The position numbers and the translations under genes are program-made. The notes under the pieces are model-generated. The model worked only from the letters and a program-made list of their open reading frames with translations, did not search any database and was not told the DNA's origin. A stretch of 42,545 nucleotides of DNA, from UHGV virus genome UHGV-0212520, one strand, 5' to 3'. The DNA comes from a virus. How positions within the stretch are numbered: position 1 is the stretch's first letter; every line of letters starts with the position of its first letter. This document shows positions 1 through 42,545 of the stretch, one piece after another.

Positions 1-12
1 TTGATTCAGATA

Positions 13-639
13 TTAGCGGCGGCGACGTTCACGGCGTGGTGCTTCATCTTCTTCGTCGTCCTCAAGGTCATTGACGCTTGCAGCGACTTTAGAACCCCCA
101 AACGCTTTACCTTCGCTAACGTATTTAATTGCCAGCAGGTTAACGCCGAGGACTTTGTATTTCTGGCTGAACCAAATTTCAACGCTTACGTTAGCGACGC
201 AGCCGCTGTAAACCTGTTCACCTTCAATCTGTTCACCGTCTACATTGAAGTCCTGCTCTACCTGAGTCTCGCCTTTTTTAGATGTTACAATCAGAGGCTG
301 CTTCTGTGCCTTCGCTTTGAAATAGAATCCTTCCGGGAAGTCTTCAAACGGATTGTCGCGCTCGGCGATGTCCTTAATCGCGCATTTATCCATGTGCTTA
401 CCCTCGCCGTAGTTGGACTTCATCCACTTCTCGGCAGCGGCAGCACCTAACGCTTCTTCGACTACAGCGTAAACGGTGTCGTATAGAGCATCGATTTGAG
501 CATGGTCGGACGGCAGGATAATCGTAGCGCTGTACTGCCCTTTAGTGATTGAGCCATCGTCGTTTTCACGGTCTTTTTCGCGTTCGAATACGTTAACCCA
601 TGCAGTGTTTACTTTACGCAGATTCAGTTTAATGCCCAT
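13..639 (-). CDS. Putative ssDNA-binding protein (DUF2815-like), acidic then basic C-terminal tail
   Basis: 208 aa ORF; N-terminal pattern KVNTAWVNVFERE resembles DUF2815 phage SSB-like proteins (from memory, unverified); C-terminus DLEDDEEDEAPRRERRRR; sits at the start of a minus-strand replication operon downstream of promoter 694-722. Confidence 0.45.
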   Translation of the reverse strand: MGIKLNLRKVNTAWVNVFEREKDRENDDGSITKGQYSATIILPSDHAQIDALYDTVYAVVEEALGAAAAEKWMKSNYGEGKHMDKCAIKDIAERDNPFEDFPEGFYFKAKAQKQPLIVTSKKGETQVEQDFNVDGEQIEGEQVYSGCVANVSVEIWFSQKYKVLGVNLLAIKYVSEGKAFGGSKVAASVNDLEDDEEDEAPRRERRRR

Positions 640-693
640 CTTAATTTCTCGCTTTTCAGTTTACTCCGGGAAGCTGCCCGGCCAGTGATTAGA

Positions 694-722
694 ACTATAA
701 TAGCTAACTATTCAGGTGTCAA
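694..722 (-). promoter_or_regulatory. sigma70-like promoter, family A copy 1 (TTGACA-N17-TATAGT on minus strand)
   Basis: Minus strand reads TTGACA (717-722), 17-nt spacer cctgaatagttagctat, TATAGT (694-699); near-identical blocks at 3855-3884 and 39831-39859. Confidence 0.55.
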
Positions 723-955
723 CCCTTCCAGCCAGTTATTTTCTCAACTATAGTTAGGTATATGTTAGGCCACTCTAAATTCCACACCCATTTAATTTCC
801 TTCGTCTGGCCCAGTTGCTCGGGGTCTACCGTTTCATACTTAATCGCAACGTAGACCACGAGTGGAAGAAGGATAATTAGAAGCGGCACTAACATAGCCC
901 AGTAAGCAACAAATGCCACAAACCCACCAAATACCCTGAACGTTTTACGAATCAT
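719..955 (-). CDS. Small membrane protein (one strong TM helix)
   Basis: ATG at 955 overlaps the stop of the upstream exonuclease gene (ATGA), with GAGGAGGA as RBS; hydrophobic stretch FGGFVAFVAYWAMLVPLLIILLPLVVYVAI. Confidence 0.45.
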   Translation of the reverse strand: MIRKTFRVFGGFVAFVAYWAMLVPLLIILLPLVVYVAIKYETVDPEQLGQTKEIKWVWNLEWPNIYLTIVEKITGWKG

Positions 956-2217
956 TCCAAATCCTCCTCTGTTACCTGATTCCACTCAGGACGTTTGTCG
1001 TCTGCCGTTGCCACACATGGCGCACCCGGCTTACGGGTAATAAAGTCTTTCAGTTCTTCTTCCGGCACAACTTTAACAGCTTCGGTCGGCGTCATGAGCA
1101 CTTGCTTCATTAGTGCTATACCATACTTGCCAGCCACTTTCTCCGCGTCTTTCCACGCACGATTACCTGGGCGACCTTCAACCAGTTTGTACCCCGGAAC
1201 TTTCTTACCGGAATGCAGTGCAGATGTCATCGCTTTCTCAACCTTGTCGATGTGCTGGCGCAACAATGGCAACTTCTCATACTCAGTTACGAGTTGCTCC
1301 GGCGTCAGTTCCAGCACAAAGTCGTCTTCAAGTTCTTCCACCAGCACCGCGTTAACCGTCTTTGTACGCGATGCGCACTGTTCAGAGAACCTACACCACT
1401 GACAGCCATCGACCGACGGCTTGAAGTCCGACGCTTTCAGGTTCTTCTTACCGCGGAAATAGGCATCAAGGGCTAACAGTGCTCGTTTCTGCGCAAACTT
1501 AGCGAACAGTTCCAGACCTTCAACTGAGATGTCCCACTCCGACGCACCACCCGCGTAGGGCTGGAAGATAACCAGACGAACTGTTGTTATGTTATAACGT
1601 CTCTTAAGTCTGCGATAAACGCCGAGAGCGTAAAGCATAAGCTGCTTGTTTTCTTTCGCTTCGACACGATGTCGTCCCGTTTTCAGGTCACCGATAATTA
1701 GCATGTGCTCGTCGGTGTTAGCCAGCTCCTGTACGGCAACGAGGTCAGCCGTTCCGAACGTCTGTAGTTCTTCTTGCCGTCCGCCAGGGCTATTGATGTA
1801 CCCCGGATGCAATACCTCAGTAAGATTGACGCGCATCTCGATCTTGGCGTAAGTGGCTACATCGATAATCGCTTTGCAGTAGTCAGTGTACTTGCGAACC
1901 TGCTCAATCATGTCTGCCGTAATCAGTACCGCGCCTTTCATCGGACTTATTAGCGCCTTAATCTGGCCTTTACCCTCATCCAGCACGTAAGCACCGACTT
2001 CGCGCTCTAACGGCAACGCGGTGCCTTTGATGTACTGGTTTAGGTGCATCTCAGCTATTGTGTGCATTGCCGTACCTAATACGGCGGCTTTACCGGACGT
2101 GTTAGGGATATCTTTTTCACAGGCCAGTGATGCGGCGCAACTTAGCCACTTTTTAGCGCCTGACGGCGACAGTAAGGCGTGCACATCATTATTGCCGCCG
2201 CGTTCTTTTAAAATCAT
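952..2217 (-). CDS. PD-(D/E)xK exonuclease, Cas4/RecB-nuclease-like with Fe-S cysteine cluster
   Basis: 421 aa; N-terminal Cys (LSCAASLAC) plus C-terminal C-x2-C-x5-C (CQWCRFSEQC) typical of Cas4/AddB-type nucleases; GDLKTG candidate active-site segment; RBS GGAGAG; ends in TEEDLE. Confidence 0.7.
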   Translation of the reverse strand: MILKERGGNNDVHALLSPSGAKKWLSCAASLACEKDIPNTSGKAAVLGTAMHTIAEMHLNQYIKGTALPLEREVGAYVLDEGKGQIKALISPMKGAVLITADMIEQVRKYTDYCKAIIDVATYAKIEMRVNLTEVLHPGYINSPGGRQEELQTFGTADLVAVQELANTDEHMLIIGDLKTGRHRVEAKENKQLMLYALGVYRRLKRRYNITTVRLVIFQPYAGGASEWDISVEGLELFAKFAQKRALLALDAYFRGKKNLKASDFKPSVDGCQWCRFSEQCASRTKTVNAVLVEELEDDFVLELTPEQLVTEYEKLPLLRQHIDKVEKAMTSALHSGKKVPGYKLVEGRPGNRAWKDAEKVAGKYGIALMKQVLMTPTEAVKVVPEEELKDFITRKPGAPCVATADDKRPEWNQVTEEDLE

Positions 2218-2561
2218 CGTAAACTCTCCAAATACAAGTTTAATGCTTGTAACTGTTCTTCTGTAGGAATGAAAGAATCATCACGATGCAAGTCACTTAA
2301 CTGTTGCAGCATTCCGGCGAACTGACGTCTTGCGTCAACAGATTCCATGTGATGTTTTTCACTTTTATATACTAGTGTTTTCGGGTAATCATCAAGCCTG
2401 CCAGACGATTTATTCACTCTGAGAACCCGAGCTTCGTGTGCAATGTGGATATACTTTCTCCCGTTTTGTAGCACAGTAGCTACGCCACTGTTCTTTCTGC
2501 GGTCGCCGACGGTGTAAACCTTGTCACCGCTGCGCAAATTAAGCCACCATTTATCCGTCAT
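2214..2561 (-). CDS. Hypothetical protein
   Basis: ORF in operon with ATGA overlaps on both sides; start moved to ATG 2561 (RBS GGGAGA) from the track's upstream alternative start. Confidence 0.5.
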   Translation of the reverse strand: MTDKWWLNLRSGDKVYTVGDRRKNSGVATVLQNGRKYIHIAHEARVLRVNKSSGRLDDYPKTLVYKSEKHHMESVDARRQFAGMLQQLSDLHRDDSFIPTEEQLQALNLYLESLR

Positions 2562-2830
2562 ACCCTGTTCTCCCACTGGTCAATTAAATGACGAGTCTTA
2601 TGTTCGCAATGCATAGCCCAGCCATACATCGACTCGAAGACATAAAAGTCAGGTTTGGCGAAAGTCGTGCGCTTAATCTGCGACACATGGCGGCCTATAT
2701 CTTTAGGCCGTGGTACTTTGCCTAAGTACGCCATCTCTTCCATCTGGTGCGAACCGGACGGCGCTCGCAACAGCCATAGAGCCTCTGTGTTATCCCGCCT
2801 GTCTACGGCGCGGTAGAGTTGGTAAATCAT
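2558..2830 (-). CDS. Hypothetical protein
   Basis: 90 aa ORF, ATG with RBS AGGAGA, translationally coupled to neighbours. Confidence 0.5.
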   Translation of the reverse strand: MIYQLYRAVDRRDNTEALWLLRAPSGSHQMEEMAYLGKVPRPKDIGRHVSQIKRTTFAKPDFYVFESMYGWAMHCEHKTRHLIDQWENRV

Positions 2831-3114
2831 TTCTTTGTCTCCTGCATTTTAAGGAAGACAATCATAGCGGCGCGGAGAGGGTTTTCGTGCGTACTTTTGG
2901 TGAACGATGCCGAGTGATACGCCCTATACGTAAACGTATGTCGGTTAACCGTAACGCATTCAATTGATATGTGATTATCAATTATTACAGGCCATGCATC
3001 AGATGGGTTGTTGCAGTAGTCTTTGGCCTTAAACGAATTCAATCCTGAAATTTGCATAACCTCTGCGTGCACACGGCAGTTAATTTCAAAATCGCTCATA
3101 GCTTCGTATTTCAT
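2827..3114 (-). CDS. Hypothetical protein
   Basis: 95 aa ORF in minus-strand operon, overlapping stop/start with downstream gene. Confidence 0.5.
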   Translation of the reverse strand: MKYEAMSDFEINCRVHAEVMQISGLNSFKAKDYCNNPSDAWPVIIDNHISIECVTVNRHTFTYRAYHSASFTKSTHENPLRAAMIVFLKMQETKK

Positions 3115-3129
3115 ATTTCCGACCCTCAG

Positions 3130-3152
3130 TTAAAGCGGCCCGAAGGCCGCGG
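3130..3152 (-). other. GC hairpin (gcggcc-cgaa-ggccgc) between genes; possible attenuator or processing site
   Basis: Perfect 6-bp stem with a 4-nt loop at about 3133-3148; only a weak T-tract downstream on the minus strand. Confidence 0.3.
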
Positions 3153-3157
3153 GATAA

Positions 3158-3658
3158 TTATTCTTCTTCGAAATACTTGTTCTTGATTGCCGTAAGGCGT
3201 TCCAAGTACTCAGCAAGGTCTTCGTCTTTAATCGCGGCAATCTTCATCTTCTTGCCAGTGAACTCTTCCAGCAGTTCGTCAGAATCGTCGCATGCGGCGT
3301 CGCTAGGACCTTCGTTAATCGCGTCGTCGATGGCCTGAATCTGGTCACGAAGAGACTGGTAATCGACTTCTTCTTTCACTTCTTCCGGTTCTGGCGTTGG
3401 TTCCTCTACTTTAGCTTTACGCGGCTTGCGTTTCGGCTTCTCTTCTTCTGTCGGTTTAGTGTCGACGATGTCTTCACCTTCGACTGGGATTTCTTTTGTT
3501 TCTTCTTCTGCACATTTGGCTACCGCTTCTTTGGTATACACTACCGTCTCTATTTCCAGAGGCTCGGCAACCTGAACAACTTGTTTTGCACTATTCGCAG
3601 CAATCAGTTCGTGTGCAACTACGAAACGTTCCAGTAATTTTAAAAATTGTTCTAACAT
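3158..3658 (-). CDS. Highly acidic protein with short basic patch (function unknown)
   Basis: 166 aa, very E/D-rich (net charge strongly negative by eye) with internal KPKRKPRKAK; RBS AGGAGA. Confidence 0.55.
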   Translation of the reverse strand: MLEQFLKLLERFVVAHELIAANSAKQVVQVAEPLEIETVVYTKEAVAKCAEEETKEIPVEGEDIVDTKPTEEEKPKRKPRKAKVEEPTPEPEEVKEEVDYQSLRDQIQAIDDAINEGPSDAACDDSDELLEEFTGKKMKIAAIKDEDLAEYLERLTAIKNKYFEEE

Positions 3659-3673
3659 TTGTTTCTCTCCTGT

Positions 3674-3823
3674 TTATTTATACTTAACGGTTTTAACTAA
3701 CTGGCCTGTTGCTTTGTCGAAGAAGCCAACGCGATTGTTGCTTACTCGATATCGTGCGGTTTCTTTAGTCCCAAATGCGATATCAAGGCCTAACAAAATC
3801 TTTGCTTTGCGATTATTGGACAT
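3674..3823 (-). CDS. Small hypothetical protein (49 aa), first gene after promoter A2
   Basis: ATG at 3823 with strong RBS GAGAGGAGAGAAAC; not in ORF track (<60 aa); translation MSNNRKAKILLGLDIAFGTKETARYRVSNNRVGFFDKATGQLVKTVKYK. Confidence 0.35.
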   Translation of the reverse strand: MSNNRKAKILLGLDIAFGTKETARYRVSNNRVGFFDKATGQLVKTVKYK

Positions 3824-3854
3824 TTGTTTCTCTCCTCTCGTTTGGTATGGGCTA

Positions 3855-3884
3855 ACTATAATAGCTAACTATTCATTGTGTCAA
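3855..3884 (-). promoter_or_regulatory. sigma70-like promoter, family A copy 2 (TTGACA-N18-TATAGT)
   Basis: Plus-strand block aactataatagctaactattcattgtgtcaa is near-identical to the 691-722 block; divergent from the HTH gene at 3949. Confidence 0.5.
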
Positions 3885-3948
3885 TGGGCTTTTCTAAAAT
3901 AATTAATATGGTACTATTCACATATCAACTGACTAAGGAGTAACTGAC

Positions 3949-4164
3949 ATGCAACCATCTGAACTAGGCATCCGTGTAGAACAACGCCGAAAAGAACTCG
4001 GCATCTCCCAGCGCCGTCTGGCTGTCCTGGCCGGTGTTTCCCAGGGCGCGATTAATCAGCTGGCTCTCGGTGTAACTCAGGACGTCCGCCCGGCAACGCT
4101 GTTTAAACTGGCGGAAGTGCTGCAAGTAGACGCCAAGTGGCTGGCGTTTGGTGAAGGGGCTTAA
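3949..4164 (+). CDS. XRE/Cro-like helix-turn-helix transcriptional regulator
   Basis: 71 aa; HTH signature LGISQRRLAVLAGVSQGAINQLALG; RBS AAGGAG 8 nt upstream; lone plus-strand gene embedded in minus-strand early region, convergent with primase-helicase. Confidence 0.7.
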   Translation: MQPSELGIRVEQRRKELGISQRRLAVLAGVSQGAINQLALGVTQDVRPATLFKLAEVLQVDAKWLAFGEGA

Positions 4165-4180
4165 CGCCCCTTTCTTTTTA
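4153..4180 (+). terminator. Intrinsic terminator overlapping the stop codon of the HTH gene
   Basis: ggggc-ttaac-gcccc hairpin followed by tttcttttt. Confidence 0.5.
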
Positions 4181-4181
4181 C

Positions 4182-6449
4182 CTATTCCAAATCCTCCTCT
4201 GTCACCACCAGCATTTCATTCGGTTCGTATATTGTCTTCGGTATTTTGTTGTCCGTTATCCGGGTGTTCAGCCTGTAACGGCCCGGTATTATCTGATTGT
4301 TTTCGTCTGTTCCAGGTACAAGATACCCGGCCTCAACCATTTTCTTAATCTTCCCGCGTTCTATGGCTTCTTTGGAGTTAAACGCCTTCGCGTTGGGGTC
4401 AGACTGTGCCAGCTTATTCGCTGCGGCCACCGTGATACCTTCGTTGCCGTTGTAGGTTCCTTCCGCCAGTTCAAACGCTGCCAGTATCGTGGCTTCTGAA
4501 CTGTTGACGGCGTTCTCTACGGTTTTACGTACATTTTCTTTACCTTCCTTTGTCAGCCCTTCTTCGCGCTCTTTCTCCTCGTCAGTCTTGAACGGCTCGA
4601 AGCCCCACGGCATCAGCACAAGCGCCTTGTGCGGCTCAGGCAGGTCGAGGTTTACTATTGTGCCGTATTCCTCTGTGTTACCCAGGAACTCAACTGCACG
4701 GTACTCTTTCGGTGGCGGCGCTTCACGGAACTGTACCGACTCCAGCACCATGCCAACTGTCTTCTGTTGCGGCCCGTGCTTAAATTTCGAGTGGTATACG
4801 TTTATCTGTCTGTCGGTAGCGCGTTCGATTGTCAGTTCCACGTCGACGCCCGCGTACAGCGCCCCACTACCGCGGGCTTTCTTTCCACCTTTAGGTGTGT
4901 GGTGGACAACGCCTACCGCAGCTTTAGTTGCATCACGCACTTCTTTCAGGATGGCGATAACTTTACCCATGCCGATTGCCGTTGATGAGCTGTTCTCGTC
5001 GAACTTATCAATCGTCAGAGCCAGGGTCTGGTTGAGGGTGTCGAACGCAACCATCCCAATCGGCTCGTCGCCAGCAGTTTCACGCATTATCTTAATCAGG
5101 CTTTTCAGTTTTCCGACTTCACCCATATCGATGACGTGTACATAATCTTTACCCTCAACGCCGTATTTAGCCGCGAGTGCATCGATACGTGTACGTGTGG
5201 CTGCGCCACCCTCGCCGTCGATATAGAAATGGTGGCAACGCTGGGTGTCAGCCCCCGCAAACCGGTATCCGGTGGCGCTGAGGTACATCATCCCCAGCGT
5301 ATAGAACGATTTGTACGTGCCAGATTCCCCGACGATATCCCAGATACAATCCGACGGCATGTACCCTTCTACGACGAAATCAGCCTTTACCGGGTCCGGC
5401 AGCTCGTCCTCCTCTGAGTCATCCTCGTCTTCCAGGTCGTCCAGGCTGCATGAAACAGATTCACGCGCGCCCCAGCCAATAGCCTCCGCGACTTCACTGA
5501 ACGGCAGACCAGTCGCATCGCACGCGTACTTCCACACCTCTTTCGGTGCCATGCCTTCGGTCGCCGTAATGTCGGTGTCGTGAATCATGGTTACGTTCGG
5601 CGCTTCGTAGCCTTCGCGCGGGAAGCACAGCAGGAAGTCGTCCGGGCGCGGTGTCGGGTCGCTGTAGTTCTCTGCATGTTCCGGTGTAGCTGGCATCTTC
5701 AGACCGCGGGGTGTCATGACGCCGCCGTACTCAAACGCCAGTGCCTCGAACGCGTCTGTAAACGCGGTGCGCAGTTCTTCCGGTATCTGGTAATCCGATG
5801 CGCTGCTCACCTCGTAATCCGGGGCGCCTTCCAGTAATTCGTCCGGGTCAATCAGGTCGTTGCGGCGCGACCAGATAACAGTAGAGCCTACCGGCGGCAG
5901 GTACATCGGTTGCGAAAGGGTGAAACCGCTGCGGTCGGCACCCATGCCTTTGAAGAAGTGCTCAAGCAAGCCATGACGAACACGGATGACGTCACCACCT
6001 TCGACTGGGCGGGCCAGCGGCATGACGACACGGAACCGCGGCGACTCATCGTTATGTGATGCCGTGGTGTAGAGGCACATAGCCCGTCGGCTGCGCTTAA
6101 CCAGGCACACCGCTTCCTGATACTCTTCCGGCGTTGCACTGTCGAAGTCAAGATACGCTAGTGACGATTTGCTTACAGACGCGTCACAGCGGTAAAAGAA
6201 GCCTTTACGCGCCCGCTTAAGGTCCCCGGTTTCCGGGTCTTTTACGGTGCTGTGCGTAGAGTCGCACGCAGCGGTGATATACCCCGGCGCGGTCTTAGGG
6301 TTAATCCCGCCACGGACAGCATCAAGCGGCTGGATTAACTCTTTCAGGTCGTCCAGTGTTGCTGTGTGTGTGGTTCTGACGTTTATATCCTTTTTCTCTG
6401 CCCGCGCGTTGCGACGAGACCACGAGTAGGATAAAATTACATCGGACAT
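4182..6449 (-). CDS. Putative replicative primase-helicase (C-terminal RecA-fold/RepA-like ATPase)
   Basis: 755 aa; C-terminal region GESGTYKSF ... VVHHTPKGGKKARGSGALYAGVDVELTIER resembles RepA/DnaB-like ATPase helicases; N-terminal domain unassigned; RBS GAAGGA; ends in TEEDLE. Confidence 0.6.
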   Translation of the reverse strand: MSDVILSYSWSRRNARAEKKDINVRTTHTATLDDLKELIQPLDAVRGGINPKTAPGYITAACDSTHSTVKDPETGDLKRARKGFFYRCDASVSKSSLAYLDFDSATPEEYQEAVCLVKRSRRAMCLYTTASHNDESPRFRVVMPLARPVEGGDVIRVRHGLLEHFFKGMGADRSGFTLSQPMYLPPVGSTVIWSRRNDLIDPDELLEGAPDYEVSSASDYQIPEELRTAFTDAFEALAFEYGGVMTPRGLKMPATPEHAENYSDPTPRPDDFLLCFPREGYEAPNVTMIHDTDITATEGMAPKEVWKYACDATGLPFSEVAEAIGWGARESVSCSLDDLEDEDDSEEDELPDPVKADFVVEGYMPSDCIWDIVGESGTYKSFYTLGMMYLSATGYRFAGADTQRCHHFYIDGEGGAATRTRIDALAAKYGVEGKDYVHVIDMGEVGKLKSLIKIMRETAGDEPIGMVAFDTLNQTLALTIDKFDENSSSTAIGMGKVIAILKEVRDATKAAVGVVHHTPKGGKKARGSGALYAGVDVELTIERATDRQINVYHSKFKHGPQQKTVGMVLESVQFREAPPPKEYRAVEFLGNTEEYGTIVNLDLPEPHKALVLMPWGFEPFKTDEEKEREEGLTKEGKENVRKTVENAVNSSEATILAAFELAEGTYNGNEGITVAAANKLAQSDPNAKAFNSKEAIERGKIKKMVEAGYLVPGTDENNQIIPGRYRLNTRITDNKIPKTIYEPNEMLVVTEEDLE

Positions 6450-6474
6450 GTTGTATTTCCTTCAGCAAGTAATT

Positions 6475-6502
6475 TGGCCCCGGCGCTCTAACGTCGGGGC
6501 TT
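6475..6502. other. GC hairpin gccccg-N-cggggc with T-tract on plus side
   Basis: Inverted repeat at about 6477-6500 followed by tttcttttatt on plus strand; lies between two minus-strand genes. Confidence 0.3.
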
Positions 6503-6506
6503 TCTT

Positions 6507-6740
6507 TTATTCCAGGTCTTCTAAAGTAGCGGTCATTCCGCGAACTTCTGCAACGGCACTATATTTCCCACCAACATTTTTCACGACACCGGACTTAACC
6601 AGCACCTTCAACGACCCTTCAATAATGGCGGAACTATAGTACTTAAAATAACTACGGCGCAAGTCGATAACGCTGCACGACCCTTTTTTACGTGTTAACG
6701 AAACTACTGCCGTGAATACCCGTGACTGGAACTCGGTCAT
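6507..6740 (-). CDS. Hypothetical protein ending in TATLEDLE
   Basis: 77 aa ORF; ATG overlaps the stop of the upstream AlpA-like gene (ATGA); C-terminal LEDLE tail resembles the EEDLE tails of exonuclease and primase-helicase. Confidence 0.5.
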   Translation of the reverse strand: MTEFQSRVFTAVVSLTRKKGSCSVIDLRRSYFKYYSSAIIEGSLKVLVKSGVVKNVGGKYSAVAEVRGMTATLEDLE

Positions 6741-6907
6741 TTTACATTCTCCTTAATCCACGCTTCCACTTTCTCCGGGTCAAACGTACCTGGTTGCCGG
6801 CGGCCCATAATGCGAATACAACAATCCGGGAACTTCCCACTCTTTAACCAGTTATTCAGCGTGCGACGAGTAACCCCGATACGCTCAGCTACCTCATTCT
6901 GTGTCAT
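6737..6907 (-). CDS. AlpA/Xis-like small HTH DNA-binding protein
   Basis: 56 aa; MTQNEVAERIGVTRRTLNNWLKSGKFP matches the AlpA-type HTH pattern; RBS AAGGAG; not in ORF track (<60 aa). Confidence 0.5.
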   Translation of the reverse strand: MTQNEVAERIGVTRRTLNNWLKSGKFPDCCIRIMGRRQPGTFDPEKVEAWIKENVK

Positions 6908-7046
6908 CTTTAATCTCCTTAATTGTTTCCCGCGCGAACGCTGTAGCTGTGCCGTATTTATTGGGGCAGTATCGGCTCTCGTTATGTCCGCTAAACCATG
7001 CTTCTATAAGCAACTCTTTCAACTGTTCTTCTGTCAAAGTAACCAT
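6894..7046 (-). CDS. Small hypothetical protein (50 aa), first gene of the early minus-strand operon
   Basis: ATG at 7046 with RBS GAGGG; located immediately downstream of the promoter at 7079-7107. Confidence 0.35.
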   Translation of the reverse strand: MVTLTEEQLKELLIEAWFSGHNESRYCPNKYGTATAFARETIKEIKDDTE

Positions 7047-7078
7047 TCTCAAACCCTCATTATCAGTTAACGAAACCG

Positions 7079-7107
7079 AGTATACATTGCGAATAATGGG
7101 AAATCAA
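7079..7107 (-). promoter_or_regulatory. sigma70-like early promoter (TTGATT-N17-TATACT on minus strand)
   Basis: Reverse complement of 7079-7107 gives TTGATT, 17-nt spacer, TATACT; faces the operon starting at 7046. Confidence 0.45.
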
Positions 7108-7394
7108 ACATAATCGCACCTATTGACATTATGAAAATCTTCGTTTAAGGTGCTTCTATATCTTAGTTACTTTGATTCCTGTTCACCTTGTAATACCCGC
7201 TTGAAACGCAGCTGCGCCAAAGCGCAAGCGAAGTGTTAAGCGGCAGATTACTGAACATATGAATTATAGTAACTTTCCTTCCTTAGTATCTCCGGTTGCC
7301 CTGGGCAAGCTCTATTCTCATCGGCAGCATATCTCTTAAGTATCTGATTTTCTTAAAGTGCCGTAGATTCGCAACCGTAAAAATGTAACGATTA

Positions 7395-7425
7395 TTGGGC
7401 AGGCCTTAAGGCCTGCCCTTTAGTT
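7395..7425 (+). terminator. Strong hairpin (gggcaggcc-ttaa-ggcctgccc) with downstream T-tract inside the large intergenic region
   Basis: 9-bp perfect stem at 7397-7418 followed by tttagtt; no annotated upstream plus-strand gene. Confidence 0.4.
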
Positions 7426-7490
7426 ACCAAGTAATAAGAATAAAGGCACAACCTTCCCTGAAGAATCACAACGGCAACGTAACTATTCTC

Positions 7491-7519
7491 TTGCACACCC
7501 CAACATAATAGGATACTAT
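7491..7519 (+). promoter_or_regulatory. sigma70-like promoter, family B copy 1 (TTGCAC-N17-TACTAT)
   Basis: TTGCAC 7491-7496, spacer accccaacataatagga, TACTAT 7514-7519; spacer and flank conserved with 8821-8849 and the minus-strand copies at 19594-19622 and 28174-28202. Confidence 0.5.
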
Positions 7520-7553
7520 TCGCTTATCGGAACGAGACAGAGGAGCGAGGGTT

Positions 7554-7742
7554 ATGTTTAAGAAGGGTCAGTTGGTCCGTAGTAAAAAGTCTGGATGTTT
7601 ATACTCCGTATTTTCCACCAACAACAGAGGCAGTGCCGCCATTTGTAAACTTCGCAATGTATTTACTGGCGGTCATGCAACTGTAAGCGCGGAATATTTA
7701 AAACTCATCGGCAACAATTTTAAATTCAAAGGGGAGAAGTGA
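7554..7742 (+). CDS. Hypothetical small basic protein
   Basis: 62 aa ORF, ATG with GAGGAG RBS; first gene after promoter B1. Confidence 0.5.
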   Translation: MFKKGQLVRSKKSGCLYSVFSTNNRGSAAICKLRNVFTGGHATVSAEYLKLIGNNFKFKGEK

Positions 7743-7945
7743 TGGAAGAATTATTCGAAGAGATGAAACATCATAGACTGGAGAAAGTGCATTTCCAGGT
7801 AAACAGATACGAGGTTGTTTTATTAGATGGCCCAACTATTTCTTCCGGGACATGTGAGCTATTGCTGAAAGTTTTACGTGCGCTCCGAACGGCATCGAAT
7901 CATGATGCTCGTGCCGAAGACTCTGAGGGAGGTTGCCGTAAATGA
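7739..7945 (+). CDS. Hypothetical protein
   Basis: 68 aa ORF, overlapping stop/start, RBS GGGGAG. Confidence 0.5.
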   Translation: MMEELFEEMKHHRLEKVHFQVNRYEVVLLDGPTISSGTCELLLKVLRALRTASNHDARAEDSEGGCRK

Positions 7946-8133
7946 GAATTCGTATAACTGACGTTGATTATGTTCCGCCGCCGGATTATGGCGACCCTTC
8001 GTTACGTGACTTCGGTATCTCAGTCGGAGATGAGTTCGAGGTCACATTCAGTAATGTTTATGGTCACCTAGTTGAACACCGTGGCGAGGAACTGTTAATA
8101 CGCGACCGTGAATGTGAAGTTCTGGAGGACTAA
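7942..8133 (+). CDS. Hypothetical protein
   Basis: 63 aa ORF, RBS GGGAGG. Confidence 0.5.
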   Translation: MRIRITDVDYVPPPDYGDPSLRDFGISVGDEFEVTFSNVYGHLVEHRGEELLIRDRECEVLED

Positions 8134-8136
8134 GTT

Positions 8137-8280
8137 ATGAGAGAAGCATTCGAACGGTGGGCCGTCGTTGAGGGTCTGCCGGTTAACAAGGGTTCGAAGA
8201 AAGAGTACCTGAACGTTAAGACGCGTCTCGCGTGGCGGGCGTGGAAAGCTGGTGTGCTATCTGTTGCGAATCCGAGGTGA
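8137..8280 (+). CDS. Small hypothetical protein (47 aa)
   Basis: ATG 8137 preceded by GGAGGA; fills the gap between neighbouring genes; not in track (<60 aa). Confidence 0.4.
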   Translation: MREAFERWAVVEGLPVNKGSKKEYLNVKTRLAWRAWKAGVLSVANPR

Positions 8281-8283
8281 TTT

Positions 8284-8481
8284 ATGGGTGAGTGGATTAG
8301 GTGTAGTGAGCGGATGCCAATGGCGTGCCGTGACGTAATAATAACCGACATGGATATGGTTTCCAGAGTGGCGTGGTTCAACGATAGAAATGATGCCTGG
8401 TATGTTACCGGGGTTGGGTGGTTTTCACGTGATGAGGTGACTCACTGGATGCCGTTGCCCGAGCCGCCATCGCTGGCGTAA
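8284..8481 (+). CDS. Hypothetical protein, possibly DUF551-like
   Basis: 65 aa; C-terminal THWMPLPEPP resembles the DUF551 phage domain (from memory, unverified); RBS GAGGTG. Confidence 0.4.
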   Translation: MGEWIRCSERMPMACRDVIITDMDMVSRVAWFNDRNDAWYVTGVGWFSRDEVTHWMPLPEPPSLA

Positions 8482-8482
8482 C

Positions 8483-8518
8483 AGGTGGTGTAATAGGTGG
8501 TGTAATAGGTGGTGTAAT
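8483..8518. repeat. Three perfect tandem copies of the 12-mer AGGTGGTGTAAT
   Basis: aggtggtgtaat repeated at 8483-8494, 8495-8506, 8507-8518, followed by a partial copy aggccaatagg. Confidence 0.85.
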
Positions 8519-8550
8519 AGGCCAATAGGTTACTATTTGGCTTTGTGTCT

Positions 8551-8585
8551 TACGCTGCTACACAGCAGCGTATCATTTTTCTCAT
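8551..8585 (+). terminator. Hairpin (acgctgc-tacaca-gcagcgt) followed by T-rich tract; possible terminator
   Basis: 7-bp stem at about 8552-8571 then atcatttttctcattttt. Confidence 0.35.
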
Positions 8586-8642
8586 TTTTGTTCTATTTCA
8601 TGAAATGCAACAATCGAAGCTACTATTGCGGGAGATGCAACA

Positions 8643-8813
8643 ATGAAACCGAATGACATCGTAACCTGGACCGGTAGAAACGGAGAAAAGCGATTCGGGC
8701 TTATTGTTGCGTCAGACGGCAACAAGTACCGTGTTATGCGATGGCGTCAGTGGGCGCGACGCCCGAGGTACTGCTGGATTAGCGGCGAACGATTATCGTT
8801 AAAACACCAATAA
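8643..8813 (+). CDS. Small hypothetical protein (56 aa)
   Basis: ATG 8643 with RBS GGGAGA; basic, Trp/Arg-rich. Confidence 0.4.
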   Translation: MKPNDIVTWTGRNGEKRFGLIVASDGNKYRVMRWRQWARRPRYCWISGERLSLKHQ

Positions 8814-8820
8814 AATTTAC

Positions 8821-8849
8821 TTGCACAGTAAGATAGAATAGGCTACTAT
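8821..8849 (+). promoter_or_regulatory. sigma70-like promoter, family B copy 2 (TTGCAC-N17-TACTAT)
   Basis: TTGCAC 8821-8826, spacer agtaagatagaataggc, TACTAT 8844-8849. Confidence 0.5.
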
Positions 8850-8879
8850 TCATTTACACAAACGAGAGGAGAGACAGAG

Positions 8880-9008
8880 ATGAAAGATTATAGCGAAGTA
8901 ACTTTAGGTGAGTTGCAGGACGAGTACGAAGATATGCTCTACCCGTTCGTCTGCGACGGAGACTACAACGGCGTCTATAACGGAGTGAGCGAAGAATATG
9001 AACACTAA
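8880..9008 (+). CDS. Small acidic hypothetical protein (42 aa)
   Basis: ATG 8880 with RBS GAGAGGAGAGA; overlaps the next gene start. Confidence 0.35.
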   Translation: MKDYSEVTLGELQDEYEDMLYPFVCDGDYNGVYNGVSEEYEH

Positions 9009-9387
9009 AAACGAAGTATTCGAGTACCTGATTGACCAACTACGGCAGCAGGTAAATAACAACCAGTGCGAAGACCTGGCGCATGAGGTGCAGTCACTTA
9101 AGAATCAGTTGCGTGATGCGTCGGCGCAGATTAAGGCGTTGCATCTGGCCTTGGCTACAGCTACCGGTGACGGGGAGGCGTACAAACGTATCCGTGAGCA
9201 TGAGCAATCCGGATGCCGTAAAGACGATACTCAGGAATGCCCCCATAACTGGCGATTCGTTAATGGTAAGGCTCCTGCCGTATGTATTAATTGCGGAGTG
9301 ACTAAATCCAGCGAGTGTGAACATGAATGGCAATTTTACGGAGTCGGGTTTCCATGTATGTGCCTTAAATGCGGGTTAAAGAAATGA
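8998..9387 (+). CDS. Coiled-coil protein with C-terminal Cys-rich zinc-ribbon-like domain
   Basis: 129 aa; C-terminal CPHNW...CINCG...CEHEW...CMCLKCG cysteine pairs. Confidence 0.5.
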   Translation: MNTKNEVFEYLIDQLRQQVNNNQCEDLAHEVQSLKNQLRDASAQIKALHLALATATGDGEAYKRIREHEQSGCRKDDTQECPHNWRFVNGKAPAVCINCGVTKSSECEHEWQFYGVGFPCMCLKCGLKK

Positions 9388-9587
9388 TCAGCATCCTCTT
9401 TATCTGGGTACTGTCCGCAGGCCAGATGAAACTCGCGGCATCAGAAACGTTTTATTCGATGGAGGCGTGCCAGTCTGCGGCGCGTGCCGCAGAGAACGCG
9501 CACTTCCTGTTTCAGGGCGACAAGCCCAACGATTCAGAGGTACGCGCTATCTGCTCACCTAAGAGACTTGGTAAACAGGAGAAATAA
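9384..9587 (+). CDS. Small protein with N-terminal hydrophobic signal-like segment
   Basis: Start chosen at ATG 9384 (ATGA overlap with upstream stop); MISILFIWVLSAGQMKLAAS hydrophobic N-terminus. Confidence 0.4.
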   Translation: MISILFIWVLSAGQMKLAASETFYSMEACQSAARAAENAHFLFQGDKPNDSEVRAICSPKRLGKQEK

Positions 9588-9589
9588 TT

Positions 9590-9862
9590 ATGGTACAGAG
9601 ATACGATTTAAAAGAAGACTGTGTTACGGGGCATATTGACTTAGAGAAAGACGCAGACGGTGACTGGGTGCGTTATGGAGACTACAAGGAACTGGACAAC
9701 AGTTTCCAGGACTACATAACAACTACGGACATGGAAATAGAAGGGCTTGTGGCAAGATTGGCAGAAGTAAACGCTGAGTTACAGAAATACAAAGACCAGT
9801 TCCCTGATTACGTCGAGTGCGCGAACTGTGGGTCAATTACACATGTGGAAGGGGTGGAGTGA
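9590..9862 (+). CDS. Hypothetical protein, paralog A (MVQRYDL...)
   Basis: 90 aa; RBS AGGAGA; N-terminus and WVRYGDYKELD segment similar to the next gene. Confidence 0.5.
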   Translation: MVQRYDLKEDCVTGHIDLEKDADGDWVRYGDYKELDNSFQDYITTTDMEIEGLVARLAEVNAELQKYKDQFPDYVECANCGSITHVEGVE

Positions 9863-10056
9863 TGGTGCAGAGATATGAATTAGAGCTTTATCATTGCAAT
9901 GGCGGAGAGATGGAGCCGTGTGATGAAGGTGGTTACGTAGAGTACGAAGATTACGCGGAGCTGGAGCGAAAACTGTGTAACTTCGCCGCCCAGGTACTGT
10001 ACTCACCTTGTTCGAAAGTTACCGAAGAAATGGCCTGCGAGATTCTCGGTATATGA
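9862..10056 (+). CDS. Hypothetical protein, paralog B (MVQRYEL...)
   Basis: 64 aa from ATG 9862; shares MVQRY(D/E)L start and G(D/G)(W/Y)V(R/E)Y(G/E)DY(K/A)EL(D/E) with the previous gene. Confidence 0.45.
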   Translation: MVQRYELELYHCNGGEMEPCDEGGYVEYEDYAELERKLCNFAAQVLYSPCSKVTEEMACEILGI

Positions 10057-10346
10057 GCCTTGCAACTGACATCCTGAAACGAAGCGGCCTTGCGCCGCTG
10101 TCACCGAGAGCGAACACCCAGATATACAAGCGCCGCCGTAACGCGCTGTACCCTGAGATTCAGGCCAGACGCAAAGCGGTCCGCGCCTGTGGATTCCAGA
10201 ACGGGAAGGCCGTGAATCTGGGTGAGTTCAAGACAAAGGAACGGGCTGCTATCGCTAATCGGTTATTTAATTACTGGAAATCGCTGGGATACGAAGATAT
10301 TCCGACGAAACCACAGAGACGACAATACATCTGGAGACATAAATGA
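10053..10346 (+). CDS. Hypothetical basic protein
   Basis: 97 aa from ATG 10053 overlapping upstream stop. Confidence 0.45.
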   Translation: MSLATDILKRSGLAPLSPRANTQIYKRRRNALYPEIQARRKAVRACGFQNGKAVNLGEFKTKERAAIANRLFNYWKSLGYEDIPTKPQRRQYIWRHK

Positions 10347-10783
10347 CTACTATCGCGTTTGACGGAAAGACAATGGCTTGTGACACCCGTGTTGTGTGCG
10401 GGAGTAACTGTTACAACACAGACACAAAGATATACGAGAATGATTTCGCTGTTATTGGGGTGGCTGGCGATGCAGGGGTAGGCACTATGCTTATCGATTG
10501 TCCGGGTATTCTTCGACCACAGCCCTACGACTTCGATTTCGAGGCCCTGGTGTTCGTGAAAGACACAGAAAAGGTGTATAAAGTCGCGTTTTATAAATCA
10601 TGGGATTGTGCACTTAGTTCGGTTATTCCAATTGCGGATAGCTTCGCCGCCGTGGGGTCTGGCTCGCCCTATGCGTTAGCCGCTATGGAATGTGGGTATT
10701 CGGCGCATGGTGGTGTAGCTGTTGCCTCGAAGTTCGACACTAACACCGGCGGCAAGATTATTACCAAACAACTATTAGGATAA
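10343..10783 (+). CDS. HslV/proteasome beta-subunit-like Ntn hydrolase (putative peptidase)
   Basis: 146 aa; MTTI N-terminus with Thr at position 2, VIGVAGDAG and AVGSGSPYALAAM segments align by eye with E. coli HslV (MTTIV..., VIAGFAGGTADA, IGSGGPYAQAAA). Confidence 0.5.
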   Translation: MTTIAFDGKTMACDTRVVCGSNCYNTDTKIYENDFAVIGVAGDAGVGTMLIDCPGILRPQPYDFDFEALVFVKDTEKVYKVAFYKSWDCALSSVIPIADSFAAVGSGSPYALAAMECGYSAHGGVAVASKFDTNTGGKIITKQLLG

Positions 10784-10842
10784 TTCCTACCCGTGGTATC
10801 CTCCAGTTACTGCATACTTAATACGCACCTGGAGGATTCATC

Positions 10843-11151
10843 TTGGATAAATTTACTGAAACAGTGACAGGGTGGCTTCTCGCCGCCGCACTAGCCGGAG
10901 GGGTCATCGGGCTACGACAACATAAGTCCGTTATTTCTGGCCCCATCGACGGGTTCTGCTTTATTGCAACTGGCTTCACCTGCGCCGTATTTGGCGCACC
11001 TCTCGCAGCTCAATGGTTCGGCATTACCGGCGAACGCGAAATAGCTGGCCTCGGATTTATCATCGCTGTTCTCTGGATGCCTATCTATTCCCGCCTCTCC
11101 GGTATCGTCGCCGGGGAATACATCTCACGTCGAGGAGGCCCGGATGAATGA
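10843..11151 (+). CDS. Putative holin (multi-TM small membrane protein)
   Basis: 102 aa with about three hydrophobic segments, immediately upstream of endolysin; start per ORF track (my base count around the start was off by one, so start uncertain). Confidence 0.45.
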   Translation: MDKFTETVTGWLLAAALAGGVIGLRQHKSVISGPIDGFCFIATGFTCAVFGAPLAAQWFGITGEREIAGLGFIIAVLWMPIYSRLSGIVAGEYISRRGGPDE

Positions 11152-11416
11152 GTTATTCTGGTTCGGCGGTATGCTGGCAATCGGGGGCACGTCGCTGTTT
11201 AACGTGTATCATCCCAGCGTGGACGACGGATTATTTGGCCGGGTGCTCTATATCCTCACCGCCATTGTCTGCGCTGCCGGGTGCATCCACCTGTTACAGG
11301 GCAGCATGTCACCTACGCTGCCTGAGACATTAATCACATTAGTTGCGCTGCGTCAGATTCGCCAGGCGTGGCTGTCATACGGAGGTAATAAGCGTGTCTC
11401 GAAACATTTCAGATAA
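11144..11416 (+). CDS. Putative second holin/antiholin-like membrane protein
   Basis: 90 aa with two hydrophobic segments; overlaps both the holin and endolysin genes. Confidence 0.4.
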   Translation: MNELFWFGGMLAIGGTSLFNVYHPSVDDGLFGRVLYILTAIVCAAGCIHLLQGSMSPTLPETLITLVALRQIRQAWLSYGGNKRVSKHFR

Positions 11417-11882
11417 TGGGTTGCATTTTACCGCTGCGTTCGAGGGATTCCGAGGAACTGCGTATCGTGCTACGCCGAATGAGAAGTACCTTACTATTGG
11501 CTACGGAAGCTACGGCCCACATGTTAAGGCAGGACAGACCATCACCCCCGGACAGGGCTTGCTGTTACTGAATCGCGATATGGCTAAGGCTGTAGCCGCG
11601 GTTGATGCAGCGGCACACCATTCATTAACACAGGCTCAGTTCGACGCTGTGTGCGACCTGGTGTATAACGCTGGTGCTGGTGTGATTGCTGCTACCACCG
11701 GCACGGGTAAGGCGCTGCGTTCGGGTGATACCGCGACGCTGCGGGCTAAGCTGGCGCTGTTCATCAACCAGAACGGCAAACCGCTACTTGGCCTGCGTCG
11801 CCGTACCGCGGGCCGCCTGGCACTGTTTGACGGTAAGCCGTGGCAAGAGGCTGAGGCTATCGGGCGCGCGGTGAAAGGTTGA
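11394..11882 (+). CDS. Endolysin, phage lysozyme (GH24-like muramidase)
   Basis: Pattern NGLHFTAAFEGFRGTAY...TIGYG...QFDAVCDLVYNAG...LLGLRRRTAGRLALF resembles P22-type lysozymes; start set to GTG 11394 (RBS GGAGG 8 nt upstream). Confidence 0.75.
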   Translation: MSRNISDNGLHFTAAFEGFRGTAYRATPNEKYLTIGYGSYGPHVKAGQTITPGQGLLLLNRDMAKAVAAVDAAAHHSLTQAQFDAVCDLVYNAGAGVIAATTGTGKALRSGDTATLRAKLALFINQNGKPLLGLRRRTAGRLALFDGKPWQEAEAIGRAVKG

Positions 11883-11946
11883 CACCTGAGACTAATCCGA
11901 CGATACTTAAATCACCTCCTGTTCCATCCCTCTGCTCTCCAGTTTT

Positions 11947-11980
11947 ATCCCGGCCCTGACCCAGCCGGGATTTTTTTTTA
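11947..11980 (+). terminator. Rho-independent terminator after the lysis cassette
   Basis: atcccggc-(9-nt loop)-gccgggat stem followed by nine T residues. Confidence 0.75.
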
Positions 11981-12001
11981 TCTATTTTCTGCAATGACTA
12001 G

Positions 12002-12030
12002 TTGACTATTACCTTAGACCCTATTATATT
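12002..12030 (+). promoter_or_regulatory. sigma70-like promoter (TTGACT-N17-TATATT)
   Basis: TTGACT 12002-12007, 17-nt spacer, TATATT 12025-12030; precedes the gene at 12065. Confidence 0.45.
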
Positions 12031-12064
12031 TACTCCATCGACAACGAGAACGGAGTAGAGAGAA

Positions 12065-12262
12065 ATGAGTAACGTACAAACAATCGCGATAACAGAGGAA
12101 CTTGAAGTCAAATGTATCGCATCTGTTATGGGCGGTGATTCGGTGGAAAAACTACAGATAAGGGGGGCTGCTGGTTACATACGCAGGGCTAATAGTGCGA
12201 TGAATGATTCCTTACGTAAACGTTACCTCATGAAAGCGTTAGAAATTCTGGAGAATAAGTAA
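12065..12262 (+). CDS. Hypothetical protein
   Basis: 65 aa, RBS GGAGTAGAGAGA. Confidence 0.45.
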   Translation: MSNVQTIAITEELEVKCIASVMGGDSVEKLQIRGAAGYIRRANSAMNDSLRKRYLMKALEILENK

Positions 12263-12411
12263 TGAAAATCACAGATATTGAGGCATTCAAAGACGCACAA
12301 CTGATGGCACGTATCGCCGTTAGTAACCTTAGCAACAGCATCCCGGCAGACGCGTTCTGGTTCGCTGCGATGCAGACACTTAAAGCAGCATATGCAGGAG
12401 AGAAGAAATGA
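12262..12411 (+). CDS. Small hypothetical protein (49 aa)
   Basis: ATG overlapping upstream stop (TAATG); fills an otherwise empty 150-nt interval. Confidence 0.35.
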   Translation: MKITDIEAFKDAQLMARIAVSNLSNSIPADAFWFAAMQTLKAAYAGEKK

Positions 12412-12605
12412 AAGTTAAAGCAGCTAAAATTCTCTGGTTACCCGCCCTTGACTATGTGACAGAGGGTAAAGTGTATGACGTATACAACCCGAAAACTACT
12501 GGTTTTGGTTATATAGTTGCCGATGACGGCTGTGATATTTACATAGACTTTGGTAGCGATGAAGGTGATGGTTTCCACGGCGTTAAATGGGAGATTGTCG
12601 AATGA
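12408..12605 (+). CDS. Hypothetical protein
   Basis: 65 aa, RBS GGAGAGAAG. Confidence 0.45.
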   Translation: MKVKAAKILWLPALDYVTEGKVYDVYNPKTTGFGYIVADDGCDIYIDFGSDEGDGFHGVKWEIVE

Positions 12606-12760
12606 GCGAACAAACACCAATCAGCCAACCGTTACGAGTAGGCCGTAAAGTCAGTCACATCCCGTTCCCGACACGTGAAGAACTGATGAAACGTAACAGT
12701 TTCCCGGGGCCGGACAAGAACAAGTATCTCAATCGCATGTGGGGAGAGCGTAAAGAATGA
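12602..12760 (+). CDS. Small hypothetical protein (52 aa)
   Basis: ATG 12602 overlapping upstream stop; verified open frame to 12760. Confidence 0.35.
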   Translation: MSEQTPISQPLRVGRKVSHIPFPTREELMKRNSFPGPDKNKYLNRMWGERKE

Positions 12761-12942
12761 CTGACCGCGAATATGAAAAGATGATGGTTGAGGCCGTTAA
12801 CAGCGGCGTAGACATCGGACACGTGATGCGCGTCCTGAATACTAAAATCGCGGTAGCCGAGCAAATGGTCGAGTCGCTTTACGAGACGCGCCGTGAACTG
12901 ATTAACCGCTTCAACCTGAACAAAGGTGACACCAATGCCTAA
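12757..12942 (+). CDS. Hypothetical protein
   Basis: 61 aa, overlapping start/stop. Confidence 0.45.
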   Translation: MTDREYEKMMVEAVNSGVDIGHVMRVLNTKIAVAEQMVESLYETRRELINRFNLNKGDTNA

Positions 12943-13222
12943 AATCACAATCGCATCTCTCGAGCGCCGTATTCTGGTGCTTGAGTCGGAGAAACAGACG
13001 TTAGGCGGGCAACTGTCGATTAACGGTGAGTTTCAGCTGGAGGCGTTCCGTATACTCCTCGGCGTTATGAAGCAGGAACCCAGCGCATACGCAGGAGTGT
13101 TCCTTGACGAGGAAGGTTCGCAGACACTAAGTTACTACGCTACCGAAGAAGAATTAGCGTTCGACGGCCCCGCGGTATCTATCCCGCTGTTCGATAACTG
13201 GATGGTGTACGACTATGACTAA
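12935..13222 (+). CDS. Hypothetical protein
   Basis: Start placed at ATG 12935 (MPKITIASLE...). Confidence 0.45.
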   Translation: MPKITIASLERRILVLESEKQTLGGQLSINGEFQLEAFRILLGVMKQEPSAYAGVFLDEEGSQTLSYYATEEELAFDGPAVSIPLFDNWMVYDYD

Positions 13223-13400
13223 AGCGCCTGAACCAGTAGTTATCGATGGCGTCCTGTGGAAGCCATACTCGGTTTACCACATCGACGCCGACGGGAAGAA
13301 GTTTAGCTTCTACATTTTTGCAATTAGCCGTGAGCACGCCGCTTGTGTGGTTGACGATATTCGAGAAACGGCGTGGCTTGGTGATGAGATAGCGGGGTGA
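13215..13400 (+). CDS. Hypothetical protein
   Basis: 61 aa ORF. Confidence 0.45.
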   Translation: MTKAPEPVVIDGVLWKPYSVYHIDADGKKFSFYIFAISREHAACVVDDIRETAWLGDEIAG

Positions 13401-13404
13401 GAGT

Positions 13405-13488
13405 ATGAGTCTCGAGGTGGTTATCGGTCTGGTGGGTCTTAGTTACTTCATTGGGCTGTTGGTTGGGTTTCTGTGGGGTAAATACTAA
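13405..13488 (+). CDS. Possible 27-aa single-TM micropeptide
   Basis: ATG 13405; MSLEVVIGLVGLSYFIGLLVGFLWGKY; low confidence because of size. Confidence 0.25.
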   Translation: MSLEVVIGLVGLSYFIGLLVGFLWGKY

Positions 13489-13658
13489 TGTTCAGTGACA
13501 TTAACGCGGCAATCGAAGAAGCAATCTGGCGTCGCTACAACGGCGAGCAACAACGGCATTTCTGCCTGGTGCAACGCGGTAACATGATTGCCGTAGTGCA
13601 GGACCGCGATAACAAATATCCGAATGCGATGTGGACAACGAGGAATTTTTTAGGATGA
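13488..13658 (+). CDS. Small hypothetical protein (56 aa)
   Basis: ATG 13488 (TAATG overlap); frame verified codon by codon to TGA 13656-13658. Confidence 0.35.
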   Translation: MFSDINAAIEEAIWRRYNGEQQRHFCLVQRGNMIAVVQDRDNKYPNAMWTTRNFLG

Positions 13659-13891
13659 TTACCAGCATTCCGAACCTGATTAAAGAATTCGGCACGATGG
13701 CCGAGACATGCCGGCAAACCGGCATCAACGAAATGACGATTGCGAAGTACAGCAAAGACGTTGATTGCGAGCGCCACGTAATTTATAACAATCGTCTGAT
13801 GACACATGTTAAGACAAGCCCGGTGTTATTCACGCGCCGAGGTATCACTAAAACTGAGCAACGCATTGCTAAAGGGGAGAGTGGGGAATGA
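13655..13891 (+). CDS. Hypothetical protein, possible HTH-like segment
   Basis: 78 aa from ATG 13655; AETCRQTGINEMTIAKYSK is HTH-like. Confidence 0.4.
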   Translation: MITSIPNLIKEFGTMAETCRQTGINEMTIAKYSKDVDCERHVIYNNRLMTHVKTSPVLFTRRGITKTEQRIAKGESGE

Positions 13892-14070
13892 TTGAGATTT
13901 TGAGGGCTACGAATGTTGCTGGTGACCTGGTGTTTTGGCTGGCCTTTCTCGGTGTGCTGATAAAACAACCGACTCTGTTTAACAGTCTCCCTCGTTACCT
14001 GTGGTGGCCTATGTTTTTAGGCATGGGTGTATCAGGCGTGGCAGGCATCCTTTTGTGGTTTTTCAAATGA
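13888..14070 (+). CDS. Small membrane protein (two hydrophobic segments)
   Basis: 60 aa; LVFWLAFLGVLI and MFLGMGVSGVAGILLWFF. Confidence 0.45.
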   Translation: MIEILRATNVAGDLVFWLAFLGVLIKQPTLFNSLPRYLWWPMFLGMGVSGVAGILLWFFK

Positions 14071-14169
14071 GACTACTAATCATCCCTAACGCCTGGGCCA
14101 TTCCCGTAGCCAACGACCATTACGGCGGCGACGGTAAAAGAGCGCAACGACACGGCCTATACAACTGAT

Positions 14170-14197
14170 ACAAGCCCTCTACGGAGGGCTTTTCTGT
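14170..14197 (+). terminator. Intrinsic terminator before the packaging module
   Basis: agccctc-tacg-gagggct followed by tttctgt. Confidence 0.55.
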
Positions 14198-14230
14198 ACA
14201 TCCCGCCCAATCCCCTTATATAATCTATTT

Positions 14231-14249
14231 AGACGCGTAGGGCGCGTCT
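14231..14249. promoter_or_regulatory. Palindrome AGACGCG-N5-CGCGTCT upstream of the small terminase gene
   Basis: agacgcgtagggcgcgtct at 14231-14249, with another AGACGC copy at about 14266; just downstream of a TATAAT-like hexamer at about 14219-14224. Confidence 0.4.
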
Positions 14250-14289
14250 GGTGCGCTCTGATGGTCAGACGCATATGCAAGGGGATTCT

Positions 14290-14835
14290 ATGAAGCTGAA
14301 ACTTAAGCAGCCATCGCCAGAGGTGGTGCAAGCTGCACATGAAGAAGCTGTTAGCGCAAACCGTCGCCGTAAACAACCGCGCGGTAAACAGAGCCTTTAT
14401 CAATCATCCCGTAATTCCGCTGCGCTGTGGGACCCGGACTATTGCGACGCGTTAATCGAGTTCTTCGACCGCACGTCGTGGGAACTTGTTCCTACGTCCA
14501 AAGGTGACGAACGCCCGTTGATTCAGGATAAACCGCCGTCGCTGGCCCGCTTCGCATTACACATCGGCGTCACTATTCCGATTATTAAGCTGTGGTTGCG
14601 TGAGATTCCCGCATTTGCAGAAGCCTGGGAGACCGCACAGGCGCTGGAAGAGGCGTACTTCACGGAGACAGGCGCGGCGGGCATCTCCGCTACGTTTGCT
14701 GCCGCGAAGTTGGGCCTCAGCAAAGAGAAACCGGTTGAATCAACCGAAGAAACGGCGCCGACTGAGATTATTTTCAGTGTCGCAGAGCCTGTAGGTAAAA
14801 TCGTAACAACGAATATGGGCGAGGTAGAGGAATGA
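14290..14835 (+). CDS. Putative terminase small subunit
   Basis: 181 aa from ATG 14290 (RBS AAGGGGA); position immediately upstream of and overlapping the large terminase; no diagnostic motif verified. Confidence 0.45.
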   Translation: MKLKLKQPSPEVVQAAHEEAVSANRRRKQPRGKQSLYQSSRNSAALWDPDYCDALIEFFDRTSWELVPTSKGDERPLIQDKPPSLARFALHIGVTIPIIKLWLREIPAFAEAWETAQALEEAYFTETGAAGISATFAAAKLGLSKEKPVESTEETAPTEIIFSVAEPVGKIVTTNMGEVEE

Positions 14836-16082
14836 GTATTCAGCTATCCGCACCACAGGCACTGTTCCTGAATTGCGATAACAAATACAAAGCCTATGTG
14901 GGCGGCTTCGGCAGCGGCAAGACGTTTGTTGGCTGTCTCGACCTGCTTACGTTTATGCTCAAGCACCCCGGTACACGCCTCGGCTACTTCGGCCCAACGT
15001 ACCCTGCTATACGTGACATCTTCTACCCGACATTCGAGGAAGCGGCTAATCTCCTCGGTCTCGATGTGCTGGTCAAATCCGGCGACAAAGAAGTCGTGGT
15101 TACTCGCGGTAAGACGGTGTTAGGAACTGTTATCTGCCGCTCGATGGATAATCCAGGCTCGATAGTCGGCTTCAAAATCGCGGCTGCGGTCGTGGATGAG
15201 CTGGACGTATTAAGCCGTGAGAAAGCTGAGCTGGCGTGGAACAAAATCGTAGCCCGTATGCGTCTGGTTATACCAGGTGTAATTAACCACATCTCCGTCA
15301 CCACGACGCCGGAAGGGTTCAAGTTCGTCTACGCCAAGTTCAAAGAGAATCCGACACCGAGTTACTCAATGGTGCAGGCCTCCACGCACGAGAATGCGCG
15401 ATTCCTGCCGCCGGATTACATTAGCTCACTGACCGAGACTTACCCCGCGCAACTGATTAACGCGTATCTGAACGGGGAGTTCGTTAACCTGACCTCCGGC
15501 AGCGTGTATTACGCCTATGAGCGCCGTAAGCACCGCAGTAAAGAGACAATTCAACCTGGCGACACGCTGTACATCGGGCAGGACTTCAACGTTACGAAGA
15601 ACGCAAGCGCCGTGTATGTGCAACGTAAAGATGGCTGGCACGCTGTAGCAGAACTGAAAGGCCTGTTCGATACACCGGACACCGTGCGTGTGATTACTGA
15701 GAAGTGGAAGTCACAAGGTCACCGCATCGTCGTTTACCCCGACGCCAGCGGCAAGAACCGCAAAACCAACTCGGCGTCAATCTCTGATATTGCGTTACTC
15801 CAGCAGGCCGGGTTCGATGTTCGCGCTAAATCCGTCAACCCCCCGGTTAAAGACCGTGTTTTAGCGGTGAATACCGCGCTGGAAAAAGGTAAGCTGTGGG
15901 TTAACGACCACTTATGCCCCGAGATAGCCAAGACGCTGGAGCAGCAGGCTTACGACGATAACGGGGAGCCATCCAAAGACGGCATCATTGATCATATGGC
16001 GGATGCTCTCGGCTATCCTGTAGTTTATGAGATGCCGGTGGTTAAACCAGTAATCAACATCCCGGTGACTTTCGCACTTTAA
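14832..16082 (+). CDS. terL: Terminase large subunit
   Basis: 416 aa; Walker A-like YVGGFGSGKTFVG near N-terminus; followed by portal. Confidence 0.85.
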   Translation: MSIQLSAPQALFLNCDNKYKAYVGGFGSGKTFVGCLDLLTFMLKHPGTRLGYFGPTYPAIRDIFYPTFEEAANLLGLDVLVKSGDKEVVVTRGKTVLGTVICRSMDNPGSIVGFKIAAAVVDELDVLSREKAELAWNKIVARMRLVIPGVINHISVTTTPEGFKFVYAKFKENPTPSYSMVQASTHENARFLPPDYISSLTETYPAQLINAYLNGEFVNLTSGSVYYAYERRKHRSKETIQPGDTLYIGQDFNVTKNASAVYVQRKDGWHAVAELKGLFDTPDTVRVITEKWKSQGHRIVVYPDASGKNRKTNSASISDIALLQQAGFDVRAKSVNPPVKDRVLAVNTALEKGKLWVNDHLCPEIAKTLEQQAYDDNGEPSKDGIIDHMADALGYPVVYEMPVVKPVINIPVTFAL

Positions 16083-16094
16083 GAGGATTATTCA

Positions 16095-17564
16095 ATGTTA
16101 ACTATGAACGGTCAGAATCAGGGTGTTAAGACAAAACACCGGGAATGGCTGCATCACTTCGATAAATGGCAGAAGGTGCGACACGCGCTGGAAGGCGACC
16201 TTATCCGTTACCTGCGCAACGTCGGTAAGAACGAACCAGACCAAACCCACGCAGCACAGCGGCAGGAAGAATACGAGAACGGCGCTATCTGCTACAACTT
16301 CGCTAAACGTACCCTGGCGGGGATGGTGGGATCGGTGATGCGCAAAGACCCTGAGCAGATTATTCCGCCTGAACTGGAGTACCTGTTACGCAACGCGGAC
16401 GGTTCCGGTGTCGGGCTGTGGCAGCACGCCCAGGATACGCTGATGGAGATTGACTCGGTGGGTCGCGGTGGGTTGCTGGTTGACGCCCCGGAGACAGCCG
16501 CGGCAACGGCAGCAGAACAGAACGCCGGTTTATTAAACCCGGTCATCGCGTTCTACACCGCGGAGAACATCATCAACTGGCGACTGACCCGCATAGGTTC
16601 CGTTAACCGAGTGACAATGGTTGTGTTGCGCGAAGTATGGGAGTACTCGGAACCGGGCGCAGAGTTTGAAACCAAGTTCGGCGAGCAATACCGCGTCCTT
16701 GACCTGATTGACGGCCGTTATCGCCAGCGCATTTACCGCTTCGATGCCGAAGGTGGTGCTCAGGATGAAGTAATCGAAATATTCCCGGAACTCGGTGAAC
16801 AGTTGCGCGGCAAAATCCCGTTCACGTTCATCGGGGCAAGCAACAACGACGCAACCATCGACGACGCACCTTTGCTGCCGTTGGCTGAGCTTAATATCGG
16901 ACATTTCCGTAACAGCGCGGACAATGAGGAGTCCAGTTTCGTTGTGGGCCAGCCCACTCTATTCATCGCCCCAGGTGGGAACATGAGCATGGAACAGTGG
17001 AAAGAGGCCAACCCTCACGGTGTCCGCATGGGTTCACGCTCGGGCCACAACATTGGCGAAGGTGGCAATGCGTTTCTGGTCCAGGCCGGAGAGAACAACC
17101 TCGCCAAACAGAACATGCTGGATAAAGAGAATCAGGCCATCCAGATTGGGGCGCAGCTTATCACCCCGACGCAGCAAATCACTGCGGAATCAGCCCGTCT
17201 GCAACGCGGTGCTGATACGTCAGTTATGGCGACAATCGCGCGTAACGTAAGCATGGCGTATACCGATGCGTTGCGCTGGGTGGCTGCGATGCTAGGGTTA
17301 CGTGAAGGTACAGAGGTTGAGTTCAAACTGAATATGGAGTTCTTCCTGCAACCTATGACCGCTCAGGACCGCGCCCAGTGGATGGCCGATATTAACGCGG
17401 GACTGTTACCTGCTACTGCTTACTATGCTGCGTTGCGCAAGGCGGGTGTAACTGACTGGACCGATGAGGACATACAGAGCGCTATCGAAGACGCACCGTT
17501 GCCGTTAGGTGCTGTAGCGCAGGTATCTGGAGCGATTCCTCAGTCGGCGCAACAACAGGAGTAA
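16095..17564 (+). CDS. Portal protein
   Basis: 489 aa directly downstream of terL and upstream of head morphogenesis gene. Confidence 0.75.
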   Translation: MLTMNGQNQGVKTKHREWLHHFDKWQKVRHALEGDLIRYLRNVGKNEPDQTHAAQRQEEYENGAICYNFAKRTLAGMVGSVMRKDPEQIIPPELEYLLRNADGSGVGLWQHAQDTLMEIDSVGRGGLLVDAPETAAATAAEQNAGLLNPVIAFYTAENIINWRLTRIGSVNRVTMVVLREVWEYSEPGAEFETKFGEQYRVLDLIDGRYRQRIYRFDAEGGAQDEVIEIFPELGEQLRGKIPFTFIGASNNDATIDDAPLLPLAELNIGHFRNSADNEESSFVVGQPTLFIAPGGNMSMEQWKEANPHGVRMGSRSGHNIGEGGNAFLVQAGENNLAKQNMLDKENQAIQIGAQLITPTQQITAESARLQRGADTSVMATIARNVSMAYTDALRWVAAMLGLREGTEVEFKLNMEFFLQPMTAQDRAQWMADINAGLLPATAYYAALRKAGVTDWTDEDIQSAIEDAPLPLGAVAQVSGAIPQSAQQQE

Positions 17565-17596
17565 AGAAAAAGGCCCCGTTAAGGGGCCTTAATTTC
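17565..17596. terminator. Bidirectional intrinsic terminator (AAGGCCCC-N5-GGGGCCTT family)
   Basis: aaaaaggccccgttaaggggccttaattt; A-tract upstream and T-tract downstream. Confidence 0.65.
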
Positions 17597-17804
17597 AATA
17601 CCAGTGTTCTAGCTCTTCCGCTATAGCCTTGTTGTACGTGTCTTGTGACATGCTCGCGATAAGTAACAAATCTATATTGTTATCGAATCCGAATATCTCG
17701 ACGGTGTTACGGTAGTCGTAAGCCGCGTTAAACGCGTCCTTCTCAGTGAAACCATTATAGATAAATGCGTATATTAATTTGCCGACGTCTAACTTCATTT
17801 TCAC
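17595..17804 (-). CDS. Hypothetical protein, single-gene minus-strand insertion between portal and head-morphogenesis genes
   Basis: 69 aa; ATG at 17804 with RBS AGGAG; candidate promoter TTGATT-N16-TAATAT on minus strand at about 17836-17868. Confidence 0.5.
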   Translation of the reverse strand: MKMKLDVGKLIYAFIYNGFTEKDAFNAAYDYRNTVEIFGFDNNIDLLLIASMSQDTYNKAIAEELEHWY

Positions 17805-17884
17805 GCTCCTGTTTGGTTTACATGGCTAGTGTCATATTATTCTGCTAATAGTTCAAATCAACTTCTTAATCGAGACGATAAAAT

Positions 17885-18928
17885 ATGAGCTTACTTACAT
17901 CCCTAATCAGCCACCAGATTTGGCTGCAACGCACCGCATCGGGCGAAGTGAAAGACCTTGCGCCTTTCATTAAGGAGATGCGGGACGAAATCAAACGGCA
18001 GGTGCTGCTGTTCGGTGACGATGGGCGTAGCACCGCGCGACTGAATAAACTGTTACGCGACCTGGAAGAAGCACTGAGCGGACTTACGGGCGACTGGCAA
18101 ACAAAGCTGACGGAAGACCTTAAGGAACTGGCGGAGTATGAAGCAGAGTGGAACGTAAAAACGCTGACGGCTAACGTTAACGCGGAATTTGTTACACCCG
18201 CCGCCGAGCAGGTGTGGTCCGCCGCCGAGTTTCAGCCTCTGTCGCTAAGCGACAAGCCTGTCGATTTCACCAAGCTGATGTCGGACTGGGGTGAAACGGA
18301 GGTTGCGCGCCTGGTAACTGGTGTTAAGATGGGTTTCGTACAAGGGCAAACCACACGGCAGATTGTTAAGAATGTTGTAGGCGCTGGCGGACTGGCCGAC
18401 ATCTCAGAACGTAACGCAGCTACCGTAATCCGCACCGCGCTGTCGCACGTATCCAACGAAGCCCGTAACGAGACGTACCGCCAGAACGACGACATCATCG
18501 AGAAATACGAATGGGTATCAACGCTGGACAGCCGTACCAGTACGATTTGCAGAGCCAGAGACGGAATGACGTGGGAAATCGGTAAAGGGCCGATGCCCCC
18601 CGCCCATCCGAACTGTCGATCGTGCACGGCACCGGTAATCAGTTCAGAGTTCGATTTCCTGGATAAAGGCGCAAAACGCGCGGCTAAGGGCGCGGACGGC
18701 GGGACTCAGGTAAGCGCGGACACCACTTACTACGAGTTCCTTAAACAACAACCGGCGTGGTTTATCGACGAGGCCATCGGCCCTGTTCGCGGTAAGATTT
18801 TCCGCGACAGCGGTATATCGCCAGAGGAGTTTCGCGTAATATCTGTAGATGGTTTCGGGAATCCGCTAACGCTTAAGCAGATGGCGGAACTCGATAAACG
18901 TGTTGCTGATTATCTGAAAGGGGAATAA
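17885..18928 (+). CDS. Head morphogenesis protein (Mu gpF / SPP1 gp7-like)
   Basis: 347 aa; C-terminal WVSTLDSRTSTICRARDGMTWEIGKGPMPPAHPNCRSC matches the conserved minor head protein motif; follows portal. Confidence 0.7.
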   Translation: MSLLTSLISHQIWLQRTASGEVKDLAPFIKEMRDEIKRQVLLFGDDGRSTARLNKLLRDLEEALSGLTGDWQTKLTEDLKELAEYEAEWNVKTLTANVNAEFVTPAAEQVWSAAEFQPLSLSDKPVDFTKLMSDWGETEVARLVTGVKMGFVQGQTTRQIVKNVVGAGGLADISERNAATVIRTALSHVSNEARNETYRQNDDIIEKYEWVSTLDSRTSTICRARDGMTWEIGKGPMPPAHPNCRSCTAPVISSEFDFLDKGAKRAAKGADGGTQVSADTTYYEFLKQQPAWFIDEAIGPVRGKIFRDSGISPEEFRVISVDGFGNPLTLKQMAELDKRVADYLKGE

Positions 18929-19389
18929 TGATGGGCTTTTTCAAAGTAACTGATGCACCGTCGCGCCGCGTAGTCCAGTACGCCCGCGTGTCTGGCTCTG
19001 GCGAGAACGTTGTGTTTATTGAGGATGAAAGTGTACTCGGCACACCTGTGGACGATATGCCTTTTGCAGATAAAACCGGTATTGCACTACCCGCAGCGGG
19101 TATGCTTTACGAGATTCCGTATCTGGCGGACGCAGGCGATGTGTATTTCTCTGTGCAACCGAAAGACGCTGAACTGGCAGACGGCAGCGCAACTATCACT
19201 GTCGAAGTTAAGGCTGGCAAAGCGCCGTATGCTCTTACCTGGTACAAAGACGGTAAGGAAGTGGTCAACGCCCCTGAAGAGGCTTTGTCTCTGACGGTTA
19301 ACGCAGTCGGTGAATACTTCGTTAAAGTTACCGATGCCGGTGGTGTAGAGGCCGTCAGTAAAGTGGCGAAGGTCACTAAGCCTGAATGA
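18928..19389 (+). CDS. Ig-like domain protein (possible capsid or tail decoration)
   Basis: 153 aa; YALTWYKDGKEVV...GEYFVKVTDAGG resembles bacterial Ig-like domains; similar segment in 22336-22677. Confidence 0.5.
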   Translation: MMGFFKVTDAPSRRVVQYARVSGSGENVVFIEDESVLGTPVDDMPFADKTGIALPAAGMLYEIPYLADAGDVYFSVQPKDAELADGSATITVEVKAGKAPYALTWYKDGKEVVNAPEEALSLTVNAVGEYFVKVTDAGGVEAVSKVAKVTKPE

Positions 19390-19390
19390 T

Positions 19391-19418
19391 AAAAGGCCCC
19401 AAATGGGGCCTTAGTTTT
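19391..19418. terminator. Bidirectional intrinsic terminator (AAGGCCCC-N4-GGGGCCTT family)
   Basis: aaaaggccccaaatggggccttagtttt. Confidence 0.65.
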
Positions 19419-19542
19419 ATGTTAAGCTGAGTCTTTCTGCCCACTCAAGCATCACCTTTTTAATGCGTGAGTCGGGGGCGTCTCTCCACGCTTTACGGAT
19501 AACCGCAGCTCGACATTTATTTTTAAGAGGTGCGTAGTTCAT
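19417..19542 (-). CDS. Small hypothetical protein (41 aa) driven by promoter B3
   Basis: ATG 19542 on minus strand, translation MNYAPLKNKCRAAVIRKAWRDAPDSRIKKVMLEWAERLSLT; ends at the terminator; weak RBS. Confidence 0.3.
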   Translation of the reverse strand: MNYAPLKNKCRAAVIRKAWRDAPDSRIKKVMLEWAERLSLT

Positions 19543-19593
19543 TTTAAATATTCCCGATTTGATGGATTAAACATGTTGTGTGTGTTGAAATGA

Positions 19594-19622
19594 ATAGTAC
19601 CCTATTGTATTGGTGTCTGCAA
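19594..19622 (-). promoter_or_regulatory. sigma70-like promoter, family B copy 3 (TTGCAG-N17-TACTAT on minus strand)
   Basis: Reverse complement: TTGCAG acaccaatacaataggg TACTAT tcattt; near-identical to 28174-28202. Confidence 0.5.
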
Positions 19623-19674
19623 ACTATTTATTTACCTATTCCAGTTATTCCACCGAATTGTAAATGTTAGAATA

Positions 19675-19690
19675 AACTATTCGAATAGTT
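19675..19690. promoter_or_regulatory. Perfect 16-bp palindrome AACTATTCGAATAGTT overlapping the -35 of the 19689 promoter
   Basis: aactattcgaatagtt reads identically on both strands; contains the ACTATTC motif found at the family B -10 regions. Confidence 0.5.
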
Positions 19691-19717
19691 GACTTTTCAC
19701 TAAAAATGTGCTAAGCT
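19689..19717 (+). promoter_or_regulatory. sigma70-like promoter with extended -10 (TTGACT-N17-TGcTAAGCT)
   Basis: TTGACT 19689-19694, 17-nt spacer ending in TGc, TAAGCT 19712-19717. Confidence 0.4.
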
Positions 19718-19724
19718 CCACCTG

Positions 19725-19895
19725 AGCTTGTGAAGTATGAACAAGCGACCGCGGCGCGGGCAGGTAACGGAGCGGGACGTAAGTCCTGAGTGTAGTTACG
19801 CTGACGCGTTCGGAAGGGCCATACTCTATTGCTTGTGTAAAAAGTAACAGGTTTACTGAGATTACGCCGTTTCTATGTTTAAATGATAAGGCCTA
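19725..19895 (+). ncRNA. Candidate small RNA or structured leader between promoter 19689 and terminator 19896
   Basis: About 170-200 nt transcribed interval with no ORF that has an RBS (only a 36-codon ATG ORF at 19737-19847 without SD); GC-rich internal inverted repeats (gcttgt/acaagc, ccgcg/cgcgg). Confidence 0.25.
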
Positions 19896-19922
19896 GCGCC
19901 CCGCTTTAAGGCGGGGCTTTAC
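19896..19922 (+). terminator. Intrinsic terminator-like hairpin upstream of the spanin genes
   Basis: gccccgc-tttaag-gcggggc followed by tttactt. Confidence 0.5.
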
Positions 19923-19942
19923 TTATCGAGAAAGGGGGAAAC

Positions 19943-20332
19943 ATGAATCTTAAAGCAACTGTCGTAGCGGGAGCGTGTTTCATCATCCTGGCCCACGCAC
20001 ACGGCGTCTACCAGTACCGCATCGGCTGGAACGAAGGCCGGGCGAATCTCGTTTCGCAGCAACAGCAGAAAGCACAGGCTGAGTTCGCGAAGAAAACACA
20101 ACGGCAGCAGCAGGATGAATCAAAGGCCGCAGCCGCTGACAACGAAGGTAAGACGAAATCAGAGGTGATTACCCGTGAAGTCGTTAAGTACATTAAAACG
20201 CCTGGTCGCAGCGTGTGCACTTTTGACCCTGAGCGCGTGCAGCTCAAGTCCCGCGCCGTCGTCAACGCCAATTCCATCCCCGGATACGATGATGATGCAG
20301 CCGCCGTGCAAACTGGCAGCGCCAAGCAGTGA
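19943..20332 (+). CDS. Rz: i-spanin (Rz-like)
   Basis: 129 aa; N-terminal TM segment, Q/E-rich coiled-coil middle, RBS AGGGGGA; lipoprotein gene in +1 frame within its 3' half. Confidence 0.65.
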   Translation: MNLKATVVAGACFIILAHAHGVYQYRIGWNEGRANLVSQQQQKAQAEFAKKTQRQQQDESKAAAADNEGKTKSEVITREVVKYIKTPGRSVCTFDPERVQLKSRAVVNANSIPGYDDDAAAVQTGSAKQ

Positions 20333-20438
20333 CGCGGACGAGGATTTAGCTATCGACGTTCAGAATGCTGAATGTGTACGGCAACTGCGTCTGAAAGTGT
20401 TCATGTTGCAGGATTACGTGAGGAATATTCTGGAATAG
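20175..20438 (+). CDS. Rz1: o-spanin (Rz1-like outer-membrane lipoprotein)
   Basis: GTG start with RBS GAGGTGA; lipobox LTLSAC then Pro-rich mature region; overlaps Rz in alternate frame and extends beyond it. Confidence 0.6.
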   Translation: MKSLSTLKRLVAACALLTLSACSSSPAPSSTPIPSPDTMMMQPPCKLAAPSSDADEDLAIDVQNAECVRQLRLKVFMLQDYVRNILE

Positions 20439-20520
20439 TTGCCTTGCATGTTGGAATAATTTATTCTTGACATGTAAATCCGGGTGGCCCGGGTTCCAAC
20501 GTCCAGGGGACATACTGACT

Positions 20521-21225
20521 ATGAATCGTTTTTTACGTTATCCGTTCCAGGAAGAAGCTGGGGCAGAAGATAAAGCCGGTGGCGGAGATGCGCCGAAAAT
20601 GTTCACCGCTGAAGAAGTTCAGGCGCTGATTGAGAAAGAAGTCGCTGGGCTTAAGGCCAATCAGGAAGCATTGCTGGCGGAGAAGAAAGAAGCCGCCCGT
20701 AAAGCAAAAGAGGCCGAAGAAGAACGGCAGCGCGCACATCAGGAGGCTCTAAAAGCCGCCGGTAAGATGGACGAGTTTGAAAAAACGATTCGTAGCCAGT
20801 ATGACCCGGTGTTAGCCGAGAAAGATGGCCGCATCTCCAAAATGGCAGAGCGCATCCTCGGCAGCGAACGTAAAGCAGTGTTAGGCTCTTTCGCAGGTGA
20901 CTTTATTACCCCGGAAGCAGTGGACATTCTTGCGCCGTTCGTTAAGACTGAGTTCGAAGGCGATGATGTGGTTACTAAGTTTGTTGGCGCAGACGGCAAC
21001 GTAATCACGACTGACCCGGAACAGTTCCGCAAATACCTGCGTGAACACAAAGCGTTTTCGCATTTGATTAAAGCAAATGCAGCTTCCGGCGGCGGGGCTT
21101 CCGGTAGCAAAGGCGGCGGGGCCGCACCAGCGTTTAAAGACATGAGTGAAGCGGAGCGCATTGCTCTGTATGAATCGAACCCTGCCGAATTTGAACGGCA
21201 ACTTAAAGCCCTGAGGAAAAAATAA
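20521..21225 (+). CDS. Putative scaffolding protein
   Basis: 235 aa from ATG 20521; charged, Ala/Glu/Lys-rich coiled-coil; immediately upstream of major capsid gene. Confidence 0.55.
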   Translation: MNRFLRYPFQEEAGAEDKAGGGDAPKMFTAEEVQALIEKEVAGLKANQEALLAEKKEAARKAKEAEEERQRAHQEALKAAGKMDEFEKTIRSQYDPVLAEKDGRISKMAERILGSERKAVLGSFAGDFITPEAVDILAPFVKTEFEGDDVVTKFVGADGNVITTDPEQFRKYLREHKAFSHLIKANAASGGGASGSKGGGAAPAFKDMSEAERIALYESNPAEFERQLKALRKK

Positions 21226-22274
21226 TGGCAATTACTACTATCGGCGACATCGTAACTGGTAAAGAATCGGTCATTCTGTCTTACATGACAGAAGACCCGG
21301 TGGAGAAAACTGCGTTCTTCCAGTCTGGTATTCTTACCCCGACCCCGTACGCCGCTGCTATCGCTAACGGCCCGTCCAACAAAGCTGTTCTGCCGTACTG
21401 GAAAGCGATTGATACTTCTATCGAGCCGAACTACTCGAACGATGTGTATCAGGACATCGCAACCCCTCGTAACGTGCAGACCGGTGAGATGGACGTTCGC
21501 GTAGCTTACCTGAACGAAGGTTTCGGTCAGGCGGATTTGACTGTCGAACTGACCAGCCAGCAGCCGCTGCGATCCGTAGCGTCCCGTCTGGATAACTTCT
21601 GGCAGCGCCAGGCACAACGCCGTCTGATTGCTACCGCGCTTGGTCTGTACAATGACAACGTAGCCACTACCGACGCGTACCACGAGCAGAACGACATGGT
21701 AATCGACGTGTCCTCTACCCTGGGCTTCGACTCCGGCGCGTTCATCGATGCTACCCAGACTATGGGTGATGCGCTGATTGGTAACGGCGGTGAAGTGCTG
21801 GGCGCTATTGCAATGCACAGCTTCGTTTATGCGCAGGCGCGTAAGCAACAGCTTATCGACTACATCCGTAACGCAGACAACGACACCATGTTCGCCGCCT
21901 ACCAGGGCTACCGCGTGATTGTTGATGACAGCATGACCGTAGTCGGTACTGGCGGCAGCCGTAAGTTCATCTCCATTATCTTCGGTAACGGCGCTATCGG
22001 TTACGGTGAAGGTTCTCCGTCCAACCCGCTGGAATACGAGCGCGAAGCGTCTCGCGGTAACGGTGGTGGTGTTGAAACCCTGTGGACCCGTAAGACCTGG
22101 TTGCTGCACCCGTTCGGCTACAGCTTCACCAGTGCAGTAATCACCGGCAACGGCACCGAGACTACCCCGCGCTCCGCTTCCTGGCAGGACCTGGCTAACG
22201 CCTCCAACTGGAACCGTGTTGTTGAACGTAAGCACGTACCGATTGCCTTCCTGGTAACTGGTGTCGGGTCTTAA
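21225..22274 (+). CDS. Major capsid protein
   Basis: 349 aa, downstream of scaffold; followed by a strong terminator; call is by synteny and size. Confidence 0.7.
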   Translation: MAITTIGDIVTGKESVILSYMTEDPVEKTAFFQSGILTPTPYAAAIANGPSNKAVLPYWKAIDTSIEPNYSNDVYQDIATPRNVQTGEMDVRVAYLNEGFGQADLTVELTSQQPLRSVASRLDNFWQRQAQRRLIATALGLYNDNVATTDAYHEQNDMVIDVSSTLGFDSGAFIDATQTMGDALIGNGGEVLGAIAMHSFVYAQARKQQLIDYIRNADNDTMFAAYQGYRVIVDDSMTVVGTGGSRKFISIIFGNGAIGYGEGSPSNPLEYEREASRGNGGGVETLWTRKTWLLHPFGYSFTSAVITGNGTETTPRSASWQDLANASNWNRVVERKHVPIAFLVTGVGS

Positions 22275-22287
22275 GGTTAAGCTATAA

Positions 22288-22318
22288 TCGAGAGGGACTT
22301 CGGTCCCTCTTTTCATTT
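22288..22318 (+). terminator. Intrinsic terminator after capsid gene
   Basis: gagggac-ttcg-gtccctc followed by ttttcattt. Confidence 0.7.
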
Positions 22319-22335
22319 ACTAAGAGGATTCCTAA

Positions 22336-22677
22336 ATGGCAGACGTATTGAAACGACGCATCACCGGCGTCTCCGCTGACGCCCCGGGCGCTAAGATCGA
22401 TATGGAGACTATTTCTCCTGCGTCTTTTTCTACCCCACTTAACGCTACTACCGCAGTGACCACAGGTGAAACTATGACGCTGACCGTAACGGTAGCCGGC
22501 GGTCTGGAGCCATATTCCTACCAGTGGTATAAGAATAACAACGCCATCGCTGGGGCCAACGCGGCTACCTATGCTAAAGCATCGACCACTACCTCCGACT
22601 CCGGTACGTATAAAGTGGTTGTTCACGATGTGTATGGTAATATTATCTCCAGCAGCACTGTGGCAACTGTGTCTTAA
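22336..22677 (+). CDS. Ig-like domain protein (possible head decoration)
   Basis: 113 aa; YSYQWYKNNNAIAGA...GTYKVVVHDVYG resembles Ig-like fold repeats; short monocistronic unit between two hairpins. Confidence 0.5.
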   Translation: MADVLKRRITGVSADAPGAKIDMETISPASFSTPLNATTAVTTGETMTLTVTVAGGLEPYSYQWYKNNNAIAGANAATYAKASTTTSDSGTYKVVVHDVYGNIISSSTVATVS

Positions 22678-22692
22678 TACAACGGCCCTTCG
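22672..22692 (+). other. UUCG-tetraloop hairpin without T-tract
   Basis: cggccc-ttcg-gggccg at 22674-22689; no downstream T-run, so likely a stability or attenuation element rather than a full terminator. Confidence 0.4.
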
Positions 22693-22713
22693 GGGCCGTA
22701 ATAAGGAAAGGTC

Positions 22714-22893
22714 ATGGCAGATAATTATGTAATCCGCGAAAAGTACACCCACGTTGACGTTGTTGACGGTCAGGTGATGCCTGTTCGCGGTGTTGTAGAA
22801 GCGGATGAACTGGTTGCGACTCAACCGGACAACGAAGAAGCGCACAACAACGGCGGTGGCACTAAGCGTCGTCGCCGTAAGTCAGAGGAATAA
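22714..22893 (+). CDS. Small hypothetical protein (59 aa)
   Basis: ATG 22714 with RBS AGGAAAGG; basic C-terminus GGTKRRRRKSEE; not in track (<60 aa). Confidence 0.35.
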   Translation: MADNYVIREKYTHVDVVDGQVMPVRGVVEADELVATQPDNEEAHNNGGGTKRRRRKSEE

Positions 22894-22896
22894 TTT

Positions 22897-23409
22897 ATGC
22901 CGCTAATCGTGGAAACGGGTGAAATCGTCCCTAATGCTGACAGTTACATTAGTCTGTCTGACGCCCGCGCGTTAGCGGCTAATTATGGCCTTGAGCTACC
23001 GGAAGACGACACAGCGGCGGAAGTAGCCTTGCGCAACGGCGCTACTTATGTTGGGCTTGCAGAATCGCAGATGTGCGGTCGCCGTGTATCCGCCGAACAG
23101 TCTCTTGCATACCCTCGCACGGGGGTAACGTTGAATGGCTTCCCTGTAGCTAACAATGCCATTCCGAAGCAGGTGATTCTTGCGCAAGTAATCGCCGCGG
23201 TTACGTATGGTGCGGGTACTGAGGTGCGGGCTAACTCTGATGGGCGCTCCGTACAGACTGAGCGTGTAGAGGGCGCAGTGACAGTGACCTACTTCAACAA
23301 CGGCAACAGTGGGGCTACAACCTCGATCACCGCTGCGGACGATGCCTTACGCCCGTTACTGTGTGGCGGTCTTAACAATGGTTTCTCGTTTAATGTGTAC
23401 CGGGGTTAA
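22897..23409 (+). CDS. Putative head-tail connector/adaptor protein
   Basis: 170 aa; position after capsid/decoration genes; assignment by synteny. Confidence 0.45.
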   Translation: MPLIVETGEIVPNADSYISLSDARALAANYGLELPEDDTAAEVALRNGATYVGLAESQMCGRRVSAEQSLAYPRTGVTLNGFPVANNAIPKQVILAQVIAAVTYGAGTEVRANSDGRSVQTERVEGAVTVTYFNNGNSGATTSITAADDALRPLLCGGLNNGFSFNVYRG

Positions 23410-23411
23410 AA

Positions 23412-24026
23412 ATGGCGAAGACTAAAACAGAGATGTTTACCCTTATCGGCGCGAATCTCCCTGATAACACCACCGGGCTTATCACCCCCGCCGCATTGCG
23501 TGAGGTAATGACGCAGATGGCAGACTCACCTATCTACGCCACTCCGGGTGTTAAAGAGGTTGAAGTTCTCCGCGCCGCGTCGACAGTAACACAAGCGCCT
23601 ACCGCAGTAGATACGGCGTTGCAGTTAACTTTCGGCTCCGCTCAGGGAAGTGCATCCGACCCGGTAATGATTAATGCAGCGGGTCTGGTTACGTTCAACA
23701 CTGCGGGTAACTACGCCGTCCGCATCAAGTTACAGGCGGGGCGTACGGGGGCAAGCGGTACATCCATCCTGTTGTCCCGCATTCTCCTTAACGGCGCTCA
23801 GTATGGCTCGCCCGCCGCCACGAAACTGGTAAGCGCGGACATCACAATCCCGATTGAATCCCGTGTCGTTATTAACCCCACCGCAGGCCAGACGTTTGCC
23901 GTTCAGATTATGCGAGATAGTGCCGGAAGCAACTTCGGAGGCGTGTACCCACAAGCCGCTACCGTGACCGCATGGGGCACAGCGCCATCTGCGCTACTGG
24001 TTATTTCGAGACTGGAGGCCGCCTGA
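23412..24026 (+). CDS. Structural protein of unknown function
   Basis: 204 aa in head-tail joining region. Confidence 0.45.
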   Translation: MAKTKTEMFTLIGANLPDNTTGLITPAALREVMTQMADSPIYATPGVKEVEVLRAASTVTQAPTAVDTALQLTFGSAQGSASDPVMINAAGLVTFNTAGNYAVRIKLQAGRTGASGTSILLSRILLNGAQYGSPAATKLVSADITIPIESRVVINPTAGQTFAVQIMRDSAGSNFGGVYPQAATVTAWGTAPSALLVISRLEAA

Positions 24027-24385
24027 TGAGCACCGCTTTCAGTAAACGTATGCAAGGCGTGGGTACACGCTTGCTAACCAAATTCGGTAGCACGGTATCT
24101 CTGGTTCGCGCTGGCTCGAAAGTGTGGGATGAAGTTCTCGGGGAGTACGTCTGGTCCGCTGATGAAGTGTTGCCGTTGAATGCTGTACCGGTTCCGGTAA
24201 ACGCGGAACGGGTAAACGGTACGACGATTCAGGCTGGTGACATGATTGTTAAAGCGGATTGCAGTGTCGTTCCGAAGATGGAAGACAAGGTACAATTCGG
24301 CGGCGAACAATGGTCTGTCGTAGCCATTGAGAAGAAGATGGTTAACGATGATGTCGTGGCATACTTTATCCAGGTGAGAAAATGA
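24026..24385 (+). CDS. Putative head-tail joining protein
   Basis: 119 aa from ATG 24026 (ATGA overlap); synteny only. Confidence 0.4.
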   Translation: MSTAFSKRMQGVGTRLLTKFGSTVSLVRAGSKVWDEVLGEYVWSADEVLPLNAVPVPVNAERVNGTTIQAGDMIVKADCSVVPKMEDKVQFGGEQWSVVAIEKKMVNDDVVAYFIQVRK

Positions 24386-24777
24386 GTTTCGCGCTTGATG
24401 TCTCTAAGTTCGTGGAAAAGGCGAAGAAGAACCCCGAGAAGGTGATGCGTCAGGTGTCTATCAAGCTGTTTTCCGCTATTATAAAGGCGACGCCAGTTGA
24501 CACCGGTCGTGCGAGAAATAACTGGTTTGCGTCTGGCAGTACCCCGTCGCAGGAAACTACCACCTACGGCGCACCGCAAGGAACAGCTACTATCCAGCGC
24601 GCTACCGCGGTTATAAACACCGCTACAGACTGGCACGAGTTCACACTGACAAATAACCTGCCGTATATACAGCGGCTGGAGTATGGCTGGTCGCAACAGG
24701 CTCCGGCCGGGATGGTCAGGACTAACGTGTCTCGCTTCCAGCAACTCATTAACGAAGAAGCCAACAAGGTGAAATGA
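24382..24777 (+). CDS. HK97 gp10-like neck/tail-component protein
   Basis: 131 aa; PVDTGRARNNW and LTNNLPYIQRLEYG resemble HK97 gp10 family motifs. Confidence 0.55.
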   Translation: MSFALDVSKFVEKAKKNPEKVMRQVSIKLFSAIIKATPVDTGRARNNWFASGSTPSQETTTYGAPQGTATIQRATAVINTATDWHEFTLTNNLPYIQRLEYGWSQQAPAGMVRTNVSRFQQLINEEANKVK

Positions 24778-25190
24778 TGGGCTACTTTGAGGACTTAACC
24801 AAAGCGTTCGATGTGCCGCTGGTAGCCTTCGGAACCACCAACGGCATCAAGGTCGCGCTTGAAAACATCGACGCGCCGACATCAACAGATACGCCGTATC
24901 TGGCTAGTTACATGCTACTTGCGGATACTGAGCAAGCAGATTTGTTCTTCACGGAACAACGTTCGGGCATTTATCAGGTAGACATTAACTACGCATCGGT
25001 GAAAGGTAGCGCGCCAATCAATAAAATGGCAGACTTACTTAACACGGCGTTTAAAGCAGGCAAGTCATTTTCGCGTAACGACATCTGCGCCGAGGTTCAA
25101 TCGGTTAGCCTGGGGCCGCTGATTGTAGAAAATGGATGGGCCAAACGGCCATTGTCAATTAACTTTATTGCATTCACCAAGAGGCTGTGA
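24774..25190 (+). CDS. Putative tail terminator/completion protein
   Basis: 138 aa immediately upstream of major tail protein; synteny only. Confidence 0.4.
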   Translation: MMGYFEDLTKAFDVPLVAFGTTNGIKVALENIDAPTSTDTPYLASYMLLADTEQADLFFTEQRSGIYQVDINYASVKGSAPINKMADLLNTAFKAGKSFSRNDICAEVQSVSLGPLIVENGWAKRPLSINFIAFTKRL

Positions 25191-26362
25191 ATATGGCTAC
25201 AACTCCTTTTAAGGGCGCGAATACCGCGCAATTCTATGTGGCGGAAGTGACCCCGGGCGTAACACCGGCAAACCCGGTATGGTCGCCGTTGCGTAACACT
25301 GGCGGCGTTCCCGCGGTAACCCGAGATGCGCTGACTTCCAACGAACTGGACGGCAGCCGAGAAACTACATCCATCCGCACTGGTAACAAACAGGTCAGCG
25401 GCGAGTATGCCATTGAGCTTAGCTCCCGTAGCCAGGATGATTTCCTTGCGGGTGCTATGACTTCTACGTGGCAGGATGGGGTAACCTTATCCGCTGTCGG
25501 AATTACGGTAGACCCGGTAGCAAAAACTTTCACCCGCGACACTGGCAGTTTCATTACTGACGGAGTAGAGGTCGGGGACCTTCTGTATTTTGACGCTTTA
25601 ACCGGCGATAACTCTAAGCCGTTTATCGTTACCGCAGTAACTGCTACTGTGGTTACGGGTGCAGGTATTCAACACACCCTGACCGCCGAAGGTCCTATCG
25701 AGACCGACGGTAAAACGGGTGACAAGCTGGAAACCGGTAACGCATGTAAGACTTTCTCCATCCTGACATGGTTCAAAGGTCAGTGTGGGAACCCAGACGC
25801 GTACATGTTGACCAAAGGCGTGGAAATCTCCGGTTTCACCATTGAACAGGCCGTAAACGCGATGGCGACGGGCAGCTTCCCGTTCATCGGCCTGAGTCAG
25901 GAGATTCTTACCGCGCCGCCAGCAGGTTCCGACTTCTCTCAGGTCACATTCACTGACGAGCCGTTCTCTTCTGTAGATGTGTCTGTGTTCGACGGTTCTA
26001 CGCCGTTGCGTTGCGATACTCTGACCATCACCAACGACAACGGTGCTTCCGCGCAGTTCGAACTCGGCAACAGTAGCGTTGCGTTCGTGGAACGTGGTCG
26101 CGCAGCTAATACCTTCTCCATCTCCGGTAAGCTGTACGACATGGCGATGATCCAGAAGTTTATCAACGAGCAGCAGGTAGAGATTAACTCTATTCTGGCG
26201 GGGGTAAACGGAGCTATGTCTTTCAGTTTGAAACGTGCCGAACTTACGGCGGTTACACCAGAGATTGGGGGGCCAGAGTCAATCACTCAGTCCGTTGAAG
26301 GGCAGGCCACCGGCAACCAGTACCAGTCGTCTATTGTTATCCAGCGTATCACCTACGCATAA
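25187..26362 (+). CDS. Major tail (tube) protein
   Basis: 391 aa (probable ATG at 25193, RBS AAGAGG); last gene before terminator and upstream of chaperone/tape-measure genes. Confidence 0.55.
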   Translation: MNMATTPFKGANTAQFYVAEVTPGVTPANPVWSPLRNTGGVPAVTRDALTSNELDGSRETTSIRTGNKQVSGEYAIELSSRSQDDFLAGAMTSTWQDGVTLSAVGITVDPVAKTFTRDTGSFITDGVEVGDLLYFDALTGDNSKPFIVTAVTATVVTGAGIQHTLTAEGPIETDGKTGDKLETGNACKTFSILTWFKGQCGNPDAYMLTKGVEISGFTIEQAVNAMATGSFPFIGLSQEILTAPPAGSDFSQVTFTDEPFSSVDVSVFDGSTPLRCDTLTITNDNGASAQFELGNSSVAFVERGRAANTFSISGKLYDMAMIQKFINEQQVEINSILAGVNGAMSFSLKRAELTAVTPEIGGPESITQSVEGQATGNQYQSSIVIQRITYA

Positions 26363-26363
26363 A

Positions 26364-26392
26364 ACTAAGGCCCCTTTCGGGGCCTTTTTCTT
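26364..26392. terminator. Bidirectional intrinsic terminator (AAGGCCCC-N4-GGGGCCTT family)
   Basis: ctaaggcccctttcggggcctttttc; T-tracts on both strands. Confidence 0.7.
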
Positions 26393-26549
26393 ATTCCTTC
26401 AATTGCATAGGGTAGAAGTTAACGACTTCTCCTTTATCCCGAAGCCGTGAATATTCATCTAACGCATCTTCCTGGCTACTTACGGCATAGATATCATTCC
26501 ACTCGTCCCACTCTTTGTCGTATACGCGGATTACATATATTGTTTTCAT
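26391..26549 (-). CDS. Small hypothetical protein, last gene of minus-strand moron operon
   Basis: Probable start at ATG 26549 (MKTIYVIRVYDKEWDEW...), 52 aa; the track ORF extends to 26606 but would overlap the upstream gene. Confidence 0.35.
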   Translation of the reverse strand: MKTIYVIRVYDKEWDEWNDIYAVSSQEDALDEYSRLRDKGEVVNFYPMQLKE

Positions 26550-26556
26550 TACGGTC

Positions 26557-26787
26557 TCACTCATCAATGTTACTTCGATACTCCCGTAACTTCTCCAGAC
26601 TTTCAATCGCTTCCGCTAAGTCTGTTCCGGTGTCCTTGTGTCCGCGCAAGCCCATGCACAATAACTTCTTCAATGCGTGCTGTAACGCCGGGTCGCGGAT
26701 GTCGAAGGCGCGGAGCACATCATAAACGTCTACTGTCATAGTGCTGCCGTGGATGTTCGTCATTGTGCGGTTGTATTTTGAAGTCAT
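26557..26787 (-). CDS. Hypothetical protein in moron operon
   Basis: 76 aa; ATG overlaps stop of upstream phosphoesterase gene (ATGA). Confidence 0.5.
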   Translation of the reverse strand: MTSKYNRTMTNIHGSTMTVDVYDVLRAFDIRDPALQHALKKLLCMGLRGHKDTGTDLAEAIESLEKLREYRSNIDE

Positions 26788-27914
26788 CCCAGCATCTCCG
26801 GTGAAATAGTTAAACGTGCGACTTCGCCATATTCGGCGCTATAAGTAATTACATTTGCGCTACGGCCAGACATCCACCCACCGCGGGAAGCATATGCATC
26901 TTTCGCCGCGAGAGTGCGATGTTGTTCCACTACCATATTCCTACTTTCTACAATCTTTTGATGGTGGAGATGCCCGACATGTGCGTAACTGTACTCGCTT
27001 TCGCCAAATGCTTTTCTGAACTTAGCTATCATAATGGGTTCGACCACCTCAAACCGGCATTTATGCCCGTGCGTAAAGAACAGCGTCGTTTTGCCGTGCT
27101 GGACCATCTTGTAAACATCCGGCGACGTATCGACGAACACACGCGGCTCATTGTCATACAGCGTACTGAACATCTCAGCCAACCAAATCATGCCACTCTC
27201 GTCGTGATTTCCTTGCACGATAAGCAAGCGAACATTTTTGTGTTTAACCAGCGCCATATCAACAACACGGCGGACCATACGAATCATGTAGCGGACCAGT
27301 TTCTGATAGCGTGTGTCTGCGTCCAACACATGGCGCGACTCAGGGGTAACGGCATCCAGACTATCGAAGTGCGCGAAGTCACCTAACAGGTTAATAACTC
27401 CTGTCCCTGCATCCGGTGCTTTCTGAAACGCTGCATCGAACCAGCGAGAGAACAGGTCTTCCGCGATTTTCATATCCCAGTCGTCGCCGCTCTCGTCGGC
27501 CCAGGCCAGCATGCCAAGATGAAAATCAGATACCGTGTAAAGATTGAGTAGTTTATCATCGCGTTTAGCGCGGGCAGCTTTAACAGGCGCAACTGGCGTA
27601 ATCTCCGACTTCATGCCCTCGATTACGGCTTTCATCAACTCGACCTGACGTTCGGCGTCGGTGTCAGTCTTAACCCATTGCAGTTTAGTATTGCCAAACT
27701 CGTCCACCAGCGACGATGTACCTTTAATCTTGTAGCCGTCTGGTACAAGGTGGCTGACGTCACGTCCGTGGCCTACGCCTTTCTTAGCCAGCTTCGCTTT
27801 ACGGATGCGAATAACGCGGTCTGAGATGCCGTATTTACGGGCGATGTCGATATTCTTCACACCGGCGTTCAATTCTTCCTGCAACTGTTCGTCGGTTATT
27901 TTCTTCCGGGCCAT
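26784..27914 (-). CDS. N-terminal HTH domain fused to calcineurin-like metallophosphoesterase (SbcD/Mre11-like motif set)
   Basis: 376 aa; N-terminal ITDEQLQEELNAGVKNIDIARKYGISDRVIRIRKAKL (HTH); then SDFHLG (DxH), LLGDFAHFD (GDxxD-like), VQGNHDE (GNHD/E), FTHGHK, HVGHLHH (GHxH); RBS GAGGAA. Confidence 0.6.
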   Translation of the reverse strand: MARKKITDEQLQEELNAGVKNIDIARKYGISDRVIRIRKAKLAKKGVGHGRDVSHLVPDGYKIKGTSSLVDEFGNTKLQWVKTDTDAERQVELMKAVIEGMKSEITPVAPVKAARAKRDDKLLNLYTVSDFHLGMLAWADESGDDWDMKIAEDLFSRWFDAAFQKAPDAGTGVINLLGDFAHFDSLDAVTPESRHVLDADTRYQKLVRYMIRMVRRVVDMALVKHKNVRLLIVQGNHDESGMIWLAEMFSTLYDNEPRVFVDTSPDVYKMVQHGKTTLFFTHGHKCRFEVVEPIMIAKFRKAFGESEYSYAHVGHLHHQKIVESRNMVVEQHRTLAAKDAYASRGGWMSGRSANVITYSAEYGEVARLTISPEMLG

Positions 27915-27951
27915 GCTTATTCCTCGTGCTTAGGATTTGTCCTATACTAGC

Positions 27952-28143
27952 TCACTTCTCTTTAACATTCGAGTTGCAAGCCCAGATTAAAATAAATAAC
28001 CACGGCAACAGAACCCAGCCAAGAAACAGATTAGCCATGAATATCGCTAATTTCGCTTTATGGTTGCGGAAGTACGCAACCAGGAAAGGTGTGAAATAGG
28101 CGAGAAGTGCAAACAGAATTAAGGAAACCGGTAAACTGGACAT
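27952..28143 (-). CDS. Superinfection immunity protein (T4 Imm-like small membrane protein)
   Basis: YFTPFLVAYFRNHKAKLAIFMANLFLGWVLLPWLFILIWA matches the Imm_superinfect pattern (YFLPSI..F.R.H.N..AIF.LNL.LGWT..GW..ALIWA) from memory; start set to ATG 28143 (RBS AAGGGG); first gene after promoter B4. Confidence 0.6.
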   Translation of the reverse strand: MSSLPVSLILFALLAYFTPFLVAYFRNHKAKLAIFMANLFLGWVLLPWLFILIWACNSNVKEK

Positions 28144-28173
28144 TTTAAACCCCTTCATTGTTGGTGTAAGTGA

Positions 28174-28202
28174 ATAGTACCCTATTATATTGGGGTGCGC
28201 AA
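28174..28202 (-). promoter_or_regulatory. sigma70-like promoter, family B copy 4 (TTGCGC-N17-TACTAT on minus strand)
   Basis: Reverse complement: TTGCGC accccaatataataggg TACTAT tcactt; drives the imm/phosphoesterase operon. Confidence 0.55.
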
Positions 28203-28309
28203 GTAATGTGATAGAATAATTTTGCGCCTAGTGTCGCACACGAAAAGCGGGTGGTTCCCGTCTGGCGCATTAACCTTAACCAGTAACCTCTTAACCAAAG
28301 GATTAAAGA

Positions 28310-28726
28310 ATGAAACTTTCTGATTTTTATTTCGAAGAGAAAGCACTGGTGGGCAAGAAGATGCCGATTCTCCTGCCGAATGGCGAAGACTCCGGGGAAT
28401 GGCTTAACGTTGTAAGTCCTGATGCGGATGTCGCTGTTAAAGCGGGGCGTGCTTTCATTATCGCGTATCGTCGCGGGCTGGCACGTTTCGAAGAACTGGA
28501 AAAAGCCGCCAAAGAATCCGGCGACTATACTGAATATAACCTGGCGGTTAACGAACTGGCAGAAGACCTCAACCGGCAACTCGCGGCAGAAGTCGTAAAC
28601 GGCTGGAGCTTTGATGAGCCTTTCTCTAAAGAAGCATTTAGCAAATTGCTGGACCAGTTCAAGGCATTGGGCACACAGGTAGCAGCGTTCCATAACGCTG
28701 AGCGCAAAGCATTACAGGAAAAGTAG
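28310..28726 (+). CDS. Tail assembly chaperone (lambda gpG-like)
   Basis: 138 aa acidic protein immediately upstream of tape measure; -1 frame ORF continues past its stop. Confidence 0.55.
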   Translation: MKLSDFYFEEKALVGKKMPILLPNGEDSGEWLNVVSPDADVAVKAGRAFIIAYRRGLARFEELEKAAKESGDYTEYNLAVNELAEDLNRQLAAEVVNGWSFDEPFSKEAFSKLLDQFKALGTQVAAFHNAERKALQEK

Positions 28727-29091
28727 ACGCGCTGTACAGGTTCGCCACCTACGAGTTTGTGGATAAGCATAAAATCAGAGAGTTTGATTCTATAGCTGAC
28801 GGCCACGAACAGGCGCTTATCGCGATGGGTGTAATCGATAAGAAAAAACGTGCAGCGCGACGGGGTGGGCCAGAATGCCCGCCCCTTTTTATATCCACCT
28901 TTGAGACGTACTGTGACATTAAGTTTACGCGACACGTGCGCGAGGACGCTGTAGTATTGTTTGCAAGAGAATCCGTTACGTGGCAAGACCTGAAAGCCTA
29001 TCTCGATGTTACGCAAAAACAGCTTAGCCTGTTCGAGATAGACATTATCATGGGCTTAGAAGCAATCTTTGAAGGTAGAAATCATGGCTGA
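28310..29091 (+). CDS. Predicted tail assembly chaperone frameshift fusion (gpGT-like, -1 PRF near 28718-28726)
   Basis: -1 frame is open from the G stop to 29091, ending inside the tape-measure start; candidate slip at G_GAA_AAG immediately before the TAG stop; the track's independent ORF 28759-29091 has only a GTG start and no RBS. Confidence 0.4.
28718..28726 (+). promoter_or_regulatory. Candidate -1 programmed ribosomal frameshift site (GAA AAG TAG)
   Basis: Lys codon AAG can re-pair as AAA in -1 frame; placed at last sense codon before the stop; lambda G/GT uses GGGAAAG at the equivalent position. Confidence 0.35.
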
Positions 29092-31357
29092 TACCGCTAG
29101 TTTGATAGTACGAGTATCATCGACCGGCGTCGATAAAACCACATCACAACTGAACGGGCTTACTAAGGCGGCGGGGGCCGCTGCCGCTGCCGTTGTCAGT
29201 CTGGAAACTGCTAAGCAGGTATTCAGCGCGCTGGTGGACTCCCAGCGCAACTTCGACAAGCTGAACTCTGGCCTCATCACAATGACCGGGAGCGCTGAGA
29301 ACGCGGCTAAGGCTTTCAGCGTCCTGCAACAGTTCGCAAAAGAAACCCCGTATGGCCTCAATCAGGCGGTAGAGGGGTTTACCAAGCTTGTTGCACTGGG
29401 CCTGAACCCCAGCAAAGAGGCATTAATCTCCTACGGCAACACCGCGGCTGCTATGGGTAAAGACCTTAATCAGATGATTGAGGCGGTTGCCGACGCCAGT
29501 ACCTTTGAGTTTGAGCGACTAAAAGAGTTCGGCATCAAGTCGTCGCAACAGGCGGATACAGTTTCGCTCACGTTCCGCGGCGTAACGACCACGGTTAAAA
29601 AGAACTCCGAAGAGATTCAGAAATACCTGTTAAACATCGGTAACACTGATTTTGCGGGGGCGATGGAAACGCGCTCGAAGACCTTAGATGGTCAATTATC
29701 AAGCCTCGCCGACTCTTTCGACGGCCTTGTTCTTGCGGTAGCGCAATCCGGTTTTGGCGACGCCGTAGGCGAGCAAGCTGCGACAGCGGAAGATGCTATC
29801 ACCGCGCTCACCGACGCCATCGCATCTAATGAGATAGCGGCGACGCTCCAGGATTGGGTGACACTGTTCAATGAATCGTTCAAGTTTATTTCTGATGCCC
29901 TGAATGGCCTGGCATACGACACCGAGGACAAATCCGCGGATATGTCAGACTCGCTGGGAACTATCCCTGACGCCATCCGAGAGTGGTTGCCCGACATCCA
30001 GCAGACATTCCATGAGGTTATTGCGTGGTTCCAGCGCATCGACGATTATGCTGTAGCGCTTGGCCAGACCCTTGCCGACGTGTTTGACCCGAGCAAAACG
30101 GCAGCGCTCACATTTAAAAACCTGACCGCAGAGGCCGACGCCGCATACGACGCCAGCATAAAACGCGCAGAGGCAGAATCCCAGGCTATTACCAACAGGT
30201 CTAAGCAGCGTAAGAAAGAAATTGAGGAACAGCGCAAGCAGTATAATGAGCGCAAGCAGCAAGAAATTGACCTGGCCAGCCTTGTTAACGGAAAGGGTGG
30301 AACTGGTGGGGCAGGAAACACCAACGACAAAGACGCGAAAGCCGCCGCTAAGAAAGCGGAGCAATTGCGTAATCAGGCCCAGGATTATCTGGACACTTTG
30401 GCCCGCCAGAACAATGATGAGTTAAAGGCTATCGACGCGCAGGAGCAGCAGAAACTGGCTAAAGCGAAAGAGTTCTACAGCCAGGGCGCGCTGTCACTGA
30501 AAGAATACGAGCAAGCAAAAACGGCTATTGTCCTGGAAGCAGGGCAAAAACGACAAGATGAACTGGATAAACGCCAGAAAGAAGCCCAGGAAAAGCAGCA
30601 GAAAGGCGATGACTTCATGGCCCAGATTATGGGGCAGAACGCTGCCGAGCTTGATCTCCTCGACATCCAGGAACAGCAGAAACTGGCCGTCACCGATAAG
30701 TATCGAGAACAGGGACTTATTAACGAGGGACAGTATCAAGCTGCACTTAACGCTATAAATGAGCAGTATGCCACGAAGCGCGCCGACGCAACGGCAACGG
30801 CCTTCGGTAACATGGCTTCAAACATTGGTTCGGCTTTGGGCGAGGCTTCTGGTGCGTACAAGGCATTCGCCATCGTGCAGGCCACCATAGCCACGTATAC
30901 CGCAGCTATTGAAGCGTACAAGTCAACGGCAGCTATCCCTGTAGTTGGCCCGTTCCTGGCCCCCGTAGCCGCTGCCGCTGCCGTTGGAGCAGGTATGGCG
31001 CAGGTTTCCGCTATCAGGTCCGCGCGTGAGCAGGGCGGTCAGTTATCCGCGGGGCAGGCTTCCACCATCGCCGAACGCGGTAAACCAGAAGTTATCATGC
31101 CCGCTGGCGCGTCGCGTGTGCGCACCGCACAGCAGATGAAAGAAATTATGGGACAAAACGGGTCTTCTTCCGGTCCGTCTAATGTTACCATCGTAAATAA
31201 CACATCGAGTAAGATTGGCAACGTATCCACCGAACAAGATGATGAAGGCCGTTTACGTATCATCATCGAAGAACAAGTGGCTGCGTCTTTGCAGAACAGC
31301 AACAGTAAGATTAGCAAGGCCCGCAAGGCCACAAGAAATGCGCCGGGGTTCAAGTAA
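29084..31357 (+). CDS. Tail tape measure protein
   Basis: 757 aa from ATG 29084 (RBS GAAGG); long Ala/Gln/Glu-rich coiled-coil; downstream of chaperone pair. Confidence 0.8.
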   Translation: MADTASLIVRVSSTGVDKTTSQLNGLTKAAGAAAAAVVSLETAKQVFSALVDSQRNFDKLNSGLITMTGSAENAAKAFSVLQQFAKETPYGLNQAVEGFTKLVALGLNPSKEALISYGNTAAAMGKDLNQMIEAVADASTFEFERLKEFGIKSSQQADTVSLTFRGVTTTVKKNSEEIQKYLLNIGNTDFAGAMETRSKTLDGQLSSLADSFDGLVLAVAQSGFGDAVGEQAATAEDAITALTDAIASNEIAATLQDWVTLFNESFKFISDALNGLAYDTEDKSADMSDSLGTIPDAIREWLPDIQQTFHEVIAWFQRIDDYAVALGQTLADVFDPSKTAALTFKNLTAEADAAYDASIKRAEAESQAITNRSKQRKKEIEEQRKQYNERKQQEIDLASLVNGKGGTGGAGNTNDKDAKAAAKKAEQLRNQAQDYLDTLARQNNDELKAIDAQEQQKLAKAKEFYSQGALSLKEYEQAKTAIVLEAGQKRQDELDKRQKEAQEKQQKGDDFMAQIMGQNAAELDLLDIQEQQKLAVTDKYREQGLINEGQYQAALNAINEQYATKRADATATAFGNMASNIGSALGEASGAYKAFAIVQATIATYTAAIEAYKSTAAIPVVGPFLAPVAAAAAVGAGMAQVSAIRSAREQGGQLSAGQASTIAERGKPEVIMPAGASRVRTAQQMKEIMGQNGSSSGPSNVTIVNNTSSKIGNVSTEQDDEGRLRIIIEEQVAASLQNSNSKISKARKATRNAPGFK

Positions 31358-31857
31358 TGAGCGACTTATACTTTCCACGTAGCCTCCGCCCTATAGTGTC
31401 GAAAGGCTACTCAATGACCAGACGCAACAACGTTTGGAGTGTCGATTTAGCCGGTGGCGGAGTACGTCAGGGCCGTGACACGTATTACGACGTGTTCCCG
31501 ATAAGCGTAACTCTGGTTACATCGGCGTTAGGGCGGCAGGCGTTTCTGTCGTTCCTTGAGAAAGTAGACGGCGGTGCGTCAAGTTTCTGGATGGCGCACG
31601 ACTTCGGCATGGGTATTGAGGATTATCAGGTAACCATTACGTCCACCATCGCGGAATCCACCGAAGACGGCATTAACTGGACGATTACTTTCACGGCAAC
31701 CGCCGAGAAATCTCCGTTCCAGGACCTTGAGAACCAGTGCCTGATTAACAATCTGCCAGATTTGTATGGTTGTTATGGCGACGGGCTGGGGTGTTTCCTT
31801 AAAGCCTACGGAACCGCACAATCAACGTTTCCACGAATTTGGGACCCGATGCAATGA
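31357..31857 (+). CDS. Minor/distal tail protein
   Basis: 166 aa immediately after tape measure; synteny only. Confidence 0.45.
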   Translation: MSDLYFPRSLRPIVSKGYSMTRRNNVWSVDLAGGGVRQGRDTYYDVFPISVTLVTSALGRQAFLSFLEKVDGGASSFWMAHDFGMGIEDYQVTITSTIAESTEDGINWTITFTATAEKSPFQDLENQCLINNLPDLYGCYGDGLGCFLKAYGTAQSTFPRIWDPMQ

Positions 31858-32369
31858 GCCAGGAATCAGTAGAAGCCGCCTATCGCCGTAAGCTGGCCTC
31901 AAATCCCGACGGCGAGATGGACTACATCACGTTGCAAATCAGCCATCCGTTGTTGTCGAAGACGTACTATCTTGTGCGCGGGTTACAGGAACTCACGGCA
32001 ACACTGGAGACGGGCGAAACAATCACCTTCGAACCCACCCCGATGGAAGCGTCGGGGGCTGCTAATAATAGTGATATGGACCAGACGACAACATTTACTT
32101 TACCGGATATTCTCAATAAACTGGACGATGAGATGGATAAAATTCCGATGAGCAATACAGAGTTGCCGAAGTTTATATTCCGCCGTTATGTCAGCACCGA
32201 CCTGTCTTATCCGGCCGACGGTCCCGTCGTATACGAGTTACAGGCCATCAACCAGGAGAAGGGCGAGTTCTCCGCGGATGTCGGTACACCTATGCTGAAC
32301 CAACGGAGCACTGGTATACTGATGACACCTAAAGAGATACCGTTATTGCGCGGCCTGTTGACCACATGA
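31839..32369 (+). CDS. Minor tail protein (gpL-like position)
   Basis: 176 aa in tail-tip gene cluster; synteny only. Confidence 0.45.
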   Translation: MGPDAMSQESVEAAYRRKLASNPDGEMDYITLQISHPLLSKTYYLVRGLQELTATLETGETITFEPTPMEASGAANNSDMDQTTTFTLPDILNKLDDEMDKIPMSNTELPKFIFRRYVSTDLSYPADGPVVYELQAINQEKGEFSADVGTPMLNQRSTGILMTPKEIPLLRGLLTT

Positions 32370-32731
32370 ATATTAACGACTACACGGGAATACCTTACGA
32401 CTTTCGCAAACGTAATTGCTGGCACCATGTGCGCATTGTCCGCGCAGATGCCGGGTTAGAAACCCCGGCGTTCGACGTCACAAGCCCAACGGCAATTAAC
32501 GAAGCGTTTGACGAAGGACGTCGCAACACAAAGGGGCTTACGAAGATTGATAAGCCTGAAAACTTCTGTGCGGTGCTTATGGGGTATCGCCGTGGTGGTC
32601 GTATCGTGTGGCATGCAGGGGTCTACTTCGACGGGATGGTGAGTCATTGTGAGCTTGCATCACGTCAGGTACGGCTTGACAGGCTGGCGGACCTCAGAGA
32701 CACGTACACGGAGATTGAATTTTGGCGATAA
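32366..32731 (+). CDS. Tail assembly protein with NlpC/P60-like Cys/His (gpK-like)
   Basis: 121 aa; RNCWHHVR (Cys) and VWHAGVY (His) in expected order; position before the gpJ-like gene. Confidence 0.45.
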   Translation: MNINDYTGIPYDFRKRNCWHHVRIVRADAGLETPAFDVTSPTAINEAFDEGRRNTKGLTKIDKPENFCAVLMGYRRGGRIVWHAGVYFDGMVSHCELASRQVRLDRLADLRDTYTEIEFWR

Positions 32732-35277
32732 TCCTGCACTACACGCGAAACGCCGACGGTGCTTTTGACCGTACAAAACACGTCGGGATGCCGATGGAGT
32801 TTGTCGTTAACCGTATCCCGGACGGCGTGCCTGTGCGCGTCTACCTCGGCGAGATTGGTGATGATACAGACGTAACGGACGACTTCGACGCGCTTAAAGA
32901 TGAAGACGCTGTGTACCACATTATTGAGGGTGCCGGTAGCGGGGCGCTCGGTGCAGTTAGTAAGGTGTTTGGCTTTATCCTTAAGCCGATTGCTAAGTTG
33001 TTCGGGCTGAACACGGCGGCCAACGCCAACTACACCGCGACCAACAATCAGACAACGTCACCGAATAACAGCCTAACAGACCGCTCAAACAAACCGCGCC
33101 CTTACGAGCGCTCCTATGACATCTGCGGTACTGTGCAGACAATCCCTAATGACCTGATGCAGACGTACAAGGCGTTCAACTCCACTGGTGCTTTGCTGGA
33201 GTATTCGTATTATGACGCGGGGCGCGGGCATCTGCATATCGAGGCTGATGGCGTCACAGAAGGCGACACCCTGATAAGCGACATCACAGGGTCCTCTGTT
33301 GCCGTGTATGCGCCGTATACGTCACCGAATAACACCACATCGCCTCAACTACAAATAGGGGACGTCATTGACCAGAAACTCTATGTGACATACTCCAACG
33401 ACGACGTTGACGGTATTGTACTAAAAGCGCCAAACGACATCGGGGCTAACCCAAGCGCCGACGGCACAGCTAAACGTATTTCAACCACCGGCTACATCTA
33501 TGACCCGTCAGGTGACTCTGCTTTTTCTGAGTTTCTTAGCGTCGGTGATGTCGCGGTGCTGAGCAACTTTGATGTTGCTGACATCACTAACCTGAACGGC
33601 TCGTTTGAGGTTTTATACGTTGACGACTTTGAGGTTCGGTTGTATGTCGGGGATATAGGTAACTGGGGTAACCTTAATAACGGAGAGACTTACGCACTTA
33701 CAGAGCGTTCTGATACGTTTATCGGCCCTAGCAACACCTATGACGTGTCCCTGACCGACTGGTATTACATGGTGCGCGGGGAAGTTGACCGGGTGCTTGC
33801 TAACGTTGCCGGGCAGAACGGCCTCTACAAATACGACGGCGGCTATAACCGCACCAGCGTAACGGTGGAACTCCAGTACCAGATGATTGATTCTCAGCGC
33901 AACCCGTTGAGCGATATTTACACGGTACAGGCCACAATTACAGGTAACAATACTGACTACGTCGGCACGTCTATCTACGGGCAATTGCCTACTGCATCGC
34001 GTTTCCGCGCCCGTATGCGTCGTATAACGAATTTCGATACGGACTACGACGGAACGGTAAGTGACGAGATAACCTTCATCAACCTTTATGGGCAGTCTCG
34101 GGACACAACACCGCATTACGGCAACAGGACAACGGTGCATTGCGCCCGTAAACAGACGCCGCGCGCCGCCAGTATCGACAACCCGGAACTGCGCATGATT
34201 GCAACCGAGATGTGTTACAAATATCTAGGCAATGGGGTGTTCGATACGGTAATGACTCCCAATACGCGGGCTGTTCAGTCACTAATCAGACTGGCGCGCG
34301 ACCCGGCGGTGGGTAATCTGGAACTGACAACGGCAAACATGGACAAGTTACTCGCCGTGCAGGAAGAGATTGAGTCCTATTTTGGCAGCGAATTAGTGGG
34401 GCAGTTCTGCTACACGTTCGACGACTACGACACCACTATGCAGGACATCGTTCAGACCATAGCGGAAGCCGTGTTCTGTACTGCGTACCGTAAAGGTGCG
34501 GATATTATGTTGCGCTTCGACCGTCCGGTTGCAGGGCCTGAAATGGTGTTCACGCACCGAAGCAAAACGACAGGTACGGAGAAATGGACCCGCACGTTCA
34601 ACGATTCGACAACCTACGATAGCCTGTCATTCTCGTACATTGACCCAGATACAAACGTACAGGAGACGATTTATATCCCGGAAGAACTCGGCGCAAACAC
34701 CGAGGAATACGAATCGAAGGGCGTTCGTAACTATCAGCAGGCGTACTGGCTGGCGTGGCGTCGCTACCAACGCAATGCGTTAAGTAAAGTTGTTGTAGAG
34801 TTCGAAGCTACGGAAGAAGGCGCTCTTGCCACCCCCGGAGGGGTAATCAGCGTGGTTAAAGGTTCACGTATTGCACCACAGGATGGTTATGTTGTTGCCG
34901 TTAATGGTCTTACACTTACGCTATCCCGGCCTGTTACGTTTACTCCAGGCGATGACCACTCCATCATTCTTAAGAAGCGCGATGGCTCGGTGCAGAGTAT
35001 CTCCGTTATCAAAGGAAGCCACGACCGCGAAGTGGTTATGCTCTCTGCGCCGGAGGAGGCAATCTACACGGGGAATAGTGCGCTAAAAACTGAGTTTTCA
35101 TTCGGCAACGAAGCAAGGCATAATGCTCAGAAGATAGTTGTTTCTTCAATCGACCCGGGCGACGACCGCACGGTCAAGATCACTGGTTACAACTATGACG
35201 ACGGATTCTATAAATACGACGGCGTCGCGCCATACGGCAGCGGTTTCTCCGACGGATTCGGCAATGGTTTTAATTAA
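32722..35277 (+). CDS. Tail tip/central fibre protein (gpJ-like host-specificity protein)
   Basis: 851 aa large ORF after the gpK-like gene; start codon uncertain (the track uses TTG 32722). Confidence 0.55.
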   Translation: MAIILHYTRNADGAFDRTKHVGMPMEFVVNRIPDGVPVRVYLGEIGDDTDVTDDFDALKDEDAVYHIIEGAGSGALGAVSKVFGFILKPIAKLFGLNTAANANYTATNNQTTSPNNSLTDRSNKPRPYERSYDICGTVQTIPNDLMQTYKAFNSTGALLEYSYYDAGRGHLHIEADGVTEGDTLISDITGSSVAVYAPYTSPNNTTSPQLQIGDVIDQKLYVTYSNDDVDGIVLKAPNDIGANPSADGTAKRISTTGYIYDPSGDSAFSEFLSVGDVAVLSNFDVADITNLNGSFEVLYVDDFEVRLYVGDIGNWGNLNNGETYALTERSDTFIGPSNTYDVSLTDWYYMVRGEVDRVLANVAGQNGLYKYDGGYNRTSVTVELQYQMIDSQRNPLSDIYTVQATITGNNTDYVGTSIYGQLPTASRFRARMRRITNFDTDYDGTVSDEITFINLYGQSRDTTPHYGNRTTVHCARKQTPRAASIDNPELRMIATEMCYKYLGNGVFDTVMTPNTRAVQSLIRLARDPAVGNLELTTANMDKLLAVQEEIESYFGSELVGQFCYTFDDYDTTMQDIVQTIAEAVFCTAYRKGADIMLRFDRPVAGPEMVFTHRSKTTGTEKWTRTFNDSTTYDSLSFSYIDPDTNVQETIYIPEELGANTEEYESKGVRNYQQAYWLAWRRYQRNALSKVVVEFEATEEGALATPGGVISVVKGSRIAPQDGYVVAVNGLTLTLSRPVTFTPGDDHSIILKKRDGSVQSISVIKGSHDREVVMLSAPEEAIYTGNSALKTEFSFGNEARHNAQKIVVSSIDPGDDRTVKITGYNYDDGFYKYDGVAPYGSGFSDGFGNGFN

Positions 35278-35289
35278 AGAGGACTCTAT

Positions 35290-37527
35290 ATGTCAAGCGG
35301 ATGCGGTGACGTTTTAAGCCTGGCGGATTTACAAACCGCCAAGAAACACCAGATTTTTGAAGCTGAGGTTATTACAGGGCGCCAGGGTGGGGTGGCTAGT
35401 GGTGATTTCATTGACTATGCCACTAATCAGGTTACTGGTCAGACGCAGAAGACGTTACCCGCAATACTGCGAGATGCGGGTTTTAGACCTGCCAATTTTA
35501 CATTTCAAACTGGCGGAACGTTAGCCGTTAATGACGCAGATAAAGTTGTTTTGTGGCCGGAGTCTGGCGGTGGCGACGGGATGTATTATATTTGGCGCGG
35601 CACTCTTCCTAAGGTTATACCGGCGGGGTCATCACCCGAATCAACAGGTGGCGTCTCTTCGTCTGCGTGGGAGCCTTTTGCTAAAGAGGCCGATAATATT
35701 CCGGCTCAGGTAGGATATAACAACGGCCTGGTATATCCTACGACTTATGCGGACTCTATCGACATAGGGGATACCATACCGACAGGGACACGATTCATCC
35801 GGGTCAACGGCAACATGTTTATGACCGCAACGGCGCTAACAGCGCCTATTGTGGTGTCGTCATTTGACTCTACGGTTATTAATGGGTCGACCGAACTTTT
35901 TCCTTTGGCGTTCTATAATGAGGTTAATTCTGGGTGGAAAGTTGCACAGAACGATGCTCAGCTCAGTAGATTATTACCGTTAGCGGGTAATATCGCTATC
36001 TCCTACAGTCCTGTACAAGTTGAGGGTATATTCACCATTCAGGGAGATATTCACCTTAAACCATTATTACCAAAAGTGACAGTAGATTCTCGCCAGTTCT
36101 GGCTGCGTTCACCGAGAACATGGAACGAAACAAATCAGGAATATGACTATACGCCGTATGACTATACGCCGTATGACATCCGCATTGTCGGCAACTTCCT
36201 GTTCGATTTCTACCGACAGGATGCGTCATTTGACCCTGGGGTTGGGCTAGCTATGCAATCAGCTGGCACTCTTGAGCTTTCAGGGTGTGAATTGCAGGGG
36301 GCATGGAATAGCAACGTAACGATGGATTATGGAAGATGGGTTCTTGCCGATAATCTGTACTCACATGATTGTGGTCGTGGGAAAATTCAAGATCCAGATG
36401 GCAGCAACCGCACTGGCATGGCTATCATTGTTAATGACCCTACAGAGGCGCACGTCCATCATATCCGTTGCAGAAACACTTGGGCCTCATCTTTGTTCTT
36501 CTCATCACACCGGCCAAACCGTACTCTTAATCTTATGATTCACGATGTGAGCATTAATACCTCTGGCGGTAACGGTTTGCGTGTTCAATCAGACGACCTT
36601 GTGAACGGAAGCGGGGAAGGGACAGCTATTACAAGAGTTAACATAAACGCCGCCACAATCAAAAACTGTGAAAGCCACGGGCTTCGTGGGAATTTCCGTA
36701 ATGGAGTAGTTACTGGACTATATGTAGAAAGTTCGAATGCAGGTGTCGCAATTGAAGGAGCTAGTGACGTATCCTACGATAACGTTGTTATTCGTAACTG
36801 CTCGCAGGGTTTGTTATGCCGCTTCTATCCGGTAGAAAACACAAGGATGCGTTTTTCTAACTTCTTGATATCAGGTTGCTCTGCTGAAGCTGTTTATTTT
36901 TTGAGAAACTCAGCCAATACCACGACTAATCTTGCCGACATCGAGTTTGACGGCATTACGATACACGCACTTGCAAATGGTGCAAAAGGGTTTGTTTTCA
37001 ACGGTGGGCCTGCTGCGGTGCCAACCACAGATTTAACATTAAAAAATGTTCGCATAGTAGGCGCTTACCCTAACACAGAAAATGGGCATTATATCGTCAT
37101 CATTAACTGCCGCCACATAGAGGTTGATAATGTGAACTTGAGGGGGTGCAATGGAAGCGCAGAATCTTATTTACAAGCACTAGCCACACAGAGTGTTATT
37201 GTTAACAGGCTGGTAGCTGTGCAACCATTCGGGACAGTTAACAGGCCAATATATACAAATGGTAGTGGTTCTGACGCTATAGTGAACATTACGAACTGTG
37301 TGGCCCCTGACACAACCACAGGTAGTATTGGGTACAACCCTGTACCAACAAAACGTTATGAGGCTAACAACCAGTTTGCCAATAGCGAAAACCCGCAACA
37401 GTTTCCGTTCACTAACGCGGCAACACGTCGCGGGGGAGATGTAAACACGCTAACAACCGCACAACTAGCAAACATAGTTGCAACTTTGATAAATGATATT
37501 AGTCTAGGGAAGTTTGTAGTCAGATAG
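35290..37527 (+). CDS. Tailspike/tail fibre with predicted right-handed beta-helix (likely polysaccharide depolymerase)
   Basis: 745 aa; repeated short motifs NCSQG, NCESHG, GCSAE, INCRH, RGCNGS and many N/G/T/V-rich repeats; last structural gene. Confidence 0.6.
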   Translation: MSSGCGDVLSLADLQTAKKHQIFEAEVITGRQGGVASGDFIDYATNQVTGQTQKTLPAILRDAGFRPANFTFQTGGTLAVNDADKVVLWPESGGGDGMYYIWRGTLPKVIPAGSSPESTGGVSSSAWEPFAKEADNIPAQVGYNNGLVYPTTYADSIDIGDTIPTGTRFIRVNGNMFMTATALTAPIVVSSFDSTVINGSTELFPLAFYNEVNSGWKVAQNDAQLSRLLPLAGNIAISYSPVQVEGIFTIQGDIHLKPLLPKVTVDSRQFWLRSPRTWNETNQEYDYTPYDYTPYDIRIVGNFLFDFYRQDASFDPGVGLAMQSAGTLELSGCELQGAWNSNVTMDYGRWVLADNLYSHDCGRGKIQDPDGSNRTGMAIIVNDPTEAHVHHIRCRNTWASSLFFSSHRPNRTLNLMIHDVSINTSGGNGLRVQSDDLVNGSGEGTAITRVNINAATIKNCESHGLRGNFRNGVVTGLYVESSNAGVAIEGASDVSYDNVVIRNCSQGLLCRFYPVENTRMRFSNFLISGCSAEAVYFLRNSANTTTNLADIEFDGITIHALANGAKGFVFNGGPAAVPTTDLTLKNVRIVGAYPNTENGHYIVIINCRHIEVDNVNLRGCNGSAESYLQALATQSVIVNRLVAVQPFGTVNRPIYTNGSGSDAIVNITNCVAPDTTTGSIGYNPVPTKRYEANNQFANSENPQQFPFTNAATRRGGDVNTLTTAQLANIVATLINDISLGKFVVR
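36142..36177 (+). repeat. In-frame 15-bp tandem duplication (2.4 copies) inside the tailspike gene
   Basis: tatgactatacgccg at 36142-36156 and 36157-36171, then tatgac; encodes YDYTPYDYTPYD. Confidence 0.85.
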
Positions 37528-37529
37528 CC

Positions 37530-37560
37530 AACAAGGCCCCAAAACGGGGCCTTTTCTCTA
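37530..37560. terminator. Bidirectional intrinsic terminator (AAGGCCCC-N5-GGGGCCTT family)
   Basis: caaggccccaaaacggggccttttctc. Confidence 0.65.
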
Positions 37561-37695
37561 CTCTTCGGATAACTTCTCCAGTACAAACGCCAGTTGCGCA
37601 TTAGCGGCATCTCTCTGTTGTCGTAGTCGTAGAACCTCTTCCTCGAGTTCCTTGATACGTTTTTGCAATGCTGGGATCGGGGCTATGATGTTCAT
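37558..37695 (-). CDS. Small coiled-coil protein (45 aa)
   Basis: ATG 37695 overlapping helicase stop; MNIIAPIPALQKRIKELEEEVLRLRQQRDAANAQLAFVLEKLSEE; not in track (<60 aa). Confidence 0.35.
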   Translation of the reverse strand: MNIIAPIPALQKRIKELEEEVLRLRQQRDAANAQLAFVLEKLSEE

Positions 37696-39116
37696 TTCTT
37701 ACCTCGTCTCTTCATGTAATTAAGCAACTCTTCCTGTACCGATTTCTTCTCGTCAGTGCGCGCGGCAACAACCTCGTCCAGCGTGTCTTTAGCGACGATG
37801 TGATAGAGGAACACCGGGCGCTCGTGCCCTGCCTGTTTCTGGCGGACCGGGCCTATACGCTCAACGACCTGCAAATAGTGCTCAAGGTTCCACCCTTGCG
37901 AAATAAACGCCAGATGGTGCCCGCCGTCCTGTAAATTCAAACCATGCCCGGCTGACGCAGGGTGCACGCACAAGATTTCGATTTCACCTCGGTTCCACGC
38001 TTCCATCTGCTTATTACCCTTCGCACCTTTTGCAAACGCCTGTGCTTGTGGGAATCGCTTAAGGATGCGCTCAAGTTCGTGCTTAAACTGGTAGGCCACT
38101 AACAGTGGCGCGCCCTGCAACTCCTCGACAATGGACTCCAGCGCATCCAGTTTCGTGTCGTGTACTTTCTCCCAGTCTTTCGTTGCTTCTCCGTCCGGCC
38201 CTGATACATACACGGCACCAGATGCGATCTGCAAGCACTTAGATGTTTTCGCCGCAGCGTTAGCTGCTTCAACTTCTCCGCTCTCCAGTTCCGCGAATAA
38301 CTTCTCCTCCATATCGATGTACGCCTGGCGCGCTTTCTTCGGCAGGTCTATTTCAACCGGTACGATAGTCGGCGCTTCACAACCGAACCACTCGGCAGCG
38401 TCAATTGTGAGACTGATGTCCTTCATCCTCTGATGAATCTCATTATCCGCGCCTGGGCGCACCCGATACCTTCGCGCCATCGCCGATTTGCCCTCCTGTA
38501 CCGAGTTAAACCAGCGGTCGGTGAATGCTGTGTATGAAGAACCCAGGCGCTCGCCAGCGTCGATAAACCAGTTCTGACCCCACAAGTCTTTGAGTCCGTT
38601 TGGTGACGGCGTACCAGTCAGGTTAATGAACCGCTTAACCTTACCGAACGCCACTTTACTAAGCGCCTTTGCTCGCTTGCTGCCTCCAGAACGGCTGCGG
38701 AATGATTTTAGTTTCGTGCTTTCATCGGCAACGATAACGGTAAAAGGCCAGTCGTCTTTGCCGTAGTAGTCAATCAGCCACTCGATAACTTCGTAGTTAG
38801 TGCACACCACGTTAGCATCAGACTCCAGGGCCGCGATGCGGCGCTTCTCTGAACCGGTTGCGTCTACGACACGCAGACAAGGAAATTGCCATTTCTCTTG
38901 TTCTGCGGGCCATGTACCTGATGCAACGCGCAACGGGGCGAGAATTAACACGCGGTCGTCGTCCGTAAGTTGGCCGTTGCGGAACAGCCGGTTTAATGCC
39001 CACATTGTCGACGAGGTCTTGCCGCCGCCCATACCGCACCAGATATTGCAACGTGGGTGCTGTAGCATAAACGACGTCATTATTTTCTGATATTCCCTGC
39101 GCCTAAACTTACTCAT
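37692..39116 (-). CDS. SNF2/DEAD-like superfamily 2 DNA helicase
   Basis: 474 aa; motif I CGMGGGKTSST, motif II VIVADESTKLK, C-terminal helicase region HPASAGHGLNLQ...QVVERIGPVRQ. Confidence 0.65.
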   Translation of the reverse strand: MSKFRRREYQKIMTSFMLQHPRCNIWCGMGGGKTSSTMWALNRLFRNGQLTDDDRVLILAPLRVASGTWPAEQEKWQFPCLRVVDATGSEKRRIAALESDANVVCTNYEVIEWLIDYYGKDDWPFTVIVADESTKLKSFRSRSGGSKRAKALSKVAFGKVKRFINLTGTPSPNGLKDLWGQNWFIDAGERLGSSYTAFTDRWFNSVQEGKSAMARRYRVRPGADNEIHQRMKDISLTIDAAEWFGCEAPTIVPVEIDLPKKARQAYIDMEEKLFAELESGEVEAANAAAKTSKCLQIASGAVYVSGPDGEATKDWEKVHDTKLDALESIVEELQGAPLLVAYQFKHELERILKRFPQAQAFAKGAKGNKQMEAWNRGEIEILCVHPASAGHGLNLQDGGHHLAFISQGWNLEHYLQVVERIGPVRQKQAGHERPVFLYHIVAKDTLDEVVAARTDEKKSVQEELLNYMKRRGKK

Positions 39117-39610
39117 GCCTTGAACTCCCCGAAGTATATTTCTGCGGCTCTTTGGTATACGCGCGACGCTTCTTCTATAGTGTCAAAATAGCCAAGGTGG
39201 ATGTATATGTTATTGACGCCTATTCTGGCGCGCCACCTGCCCGATGGTATTTGGTAAACCCCTATCGCGCCGCTGGTGTTATGCGAGGTGCAGTCGCGGT
39301 TCTGAATCTGCTGGCTCCTTGTTGCGGGCCTTATATTATTTATGGCGTTATTGGCCCTGTTACGGTCTTTATGGTCAAGCTCACCATTGTGATATTCCCC
39401 GTAGACGAAAGCCCATGCCAGATGGTGGGCTTTTATTCTTACACCGGAGACTGTAATAACTATGTATCCTTTGTCGTTTGGCCCTCCGGCTACCTCCCCA
39501 GCATTTCTCCCTTTTATGCTTACTTTTCGTGTAAATATACCTGTTTCGGGGTCATAGTTAAGAAGACGTTTCGCCTCCTCAATATCGGGTCTTCTATTGA
39601 ATTTACTCAT
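39113..39610 (-). CDS. HNH homing endonuclease with AP2 DNA-binding domain
   Basis: 165 aa; HHLAWAFVYGEYHNGELDHKDRNRANNAINNIRPATRSQQ (HNH_3-like) followed by IGVYQIPSGRWRARIG...GYFDTIEEASRVYQRAAEIYFGEF (AP2-like). Confidence 0.7.
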   Translation of the reverse strand: MSKFNRRPDIEEAKRLLNYDPETGIFTRKVSIKGRNAGEVAGGPNDKGYIVITVSGVRIKAHHLAWAFVYGEYHNGELDHKDRNRANNAINNIRPATRSQQIQNRDCTSHNTSGAIGVYQIPSGRWRARIGVNNIYIHLGYFDTIEEASRVYQRAAEIYFGEFKA

Positions 39611-39798
39611 TTCAGCACCAGAACTAACTCTTTACGCCCGAACGCCGTAACGTTGCCTGTTACATCTTCAATAACTAGCTTACCGTTCGACTCGACGAAC
39701 ACCGTATCAACGGCAACAGGTCGGCGTGTCTTAACGTTGAAAATAATGTCGCCAGGTACGATGTCACGTGCTGGTTTGCGGTCATATTCGTATTTCAT
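39607..39798 (-). CDS. Hypothetical protein
   Basis: 63 aa; RBS AAGGAA; first gene after promoter A3. Confidence 0.45.
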   Translation of the reverse strand: MKYEYDRKPARDIVPGDIIFNVKTRRPVAVDTVFVESNGKLVIEDVTGNVTAFGRKELVLVLK

Positions 39799-39809
39799 TT
39801 CTCAATTCC

Positions 39810-40181
39810 TTATATTGTTGGTGTATGGCTACTATAATAGTTCGCTATTAGGCCGTCAACCTGTTTAAACGACCCAACGACAAAAACATTCGCGCCGCGT
39901 TTACGCATCCGCTCGTGCTCACGTAACTGGTGCGTGTCTGGCTTCGTGTTTTCGTCTTTCTTAACCTCAACGAACCAGACGATGCCGCCTGGGAGAAGTA
40001 CCAGCAGGTCGGGAGCGCCGGAACGCCCCTCGTACGACAATTTGCGTACGAGGCCCCCCAGGGCCTCGAATCGCTCTTTTGCGTATTTCTGAATCTTGCC
40101 CTCAGGCGTACTCATCCACACACCCCTCACGTTTCGTATGCGCAATCCCGCAGCGCGGACAGATTCGGCAGTCTTCTCCAT
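39810..40181 (-). CDS. VRR-NUC domain nuclease (PD-(D/E)xK fold)
   Basis: 123 aa; GAPDLLVLLPGGIVWFVEVKK matches the D...E-x-K core of VRR-NUC proteins. Confidence 0.55.
   Translation of the reverse strand: MEKTAESVRAAGLRIRNVRGVWMSTPEGKIQKYAKERFEALGGLVRKLSYEGRSGAPDLLVLLPGGIVWFVEVKKDENTKPDTHQLREHERMRKRGANVFVVGSFKQVDGLIANYYSSHTPTI
39831..39859 (-). promoter_or_regulatory. sigma70-like promoter, family A copy 3 (TTGACG-N17-TATAGT on minus strand)
   Basis: Reverse complement: TTGACG gcctaatagcgaactat TATAGT; embedded in the 3' end of the VRR-NUC gene. Confidence 0.5.
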
Positions 40182-40317
40182 AGAACCAGTAAATTTTCAT
40201 TCCAGCACCCACAGATAAATTGCGATGAACATACCCAATACAGCGACAATCATTCCGTATTGGCCCTCGTGACAGTAGACACCAGCAGCAAATCCCGCCA
40301 GTACCGCGATAATCAGT

Positions 40318-42498
40318 TTACTTAGCGTAGCGCTTCATCTCCGCACCTTCCGCTACAAGAGGGAATCCCTCGGCCCATTCCGGTAATTCGCACATCAATC
40401 GCTCTAGCTCTGCAACATTGTATTCCGGTAAATCTGGTGTCTCGCAGATAATCTCATCGTGAACATGAAGTACAATCGGGTAGCCGTTTGCTTCGACGTT
40501 CAGTAGGGCATTAGCCAGCAAATCACGGCACAACGCCTGGGTGCAGTTTTCCACCAGTTTACCGGAGTAGGTGTACTGGAAGCCCCACTGACGGGTTAAC
40601 TGGTTTTCTCCCTGGTACTTGATGCGCACGTTAGTAGACACCTTTCCATCTTCGTCTGTCTCTTTCGACACGCTTAATCCGACGCCCGGGTAAGACATAA
40701 CTCGGCCTGACGGCAACGTCATACGCAACCACCAACCTGCGACTTTGTTGCCGTTGTTGTCTGTTTCTACGTTACGCGAAAACTTAACCCCCCGCGGCCC
40801 TGCGGTGAACTCTTTACCCGGGTTGCGGATAGCCGCCATAGCCGCGTCTTCAATATCCCGCCAGAAAGCTACTGTTTCCGGGTGAGACTCGCGCCACATG
40901 CGCTTGATAGCGTCACATGTACGCCACACTTTCTTATCAAGAATATACGATGGTCGGTCATCCTTTTCACCGGGACGCGGGGGTCGCTTTGCTTCCTGAA
41001 TACGCGCCCACTCATAGCCTCGCGCGGTAGCGGCCCAGATGTGGTCGGGGAAAGTACCGTCCATCGTTTTAGCCATATCAACAAGGTCAAGGCCGAGGTT
41101 CTTGGCGAACTGTACGAATGCGCCGACACCGCCCGCGTAACCTAGGCCCAGTTCGCAGGCTTTACCAATCTGGCGTAAGTCTTTACGTTCTTTCTTGATG
41201 TAATCCGGCTCCATGCCAAACATCTTACCTGCGGTTACGCAGTAAATATCCAGCCCGGCGCGGAACGTATCGAGCGCGGTTTCTTCTCCCGCCAGCCATG
41301 CCAAACCGCGGCCTTCAACGTTAGAGTAATCGGCAACGACAAACTTATGTCCGACTTCGGGTATGATGCAGCTACGAACCGTCGATGCCGTTAGCTTGGC
41401 TACATCGAAACGCCGATGCGCGCGGCCCTTAAGTAACGCAGAAATGCCCTTATCCAGTTCATCATCGTGATAGTACCCGCGCGCCAGGTTCTGCGGCTGG
41501 AAGCCTTTACCCGCAAACCGTAACGTACGCTTGGCCCCACCGTACTGTATGCAACCGCGACGGCGGTCGTCTGACGAGCGGCCCAACAGCAGCGGGTTAT
41601 ATTTCGTTGACGCGGTGGACGCGGCCCCGAGGCGCATTTCGATAATCGTGCGGGCGTCGTCAGGTAAGTCGTCATCCGCCAGCAGGTCATTCAGCGTCGA
41701 CTTCTGAGCGTTGTGGATGCGGTGCGCGGGGGCGAGTTCACGCAAAATAGGAAGGAAATCATTTCCGGTAAGCGAGCCGCCGTATTTGCGTCGGGCTTCT
41801 TCCTGTAACTGCGCTTTGTGTTTTTCCACGGCTTCAATCGCAGCTTCCGCCAGCGCCACATCAACCTTAAACCCTCGGTCATTAATTAACTGATCCAGTT
41901 CCAGTACACGGTCCTCGAACTCTGAGTTACCCCAACGCGGCAGCTTATGGAAGACTTCACGCATCGCAGTGATGTCGCTCACGGCGTACTTGATGAACAG
42001 CGCCCACTCGTCCGGGTGCGTTTCCGCGGTGTAGCGTCTGATTTTGTAGTTCTTCGGTGTCGGTTTAGAAAAACGCTGAATCAGTGCCTTGCCGCGTTTG
42101 TCTTTCGCATTGTCCGCGGACACGCCCAGCACTTCGCACAGCGCATCAAGAGACCCCGGCAGCGCGTGACGAAACGCCCAAATCATTGTATCAATGGTGT
42201 TGCTTACGGGGATATCGAAGCCCCAGCAGTGTTTCATTATGAGCCTATCGAAAAGTCCACCGTTGTGCCATACCATCTTGATGCGGCTGTTGGGCTTAAC
42301 CAGGCGACGTAGTGCGCGATGCAAATCCCCCGGCATGTCGCTGCCGTCGGTGCAATCCCATACCTGTACAGGCTCGTCACCAAAAGCATAGGTACAGATT
42401 AGCACTTCGGTAGTTGGGTGTTCGGCGTAAGCATAGGAACCGACTTTCTTCAAATCGGCTTCGGAGAATGTTTCAAAGTCTAAGAACAGGTAACTCAT
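40318..42498 (-). CDS. Family A DNA polymerase with N-terminal 3'-5' exonuclease domain
   Basis: 726 aa; exo motif LFLDFETFS; pol motif A ADYSNVEGRGLAWLAGEE, motif B RKDLRQIGKACELGLGYAGG, motif C VLHVHDEIICE. Confidence 0.85.
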   Translation of the reverse strand: MSYLFLDFETFSEADLKKVGSYAYAEHPTTEVLICTYAFGDEPVQVWDCTDGSDMPGDLHRALRRLVKPNSRIKMVWHNGGLFDRLIMKHCWGFDIPVSNTIDTMIWAFRHALPGSLDALCEVLGVSADNAKDKRGKALIQRFSKPTPKNYKIRRYTAETHPDEWALFIKYAVSDITAMREVFHKLPRWGNSEFEDRVLELDQLINDRGFKVDVALAEAAIEAVEKHKAQLQEEARRKYGGSLTGNDFLPILRELAPAHRIHNAQKSTLNDLLADDDLPDDARTIIEMRLGAASTASTKYNPLLLGRSSDDRRRGCIQYGGAKRTLRFAGKGFQPQNLARGYYHDDELDKGISALLKGRAHRRFDVAKLTASTVRSCIIPEVGHKFVVADYSNVEGRGLAWLAGEETALDTFRAGLDIYCVTAGKMFGMEPDYIKKERKDLRQIGKACELGLGYAGGVGAFVQFAKNLGLDLVDMAKTMDGTFPDHIWAATARGYEWARIQEAKRPPRPGEKDDRPSYILDKKVWRTCDAIKRMWRESHPETVAFWRDIEDAAMAAIRNPGKEFTAGPRGVKFSRNVETDNNGNKVAGWWLRMTLPSGRVMSYPGVGLSVSKETDEDGKVSTNVRIKYQGENQLTRQWGFQYTYSGKLVENCTQALCRDLLANALLNVEANGYPIVLHVHDEIICETPDLPEYNVAELERLMCELPEWAEGFPLVAEGAEMKRYAK

Positions 42499-42514
42499 TA
42501 TTTTCGACCCTTAG

Positions 42515-42542
42515 TAAAAAGGCCCAATGAAGGGCCTTAGTT
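42515..42542. terminator. GC hairpin of the AAGGCCC-N-GGGCCTT family at the window end
   Basis: aaaaggcccaatgaagggccttagtt; lies upstream of the pol start on the minus strand, so its role (terminator of an upstream operon or processing site) depends on sequence beyond the window. Confidence 0.4.
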
Positions 42543-42545
42543 AAA

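Follow-up and report, generated by a model that had tools for sequence, protein, structure and literature searches.

A conserved structured leader RNA ahead of the spanin and capsid genes of a Kagunavirus-type phage, with a possible put-like action in cis

In phage lambda, the late leader consists of the PR' promoter, the 194-nt 6S RNA and the tR' terminator, lies ahead of the lysis and head genes, and is subject to Q antitermination; we know of no conserved, covarying structure in the lambda 6S RNA. The 5' UTR of ompA acts as a two-hairpin stabiliser, and the R sites of T7 are RNase III sites. To our knowledge, HK022 and its close relatives are the only phages with known protein-free antitermination RNAs. 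An RNA of the put kind binds the zinc-binding domain of the RNA polymerase beta-prime subunit and acts in cis, with no help from proteins, to suppress terminators. The HK022 put RNAs are ~70 nt long, fold into two stem-loops whose bulges matter for function and lie directly downstream of promoters; one copy stands at the head of each of two operons, and no protein of the phage is required (PMC9378689). conAn is reported to be a bipartite processive antitermination system of Gram-positive conjugative elements that reads through several terminators in an operon (PMC8191782).

Here we describe a promoter and leader of virus genome UHGV-0212520 (the window, i.e. the whole 42,545-nt stretch analysed; Table 1). 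Like the lambda late leader, the locus combines a promoter, an untranslated leader of ~200 nt and a terminator-like hairpin upstream of lysis (here Rz/Rz1) and head genes, and its promoter has a DNA site that could bind a regulator. Unlike lambda, no Q- or N-type antiterminator is annotated in the relative Bas76, no Pfam antiterminator domain was found in the 10 early ORFs scanned, and the terminator is not conserved across the family. Our preferred explanation, to which we assign a rough probability of 0.35, is that the locus specifies a conserved leader RNA of the spanin/capsid operon of a Kagunavirus-type phage that acts put-like in cis. An untranslated leader of ~220 nt would be transcribed rightward from the sigma-70-type promoter at 19689-19717 into Rz/Rz1, and the transcript probably continues into the scaffold and capsid genes (predicted extent). 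Its first ~110 nt form a conserved module, in which a short hairpin at the 5' end is followed by a long interrupted one with invariant loop nucleotides and by the single-stranded segment GGAAGGGCC...CUAUUG; a second long hairpin adjoins the Rz ribosome-binding site.

Table 1. Positions of the features of the promoter and leader within the window
Feature	Position	Strand	Description
Direct repeat TATTCC-AGT-TATTCC	19637..19651	+	upstream of promoter
Palindrome GAATAAACTATTC (GAATA-N3-TATTC)	19670..19682		candidate operator; 6 nt upstream of -35
16-bp perfect palindrome AACTATTCGAATAGTT	19675..19690		overlaps -35; centre ~41.5 nt upstream of predicted start
Promoter core	19689..19717	+	-35 TTGACT 19689-19694; 17-nt spacer; extended -10 TGc-TAAGCT 19709-19717
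Predicted transcription start	19724..19725	+	7-8 nt past -10; from promoter geometry only
P1, 5'-terminal hairpin	19726..19746	+	GCUUGU 19726-19731 pairs with ACAAGC 19741-19746
36-codon ORF	19737..19847	+	hypothetical protein in many GenBank records
Long interrupted hairpin P2-P4	19749..19813	+	internal-loop and bulge nucleotides conserved
P2	19749-19758 with 19805-19813	+	
P3	19761-19768 with 19795-19803	+	
P4	19772-19778 with 19783-19791	+	
Conserved single-stranded stretch	19812..19834	+	GGAAGGGCC, variable hexamer, then CTATTG(CTT); 3' end of duplicated module
Variable linker	19835..19868	+	runs into conserved motif AGATTACGCCGT (19859-19870)
Segment A GUUUCU	19869..19874	+	can pair with 19937-19942, between Rz ribosome-binding site and AUG
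Extended hairpin, ~17 bp	19885..19927	+	GAUAAG 19885-19890 with CUUAUC 19922-19927; UAG with UUA; top is stem-loop 19898-19917
Terminator-like stem-loop and U-rich tail UUUACUUAU	19898..19926	+	terminator scan
Rz ribosome-binding site GAAAGGGGG, spacer, ATG (19943)	19930..19945	+	annotated Rz-like spanin in relatives

The palindrome, the extended -10 promoter, the GC-rich inverted repeats, the hairpin and the 36-codon ORF that the earlier note had listed were all found where it had put them. A consensus promoter scan does not flag the promoter core, because the -10 of the core matches the consensus at only 3 of 6 positions; as read from the sequence, the TG lies at 19709-19710 and the -10 TAAGCT at 19712-19717. 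Nevertheless, every relative retains the -35, the spacing, the TGn and the TA(A/C)GCT -10, and this extends to the diverged Jerseyvirus type and to the second copies of the element described below.

The 16-bp palindrome is specific to the Kagunavirus type: it is present in Kagunavirus-type relatives, carries 2 mismatches in relative L029 and is degenerate in the Jerseyvirus types. The window holds one perfect copy of it, and at up to 3 mismatches it gives 3 matches, compared with 0.13 expected. The part common to both types is the overlapping GAATA-N3-TATTC palindrome, which has two perfect copies in the window (the second at 20454-20466) and reads GAATACTTTATTC in the Jerseyvirus version, at an unchanged distance from the -35. 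The direct repeat farther upstream, probably a protein-binding site, is kept in the Kagunavirus and Jerseyvirus types and absent from the second copies. Since the second copies lack the palindrome and the Jerseyvirus types keep only part of it, we place it outside the duplicated RNA module, as a regulatory feature of the promoter of the 19689-19717 copy, and the upstream palindromes probably bind a phage regulator that times the firing of this promoter copy. The window encodes two helix-turn-helix proteins, at 3949-4164 (plus strand) and 6737-6907 (minus strand). We also considered a sigma-dependent pause element, as the -10 is repeated downstream (TAAGCT...TGAGCT), but in the Kagunavirus type position 2 of the repeat is not the A that is critical there, so that a pause element is unsupported; in the Jerseyvirus types, the -10-like hexamer repeat reads TACGCT...TACGCT.

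RNA folding and covariation across related phages, which the earlier note had proposed as a check, revealed many compensatory changes that support a conserved secondary structure, and the GC-rich inverted repeats proved to be the arms of a covarying RNA hairpin. In the 5' domain, 97.7% of cells are paired over all types and 18 of 30 pairs are compensated, compared with 26-44% of cells paired and 1-5 compensated pairs in shifted controls (0-5 across the controls of both domains). Compensatory changes occur in 4 of the 6 pairs of P1 and in 14 of the 24 pairs of P2-P4 (~97% of cells paired vs 27-44% in shifted controls), and the 3' domain has them in 8 of 23 pairs. These alignments were guided by covariance models, together with one made by hand. 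A covariance model built from the Kagunavirus type alone matches the Jerseyvirus types with E values of 1e-6 to 3.5e-5, and independent single-sequence folds of five sequence types gave the same architecture, P1 being recovered in their minimum-energy folds. The folding energy is -38.3 kcal/mol for the plus strand vs -25.4 for the minus strand, and we assign the RNA to the plus strand because of conserved G-U pairs. Together, covariation and folding indicate that the interval encodes a structured, conserved plus-strand RNA.

The most invariant positions lie in internal loops, in bulges and in the single-stranded GGAAGGGCC...CUAUUG stretch, which is kept (as GGAAGGGCC...CTATTG) in all types and in the second copies. 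Loop and unpaired segments of the 5' domain include GGAGC, GAGUGUAG and GGAAGGGCC. The linker that follows differs in length and sequence among types and has no pairing common to them, and the motif AGATTACGCCGT at its end is kept in the Kagunavirus and Jerseyvirus types. The helix formed by segment A is weakly supported, with one compensatory pair (U-A to A-U), two pairs broken in the Jerseyvirus types and a pairing probability of 0.95 in the Kagunavirus type vs 0.04 in the Jerseyvirus type. In the Jerseyvirus types, P1 starts only 3-4 nt past the -10, so that a transcript begun at the usual distance may contain it incompletely.

Several further candidates were rejected. Several natural variants break a P1-loop pseudoknot (AGUAUG with CAUACU at 19820-19825), and a long-range helix that would join the 5' end to the segment behind the hairpin, proposed by RNAalifold on a plain MAFFT alignment, competes with the better-supported P1. 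The mini-ORFs of the linker (AUG-UUU-AAA-UGA and UUG-started ORFs) are not conserved, for example in relative L041.

The 36-codon ORF, which the earlier note had already found unconvincing, is intact in most Kagunavirus-type genomes, where it is annotated as a hypothetical protein, and this is what favours a small protein, as annotated. Against this, the ORF has no ribosome-binding site, and in 7 examined loci it is cut to 9 or 17 codons or frameshifted by single-base indels; L029 lacks the start codon, and neither the Jerseyvirus types, without exception, nor the diverged second copies have the ORF at all. Wherever substitutions were observed in it, they alter an amino acid, while the RNA pairing stays. 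Hence, neither the preserved frame, start and length nor the excess of silent changes that mark a small gene was found, and the frameshifts, the loss of the start codon and the absence in relatives exclude coding. We conclude from this pattern of variation that the ORF is not a gene; a small protein is extremely improbable, and the hypothetical-protein annotation in GenBank, which lies over the leader RNA, is probably wrong.

The extended hairpin before Rz shows compensation in 7 of 17 pairs, with 98-100% of cells paired, and a model built from the Kagunavirus type only (R2) matches the Jerseyvirus types at E ~1e-6. Its top has 8 pairs, 7 of them G-C, and the tail TTTACTTAT, and is flagged as terminator-like by the scan; a G+C-rich stem-loop directly followed by a U-rich tract, as in intrinsic terminators, is thus present in this phage, where the stem-loop is probably a leaky transcription stop. 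In the Jerseyvirus types, no U-tract follows the hairpin (tail UUAGCGUAU) and the scan flags no terminator; a rough terminator score is +14 in this phage vs -6 to -17 in those types. The terminator-like hairpin of the earlier note is therefore upheld for this phage by the scan and the UUUACUUAU tail, and does not extend to the family, in which the U-rich tail is not conserved. What the family does keep is pairing: the nucleotides after the stem pair and covary with an upstream segment. Covariation with upstream partners is seen for nucleotides 5-10 nt past the stem and for others in the spacer that separates the ribosome-binding site from the AUG, so that selection appears to act on read-through transcripts.

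The suggestion that the unit is an attenuator was not borne out in the form of refolding, as no conserved alternative pairing was found: no alternative pair is common to the thermodynamic ensembles of the Kagunavirus and Jerseyvirus types. One antiterminator candidate, pairing the 5' arm of P4 with the 5' arm of the hairpin, is not maintained in L029.

We found the RNA in ~450 Guernseyvirinae genomes, as two sequence types (Kagunavirus and Jerseyvirus), in 181 and 269 phage records, out of ~462 records that have a capsid protein at least 80% identical to that of this phage. Its carriers include phages of E. coli and of Salmonella. Identity of the RNA within a type is 97% or 95.5%, while the neighbouring Hoc-like and Rz genes are 88-90% identical and the scaffold and capsid genes mostly 78-94%. 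These identities indicate that the RNA is more conserved within each type than most neighbouring genes and is under selection.

A second copy of the promoter core and 5' domain, from the -35 to CUAUUG, occurs in ~40 Kagunaviruses, about a quarter of them, which brings the GenBank total to roughly 490 copies. Golestan and fFiEco03 have two copies, whereas BASEL phages Bas70-76 have one. The second copies head a rightward operon of small genes, which in relatives holds the holin and endolysin; their similarity stops at 19831, the sequence downstream is unrelated, and ~340 nt of such sequence separate the domain from the first gene. In the fFiEco03-type second copy, there is no canonical terminator before the next gene.

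The genome of SETP13 is of Jerseyvirus type in both helix-turn-helix regulators, Rz, scaffold and capsid, and contains a Kagunavirus-type block of the Hoc gene, promoter and RNA. Because SETP13 combines a Kagunavirus-type RNA with a Jerseyvirus-type genome, the RNA appears to be independent of phage proteins. The specific link to spanins drawn in the earlier note did not hold, as mosaic phages pair this RNA type with a different Rz type; the RNA is not tied specifically to spanins.

Outside the Guernseyvirinae, the element was not recovered. A blastn search returned matches in Guernseyvirinae only, 5,426 E. coli genomes did not contain the RNA, and the covariance model matched neither Stenotrophomonas phage AXL3 nor Shewanella phage 3/49. 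A loose motif pattern found almost only chance matches in viral contigs; a tighter pattern found the known phages and chance matches that the covariance model rejected, and in bacterial genomes only chance matches from unrelated phyla. Rfam at gathering thresholds gave no match over the whole window, and a permissive search (E up to 10) with the Kagunavirus and Jerseyvirus versions gave only chance-level matches (K_chan_RES, CC0196 and, on the reverse strand, CRISPR-DR52 with E 0.18). ARAGORN found no tRNA or tmRNA in the window. A mimic of a CRISPR repeat was rejected: the Kagunavirus-type stem CCCCGC/GCGGGG resembles the stem of the type I-E repeat, but the Jerseyvirus stem differs. The literature searched on transcription in Guernseyvirinae, Jerseyvirus and Kagunavirus contained no description of this RNA, and the RNA-seq paper on phage vB_Eco_K1B4 gives gene-level profiles only. 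By these searches, the RNA matches no family in the databases consulted, Rfam among them.

The earlier note had offered a small RNA or a regulatory leader, and an RNA-level unit is indeed supported; between the two, the data favour a cis-acting leader over a free-standing sRNA of ~200 nt, because the Jerseyvirus types have no U-tract, because covarying pairs reach beyond a terminated 3' end, and because the promoter core and 5' domain recur before a different operon, in one subtype without a canonical terminator. The RNA probably controls the making or the keeping of a long transcript. For the making, we suggest that the module acts in cis at the head of long operons and would use host machinery instead of a phage protein. 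It would fold on exit from RNA polymerase and modify or accompany the elongating enzyme, like the HK022 put RNAs, and the polymerase would then read through the leaky stop at 19898-19926 and through hairpin stops farther on, among them the post-capsid one at 22290-22311, which is directly followed by the next ribosome-binding site with no promoter between. Virulent Guernseyvirinae would in this way make host RNA polymerase terminator-resistant on long operons, and about a quarter of Kagunaviruses would have the promoter-plus-RNA cassette copied to another operon as well. Taken alone, such an action on RNA polymerase is the most likely mechanism by our analysis, though a doubtful one. Against it, the start site and the 3' ends are predictions, as is the extent of read-through, and neither the Jerseyvirus copies nor the second copies of the fFiEco03 type are directly followed by a good terminator, so that antitermination would there have to act on stops farther away. 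Phages without an antitermination system commonly have partial terminators behind their capsid genes.

The facts that favour antitermination, namely the 5' position, the co-duplication with the promoter and the independence of phage proteins, would all fit nearly as well with a 5'-end stabiliser or processing element, which would keep the transcript by shielding the long late mRNA from RNase E and pyrophosphohydrolase or by offering RNase III sites. P1 begins ~2 nt past the predicted start, the module is always 5'-terminal in long operons and its duplication included the promoter that would fix this end, the element occurs in a phage whose background is foreign to it as well as in phages of both E. 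coli and Salmonella, and its two irregular helices span 17-24 bp. The extended hairpin beside the ribosome-binding site could additionally tune spanin translation, in keeping with the helix of 19869-19874 with 19937-19942, which touches the spacer before the AUG; this helix is, however, weak in the Jerseyvirus types. A stabiliser also needs stems and not conserved loops, whereas here loops, bulges and GGAAGGGCC...CUAUUG are the most invariant parts. We therefore rank protection of the 5' end as unlikely on its own, though a close second to put-like action, and it may operate instead of that action or along with it.

The remaining functions are improbable. A free-standing, trans-acting sRNA of ~200 nt, ended by the hairpin at 19898-19926 or processed, would work on targets in the host or the phage, or by sequestering a protein, and the second copies would be paralogous sRNA genes. 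Multi-copy sRNA families are common, and the locus has its own promoter, a terminator-like hairpin in this phage, very high nucleotide conservation and extended hairpins that could mark processing sites. Such an sRNA is nevertheless improbable: beyond the points that favour a leader, conservation does not extend to its 3' end and concerns structure, not a single-stranded seed, and no perfect complement to the long conserved motifs was found elsewhere in the phage genome. A sensor or operator, in which the 5' domain binds a small molecule, an ion or a phage or host protein and sets downstream expression as a new riboswitch or translational operator, would fit the location in the 5' UTR and the invariant junction and loop nucleotides inside covarying helices, as in aptamers and protein-binding sites. 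The early ORF at 2214-2576 (minus strand) has a Phage_ProQ_C_like domain, and its product is a candidate RNA-binding protein; this ORF is apparently missing from Bas76 and SETP13, judged from ORF sizes in annotation tables. No conserved alternative pairing connects the domain to the hairpin or ribosome-binding site, the linker varies in length and sequence, the second-copy domain lies far from its first gene, the RNA type swaps freely among phage backgrounds and no Rfam riboswitch matches, all of which make a sensor quite improbable.

Guernseyvirinae (Kagunavirus, Jerseyvirus) are among the most often isolated phages of E. coli and Salmonella and are used in therapy and biocontrol; the literature searched contained no study of their gene-expression control. 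The leader RNA is among the most conserved non-coding stretches of their structural-gene region and has a well-supported fold. If the module does modify RNA polymerase, it would be a second phage example of a protein-free antitermination RNA, and this in lytic phages. Even as a mere mRNA stabiliser, it would be a compact, portable promoter and leader cassette that could serve phage or expression engineering; in nature, the cassette has already moved between operons.

Compared with the boxA/boxB leaders, that is lambda nutL-N and rrn, the locus shares a leader of ~220 nt with a recognition hairpin near the 5' end, a large hairpin by the ribosome-binding site of the first gene and copies heading two operons. 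It differs in having no N-like protein and no convincing boxA; CUCUAUUG loosely resembles CUCUUUAA, a resemblance lost in the Jerseyvirus types. Stabilisers of the ompA type and the T7 R sites are alike in the hairpin at the extreme 5' end, the long irregular helices, the place in leaders of highly expressed long mRNAs and the reliance on host RNases only, and unlike in that a pure stabiliser or RNase III site does not require its unpaired nucleotides to be the most conserved, as they are here. conAn is reported to be bipartite, whereas the present RNA has no evident partner protein and its type is exchanged among phage backgrounds.

The closest counterparts are putL and putR of HK022, from which the present RNA differs in several respects. 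There is no sequence similarity (blastn found Guernseyvirinae only, Rfam nothing), the domain is ~90-110 nt long vs ~70 nt in put, it has one short and one long hairpin instead of two similar stems, its carrier is a virulent siphovirus and not a lambdoid phage, and its action on the polymerase is putative. We tentatively regard it as possible, at well below even odds, that the module 19689-19831 represents a new class of protein-independent processive antiterminator RNA, a put analogue without sequence relationship. In agreement with this, both RNAs are promoter-proximal, non-coding and built of two stem-loops (here P1 and the long hairpin begin 2-3 nt past the predicted start), both can head two operons with no evident dedicated protein, and both have terminators downstream and are transcribed by the same host polymerase, the sigma-70 enzyme of E. 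coli.

We found that relatives of the interval fall into two sequence types, Kagunavirus (181 phage records, 178 of them at 95-99% identity) and Jerseyvirus (269 records at 90-100% identity), with a few intermediates (loci L029 and L016). As plain sequence, the two types are hard to align, but they have in common blocks such as ACCGCGG-GCGG, AGCGG, AG(U/C)GUA, UUCGGAAGGGCC, UAUUGCUU, AGAUU(A)CGCCGU and GUUUA; the stems between these blocks differ by paired changes. A covariance model of the 5' domain (P1, the long hairpin P2-P4 and the single-stranded motifs to CUAUUG), built from the Kagunavirus type only, detected the Jerseyvirus types with E values of 1e-6 to 3.5e-5. The model-derived alignments lean towards the structure model because they were fitted to it, and in them 98% of the 5'-domain cells were paired, with compensatory changes in 15 of 30 pairs (18 of 30, at 97.7% paired, with further variants), and 97.7% of the 3'-domain cells were paired, with 8 of 23 pairs compensated. 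With partners moved by 1-3 columns as a control, the 5' domain gave 27-42% paired cells and 0-3 compensated pairs. Independently of the model, single-sequence minimum-energy folds had the same architecture in all five sequence types folded (z-scores of -2.1 to -5.1). Folding and covariation across related phages, a check that the earlier note had proposed, returned a common fold. Given its conserved G-U pairs and because the - strand folds far less stably (-25.4 versus -38.3 kcal/mol for the + strand), the RNA was assigned to the + strand.

Within the Kagunavirus type, the RNA had 97.1% identity to the window, versus 88% for the Hoc-like gene, 90% for Rz, 87% for the scaffold gene and 78% for the 5' part of the capsid gene. 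Within the Jerseyvirus type it had 95.5%, versus 88-94% for these genes, and a short intergenic stretch between the Rz1 tail and the scaffold gene reached 96%. Hence, the RNA ranks with the best-conserved segments in this neighbourhood. No Rfam family was matched by the window, Kagunavirus or Jerseyvirus versions, and 5426 complete E. coli genomes held no match. Exact-motif scans and the covariance model, as far as they reach, found no homologue outside Guernseyvirinae in viral and genome collections, and we found no description in the literature on Guernseyvirinae, Jerseyvirus or Kagunavirus transcription. We conclude that the interval is a real, conserved, structured, non-coding RNA, previously undescribed as far as families and literature were searched.

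Features of the leader, its surroundings and its second copies (window positions unless a locus is named)
Feature	Position	Strand	Remark
Hoc-like head-decoration gene	18928-19389		upstream flank of the RNA interval
Bidirectional terminator	19393-19412		closes the Hoc-like gene
Direct repeat TATTCC-AGT-TATTCC	19637-19651		conserved array upstream of the main-copy promoter
TGTAAAT			same array
Palindrome GAATA-N3-TATTC	19670-19682		same array, 6 nt before the -35
P1 hairpin	19726-19746	+	starts about 2 nt past the predicted transcription start
P2	19749-19758 with 19805-19813	+	long interrupted hairpin
P3	19761-19768 with 19795-19803	+	long interrupted hairpin
P4	19772-19778 with 19783-19791	+	long interrupted hairpin
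GGAAGGGCC then CUAUUG	19812-19831	+	single-stranded, after the long hairpin
Motif AGAUUACGCCGU	19859-19870	+	ends the variable linker
Extended helix, roughly 17 bp	19885-19927	+	its top is the terminator of the earlier note
Rz/Rz1 spanin genes	from 19943		downstream flank, followed by scaffold and major capsid genes
Perfect palindrome GAATAATTTATTC (GAATA-N3-TATTC)	20454-20466		upstream of the scaffold gene; identical in both types
Hairpin AAUCCGGG-UGG-CCCGGGUU	about 20477-20497		before the scaffold gene; compensatory changes at its outer pairs in Jerseyvirus types (ACACCGGG-UGG-CCCGGUGU)
Hairpin stop GAGAGGGAC-UUCG-GUCCCUCUU then UUCAUUU	22290-22311		directly 3' of the capsid gene
Second copy, Golestan	L371:1640-2010
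Second copy, fFiEco03	L372:1640-2010
Second copy, Ec1-ASingh	L370
Further second copies	L373-L376

The loops and bulges of the long interrupted hairpin are invariant. The linker after CUAUUG varies in length and sequence, and no pairing common to the types was found in it. The flanks of the extended helix change from GAUAAG with CUUAUC to UAUACG with CGUAUA in Jerseyvirus types, and covariation weakly suggests a short helix of 19869-19874 with 19937-19942, in the spacer before the Rz AUG.

The 36-codon ORF in this interval, whose coding value the earlier note had doubted, exists at 19737-19847. Among 48 related loci fetched via the Rz protein, single-base indels leave 9 codons of it (five loci) or 17 codons (one locus) and rewrite the ORF in one further locus, the intermediate L029 lacks its start codon, and it is absent from all Jerseyvirus-type loci. 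Every substitution seen inside the ORF alters an amino acid. Hence, the doubt was justified, and the ORF is not a gene.

The extended -10 promoter read from the sequence by the earlier note is present (TTGACT at 19689-19694, a 17-nt spacer and TGc-TAAGCT at 19709-19717); a consensus scan missed it because its -10 matches only 3 of 6 positions. This layout is preserved in all relatives compared. The upstream array is common to both types, and the Jerseyvirus-type -35 is weaker (TAGACT), which suggests a promoter dependent on an activator. The 16-bp perfect palindrome was also located, at 19675-19690 as the sole copy in the window; it overlaps the array and occurs in the Kagunavirus type only. 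The array and the two GAATA-N3-TATTC sites are probably sites for a phage regulator, and two small helix-turn-helix proteins are encoded (3949-4164, + strand; 6737-6907, - strand). The upstream sites serve regulation of the main copy and lie outside the RNA module.

A repeat of the -10 hexamer follows within a few bases (TAAGCT-CCACC-TGAGCT, 19712-19728; TACGCT-AAC-TACGCT in the Jerseyvirus-type locus L039, about 1296-1311), and AAGCTC and GAGCTT form an inverted repeat around the predicted start site in the window. Two strong early promoters on the - strand (about 700-745 and 3865-3905) have TTGACA-N3/4-GAATAGTTAGCTAT-TATAGT in common, and their spacers contain the palindrome AATAG-N4-CTATT. 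In the late promoter these 5-mers stand the other way round (CTATT-CG-AATAG), and AACTATTC also closely precedes a promoter-like site (about 7481-7512). From these motifs, one regulator may serve all of these sites.

At 42.5 kb, the window is an essentially complete Kagunavirus-like siphophage genome (subfamily Guernseyvirinae). The stretch 19413-19590, which separates the Hoc terminator from the RNA promoter, is hypervariable (12-48% identity) and looks like an insertion hot spot; its cargo is a reverse ORF of 41 aa in the window and of 68 aa in Bas76, whereas SETP13 has endonuclease VII there. The region upstream of the scaffold gene (20439-20520) is 96-100% conserved within the Kagunavirus type, and the TTGACA beside its hairpin is not conserved. 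The stop behind the capsid gene abuts the ribosome-binding site of the next gene, and no promoter separates the two; hence, the downstream structural genes depend on read-through. An early 120-aa protein (2214-2576, - strand) matches Pfam Phage_ProQ_C_like (E 9e-7, above cut-off) and is possibly RNA-binding; judged by ORF sizes in annotation tables, it is apparently missing from Bas76 and SETP13. In Shewanella phage 3/49 (L366:2950-3290), a distant relative whose capsid protein is about 40% identical, a 325-nt gap between head-morphogenesis and scaffold genes has the same genomic position. It holds several strong sigma-70 promoters and, by eye, a terminator-like hairpin (ACCAGC-UUAAUU-GCUGGU and U6) that went unflagged in the + strand scan. 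Together these could make up a unit of promoter, short RNA and terminator, not homologous to the leader RNA described here.

A second, diverged copy (78-83% identical) that extends exactly from the -35 to CUAUUG, matching 19689-19831, is present in about 40-43 of the 181 Kagunavirus-type genomes, including Golestan, fFiEco03, fPoEco01, Ivi, 22664BS2, G and L AB-2017, KMB36 and AV104. Its site is the early control region, where a leftward helix-turn-helix gene flanks it on one side and a rightward small-gene operon, which in relatives includes holin and endolysin, on the other. Second copies score 56-93 bits with the covariance model and fold like the main copy, without its upstream palindromes and with unrelated downstream sequence; the fFiEco03 type has no canonical terminator before the first gene. 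The window, Bas76, SETP13 and SETP3 have a single copy. In SETP13 (L367, classified Jerseyvirus), the block 4801-6450 brings a Kagunavirus-type Hoc gene, promoter and RNA into a genome that is otherwise of the Jerseyvirus type. Hence, such mosaics show that RNA type is uncoupled from Rz, scaffold and capsid and from both helix-turn-helix regulators.

SETP13 has other short Kagunavirus-like blocks (13351-14400, about 15150-16500 with gaps, and 37801-38250), and the Golestan second-copy leader (L371:1820-1865) has a (CTCA)n microsatellite, about 7 units long, just before its hairpin. The window's counterpart of the second-copy spot (7118-7450, +) has a promoter-like TTGACA-17-TAAGGT, behind it a different, very stable structured leader (7152-7450, z -5.77), and the motifs CUCUAUUC and AGAUUCGC, which resemble motifs in the main leader. 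The 3' part (7355-7445) matches R2, a 3'-domain covariance model built from the Kagunavirus type only, at 23.9 bits, and this leader may be a diverged paralogue.

The earlier note had left the choice between an sRNA and a regulatory leader. Its terminator-like hairpin was flagged by the scan (19898-19917, tail TTTACTTAT), as a free-standing, trans-acting sRNA would have it. In Jerseyvirus types, UUAGCGUAU follows the stem and the scan calls no terminator there; a rough score, of which the relative values alone count, was +14 in the window versus -6 to -17 in Jerseyvirus types. Covarying 3'-domain pairs include nucleotides 5-10 nt past the stem, so an RNA terminated at the hairpin would not contain all of them. 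Together with the mosaics and second copies, these results point to a cis-acting operon leader, which the RNA most likely is; the leader half of the proposal stood, and a trans-acting sRNA is improbable. The attenuator option found no support, since Kagunavirus and Jerseyvirus ensembles contained no conserved terminator/antiterminator refolding, and we consider a ligand- or protein-sensing RNA equally improbable.

By analogy, the leader's mechanism may be put-like action on RNA polymerase, a tentative reading with a probability of roughly 0.3. A module tied to its promoter right at the head of long multi-gene operons, copyable to a different operon, independent of phage-protein type and bearing conserved unpaired nucleotides would act in cis to modify polymerase, resembling HK022 putL/putR most. 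Stops lie downstream of it, namely a probably leaky hairpin (19898-19926, window phage) and the one after the capsid gene. An antiterminator of the Q or N type was neither annotated in a relative nor detected in ten early ORFs. Nearly the same facts are accounted for by a 5'-end stabiliser or processing element of the kind seen in the ompA leader and T7 RNase III sites. Such an element leaves the loops as the most conserved positions unexplained, and we rate it only slightly less probable than put-like action. The leader mechanism is open to direct experimental test.

HK022 putL and putR are about 70 nt with two stem-loops whose bulges matter for function; they stand directly behind promoters, at the heads of two operons, and require no phage protein (PMC9378689). 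The module has no sequence similarity to put and, by sequence, does not belong to it. In layout, the leader RNA is like the lambda PR'-6S-tR' late leader and the lambda nutL-N leader, whereas in probable mode of action HK022 put is the closest known system.

Follow-up and report, generated by a model that had tools for sequence, protein, structure and literature searches.

The window analyzed in this report is a 42,545-nucleotide stretch of viral DNA (UHGV virus genome UHGV-0212520). It is a Kagunavirus-like genome of the Guernseyvirinae and a circular permutation of such a Kagunavirus genome, and its spanin region is ~92% identical to that of Escherichia Kagunavirus phages (Golestan, Bas76). 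Two overlapping genes in this region, here called Rz and Rz1, are predicted to encode the two components of a spanin complex. These genes, together with the other lysis genes and the neighboring head genes, are as follows.

10843-11151, plus strand: holin (PHROG 2359)
11144-11416, plus strand: second holin or antiholin (PHROG 2508)
Start near 11394-11421, end 11882, plus strand: soluble lysozyme-type endolysin (Pfam PF00959 Phage_lysozyme, E 1e-25)
19943-20332, plus strand: i-spanin (Rz-like), an ATG ORF of 129 amino acids that matches PHROG 2536
20175-20438, plus strand: o-spanin (Rz1-like) lipoprotein precursor, a GTG ORF of 87 amino acids that matches PHROG 5672 and PHROG 1267
20521-21225, plus strand: head scaffolding gene, with an ATG start (PHROG 206)
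21225-22274, plus strand: major capsid gene (PHROG 247)

A first-pass annotation of the same DNA had proposed an Rz/Rz1-like pair, consisting of a protein with a transmembrane segment and a coiled coil and of a lipoprotein gene overlapping it in the +1 frame. The transmembrane segment and the +1 lipoprotein gene are borne out by our analysis, but the coiled-coil part is seen only as a long helix. In a profile search, Rz matches PHROG 2536 ("Rz-like spanin") over its full length (E 9e-55). Its most hydrophobic 19-residue stretch, residues 5-23 (nt 19955-20011; Kyte-Doolittle value 1.61), lies inside a predicted helix and provides the single N-terminal transmembrane anchor expected of an i-spanin; a hydrophobic segment is found at the same position in the relatives. 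Single-sequence AlphaFold predicts residues 3-62 as one long helix (pLDDT 70-81), and gives low confidence for the C-terminal half (pLDDT below 50 for residues 68-129). Heptad periodicity is weak: in the best register, hydrophobic residues occupy 9 of the 18 a/d positions. For the Jersey family, PMC6139136 describes two helices joined by a beta-strand linker. Rz has a single periplasmic cysteine, Cys92. Its identity is 95% to the spanin annotated in phage phiWAO78-1, 90.6% to the Rz of K1G and 60.5% to that of SETP3.

The Rz1 gene starts 232 nt downstream of the Rz start, which places it in the +1 frame relative to Rz. It overlaps Rz by 158 nt and ends 106 nt beyond the Rz stop, so it is overlapped rather than embedded, as had been proposed, and has the +1-frame, overlapping arrangement of two-component spanins. 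Shine-Dalgarno-like sequences lie 5' of both the Rz ATG and the Rz1 GTG. The Rz1 protein matches two profiles that are both labeled "Rz-like spanin" (PHROG 5672, E 3e-30; PHROG 1267, E 1e-19). Its N-terminus, MKSLSTLKR-LVAACALLT-LSAC, combines a basic n-region (MKSLSTLKR) and a hydrophobic core with a lipobox (L-S-A-C, nt 20229-20240), in which Cys22 is the predicted lipidation site and is followed by Ser at +2. By sequence, Rz1 therefore has what is expected of an o-spanin, namely a lipoprotein signal, a lipobox cysteine and a residue other than Asp at +2. The mature part is proline-rich and contains Cys45 and Cys67.

To assess conservation, we used the Rz protein to retrieve 48 related loci from IMG/VR, among which 47 have a complete Rz. 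The +1 ORF and the lipobox cysteine are kept in all 47 of these, and the lipobox itself varies by lineage (LSAC, LASC, LLSGC or LLNGC), as does the sequence of the signal peptide. One lineage (the FSL SP-031 type) has a "separated" arrangement of Rz and Rz1. Codon-position diversity was computed on 39 distinct colinear sequences. In the segment that is only Rz, the third codon position of the Rz frame is the most diverse (0.234 vs 0.108 and 0.084), and in the segment that is only Rz1, the third codon position of the Rz1 frame is the most diverse (0.246 vs 0.086 and 0.033). These peaks, each in its own frame, indicate that both frames are under purifying selection.

These data bear on the alternative that the ORFs are not spanins at all, so that Rz would be a small protein of the membrane or of head assembly and the +1 frame would be open by chance. 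A structural role might be read from the location of the pair within the head cluster, and a Pfam search produced no match for either Rz or Rz1. However, the full-length match of Rz to a spanin PHROG, the lipobox cysteine retained in every relative despite differing signal peptides, the third-position signature in the Rz1 frame and the curation of the family as spanins (PMC6139136) have already largely refuted this explanation, and we regard it as very improbable.

The pair belongs to a family that is already described. Kongari et al. (2018; PMC6139136) defined a "Jersey" family of spanins, whose 27 members, among them Jersey, SETP3, SE2, K1G, K1H, K1ind1-3, HK578 and EP23, have the overlapped architecture; the overlap is 155 bp in Jersey, and the o-spanin cysteines at positions 45 and 67 are constant. 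The window's pair is homologous in sequence to these members, and shares with them both Rz1 cysteines, the N-terminal anchor of Rz, an overlap of ~155-158 nt and the place in the genome. The differences are of no substance: the overlap is 158 rather than 155 nt because the window's Rz has 129 rather than 128 amino acids, and its lipobox reads LSAC, in place of the LASC or LLNGC of sister lineages. GenBank records of Kagunavirus relatives carry a "putative spanin" or "Rz-like spanin" at the corresponding site, and spanins apart from holin and endolysin, at a locus identical to the window's, were described for phages Schulenberg (2019; PMC6763661) and fBC-Eco01 (2023; PMC9825357). The spanin family, its overlapped architecture and its split from holin and endolysin are thus already published and annotated, and this layout is the norm for the group. 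For this reason the spanin finding matters little in itself, beyond confirming that the raw sequence was read correctly. Our search of the literature found no experiments on this spanin family.

As in phage lambda, an inner-membrane protein is paired with an outer-membrane lipoprotein encoded in the +1 frame, and the mechanism is presumed to be the same. However, lambda Rz1 is wholly embedded in Rz, whereas the window's Rz1 extends past it; the lambda pair comes right after S and R on a single late transcript, whereas the window's pair lies 8 kb away; and the two pairs have no detectable sequence similarity. The T4 spanins, pseT.3 and pseT.2, are likewise unlinked to e and t.

The location given in the first-pass annotation, about 8 kb from the holin and endolysin genes (10843-11882) and directly upstream of scaffold and capsid genes, is accurate. 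The profile matches to holin, endolysin, scaffold and capsid place these genes as listed above, and 8,061 nt separate the end of the endolysin gene (11882) from the Rz start (19943), so the lysis genes do not form a contiguous lambda-type cassette. The endolysin translation has no N-terminal hydrophobic anchor.

In contrast, the same annotation's description of the pair as displaced must be abandoned. All 48 IMG/VR loci share one gene order, which runs from portal through MuF-like head-morphogenesis, Hoc-like decoration and a variable gap to Rz/Rz1, scaffold and capsid, and no holin or endolysin occurs in these loci within a flank of ~4 kb around Rz/Rz1. Approximately 660 phage records in the clade carry the window's Rz family. 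More distant Rz homologues occur in a separate genus, Dhillonvirus. Its members PS2 and YD-2008.s have two holin genes, endolysin and a few further genes, then terminase, portal, head-morphogenesis and Rz/Rz1, followed by two opposite-strand genes and then scaffold and capsid. The spanins are again apart from holin and endolysin, but here the pair abuts the head-morphogenesis gene (Rz overlaps its stop by 8 nt), and the promoter-leader unit described below is absent. Because all 48 loci are syntenic and the place is the same in Dhillonvirus, we infer that the position is ancestral and stable across the clade rather than a displacement.

We consider it very likely that these genes are the i-spanin and o-spanin of a Kagunavirus-like siphophage, belong to the Jersey family, act by a lambda-like mechanism and occupy an ancestral place in the head module, probably with a promoter of their own. 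Gene identity, architecture, conservation and synteny, as well as the conserved RNA structure described below, are shown by the sequence data. Processing and localization of Rz1, the fusion mechanism and the role in lysis are assigned here by analogy, and use of the promoter and any role of the leader are likewise predictions. By this analogy, the N-terminal helix of Rz would anchor it in the inner membrane. Lipid attachment at Cys22 and cleavage by signal peptidase II would precede the sorting of Rz1 to the outer membrane. Joined through their C-terminal parts, the two proteins would form a bridge across the periplasm that the peptidoglycan mesh restrains. Once holin and endolysin destroy the wall, the spanin complexes would fuse or disrupt the outer membrane.

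Work from the Young laboratory holds that spanin action is kept in check by intact peptidoglycan and not by the timing of transcription. Spanin genes would then need to be expressed only at some point before holin triggering, and, because the last step is gated by wall breakdown, could sit anywhere in the late region. Such gating weakens the argument that a split cassette implies separate control of the last step. In the Guernseyvirinae, a slot of variable, often opposite-strand genes, together with terminator-like hairpins, would have come to lie upstream of the spanins.

The sequence around the spanin genes contains several elements that could govern their transcription. Terminator-like hairpins were identified by a terminator scan of both strands. 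The elements are as follows.

17569-17594: GC-rich stem-loop after the portal gene, scored as a terminator on the minus strand only
19393-19412 (repeat copy 19391-19416), both strands: two-way terminator-like hairpin
19675-19690: perfect 16-bp palindrome AACTATTCGAATAGTT, which abuts the promoter-like site and is a likely regulator site
19689-19717, plus strand: promoter-like site with TTGACT (19689-19694), a 17-nt spacer and TGc-TAAGCT (-10 at 19712-19717)
19720-19827, plus strand: conserved structured leader RNA of ~100 nt, from folds and a covariance model
19898-19917, plus strand: GC-rich hairpin from the terminator scan, 25 nt before the Rz ATG and followed by TTTACTTAT
20439-20492, plus strand: Rz1-scaffold spacer, conserved across relatives
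20439-20467, plus strand: promoter-like site with TTGCCT (20439-20444), a 17-nt spacer and TATTCT (20462-20467)
20454-20466: 13-bp palindrome GAATAATTTATTC in the Rz1-scaffold spacer
20480-20492: hairpin CCGGGTGGCCCGG, whose flanks covary (AATC..GATT vs ACAC..GTGT)
22290-22311, plus strand: terminator-like hairpin after the capsid gene

The hairpin at 19393-19412 closes the block of terminase, portal, head-morphogenesis and Hoc genes. Similar hairpins, of the form AAAGGCCCC-loop-GGGGCCTTAGTT, make up a repeat family with three copies at module boundaries (17569-17594, 19391-19416 and 42517-42542), and these are probably two-way terminators. The promoter-like site at 19689-19717 is 225 nt upstream of Rz and unique within the window. 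Across 46 distinct relatives its -35, TG and -10 elements are kept, and the Jersey type has TAGACT/TACGCT. The -10 in the window (TAAGCT) is poor, and the site falls below the threshold of a consensus scan.

Immediately before Rz, the hairpin at 19898-19917 has an 8-bp stem with seven GC pairs and passes the terminator scan, but its T-run is weak. The Jersey type also has a poor T-run at this hairpin (tail TTAGCGTAT). The stem is kept in relatives with C-G to G-C changes, and the tail can also pair with an upstream GATAAG. A possible outer stem around the hairpin would be GATAAG/CTTATC in one clade and TATACG/CGTATA in another, although the alignment offsets these two clades by one column. This element is either a weak terminator or attenuator, or a stem within the 5' UTR. 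Because of the upstream terminator-like hairpins and the conserved promoter-like site, a separate transcription start for the spanin genes is likely.

Half-site palindromes of the form GAATAG/CTATTC are repeated beside promoter-like sequences elsewhere in the window (694-724, 3855-3885, 8834-8854, 19579-19622, 27943-27963, 28159-28202 and 39831-39861), as well as in the two palindromes listed above (19675-19690 and 20454-20466). A matching motif, tgAATAGTa-ccTATTat, was named a phage-polymerase promoter in the report on fBC-Eco01 (PMC9825357). In our view, the palindromes more closely resemble an operator to which a DNA-binding protein of the phage would bind.

Downstream of the promoter-like site, the leader RNA consists of a small hairpin (19726-19746), a long three-part hairpin (19749-19813) and then an invariant AAGGGCC. 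The two stem-loops have conserved internal loops and exhibit strong covariation. A conserved single-stranded motif, TTTACTGAGATTACGCCGT (19852-19870), lies between the leader RNA and the GC-rich hairpin. The proposed architecture is the minimum-free-energy fold in five of seven divergent sequences and the centroid in a sixth. In the alignment, 96.3% of cells are paired, and 15 of 29 base pairs are changed on both sides. None of 500 shuffles was as good as the proposed structure and no slid control came close; the alignment was itself fitted to the model, a bias in favor of the structure. A covariance model built from 12 sequences hits all relatives, including the 66%-identical allele of the Jersey type.

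Conservation of the leader exceeds that of the flanking genes. The ~200 nt from promoter to Rz are 95-99% identical where the Rz DNA is 75-96% identical, and, among 181 phage records, 179 match the leader at 95% identity or more over 142 nt. In relatives, the unit is either unannotated or called as a hypothetical protein of 36 amino acids. The corresponding ORF (19737-19847) was rejected as a gene: indels of 1 nt cut it to 9 or 17 amino acids in some relatives (L004, L024, L027 and L005), it is frame-shifted in another (L016), it has lost its ATG in a further one (L013), and it is absent from the Jersey type. Thus, the upstream "hypothetical protein" of several relatives is not a gene, but overlies a conserved structured RNA.

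A covariance search of 19000-21000 with Rfam 15 models (E up to 1) yielded no relevant match for the leader, and neither of our leader models, run with filters off, found a second copy in the window. In bacterial genomes, the leader pattern gave 76 hits across unrelated phyla, which by estimate is approximately the number expected by chance. Only one of these scored with the leader model, and it is a 738-nt contig resembling phage contamination. In IMG/VR, the pattern occurs in 44 stretches, nearly all from contigs of the Rz search and three from others.

Some relatives carry the leader more than once (~43 of the 181 phage records). A second copy of promoter and leader is present in Golestan (37633-37741) and in RP180 (38088-38196), where it heads the early-rightward block, in which holin and endolysin follow further on. 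Downstream of the Golestan copy (region 37600-37860) come a (CTCA)n run and a hairpin. The early-rightward control region of the window (7125-7430) contains a different unit, with TTGACA, 17 nt and TAAGGT, then a leader of ~270 nt and a terminator-like hairpin (7398-7425). By eye, a short motif in its 3' part, ..CTGATTT..GCCGTAG.., recurs in both the Golestan copy and the Rz leader.

From the split lysis genes, the first-pass annotation had drawn the further conclusion that the last step of lysis is regulated separately. One version of this explanation is that the split allows the last lysis step to be timed or dosed independently, through a promoter, leader and hairpin of its own. Part of the evidence fits: the hairpins at 19393-19412 and 19898-19917 (as well as the related stem-loop at 17569-17594) separate gene sets on the plus strand, the conserved promoter-like site upstream of Rz adjoins a perfect palindrome that is a likely regulator site, and a strongly conserved structured leader follows it. 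However, spanins that act only after wall degradation have no need of transcriptional timing, and the Dhillonvirus Rz is coupled directly to a head-morphogenesis gene without any leader. Moreover, the promoter-leader module in Golestan and RP180 also stands ahead of the holin/endolysin block, and therefore points to shared control. Coarse RNA-seq data for a related phage put lysozyme, MuF-like and capsid genes in a single temporal class (PMC12645636); the K1B4 RNA-seq paper offers no usable per-gene values for the spanins. On balance, a separate start is likely, but independent control of the last lysis step seems to us unlikely.

The Golestan and RP180 copies count in favor of a further explanation, in which promoter and leader form a cis-acting RNA like the put elements of phage HK022, which would render polymerase resistant to terminators. 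Polymerase modified in this way would read through both the hairpin that precedes Rz and the terminator downstream of capsid, and the two copies, where they exist, would coordinate both rightward blocks and thus both halves of lysis. The structured RNA begins a few bases past the predicted start and upstream of the hairpins and terminators, it has two covarying stem-loops with conserved internal loops, and HK022 put RNAs have a comparable placement and two-stem shape (PMC9378689). More generally, HK022 put and the lambda pR'-6S RNA-tR' unit have the same plan of a promoter, a short structured or terminated transcript and then late or lysis genes, and leader copies head two operons in some of our relatives as well. 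However, these units have no homology to the leader, the hairpin before Rz has a weak T-run, and the activity of the leader is putative. When the leader model was run on the whole HK022 genome, the best hit (12.8 bits, E 0.21) lay off the put sites, and we rejected the leader as a put homologue. The window has only one leader copy, and the RNA could equally be a stand-alone small RNA, an element for RNase processing or stability, or a protein-binding leader. We therefore give the put-like explanation only a small chance of being correct.

Under our preferred reading, that of a Jersey-family spanin pair in its ancestral place, the spanin, scaffold and capsid genes would most likely be transcribed from their own sigma-70-type promoter (19689-19717) through the conserved structured leader. 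The leader RNA might be the only new part of the finding. It may work as an antiterminator of the put type, as an attenuator, as an element for processing or stability, or as a small RNA. A more specific hypothesis, which we put forward as a speculation with the odds against it, is that the unit at 19675-19925 represents an undescribed family of regulatory RNAs restricted to the Guernseyvirinae. Such an RNA would act in cis on polymerase or transcript, in a put-like manner or as an attenuator, and switch on the spanin, scaffold and capsid genes; where a second copy exists, it would also act on the holin/endolysin block, and so tie the two halves of lysis together. If the leader controls late transcription, it would be a new and experimentally easy handle on gene timing in phages that include widely used therapeutic coliphages and Salmonella phages.

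The o-spanin is annotated in many database records as a product of 47 amino acids, starting at internal methionines (MMMQPP). These truncated calls lack the signal peptide and lipobox, and are located as follows.

20295-20438, window: truncated o-spanin call
5839-5982, Bas76 (L001): truncated o-spanin call
5586-5729, Golestan (L002): truncated o-spanin call

PHROG 5672 is a profile of 47 positions and covers only residues 41-87 of the full Rz1; because its match is limited to these residues, it appears to have been built from truncated calls. The truncated form, in many GenBank records and in PHROG 5672, can mislead automated calls of lysis genes.

Between the Hoc-like gene and the Rz leader lies a variable slot, which in the window contains a minus-strand ORF of 41 amino acids (19542-19417). 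In relatives this slot is occupied by different opposite-strand genes, such as one resembling PAPS reductase in FSL SP-031. Farther upstream, the head-morphogenesis gene is far longer, or its match is split, in several relatives (L007, L012, L015, L017, L036 and, at 3405-5198, RP180 [L131]). These long or split genes fit the inteins reported for Guernseyvirinae; the window's own head-morphogenesis gene (17885-18928) is uninterrupted.

Follow-up and report, generated by a model that had tools for sequence, protein, structure and literature searches.

The closest described counterparts of the locus reported here are the gene islands of the Guernseyvirinae phages vB_Ec_DUEC01, Shashou, SonjaBuckley_Bas74 and Salmonella phage wast, which lie at the same site, in the same orientation, and with a gene for an Imm-type superinfection-immunity protein followed by one for an HTH-metallophosphoesterase (HTH-MPE). 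Nucleotide identity to these published islands is 86-92%, the small protein p76 is 89-99% identical in the phages that were compared directly, and they share their hairpin and intergenic control region with our locus. The differences are confined to the small set of downstream genes: our island has p76 and p57, and is without three sets of genes present elsewhere: a 66-aa gene (vB_Ec_DUEC01 and Shashou), a HAD/kinase pair (EcoPhCCP1), and HNH plus Rha/ANT (wast). Such an island is already annotated in hundreds of published Jersey- and Kaguna-type genomes and is ordinary for this phage group, so its novelty is low. Because it is a standard annotated feature of well-sampled therapeutic-candidate phages, the individual island described here matters little in itself.

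The analysed stretch of DNA (virus genome UHGV-0212520, 42,545 nucleotides; hereafter the window) belongs to a Kagunavirus-like siphophage (Guernseyvirinae) of E. coli. Relatives of this phage are called lytic in the literature, and no lysogeny genes were detected among the window ORFs examined. Four minus-strand ORFs are located between the plus-strand tail tube gene and two plus-strand tail assembly chaperone genes; in order from the promoter they encode Imm, HTH-MPE, p76 and p57. The features of the region are as follows.

25187-26362, plus strand: tail tube gene (PF18906, E=5e-38)
26367-26386, both strands: GC-rich hairpin, candidate shared bidirectional intrinsic terminator
26391-26606, minus strand: ORF of the last island gene, p57 (probable gene 26391-26564, 57 aa from ATG 26564)
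26557-26787, minus strand: p76 (76 aa), stand-alone copy of a widespread small phage domain
26784-27914, minus strand: HTH-MPE (376 aa, phrog_704), identified by profile match, motifs and an AF2 model
27952-28158, minus strand: Imm-type superinfection-immunity membrane protein (PF14373, phrog_1039)
28171-28212, minus strand: island promoter candidate, identified by generic scan, repeated motif, palindrome and conservation (-10 TATAAT at 28189-28184, TTGCGC box at 28202-28197, possible -35 ATCACA at 28212-28207)
28209-28217, plus strand: extended -10 TGaTAGAAT, candidate divergent restart promoter of the chaperone/tape-measure operon
28224-28268, plus strand: 45-nt structured element with a closing stem around two hairpins (MFE fold, covariation)
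28310-28726 and 28759-29091, plus strand: tail assembly chaperone genes

The ORF positions and the flanking tube and chaperone genes confirm the four-gene minus-strand block that the first-pass annotation had placed inside the plus-strand tail module, and the gene identities it gave were right: Imm (PF14373), an HTH-MPE (phrog_704), and two small proteins without a Pfam family. The start codon of p76 overlaps the stop codon of the MPE gene (ATGA), and p57 and p76 overlap by 8 nt; these overlapping junctions are consistent with an operon. The GC content is 0.486-0.512 inside the island and 0.50-0.53 in its flanks, a base composition that is not foreign-like. Based on the present data, we read the block as a lineage-typical accessory island of Jersey- and Kaguna-type siphophages, an antisense operon in the gap between the tube and chaperone genes (probability about 0.65). 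Transcription of the island would start at a promoter of the phage's own family, back-to-back with a restart promoter for the chaperone genes, and would end at a hairpin that also terminates the tube gene. Imm at the inner membrane would block the DNA entry of later-arriving phages, by homology to T4 Imm. HTH-MPE would bind DNA and cleave nucleic-acid phosphodiester bonds, rather than act as a virion or assembly factor; this cleavage could mean host-DNA degradation or the processing of DNA or RNA ends.

In a megablast search the region matched 307 phage records, the island being a standard feature of Jerseyviruses and Kagunaviruses. Its gene order varies, with Imm-MPE-HAD phosphatase-kinase-p58, Imm-MPE-HNH-p76-Rha/ANT and Imm-MPE-p66-p76-p52 among the arrangements observed in relatives. 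The 24 complete IMG/VR intervals are 457-3142 bp long and show at least 8 arrangements, and 23 of them contain the MPE gene. With these counts, the insert, whose gene combination the first-pass annotation had not recognised as described, turns out to be neither recent nor unusual. The proposed insertion between the tube and chaperone genes was borne out by outgroup Vibrio phages, in which the same tail synteny runs directly from tube to chaperone with no insert. When presence and absence at this junction were compared across relatives, as had been suggested, the site proved polymorphic (37P2, Otaku and the metagenomic loci). Klebsiella phage 37P2 and Serratia phage Otaku have no MPE, p76 or p57 anywhere in their genomes; the slot holds only Imm in the former and only a 108-aa signal-peptide protein in the latter, and L031 is also devoid of MPE. 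Genome comparison thereby supports the view that the island is dispensable for the lineage. Where the first island gene could be identified it is envelope-targeted, being Imm, a phrog_14165 secreted protein or a single-pass membrane protein. Relative to Jerseyviruses, MPE is 87% or 55% identical, p76 89% and the tube protein about 73%, and an island history decoupled from that of the flanks is likewise supported. The four genes do not constitute a co-travelling "system", each having its own distribution across phage families. The accessory-cargo, moron-like architecture proposed earlier stands as regards site polymorphism and variable content; the GC content of the island is not deviant, and its candidate promoter is not a private one.

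The presence of the island in nearly all Jersey- and Kaguna-type genomes implies that it may be important rather than optional in natural hosts. A related and in our judgement unlikely reading is that it is not cargo at all, but a part of the core early or DNA-metabolism programme parked in the tail module, with MPE as a replication, recombination or host-DNA-degradation enzyme needed for growth and Imm as a standard early function, as in T4. The near-constant MPE (23 of 24 related loci, hundreds of records) is in keeping with this idea, as are the sharing of the promoter motif family with the start of the early region (copies at 7507 and 8837) and the position of the Bonnellvirus MPE homologue inside a DNA-metabolism module. 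In RNA-seq of the related Kagunavirus K1B4, Imm was timed differently from the structural genes around it, which also speaks for the cargo reading, and it was grouped with DNA polymerase and methylases, the time classes being coarse (PMC12645636); per-gene MPE values were sought in the supplementary tables of that study and none was obtained. One mycobacteriophage uses an MPE to degrade host DNA and depends on this enzyme on some hosts (PMC12287305), but that MPE has no detectable sequence relationship to the one in the island. Moreover, 37P2, Otaku and L031 lack MPE and have the same structural and replication modules, the downstream content of the island changes freely, and the window already encodes a PD-(D/E)XK recombination nuclease, SSB, helicases and polymerase.

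The Imm assignment rests on a match to PF14373 over profile positions 2-42 of 42 (47.2 bits against a cut-off of 27.9, E=2.1e-12) and on phrog_1039 (E=2.7e-22), and tblastn reaches the imm genes of T-even-type phages at E~2e-5. The ORF is 68 aa long when read from ATG 28158; the more likely start is ATG 28143 (63 aa), which is preceded by a putative ribosome-binding site, AAGGGG. Hydropathy indicates two hydrophobic helices at about residues 4-24 and 33-56 of the 63-aa form.

HTH-MPE matches phrog_704 over its full length (E=5e-165). Its domains are a three-helix HTH (residues 8-44), a beta-hairpin plus helix (62-102) and the MPE core (119-376). All five signature motifs of the superfamily (DxH, GDxxD/H, GNH[D/E], H, GxH) are present and invariant in 124 sequences, the residues here being D130-x-H132, G178-D179-x-x-H182, G235-N236-H237-D238, H282 and H315-x-H317; motif II reads GDFAHFD, i.e. 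the Mre11-like GDxxH. The protein scores below the Pfam gathering thresholds (25.7 versus 27 bits for Metallophos_2, 19.6 versus 21.5 for Metallophos), and some near-identical proteins carry a precomputed PF12850 match; on such profile scores, the phrog_704 MPE is a divergent family that Pfam captures only marginally. The AF2 model (pLDDT 88) has the alpha/beta sandwich MPE fold. Foldseek returned 87 PDB matches at E<=0.001, the best 50 of the 87 all having the MPE fold, with PolD DP1, Mre11, GpdQ, purple acid phosphatase and Rv0805 as neighbours at E~1e-6. Since these neighbours are generic, all scoring around 1e-6, the structural search confirms the fold and picks no subfamily. The best PDB profile match is Thermotoga maritima Mre11/SbcD (E=9e-5), covering motifs I-II only (about 70 residues), and the Foldseek TM-score to Mre11 (0.38-0.39) is similar to that of other MPE branches; a single-sequence PDB search gave nothing useful. 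Mre11/SbcD is thus weakly suggested as the closest relative. The capping domain of Mre11 is missing from the model, which ends with the core at residue 376, and neither the island nor the set of large replication-module proteins of the window includes a Rad50/SbcC partner.

The phrog_704 family occurs in about 2,000 phage records. Homologues carry an N-terminal Pfam HTH_8, HTH_30 or HTH_28, and in Drexlerviridae, Bonnellvirus, Vibrio, Campylobacter, roseophage and N4-like genomes they lie at other sites and without Imm. Genes for nucleic-acid end processing are frequent neighbours: next to MPE, other phages encode SSB, DNA ligase, endonuclease VII, a P-loop kinase or a 3'-phosphatase of the PNKP type. 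The contexts are nonetheless heterogeneous, with copies beside lysis genes, beside terminase and at genome ends. GenBank labels are equally inconsistent ('DNA polymerase II small subunit', 'DNA repair exonuclease', 'oxidoreductase', 'phosphatase'), and a literature search for a tested function of the island-type MPE in Kagunavirus or SECphi27 found none. We infer that HTH-MPE is probably a DNA-directed phosphodiesterase.

The neighbourhoods in other phages also suggest a more specific role, which we regard as improbable: HTH-MPE may be an end-healing 2',3'-cyclic or 3'-phosphoesterase that, together with a PNKP-type phosphatase, a kinase and a ligase, would repair tRNA or DNA cut by defence nucleases, by analogy to T4 Pnk/Rnl1 and to bacterial Pnkp, in which end-healing chemistry is carried out by an MPE domain of the calcineurin type. 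A HAD phosphatase gene directly follows the MPE gene in three unrelated phage families; Pfam places its product in the PNKP phosphatase domain, and the EcoPhCCP1 copy best matches Pnkp1 and T4 polynucleotide kinase in a PDB search. A P-loop kinase comes next in two of the three families, and in Campylobacter phages MPE comes after DNA ligase. However, the window encodes no HAD phosphatase, kinase or ligase partner, no polynucleotide-kinase family could be assigned to the P-loop protein seen beside MPE in other phages, PDB searches gave no sequence match to Pnkp MPE domains, and known healing enzymes do not feature an N-terminal HTH.

It is very unlikely that HTH-MPE acts in anti-defence as a destroyer of second messengers (of CBASS, Pycsar, Thoeris or type III CRISPR) or as a NinI-like protein phosphatase. 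The cyclic-nucleotide phosphodiesterases Rv0805 and GpdQ are among its Foldseek matches, one GenBank annotator gave HHpred similarity to the lambda phosphatase, and the patchy distribution at module boundaries resembles that of counter-defence genes. Motif II, however, is GDxxH rather than the GDxVDRG of the lambda NinI-type Ser/Thr phosphatases, the best profile match is Mre11/SbcD, and a DNA-binding HTH has no obvious role in small-molecule hydrolysis. The family profile detected no homology to lambda NinI, T5 A1 or Bxb1 gp47; NinI was missed even with filters off, and the mycobacteriophage cluster A MPE (Bxb1 gp47 / A10ZJ24 Gp48) scored -0.5 bits in hmmsearch. None of the four island proteins matched a PADLOC-DB profile at E<=0.1. 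Overall, the properties of HTH-MPE seem to fit a nucleic-acid enzyme better than a classic anti-defence protein.

The two small proteins differ in their spread. Matches of p76 to longer PHROG families are confined to their C-terminal ~70 aa, and its domain is found in 782 phage records and 3606 protein clusters, alone or fused at the N- or C-terminus; a Pfam scan of 50 longer proteins containing it revealed no Pfam domain in the fused partners. The AF2 model (pLDDT 91.5) consists of a beta-hairpin and three helices and had no fold match in a Foldseek search of the PDB. An origin of p76 as a truncated leftover of the HAD/kinase genes that neighbour it was rejected because there is no similarity; p76 is an independent domain. 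The start of p57 is probably at 26564 or 26549 (57 or 52 aa, as in relatives), a start at TTG 26606 being less likely. The protein is 91% identical to Shashou gp20 and 57% to a 58-aa protein of EcoPhCCP1, it matches only 23 phage records, all from Escherichia, Shigella or Kagunavirus, which makes it a genus-specific protein of Kagunavirus, and no Pfam or PHROG family was found for it. Scans of both p76 and p57 with Pfam, NCBIfam and PADLOC gave nothing.

The generic scan of the minus strand identified ATCACA-17-TATAAT at 28212 to 28184 (10/12 consensus matches), in a region where generic promoter matches are not above chance (6 versus 3.4 +/- 2.0 expected). The promoter placed at 28174-28202 by the first-pass annotation coincides with a 20-nt motif that has five copies in the window, compared to 0.01 expected. 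The candidate overlaps the palindrome AATAG-N4-CTATT (28173-28186), which occurs 11 times versus about once expected. With the orientation inferred from the genes downstream of the copies at 7507, 8837, 19593 and 28173, the motif reads TTGCnC-N7-TAnAAT-AGGnTACTATTCA, and each of these four best copies has a gene closely downstream on the same strand. It is kept in 47 related sequences, and PHIRE reported the same motif in phage fBC-Eco01 (PMC9825357). A repeated and conserved promoter-like motif thus does stand where an own promoter had been proposed, but it is shared with the start of the early region and belongs to the promoter/operator family of the phage rather than being private to the island. 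Binding of the palindrome by the MPE HTH was considered and found unsupported, as Otaku has palindrome-bearing promoters without MPE, 37P2 has neither, and the 13-kb JulesPiccard region has MPE and no palindrome.

Being palindromic, this DNA could serve a promoter on the plus strand as well. That the motif at 28171-28202 drives only the chaperone operon, leaving a promoterless island expressed weakly or not at all, is nevertheless highly improbable: each strand of the palindromic core does contain a hexamer resembling a -10 (for the plus strand, TATATT at 28187-28192), and the copies at 19593 and 28173 also have a plus-strand gene downstream, but the copy at 8837 has a gene solely in the orientation that matches the island strand, the TTGCnC-N7 flank is kept on the island side in all four copies, a separate conserved plus-strand extended -10 stands 20 nt further on, the four ORFs are conserved as proteins across many genomes, and Imm transcripts were detected in a relative.

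At the other end of the island, the hairpin at 26367-26386 has an 8-bp stem with 6 GC pairs and a 4-nt loop, was detected on both strands, and is followed by TTTCTTATTC on the plus strand and AGTTTTATGC on the minus strand. Both the plus-strand transcript of the tail-tube gene and the minus-strand transcript of the island would end here. The bidirectional terminator proposed at this position is supported by conservation of the hairpin in relatives (in some with the loop inverted) and by terminator annotations at this site in the Shashou and fBC-Eco01 records, for Shashou on both strands, but not by the generic terminator scan, which is not above chance on its own (3 sites versus 2.6 expected). 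At the sequence level, the view of the accessory island as transcriptionally separable is supported.

On the chaperone side, we infer that 28209-28217 is the restart promoter. The TG and the hexamer of this extended -10 are conserved across Kagunavirus, the base between them varying (A, C, G or T), and Jerseyvirus has TGyTATTCT at the same place. The structured element at 28224-28268 lies at the predicted 5' end of the chaperone mRNA. Over 8 distinct variants, pairing is kept at 98% across its 14 pairs, 3 of which have changed in a compensatory way; no compensatory changes were seen in a control in which the partner was slid. G.U pairs are tolerated on the plus strand only. An Rfam scan of the whole window, this element included, matched no family, and the element is missing from 37P2 and Otaku. 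The divergent promoter/operator and the structured leader may explain tail-gene dosage after the strong terminator behind the tube gene.

Wider interest attaches to the site, to the enzyme family and to two regulatory elements. The Guernseyvirinae tube/chaperone junction is a natural cargo slot for 0.5-3 kb of swappable genes, of use in phage engineering and in the search for exclusion genes, and the phrog_704 MPE is an abundant enzyme family with a predicted catalytic activity. The palindromic promoter/operator family and the covarying structured 5' leader before the chaperone gene are mildly interesting by-products. A broader interpretation, which we consider doubtful, would join these elements. 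The phrog_704 MPE would then be a general nuclease for host takeover or counter-defence, spread from enterobacterial siphoviruses to N4-like phages, roseophages and myoviruses of Campylobacter. Its gene in Guernseyvirinae would share a promoter with an exchangeable exclusion gene, and this promoter would compete physically with that of the tail-assembly genes. The RNA structure at the 5' terminus of the chaperone transcript might be a novel element, regulating in cis or stabilising, by which the stoichiometry of the tail proteins is set.

Compared to systems beyond the Guernseyvirinae, the accessory island has partial counterparts for its proteins and for its architecture. Its first product resembles T4 Imm in being small, in having two membrane helices and in coming from a virulent phage; the identity is only about 36%, and the type of phage and the genomic location differ. 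The mycobacteriophage proteins A10ZJ24 Gp48 and Bxb1 gp47, to which a role in host-DNA degradation and counter-defence is ascribed (PMC12287305), are also phage MPEs with intact motifs, which the phage can do without on some hosts and for which DNA is the proposed substrate. Unlike the island MPE, they have no HTH, motif I starting from about residue 10; they belong to another phage lineage and host, and no sequence relationship beyond the superfamily is detectable. Mre11/SbcD and the minimal MPE nucleases share with the island MPE the fold, the five motifs and the histidine after motif II (GDxxH), whereas the N-terminal HTH and beta-hairpin module is present only in the latter. As in lambdoid morons, promoter-like and terminator-like signals enclose genes of variable content that lie between conserved structural genes and are absent from relatives. 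In contrast to those morons, the island is antisense to the late operon, and its promoter would be one of the phage's regulatory family rather than a constitutive one.

The genome layout of the window is that of Kagunavirus (Guernseyvirinae), with minus-strand replication genes at both ends and, between these blocks, a long plus-strand run of early, packaging, head and tail genes. When positions 26200-28400 were used as a megablast query, 307 phage records were matched, the best being Kagunavirus Escherichia phages (86-92% identity), with many Salmonella Jerseyvirus phages ranking next. As the first-pass annotation had stated, four minus-strand genes interrupt the plus-strand tail module, their ORFs lying between the tail tube gene and the tail assembly chaperone genes. 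Judged from its genes and predicted signals, this island is an independently signalled accessory unit with a predicted exclusion gene, and it is an ordinary, already annotated hallmark of the Guernseyvirinae rather than a new system.

Features of the island and its surroundings
Both window ends, minus strand: replication proteins (Enc34-type SSB, PD-(D/E)XK nuclease, AAA_25 primase-helicase, SNF2 helicase, family A polymerase)
25187-26362, plus strand: tail tube gene (PF18906, E=5e-38)
26367-26386, both strands: GC-rich hairpin of 8 bp, 6 of them GC; terminator candidate
26391-26606, minus strand: gene 4, p57 (ORF call; no Pfam family)
26557-26787, minus strand: gene 3, p76 (ORF call; no Pfam family)
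26784-27914, minus strand: gene 2, HTH-fused metallophosphoesterase, MPE (phrog_704)
27952-28158, minus strand: gene 1, Imm (PF14373)
28310-28726, plus strand: tail assembly chaperone gene 1 (PF08748)
28759-29091, plus strand: tail assembly chaperone gene 2 (PF23812)

The Imm start is probably to be corrected to the ATG at 28143, which is preceded by AAGGGG, and the last gene (p57) probably starts at 26564 or 26549, matching the annotation in relatives. The island genes overlap or abut, as expected of a single operon. A bidirectional terminator had been proposed at their end; the hairpin, a terminator candidate, is indeed present on both strands, is kept in relatives and coincides with a terminator annotated in the Shashou record. 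The assigned identities (an Imm-like membrane protein, an HTH-metallophosphoesterase and two small proteins) were borne out by Pfam and PHROG profile searches. Imm scored 47.2 bits against PF14373 (cut-off 27.9), matched phrog_1039 ('immunity to superinfection', E=3e-22), contains two hydrophobic helices and, in tblastn, matched the imm genes of T-even-type myoviruses at E~2e-5. The model of p76 (pLDDT 91.5) consists of a beta-hairpin and three helices; a structure search with it returned no PDB neighbour, and the fusion partners of p76 have no Pfam domains. Neither p57 nor the 66-aa protein of relatives had a family match.

Several lines point to the island being cargo. In the Vibrio phages 1.233.A and 1.265.O, which share the head-to-tail synteny and have a tube protein 32-34% identical, the tube gene is followed directly by the chaperone gene with a 38-nt gap. 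The slot is occupied by the Imm gene alone in Klebsiella phage 37P2 and by a 108-aa signal-peptide protein alone in Serratia phage Otaku, and tblastn against these complete genomes did not find MPE, p76 or p57. Elsewhere the content following Imm-MPE varies: a 66-aa gene, p76 and p52/57 in DUEC01 and Shashou; p76 only in Bas74; a PNKP-type HAD phosphatase, a P-loop kinase and a p57 homologue in EcoPhCCP1; and an HNH endonuclease, p76 and a Rha/ANT protein in Salmonella phage wast. In 24 IMG/VR loci with both flanking genes, the interval measured between 457 and 3142 bp and showed eight or more arrangements, MPE being present in 23 loci. Where Imm is lacking, the first gene encodes a phrog_14165 signal-peptide protein (the Otaku type) or, at the one locus without MPE (L031), a single-pass membrane protein (phrog_5031). 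Comparison of these three alternatives indicates that the constant feature is an envelope-targeted protein at the promoter-proximal position, which fits an exclusion role. Relative to Jerseyviruses, tube protein identity stays at about 73%; for MPE it is 87% with some of them and 55% with others, and for p76 it is 89%. These unequal identities suggest a mosaic history. A recent foreign origin is disfavoured because the island has no GC anomaly and nearly all sampled genomes of Jerseyvirus and Kagunavirus, the two main genera, carry it. The presence/absence comparison at this junction thus found the insert missing in the Vibrio outgroups, reduced in 37P2 and Otaku and variable elsewhere, and the earlier reading as accessory cargo was largely right in kind.

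The four genes had also been noted as a combination not recognised as a described system. The island is not new, however, and its genes do not form a system, since the distribution differs for each. MPE was found in 2,043 phage records: it adjoins the lysis cassette in Drexlerviridae, lies between endonuclease VII and a PNKP-type phosphatase in Bonnellvirus podoviruses, follows SSB in Vibrio siphoviruses and DNA ligase in Campylobacter myoviruses (there with no HTH), and also occurs in roseophages and Flavobacterium phages. An Afipia chromosome carries a homologue that follows a lysozyme gene in phage-like surroundings. On an N4-like contig (L073, 6584-10335) the HTH-MPE homologue precedes the large terminase by two genes, where a small subunit would be expected. 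For p76 we found 782 phage records and 3,606 protein clusters, in which it stands alone or is fused to either end of larger proteins, and in vB_EcoS-12397IV MPE and p76 are 8 kb apart. All 23 records of p57 are Kagunavirus-like. GenBank names MPE variously 'DNA polymerase II small subunit', 'DNA repair exonuclease', 'oxidoreductase', 'phosphatase' or 'HTH-type regulator/nuclease SbcD', and p76 'phosphodiesterase', 'ATPase' or 'terminase'; these labels are transfers that should not be relied on.

The island had been given its own promoter at 28174-28202. A generic sigma-70 scan of the region yielded 6 matches versus 3.4 +/- 2.0 expected, which is not above chance. The named site nonetheless falls on a 20-nt motif with 5 copies in the window against 0.01 expected, the core of which is a palindrome, AATAG-N4-CTATT, with 11 copies against about 1 expected (at 699, 3860, 3905, 7507, 8524, 8837, 11997, 19593, 19684, 28173 and 39836). 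In phage fBC-Eco01 the same motif was found with PHIRE and given as seven 'phage promoters' (PMC9825357). The palindrome yields a -10-like hexamer on both strands, and the motif was oriented by its flanks and downstream genes. The form TTGCnC-N7-TAnAAT-AGGnTACTATTCA is present at 7507(+), 8837(+), 19593(-) and 28173(-), in each case with a ribosome-binding site and an ORF on the same strand within about 30-60 nt downstream. The copy at 8837 has a gene in one direction only and none in the other, which favours reading the island copy as a minus-strand promoter. The candidate belongs to a motif family of the phage's own and would be of the same class as the promoters heading the early region. 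The palindrome has two settings, lying either over the -10/+1 of this second promoter class or, at 699, 3860 and 39836, in the spacer of near-consensus sigma-70 promoters (TTGACA-17-TATAGT) of replication genes, and probably serves a phage regulator as its operator. A 56-aa HTH protein (6737-6907) is one candidate regulator. In the related Kagunavirus vB_Eco_K1B4, RNA-seq placed the Imm gene in a temporal class different from that of the surrounding structural genes, together with DNA polymerase and methylases (PMC12645636). Beside the copy at 8524, where a small early ORF ends, the stretch 8469-8516 consists of four tandem units of 12 nt (ACAGGTGGTGTA / ATAGGTGGTGTA), which could be iterons or a binding array. 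A miniature second antisense island of the same design was observed in the structural module at 19391-19610, between a 153-aa ORF (18928-19389, plus strand) and a spanin-like gene:

19391-19416: bidirectional hairpin
19417-19542, minus strand: 41-aa ORF
19593: motif-class promoter candidate

The latter gene (19943-20332, plus strand) encodes a 129-aa protein that looks like an i-spanin, with a membrane anchor at its N-terminus and a coiled region rich in charge; the gene sits amid the head/tail module, not among the lysis genes.

Twenty nucleotides past the island promoter candidate, an extended -10 element, TGaTAGAAT, is found on the plus strand (28209-28217), with the TG and the hexamer conserved in 47 related sequences and the middle base freely variable. 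This element is the likely promoter from which transcription restarts into the chaperone and tape-measure genes. It would overlap the island promoter back-to-back, so that polymerase binding would be mutually exclusive. Just downstream, and upstream of the chaperone gene, the 45 nt at 28224-28268 (plus strand) are predicted to fold into a closing stem and two hairpins. Over eight distinct Kaguna-/Jersey-type sequence variants its 14 pairs are 98% paired, with compensatory changes at 3 pairs between Kagunavirus and Jerseyvirus (0 when the 3' partner was slid). Several G.U pairs become A.C mismatches on the opposite strand; because these pairs are valid on the plus strand only, the element probably forms a 5'-terminal structure in the chaperone mRNA. 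No Rfam family matches it, and 37P2 and Otaku lack it. In the -1 frame the second chaperone ORF can be read from 28702 onward, and it shares the final 25 nt of the first (28702-28726, ...CAG GAA AAG TAG). This would fit the programmed -1 frameshift usual for chaperone genes, though the site departs from the canonical X XXY YYZ heptamer.

Profile and structure searches confirmed the metallophosphoesterase fold and found HTH domains in homologues. MPE matches phrog_704 end to end (E=5e-165) and falls marginally under the Pfam Metallophos thresholds. In alignments of 9 and 124 homologues, D130, H132, D179, H182, N236, H237, H282, H315 and H317 are invariant, a predicted complete binuclear-metal site. 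The AlphaFold2 model from the 124-sequence alignment (pLDDT 88, pTM 0.78) comprises a three-helix N-terminal domain, a beta-hairpin and helix, and the MPE core, with no additional domain; N-termini of homologues match Pfam HTH_8, HTH_30, HTH_28 and HTH_psq. A nucleic-acid substrate is suggested by the HTH and by the recurrent neighbours (PNKP-type 3'-phosphatase, P-loop kinase, ligase, endonuclease VII and SSB). We put at roughly even odds that MPE is a DNA-directed phosphodiesterase or nuclease, acting in host takeover or end processing. The first rival is an end-healing enzyme. In three unrelated phage families (L006 3628-4682; L012 4035-5227; L005 6306-6821) the gene directly after MPE encodes a PNKP-type HAD 3'-phosphatase, with a P-loop kinase gene next in two of the three; this order resembles a polynucleotide kinase-phosphatase split over separate genes and gives a hint of an end-healing module. 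A signal-degrading enzyme and a protein phosphatase are the other rivals. All 50 matches listed by Foldseek against the PDB have the MPE fold with no clear winner, purple acid phosphatases and Rv0805 are among them, and the top matches are all near E~1e-6.

Among the listed structures the model's TM-scores were 0.41 with PolD DP1 and 0.38-0.39 with each of Mre11 and GpdQ, and the family profile placed T. maritima Mre11/SbcD first among PDB sequences (E=9e-5, motifs I-II only). No Rad50/SbcC partner turned up in the island or among the window's large replication proteins, PADLOC gave no match for MPE, and lambda NinI, T5 A1 and Bxb1 gp47 were not detected by the family profile. As in Mre11, the GD of motif II is followed by a histidine at the third position after it. 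Among phage MPEs studied by experiment, only Gp48 of mycobacteriophage A10ZJ24, which degrades host DNA (PMC12287305), has a comparable proposed role; it would be a functional analogue of the MPE of the window, not a member of the same family.

Follow-up and report, generated by a model that had tools for sequence, protein, structure and literature searches.

In bacteriophage T4, superinfection exclusion is exerted by Imm together with Spackle, and genome translocation by secondary phages is blocked by Imm (PMC7677548; PMC6832632). In a 2026 preprint (bioRxiv 10.64898/2026.03.06.709160) a membrane fragment of the T4 tape measure protein gp29 co-purified with Imm, a loop of Imm was placed against the helical-bundle domain of the tape measure in a cryo-EM map, and exclusion was lowered by the Imm substitutions W50A and R33A. 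The same preprint cites gp15 of phage HK97 as an interactor of the tape measure protein; gp15 is an exclusion protein that acts on HK97 itself and is encoded between the chaperone and tape measure genes (PMC3594210). Llp of T5 and Cor of T1/phi80 are likewise phage-encoded and protect the infected cell against further phage attack, but they are lipoproteins that act at the outer-membrane receptor, where adsorption is blocked, and are unrelated in sequence to the protein described here.

The window is the whole 42,545-nucleotide stretch of UHGV virus genome UHGV-0212520. It was placed by megablast in the genus Kagunavirus (subfamily Guernseyvirinae), which comprises K1G-like siphoviruses of E. 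coli with genomes of ∼42–45 kb. The best matches were fEg-Eco19, DUEC01 and K1G (∼89–90% nucleotide identity over ∼85% of a 25 kb query). A gene of the T4 Imm family lies among its tail genes and is already known at annotation level in Kagunavirus and Jerseyvirus: close homologues were found in 351 GenBank phage records, and many among those listed are annotated as superinfection immunity protein. The annotated homologues in K1G (NC_027993, 'immunity to superinfection'), DUEC01, Bas74, Sciku and Shashou are 92–97% identical in protein sequence and stand in the same cassette with the same neighbours; at positions 18 and 49 the window protein has T and L and most relatives A and V, and otherwise it differs in nothing of substance.

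Two systems outside the subfamily invite comparison. HK97 gp15 (YebO-like, moron-encoded) is a small inner-membrane protein encoded in a tail operon beside the tape measure gene, as the window protein appears to be, and its exclusion depends on the tail region of the incoming phage. It is expressed from a prophage as a single gene, whereas the window gene belongs to a four-gene cassette. No YebO or gp15 family was matched by the window protein in Pfam at E ≤ 0.1, and the resemblance is positional and functional only. In the unrelated siphovirus BS5 (Skatevirus), a PF14373 gene (63.2 bits) stands in a reversed cassette located between the genes for the major tail protein and the tape measure; no similarity was detectable between the tail proteins of this phage and those of the window.

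Gene boundaries, family and predicted fold

The gene is read from the minus strand, which the first-pass annotation had omitted, and its translation is MSSLPVSLILFALLAYFTPFLVAYFRNHKAKLAIFMANLFLGWVLLPWLFILIWACNSNVKEK. The coding region and its initiation region are as follows.

27952–28143, minus strand: Imm-family gene, 63 residues plus stop (PF14373, PHROG 1039, BLASTP to T4 Imm, AlphaFold2 model, dN/dS)
28144–28158, minus strand: translation-initiation region with the Shine–Dalgarno-like sequence AAGGGG at 28155–28150, read from the sequence

AAGGGG stands 6 nt ahead of the ATG at 28143, and this ATG is aligned with the start in relatives. A 68-residue form beginning at the in-frame ATG at 28158 (15 nt upstream, five additional residues) is annotated in some GenBank records; it was rejected because this ATG lacks a Shine–Dalgarno sequence, and the codon, being out of frame in phage Ivi and missing in Jerseyvirus, is probably unused. 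A second PF14373 copy was also rejected, the family profile matching one ORF among the 770 of at least 30 residues in the window. Because dN/dS lies between 0.05 and 0.23 (Nei–Gojobori, four relatives; dS up to ∼2), the ORF is a real gene under purifying selection. A chance ORF or a decaying remnant might be suspected from Salmonella phage LP31, in which ACG replaces the start codon. For the window this reading is refuted by the dN/dS values, the above-threshold HMM score and the confident fold prediction; with homologues in the 351 GenBank records and in 36 IMG/VR genomes it is virtually out of the question. At 41.7% the GC content of the gene is low (genome, 51.0%; whole cassette, 48.5%; the phosphoesterase gene that follows it, 50.6%), as expected from the coding of a membrane protein rich in Phe, Leu and Ile.

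The first-pass annotation had likened the protein to T4 Imm and proposed a search with the Pfam model as a check. This search was run and returned PF14373 (Imm_superinfect) at 47.5 bits and E = 1.7e-12 over profile positions 2–42 of 42 (41 of 42 covered), well above the gathering score of 27.9 bits; T4 Imm (from NC_000866) is itself a member, with 58.2 bits against this model. Among the PHROG families, 1039 ('immunity to superinfection') was matched at E = 7.9e-22, and a search of NCBIfam gave nothing for the protein. BLASTP aligned T4 Imm with the window protein at E = 9e-11 (54 residues, ungapped, 28% identity), and imm genes of T4-like phages were reached directly by tblastn with the window protein (E = 1e-5 to 1e-2). 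Membership of the T4 Imm family (PF14373) is thus beyond reasonable doubt.

Residues Y16, P19, R26, W43 and W48 are invariant in eight of eight diverse phage members. Among 121 family members W43 and W48 never vary, and variation is rare at Y16, F17, P19, R26, I34, N38, L41, G42 and W54. The core residues Y16, P19, R26, W43, W48 and W54 are all present in the window protein. Its R26 is aligned with T4 R33 and its W43 with T4 W50, as part of a motif common to both proteins, Y..P...A..R......IF...L..W....W.....W.

The family is very large. A search with the window protein alone gave 5,056 clusters at 50% identity with E ≤ 1e-3, and a profile search retained more than 3,100 clusters at 90% identity as family members out of 8,000 candidates scored. 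Members occur on megabase bacterial contigs beside glyoxalase, EamA or restriction–modification genes or between lpxD and mntP; these cellular members have no phage structural genes as neighbours, and some are fused to RDD or SHOCT domains. In other phages (T4, AP22 and mycobacteriophage Dussy) the gene stands among early or immunity-region genes and not near the tape measure gene. In view of this size, the many cellular members, the settings outside phages and the domain fusions, an exclusion function does not follow from the family name alone.

Kyte–Doolittle means over 19 residues peak at 2.19 and 2.15 in two hydrophobic stretches, in agreement with the earlier description of a double-transmembrane protein as far as the number of stretches is concerned. 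An AlphaFold2 model built from a 121-sequence alignment (pLDDT 94.1, pTM 0.74) places helices at residues 4–16, 18–25, 31–41 and 45–55, that is, an N-terminal membrane helix (4–25) kinked at P19, a basic loop (R26–K30) and two short helices. The second hydrophobic stretch is predicted as these two 11-residue helices, joined by a G42-W43-V44 turn, and not as a single membrane span. In the AlphaFold2 model of a T4-type Imm (P0017, 83 residues) helices were placed at 2–23, 25–33, 38–48 and 52–64, with an extra C-terminal helix at 68–82; on these models the two proteins have the same helix layout with a seven-residue shift. Foldseek searches against viral models returned PF14373 proteins only, the model of Imm from a T4-like Serratia phage superposing with TM scores of 0.77/0.84 and an r.m.s.d. 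of 1.0 Å. In the copy of the PDB searched, neither Foldseek against the structures nor a profile of the family against the sequences found a relative.

T4 Imm (gene imm, UniProt P08986, 83 residues) and the window protein therefore share PF14373 and a predicted order of helices, an N-terminal membrane helix and, after it, a hydrophobic core of three helices; T4 is virulent, as the window phage is taken to be. Relative to T4 Imm the window protein lacks 20 residues: seven are missing from its N-terminal helix, it ends 7–8 residues past the core, and the hydrophilic C-terminal tail of T4 Imm (residues 65–83; helix 68–82) is absent. The two phages also differ in type, T4 being a myovirus and the window phage a siphovirus, and in the position of the gene, which in T4 is among the early genes, between genes 42 and 43, and in the window adjoins tail genes.

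The reversed cassette and its surroundings

The imm-like gene is the promoter-proximal first of four reverse-oriented genes, and this minus-strand cassette has the tail tube gene on one side and, on the other, two tail assembly chaperone ORFs and the tape measure gene. The features of the region are listed below.

25187–26362, plus strand: tail tube gene (PF18906)
26367–26386, both strands: bidirectional intrinsic terminator-like hairpin, 8 bp with six G–C pairs (terminator scan)
26391–26549, minus strand: fourth cassette gene, ∼52 residues from ATG 26549 (ORF list; a 159-nt homologue is annotated in DUEC01)
26557–26787, minus strand: third cassette gene, 76 residues (ORF list; PHROG 2452, E = 2.5e-36; homologue annotated in DUEC01)
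26784–27914, minus strand: second cassette gene, 376 residues, HTH-like N-terminal segment and calcineurin-type metallophosphoesterase (PHROG 704, E = 5e-165)
28202–28174, minus strand: sigma-70-like promoter candidate TTGCGC-17-TACTAT (consensus scan)
28212–28184, minus strand: sigma-70-like promoter candidate ATCACA-17-TATAAT (consensus scan, 10 of 12 matches)
28209–28217, plus strand: extended −10 element TGaTAGAAT, just upstream of a structured RNA
29069–31357, plus strand: tape measure protein, 762 residues (Pfam TMP_3, 38.3 bits, E = 1.5e-09, below the 41-bit cut-off)

The promoter and terminator calls are consensus matches only; the TTGC and TAyTAT elements hold throughout an alignment spanning Kagunavirus and Jerseyvirus. 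The plus-strand extended −10 overlaps the minus-strand −35 of the cassette promoter, and the imm-like cassette and the chaperone/tape-measure operon consequently appear to have divergent, overlapping promoters. At the far end the hairpin at 26367–26386 would, as a terminator-like element, end both the tail-tube transcript (plus strand) and the reverse cassette (minus strand).

The phosphoesterase gene starts 37 nt past the imm-like stop codon and has its own ribosome-binding site (GAGGA). Co-transcription of the two genes, as claimed in the first-pass annotation, is plausible because they have the same orientation with no terminator between them; a terminator or attenuator in the gap was considered and rejected, its folding energy being no better than that of shuffled sequence. 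The 5′ region of the imm-like gene likewise gave thermodynamic folding no better than shuffled sequence. The name phosphoesterase agrees with the canonical metallophosphoesterase motifs of the 376-residue protein (DFH130, GDFAH178, GNHD235, GH283 and GHLH314), although its Pfam scores stay below threshold (Metallophos_2, 25.7 bits against a cut-off of 27; Metallophos, 19.6 against 21.5); no PDB sequence was matched. The start of the third gene overlaps the phosphoesterase stop (ATGA). The fourth ORF is open back to TTG 26606, and its product had no family match in Pfam or PHROG.

The annotation of DUEC01, a fully annotated, 90%-identical relative, contains no integrase or repressor, and for this reason the window phage is treated as virulent, the organisation of DUEC01 being typical of virulent Guernseyvirinae. 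In DUEC01 the homologue of the window tape measure gene carries the annotation tail tape measure protein, and two holins, the endolysin and the spanins are encoded far from the imm-like locus. The arrangement of imm-like gene and phosphoesterase gene recurs in DUEC01, Ivi, Ro145c2, wksl3 and LP31 and in all 36 of the related IMG/VR genomes; the pair is fixed across Kagunavirus and Jerseyvirus, and the cargo 3′ of the phosphoesterase gene differs between these relatives. In Hafnia phage TS33 (Guernseyvirinae) the slot has neither gene, and a 119-residue protein with a lipobox-like N-terminus stands at the cassette position corresponding to that of the PF14373 gene. Given TS33 and the variable downstream cargo, the slot appears to behave like an accessory locus; an empty slot was seen in no relative compared.

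A moron in the sense of Juhala and Hendrix is an independent transcription unit placed between genes that are direct neighbours in related phages, with deviant base composition and with expression from a repressed prophage to the benefit of the lysogen. The earlier designation of the cassette as a moron operon agrees with its reversed orientation within the tail operon, with the promoter-like site and terminator-like hairpin of its own and with the other cargo of TS33. The imm-like/phosphoesterase pair is, however, fixed in the two genera, and there would be no prophage expression because the phage is virulent. In the prophage sense the term does not apply, and it is only loosely apt.

Beside the gene, a conserved intergenic island corresponds to a structured RNA on the plus strand (28224–28268) with an outer stem and two hairpins. 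When 13 distinct sequences of Kagunavirus, Jerseyvirus and TS33 were aligned, pairing held in 98.9% of cells and compensatory double changes occurred in six of 14 pairs, a count reached by none of 500 shuffles (slid controls, 0–1); the G–U pairs fit the plus strand only. Rfam RF02996 (int-alpA RNA) was matched over its full length at 28221–28285 (34.2 bits, E = 6.4e-6), just below the gathering score of 35.8, and had been missed by an Rfam scan at the gathering threshold.

Variation of the N-terminus and of the tape-measure module

Two N-terminal variants of Imm occur in Kagunavirus, type A (MSSLPVSLILFALLAYF..., the window) and type B (MTGITMFFLIIIVLVYF..., as in Ivi). They are ∼30% identical over residues 1–25, and residues 26–63 are nearly identical. 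The chaperone/tape-measure module also comes in two types, ∼55–60% identical to each other. Variant and module were matched in 22 of 24 IMG/VR genomes (14 A/1 and eight B/2), the combinations A/2 (L014) and B/1 (L033) being found once each (Fisher exact p ∼1e-4, with shared ancestry ignored). In GenBank a type-1 chaperone accompanies type-A Imm in 41 of 45 records, the exceptions being HSE2, UTEC10, EcoPhCCP1 and LM02P1, and fEg-Eco19 has a type-1 chaperone without type-A Imm.

Identity in sliding windows was 42–70% in the tape-measure/chaperone DNA, 95–97% in the island at 28300–28201 and 67–79% in a patch at 28200–28001, after which it returned to the background of ∼90%. Because only ∼150 nt of conserved DNA separates the divergent imm patch from the chaperone gene, tight physical linkage suffices to explain the association, and co-adaptation is not claimed. 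The alleles of the tail tube gene, 2–3 kb away, show no association with the Imm variant, more than 1.7 kb of recombination-permissive DNA lying between. Viable recombinants of both kinds exist (L014, L033, LM02P1, EcoPhCCP1 and fEg-Eco19).

The association is also what tape-measure-specific immunity would predict. An allelic specificity, with each N-terminal variant matched to one module type, is considered rather unlikely. If it were true, phages with different modules would escape each other's exclusion, and the mismatched recombinants LM02P1, EcoPhCCP1, fEg-Eco19, L014 and L033 would fail to exclude their own kind.

Function and rival explanations

The product is best explained as a small inner-membrane protein of the T4 Imm family whose synthesis in the infected cell is probably driven by a host-type promoter of its own, independently of the surrounding tail operon. 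The infected cell would probably become refractory to DNA delivery by later virions of the same or related Guernseyvirinae, with adsorption not blocked. By analogy with T4, the most likely mechanism is that the tape measure, once inserted into the inner membrane by the incoming tail, is bound by the conserved core of three helices (R26 and the turn G42-W43), so that the DNA conduit is not opened. Superinfection exclusion, which the first-pass annotation had also proposed, is judged moderately probable from the sequence; binding of the tape measure would be a less secure step than exclusion itself. As a whole, exclusion of related phages by an Imm-family protein with the tape measure as the likely target is on balance favoured. 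The position beside the tape-measure module, which has parallels in Skatevirus BS5 and in HK97, speaks for it; the missing C-terminal helix and the location of the gene away from the tape measure gene in T4, AP22 and Dussy speak against it. In the literature, experimental evidence within PF14373 was found for T4 Imm only, and none for a Guernseyvirinae homologue.

By hydropathy, a single strongly hydrophobic segment (residues 619–649) occurs in the window tape measure, and T4 gp29 likewise has one. BLASTP gave no similarity between the two proteins (E > 1), and because of this the T4 interface is not simply transferable and cannot be mapped by sequence; transfer of the mechanism is an analogy and not a matter of target homology.

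Expression data were taken from Kagunavirus K1B4, the only relevant data found in the literature on Guernseyvirinae transcriptomics. By RNA-seq the 'superinfection immunity' gene 045 of this phage falls, with the methylase and DNA polymerase genes, in the class that peaks no earlier than 110 min, and the capsid and tail genes peak earlier; the timing is coarse, as the sampling spans several rounds of infection (PMC12645636). The late peak speaks against the preferred explanation, and the grouping apart from structural genes speaks for it. From these data the homologue is taken only to be transcribed and not to be co-regulated with the surrounding tail genes.

In the K1B4 study the homologue was placed in the late class and a link with lysis was drawn (PMC12645636), which would suit a protein that protects the envelope by stabilising the inner membrane against secondary adsorptions (lysis from without or 'traumatisation') or modulates holin action or lysis timing without blocking DNA entry. 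This link is the authors' interpretation, the lysis genes of the 90%-identical DUEC01 are located elsewhere, and in T4 such envelope and lysis phenotypes come with exclusion and not instead of it; such a role is improbable. An equally low probability is given to a generic PF14373 membrane protein with no part in phage entry, acting for example with the HTH-metallophosphoesterase in host takeover or signalling. Conservation of the imm-like/phosphoesterase pair across Kagunavirus and Jerseyvirus would fit such a partnership, as would the PF14373 genes located by housekeeping or restriction–modification genes on bacterial chromosomes and the RDD and SHOCT fusions. The Skatevirus gene, however, occupies the same slot without a phosphoesterase, the phosphoesterase alleles (93–97% versus 55–61% identity) are not linked to the Imm variants, and the residues needed for exclusion in T4 are conserved.

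The near-invariance of the core (26–63) beside tape measures that are only 48–60% identical raises the question of whether the target is something other than the phage's own variable tape measure, for example a host factor, in which case the protein could be a weapon against heterologous competitor phages on the same host and not against sister virions. Against this stand the N-terminal variant, which tracks the phage's own tape-measure module, and the known precedents: HK97 gp15 excludes HK97, and T4 Imm is not known to act on phages other than the T-even group. A competitor-directed role is accordingly given a still lower probability than the two preceding readings, and exclusion of the same or related Guernseyvirinae by the Imm-family protein is retained as the preferred explanation.

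In genomes of Kagunavirus and Jerseyvirus this gene is annotated as a matter of routine, and the HMM result simply confirms the annotation. Such phages are candidates for therapy and serve as synthetic-biology chassis, and the presence of an exclusion gene bears on how related phages in a cocktail interfere with one another. Should the Imm-family protein target the tape measure as reported for T4 Imm, the coding of immunity specificity could conveniently be worked out in these small siphoviruses, in which Imm and the tape measure each occur in two natural forms and recombinants are found in nature. Allele-specific immunity, if true, would carry the tape-measure-binding mechanism reported for T4 over to siphoviruses. 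It would also account for the recurrence of such genes by tape measure genes in Guernseyvirinae, in Skatevirus and, by analogy, in HK97.

Leader RNA, promoters and chaperone frames

A structured RNA precedes the tail assembly chaperone genes in the 5′ leader of their operon with the tape measure gene; it is supported by covariation and by a match to Rfam RF02996 slightly below threshold. The features of this region are as follows.

28221–28285 (core 28224–28268), plus strand: structured RNA
28190–28217, plus strand: promoter candidate of the chaperone/tape-measure operon, TTGGGG-16-TGaTAGAAT
28212–28184, minus strand: promoter candidate of the imm-like cassette, ATCACA-17-TATAAT
28310–28726 and 28702–29091, plus strand: tail assembly chaperone ORFs

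The RNA is built from two hairpins and an outer stem. In an alignment of 13 distinct Guernseyvirinae sequences pairing was found in 98.9% of the cells, and compensatory changes were present at six of the 14 pairs, a level that was reached by none of 500 shuffles. The window RNA was matched to RF02996 (int-alpA) over the full model with 34.2 bits (E = 6.4e-6); it is not seen in a default Rfam scan because this score lies just below the gathering score of 35.8. Downstream of the RNA come 3–5 (U)AACC repeats, which could pair with the GGUU of the hairpin 2 loop by complementarity. The two promoter candidates are divergent and overlap (28184–28217), and RNA polymerase may be subject to competition between them.

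The two chaperone ORFs resemble a G/GT-type pair and are both spanned by PHROG 15027 (259 positions). From 28702 onwards the −1 frame, which carries the second ORF, has no stop, and it shares the CAG GAA AAG TAG stretch with the 3′ end of the first ORF; a programmed −1 frameshift between them is likely.

Imm variants, module types and phosphoesterase alleles

The following regions were compared with other genomes.

28068–28158, minus strand: Imm N-terminal part (loci L013–L036)
28310–31357, plus strand: chaperone/tape-measure module (loci L013–L036)
26784–27914, minus strand: HTH-metallophosphoesterase gene (loci L019, L039, L040 and L045–L047)

The N-terminal variant of the Imm-family protein (A or B) matched the type of the chaperone/tape-measure module in 22 of the 24 IMG/VR Kagunavirus genomes, and among the 45 GenBank records with type A the association held in 41. 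Both kinds of recombinant also occur in nature (loci L014 and L033, LM02P1, EcoPhCCP1, HSE2, UTEC10 and fEg-Eco19). The association can be explained by linkage over a 150-nt conserved island.

The HTH-metallophosphoesterase falls into two allele classes, with 82–98% versus 55–61% identity to the window protein, and the class is independent of both the Imm variant and the genus. A PDB sequence search with this protein returned no relative and Pfam gave sub-threshold matches only; GenBank annotations are diverse, with ‘DNA polymerase II small subunit’ at one extreme and ‘DNA repair exonuclease’ at the other.

The same slot in other phages, and PF14373 in bacteria

The comparison loci from other phages and from bacterial contigs are listed below.

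3962–4156 in Salmonella phage BS5 (L053, NC_054646) and 2992–3186 in phage AB4P2 (L054): Skatevirus-type PF14373 genes
3316–3833 in Hafnia phage TS33 (L055, OR844384): corresponding region
5139–5897 and 6001–6228 (L049/L050) and 6001–6291 (L051/L052): bacterial-contig PF14373 genes

In the Skatevirus-type siphoviruses the PF14373 gene again lies within a reverse-oriented cassette, here without a phosphoesterase, flanked by the major tail protein gene on one side and by a chaperone-position gene and the tape measure gene on the other. No similarity was found between the tail tube and tape measure proteins of BS5 and their window counterparts. TS33, a member of the Guernseyvirinae, retains the RNA leader, and its reverse cassette holds neither a PF14373 gene nor a phosphoesterase. 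The first gene of this cassette encodes a 119-aa protein with a lipobox-like N-terminus (MKRITGIAIALTAFIGC); another type of exclusion factor, likewise acting at the envelope, may thus occupy the same slot. In Salmonella phage LP31 (L005, OL436139) ACG replaces the ATG start of relatives at approximately 2498–2503, and the imm-like gene is unannotated in this record; the change may reflect gene loss or a sequencing error.

PF14373 genes are also present in bacteria, on large contigs that reach megabase scale, where no phage structural genes lie nearby. In one case two such genes stand in tandem, one of them fused to an RDD domain, beside restriction-modification genes; another gene is flanked by lpxD and mntP, with a small HTH gene alongside. 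The PF14373 family is far wider than phage exclusion proteins.

Follow-up and report, generated by a model that had tools for sequence, protein, structure and literature searches.

A probable −1 frameshift at a minimal A_AAG site yielding a G/GT-like tail assembly chaperone pair in a Kagunavirus genome

In long-tailed phages, frameshifting that yields a G/GT chaperone pair is textbook knowledge, and little is at stake in the instance described here. The gpG/gpGT pair of phage lambda was reportedly described by Levin, Hendrix and Casjens (1993) and by Xu, Hendrix and Duda (2004, 2013, 2014). As in lambda, the locus analysed here has two overlapping reading frames that directly precede the tape measure gene; a −1 slip shortly before the short form ends, at a site ending in A_AAG, would give rise to the long form. 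The exact lambda heptamer, G_GGA_AAG, is found at this position in one relative of the locus (RP180, L014). By comparison, the site here is G_GAA_AAG, which does not follow the X_XXY_YYZ pattern, and the zero-frame stop codon abuts it. In addition, a minus-strand module lies between the tail tube and chaperone genes, and the Pfam families involved differ from those of lambda (here Phage_TAC_4 and Phage_TAC_18). The ratio and the binding partners of the two proteins are presumed from the lambda system.

The site of Escherichia coli dnaX, A_AAA_AAG, provides a further likeness in its dependence on the single E. coli tRNA-Lys, which pairs weakly with AAG, and this heptamer occurs at the homologous place in two relatives (L098 and L099). 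In dnaX, an upstream Shine–Dalgarno (SD)-like sequence and a downstream hairpin accompany the site and about 50% of ribosomes shift, whereas no stimulator is detectable at the present locus and a low rate is expected. Helpers are also known from other A_AAG sites, namely an upstream SD-like sequence in Bacillus subtilis cdd and a downstream structure in IS elements; no helper element was detected at the window site. IS1222 (G_CGA_AAG) and cdd (A_CGA_AAG) are NNA_AAG hexanucleotide −1 sites, and the efficiency of such sites varies with the two bases 5' of A_AAG (PMC5009743). The resemblance of our locus to these two systems lies in the presumed mode of the slip, re-pairing being possible for the A-site tRNA-Lys (AAG to AAA) and not for the preceding codon.

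The window, that is, the whole stretch of viral DNA analysed (42,545 nt), has about the length of a K1G-like genome (42.5 kb as compared with 43.6 kb for K1G), and the gene order of its tail region is that of K1G. A megablast search with positions 28200–29200 retrieved 117 phage records, the top one being Escherichia phage K1G (genus Kagunavirus, subfamily Guernseyvirinae) with 96.6% DNA identity. By its sequence, the window is a Kagunavirus and a relative of this E. coli phage. The tail tube gene (25187–26362, plus strand) is recognized by Pfam PF18906 Phage_tube_2 (E = 4.8e-38) and PHROG 290 (tail protein), and it is followed by a 1.8-kb module on the minus strand (26391–28158) that contains two small ORFs, a metallophosphoesterase/DNA repair exonuclease gene and a superinfection immunity gene. 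Beyond this module lie, on the plus strand, the chaperone gene (28310–28726; 138 codons) and the tape measure protein gene (29084–31357; phrog_1538, E = 5e-191), whose ATG is homologous to the annotated start in K1G. The original prediction had placed the chaperone gene in a lambda-like synteny; the tube gene upstream and the tape measure gene directly downstream agree with this description, which is refined here by the interruption through the minus-strand module.

Comparison with K1G reveals the same site, CAG GAA AAG TAG, between the same neighbours (superinfection immunity gene, chaperone and tape measure) and nothing of substance that differs at the chaperone locus. The difference occurs in the gap between the tube and exonuclease genes, which in the window spans about 420 nt with two small ORFs (26391–26787) and in K1G holds polynucleotide kinase and ATP-binding genes. 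The K1G RefSeq record (NC_027993) lists ORF22A and ORF22B (YP_009168805 and YP_009168804), the latter as a two-part joined CDS of 782 nt that corresponds exactly to window positions 28310–29091. The same joined CDS is present in fKuEco01 (MT711525), and a version in Salmonella phage Shemara (MN070121) is labelled 'tail assembly chaperone frameshift product'. The putative frameshift is already known as an annotation from these three phages, and comparative support is added here. The locus is annotated as two genes in other records (Bas74, Golestan, Ent3, AG11, Otaku and phiEap-2). The Shashou announcement reported 'no canonical slippery sequence' and on this ground did not call a frameshift (PMC6776780); the Shashou site is nonetheless identical (CAG GAA AAG TAG). 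A literature search for experimental proof of the frameshift in Kagunavirus, Jerseyvirus or any other Guernseyvirinae phage found none. The GenBank records of Guernseyvirinae are inconsistent at this locus, and NNA_AAG followed by a stop codon, taken as the conserved site, would allow their annotation to be harmonised.

The chaperone ORF starts with ATG and ends with the codons CAG GAA AAG, followed by TAG (28724–28726) directly 3' of the shift site G_GAA_AAG (28717–28723, plus strand; core A_AAG, 28720–28723). The nearest upstream stop codon of the −1 frame is TGA 28699–28701; the 129 codons between 28702 and 29088 are open, and TGA 29089–29091 closes the frame. With a slip on AAG (28721–28723), it would contribute 122 codons and the terminal TGA (28723–29091) to a fusion of 260 amino acids, with a computed mass of 29.5 kDa as compared with 15.5 kDa for G alone; the junction-spanning Glu-C peptide of the G–T fusion is predicted to be KVDALYRFATYE. 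The T-frame stop and the tape-measure ATG (29084) overlap by 8 nt, ATGGCTGA, and this overlap reads ATGGCTGA or ATGTCTGA in every relative examined. Both the ORF table and the raw sequence agree with the original prediction that the −1 frame stays open for 122 codons past the slip and ends inside the tape-measure start, and A_AAG at 28720–28723 bears out its reading of GAA AAG TAG as a site where an A before the Lys codon AAG permits re-pairing with AAA.

The two frames can be joined only across seven zero-frame codons (28703–28723), and within this span A_AAG is the sole Z_ZZN site; a check of the same positions for other Z_ZZN shift sites returned none. Among the window ORFs of at least 100 aa, in-frame A_AAG accounts for 0.26% of codons, giving a chance of about 2% for its occurrence within a seven-codon span, and only 1 of 63 such ORFs, the chaperone gene, ends in A_AAG plus a stop codon. 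Since the site is the only one of its kind in the joinable span, A_AAG is rare and a single ORF ends in this way, the arrangement of frames and slip site is unlikely to have arisen by chance. A +1 or −2 frameshift was considered as well and rejected, as the +1 frame closes within 40 nt.

Protein family searches support the assignment of both parts. The profile phrog_15027 ('tail assembly chaperone', 259 positions) matches the zero-frame protein with its positions 1–138 (E = 4.8e-71) and the −1 frame product with its positions 138–259 (E = 3e-70). Because this one profile matches the two halves end to end, the database members of the family are full-length fusions. Furthermore, Pfam PF08748 Phage_TAC_4 matches G with 26.7 bits (curated cut-off, 21.1), and PF23812 Phage_TAC_18 matches the T extension with 67.7 bits (cut-off, 27). 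The gene at 28310–28726 codes for a tail assembly chaperone of the G-like type; 28723–29091, read in the −1 frame, codes for a conserved T-like chaperone domain that lacks a conserved start codon. When the fusion was compared with PDB sequences by phmmer, no significant match was obtained, the only one returned being weak and irrelevant.

To compare the shift site among relatives, a check that the original prediction had named, we collected 80 IMG/VR loci by an alignment-based search, together with GenBank relatives, and made the junction counts on the 77 complete loci. NNA_AAG lies directly before TAG or TAA in 76 of the 77, down to about 42% protein identity, and A_AAG itself is kept in all 77. 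The exception (L110) has one sense codon between A_AAG and the stop codon, and K-V-x-A-L-Y is still the next stretch in its −1 frame. The codon before AAG is GAA in 52 relatives, GCA in 15, GTA in five, AAA in two, and GGA and TCA in one each, which corresponds to the heptamers G_GAA_AAG (52), C/A/G_GCA_AAG (15), G_GTA_AAG (5), A_AAA_AAG (2), G_GGA_AAG (1) and G_TCA_AAG (1). In two relatives (L071 and L072), the −1 frame opens just 7 nt ahead of the G stop codon, a late opening that pins the shift to those two codons. The site in the window does not conform to X_XXY_YYZ, and a canonical heptamer occupies this position in only three of the 77 relatives; the comparison indicates that the invariant element is the A_AAG tetramer rather than a canonical heptamer. 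The tail-chaperone survey of Xu et al. reportedly also lists non-canonical slip sites, so that the departure from the canonical heptamer does not exclude membership in the G/GT class. In E. coli, A_AAG is the most shift-prone tetramer (PMC4066793).

The coding signal changes frame at the junction. In the codon-position test, which covered 18 close relatives (17 distinct sequences without indels), 69 of the 86 variable sites in G are at third positions of frame 0, whereas past the junction the −1 frame has 25 of the 29 variable sites at its third positions; the two variable sites between the G stop codon and the first GTG (28759) are among these 25. The tblastn search with the 260-aa fusion as the query retrieved 496 phage records, 490 of them with one place covering at least 80% of the query; the full-length matches listed all align as two pieces in two frames, with identities down to about 44% in phages of Salmonella, Serratia, Klebsiella and Enterobacter. 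In the fusion alignment of 13 diverged relatives, K138, V139, A141 and L142 are invariant, and conservation continues over the junction in the pattern K-V-x-A-L. The T frame is open for 120–122 codons in 77 of 77 relatives, again down to about 42% protein identity. By comparison, a search across the relatives for a conserved start of the downstream frame found none that is common to all lineages, and most candidate starts have no SD-like sequence. GTG 28759 is replaced by GTC, ATT, ATA or GTA in other relatives, and the Leu codon at 28732, which is CTG in the window, is CTG in 58 of the 77 loci and TTG in 18. An internal ATG that is common among the relatives follows the highly conserved FDSIADGH block, and two relatives (L029 and L030) lack it. 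The switch in third-position variation, the unbroken conservation and the lack of a conserved start indicate that the T frame is translated and that it is entered from G.

Taken as a whole, the comparative tests that were run (protein families, frame switch, conservation and slip site) favour the original prediction of a gpG/gpGT-like pair made by a −1 frameshift, to which we assign a probability of roughly 85%. For most ribosomes, translation would end at TAG 28724 with the 138-aa protein as the product. The remaining minority would slip back by one base, with the tRNA-Lys on AAG (28721–28723) re-pairing with AAA (28720–28722), read GTA GAC GCG CTG and onwards, and end at TGA 29089 to give the 260-aa fusion, ...ALQEK-VDALYRF.... 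If the pair works as gpG/gpGT of lambda does, the G part common to both proteins would coat the tape measure protein encoded next downstream, the rarer T part would recruit the tail tube protein, neither protein would be part of the virion, and the slip rate would set the proportion of the one chaperone to the other. Most likely, a single tRNA slips on the hexamer GAA_AAG, as opposed to a classical tandem slip on X_XXY_YYZ aided by a structure downstream. [quoted passage not shown] In the window, partial re-pairing of tRNA-Glu on GGA, with a G–U pair at the middle position, may help, as may the stop codon directly 3' of the site.

The annotation of the locus as two genes in several GenBank records (Bas74, Golestan, Ent3, AG11 and Shashou) corresponds to a different reading, in which initiation or re-initiation at CTG 28732 or GTG 28759 would yield a free T-like protein of about 110–119 aa that has no G part. 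CTG 28732 could use the AGGA inside CAGGAAAAG, located 11 nt 5' of the CTG/TTG codon, as a weak ribosome binding site, and the Shashou record indeed marks this AGGA as the RBS and TTG as the start; stand-alone calls of the downstream frame are also gathered in a family of their own, phrog_4557 (118 positions). However, CTG is a very poor initiator and is what the window and most relatives carry at this codon, TTG being confined to the minority counted above, and neither GTG 28759 nor any other T-frame start is shared by all lineages or, for most candidates, preceded by an SD-like sequence. V139 and A141 are invariant although they lie upstream of the Leu codon at 28732, and the arrangement of A_AAG and stop codon is far better conserved than any T-frame start. 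Furthermore, a lambda T domain that lacked G would have no tether to the tape measure protein (PMC5009743). We regard a separate downstream gene as improbable on these grounds.

Nearly the same protein as the fusion would result if RNA polymerase added one A in GGAAAAG, since the extra A would bring G and T into one frame, and some bacterial and phage genes do employ transcriptional slippage (PMC5009743). The run of A is only four long here, and three in many relatives (GCAAAG, GTAAAG and TCAAAG), and the feature that is conserved, the codon phase of A_AAG, is relevant to the ribosome and not to the polymerase. Productive transcriptional slippage is not known from runs of fewer than about seven, and this route to the fusion is highly improbable for the present locus. 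It is also conceivable that G alone is made and that the T frame is an unexpressed evolutionary leftover in this phage, a reading for which the lack of a detected stimulator and the low efficiency expected of a bare tetramer could be cited. A leftover of this kind is hardly compatible with a frame that stays open in every one of the 77 relatives, with third-position variation typical of purifying selection and with the many invariant residues, and we give it very little credence. The −1 ribosomal frameshift remains the reading that we prefer.

No stimulator emerged from the regions searched on either side of the shift site. The 84 nt from the site onwards (28717–28800) fold no better than shuffled sequences (z = +0.73), and the consensus fold of 12 diverged relatives, at −0.48 kcal/mol and with no covarying pairs, gave no common downstream structure. 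Likewise, the 30 nt that precede the site contain no SD-like element conserved across relatives. The adjacent stop codon is the sole conserved feature flanking the shift site; because it also sets the C-terminus of G, its conservation is not independent evidence. In some systems, stop codons adjoining shift sites do have an effect (PMC5009743). Z_ZZN tetramers lacking a stimulator gave 0.147% frameshifting in E. coli reporters, against a background of 0.112%, and A_AAG reached 5.6% only with a pseudoknot (PMC4066793). As bare tetramers are near background, the frameshift rate at GAA_AAG could be low, well under 1%. For lambda, the G:GT ratio is about 30:1 (PMC5009743). A low efficiency fits a chaperone needed in small amounts, yet it remains the main uncertainty of the frameshift reading. 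The locus would provide a natural minimal A_AAG site with no detectable stimulator, and its rate would show how little suffices for low-level frameshifting.

Within the T reading frame, the plus strand also contains a terminator-like hairpin (28862–28894) with the sequence GGGGTGGGC-CAGAAT-GCCCGCCCC followed by TTTTTATAT, which covers the T-frame codons RGGPECPPLFI. The hairpin proper (28862–28885) consists of 9 bp, 8 of them G–C pairs, and a 6-nt loop, and with the T-run TTTTTATAT after it has the form of an intrinsic terminator, a G+C-rich stem-loop directly before a U-run on the transcribed strand. It is located 136 nt beyond the G stop codon and about 200 nt ahead of the tape measure gene. 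In a consensus scan it is the strongest terminator-like site in the 20–40 kb part of the window, and the other strong candidates checked against gene maps (26367–26386 and its Shashou counterpart) are intergenic. Its fold of −20.6 kcal/mol compares with −11.7 ± 3.4 kcal/mol for 1000 synonymous recodings of the same peptide, and in 13 of the 14 diverged lineages that bear the hairpin it folds better than the recodings, with z from −1.9 to −3.1. Among 16 distinct sequences from relatives, which all keep the T-run, compensatory changes are seen in the lower stem, in three pairs below the invariant GGGC/GCCC core (A–U 6 and G–C 6; A–U 10, G–C 4 and C–G 2; G–C 12, C–G 2 and U–G 1). The covariation score is 0.311 as compared with 0.121 in shuffles, is reached in none of 500 shuffles and is well above all slid controls. 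The possibility that the hairpin is a by-product of coding for GGPECPP was considered, and both the recoding test and the covariation argue against it. The hairpin is absent from the Jerseyvirus, Golestan-type and Cornellvirus-type lineages, and no substitute terminator-like site was found within G–T in these lineages.

In a Listeria phage, a transcription termination site has been mapped after the tail chaperone gene (PMC12282133), which makes a partial terminator the plain reading of the hairpin: it would act constitutively and keep G far more abundant than the tape measure protein. A frameshift-gated attenuator, in which transcription of the tape measure and distal tail genes is coupled to the frameshift, is an unlikely alternative that we mention tentatively. 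Ribosomes stopping at the end of G would leave the RNA bare, so that the terminator could form, whereas a slipped ribosome in the lead would translate across the hairpin and could suppress termination. The K1B4 transcriptome paper contains nothing on the chaperone locus. The embedded hairpin is the sole lead with some novelty in this analysis, as it could lead to a transcriptional control of the stoichiometry of chaperone and tape measure protein.

The leader of the chaperone gene contains a further RNA motif. The Rfam family int-alpA (RF02996) matches 28221–28285 on the plus strand, ending 25 nt before the G start, with E = 7.7e-6. This RNA could perhaps be part of the same control circuit as the hairpin, and both the embedded hairpin and the int-alpA-like leader motif may be new as observations. 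The window copy scores 34.2 bits, below the gathering threshold of 35.8 bits, and motifs at the homologous position in relatives score 36.6 (L025), 35.8 (L028), 33.5 (L024) and 31.8 bits (L001). With its own score below the threshold and relatives at or above it, the window copy is a borderline member of the int-alpA family.

The chaperone gene (G, 28310–28726, plus strand) ends at the probable frameshift site CAG GAA AAG TAG, from which the –1-frame T extension (28723–29091) runs into the start of the tape measure gene. According to the published genome announcement of Escherichia phage Shashou, the region between the chaperone gene and that of the tape measure protein lacks a canonical slippery sequence. 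In the Shashou sequence itself (MK931440; positions 4770–4830 of L032, the extract from this relative), we read CAG GAA AAG TAG, which is the same site as that of the window and of the phages whose records carry an annotated frameshift. Across the subfamily, GenBank records disagree on the annotation of the chaperone locus.

The T-frame coding sequence contains a strong intrinsic-terminator-like hairpin (28862–28894, plus strand) with a stem of 9 bp, 8 of which are G–C, directly followed by TTTTTATAT. Synonymous recodings of the same peptide are less stable than the native hairpin, and both conservation of the hairpin and compensatory changes in its stem are found among 16 distinct sequences of relatives. 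The hairpin is missing in the Jerseyvirus/Golestan-type and Cornellvirus-type relatives. It could serve as a partial terminator, or as an attenuator, positioned between the chaperone gene and that for the tape measure protein.

The int-alpA RNA motif is usually reported near integrase or alpA genes. Here, a match to this motif (Rfam RF02996) lies in the leader of the chaperone gene (28221–28285, plus strand) and scores 34.2 bits, slightly under the gathering score of 35.8. Counterparts occur in four relatives (L025 and L028, both 512–576; L024, 1414–1477; L001, 2522–2586), two of whose copies reach or exceed the threshold, and in every copy, including that of the window, the 3′ end of the match is located ~25 nt before the chaperone ATG. 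On the opposite strand, a 182-codon ORF (28145–28693) runs antisense to the chaperone gene; a search for PHROG matches to it returned none, and it probably represents a shadow ORF arising from the coding strand.

The RefSeq record of K1G contains another joined CDS, ORF14A/14B (9965–10716 of L113, the K1G sequence), labelled 'tail completion or Neck1 protein'. Its junction in K1G reads AGA AAA TGA. The window homologues (23972–24385 and 24382–24777, plus strand) share a 4-nt overlap; the second of the two, which likewise lies in the –1 frame, has an ATG of its own. For this pair, ordinary ATGA coupling and frameshifting seem equally likely.

The tail gene block is split between the tube and chaperone genes by a minus-strand module (26367–28158), which comprises a bidirectional terminator-like hairpin (26367–26386), two small ORFs (26391–26606 and 26557–26787), a metallophosphoesterase/DNA repair exonuclease gene (26784–27914) and a superinfection immunity gene (27952–28158). 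PHROG matches of a 76-aa ORF of the module, to families of ~235 aa, are confined to their C-terminal third, and this ORF may therefore be a remnant. K1G differs between the tube and exonuclease genes, where polynucleotide kinase and ATP-binding genes take the place of the two small ORFs.
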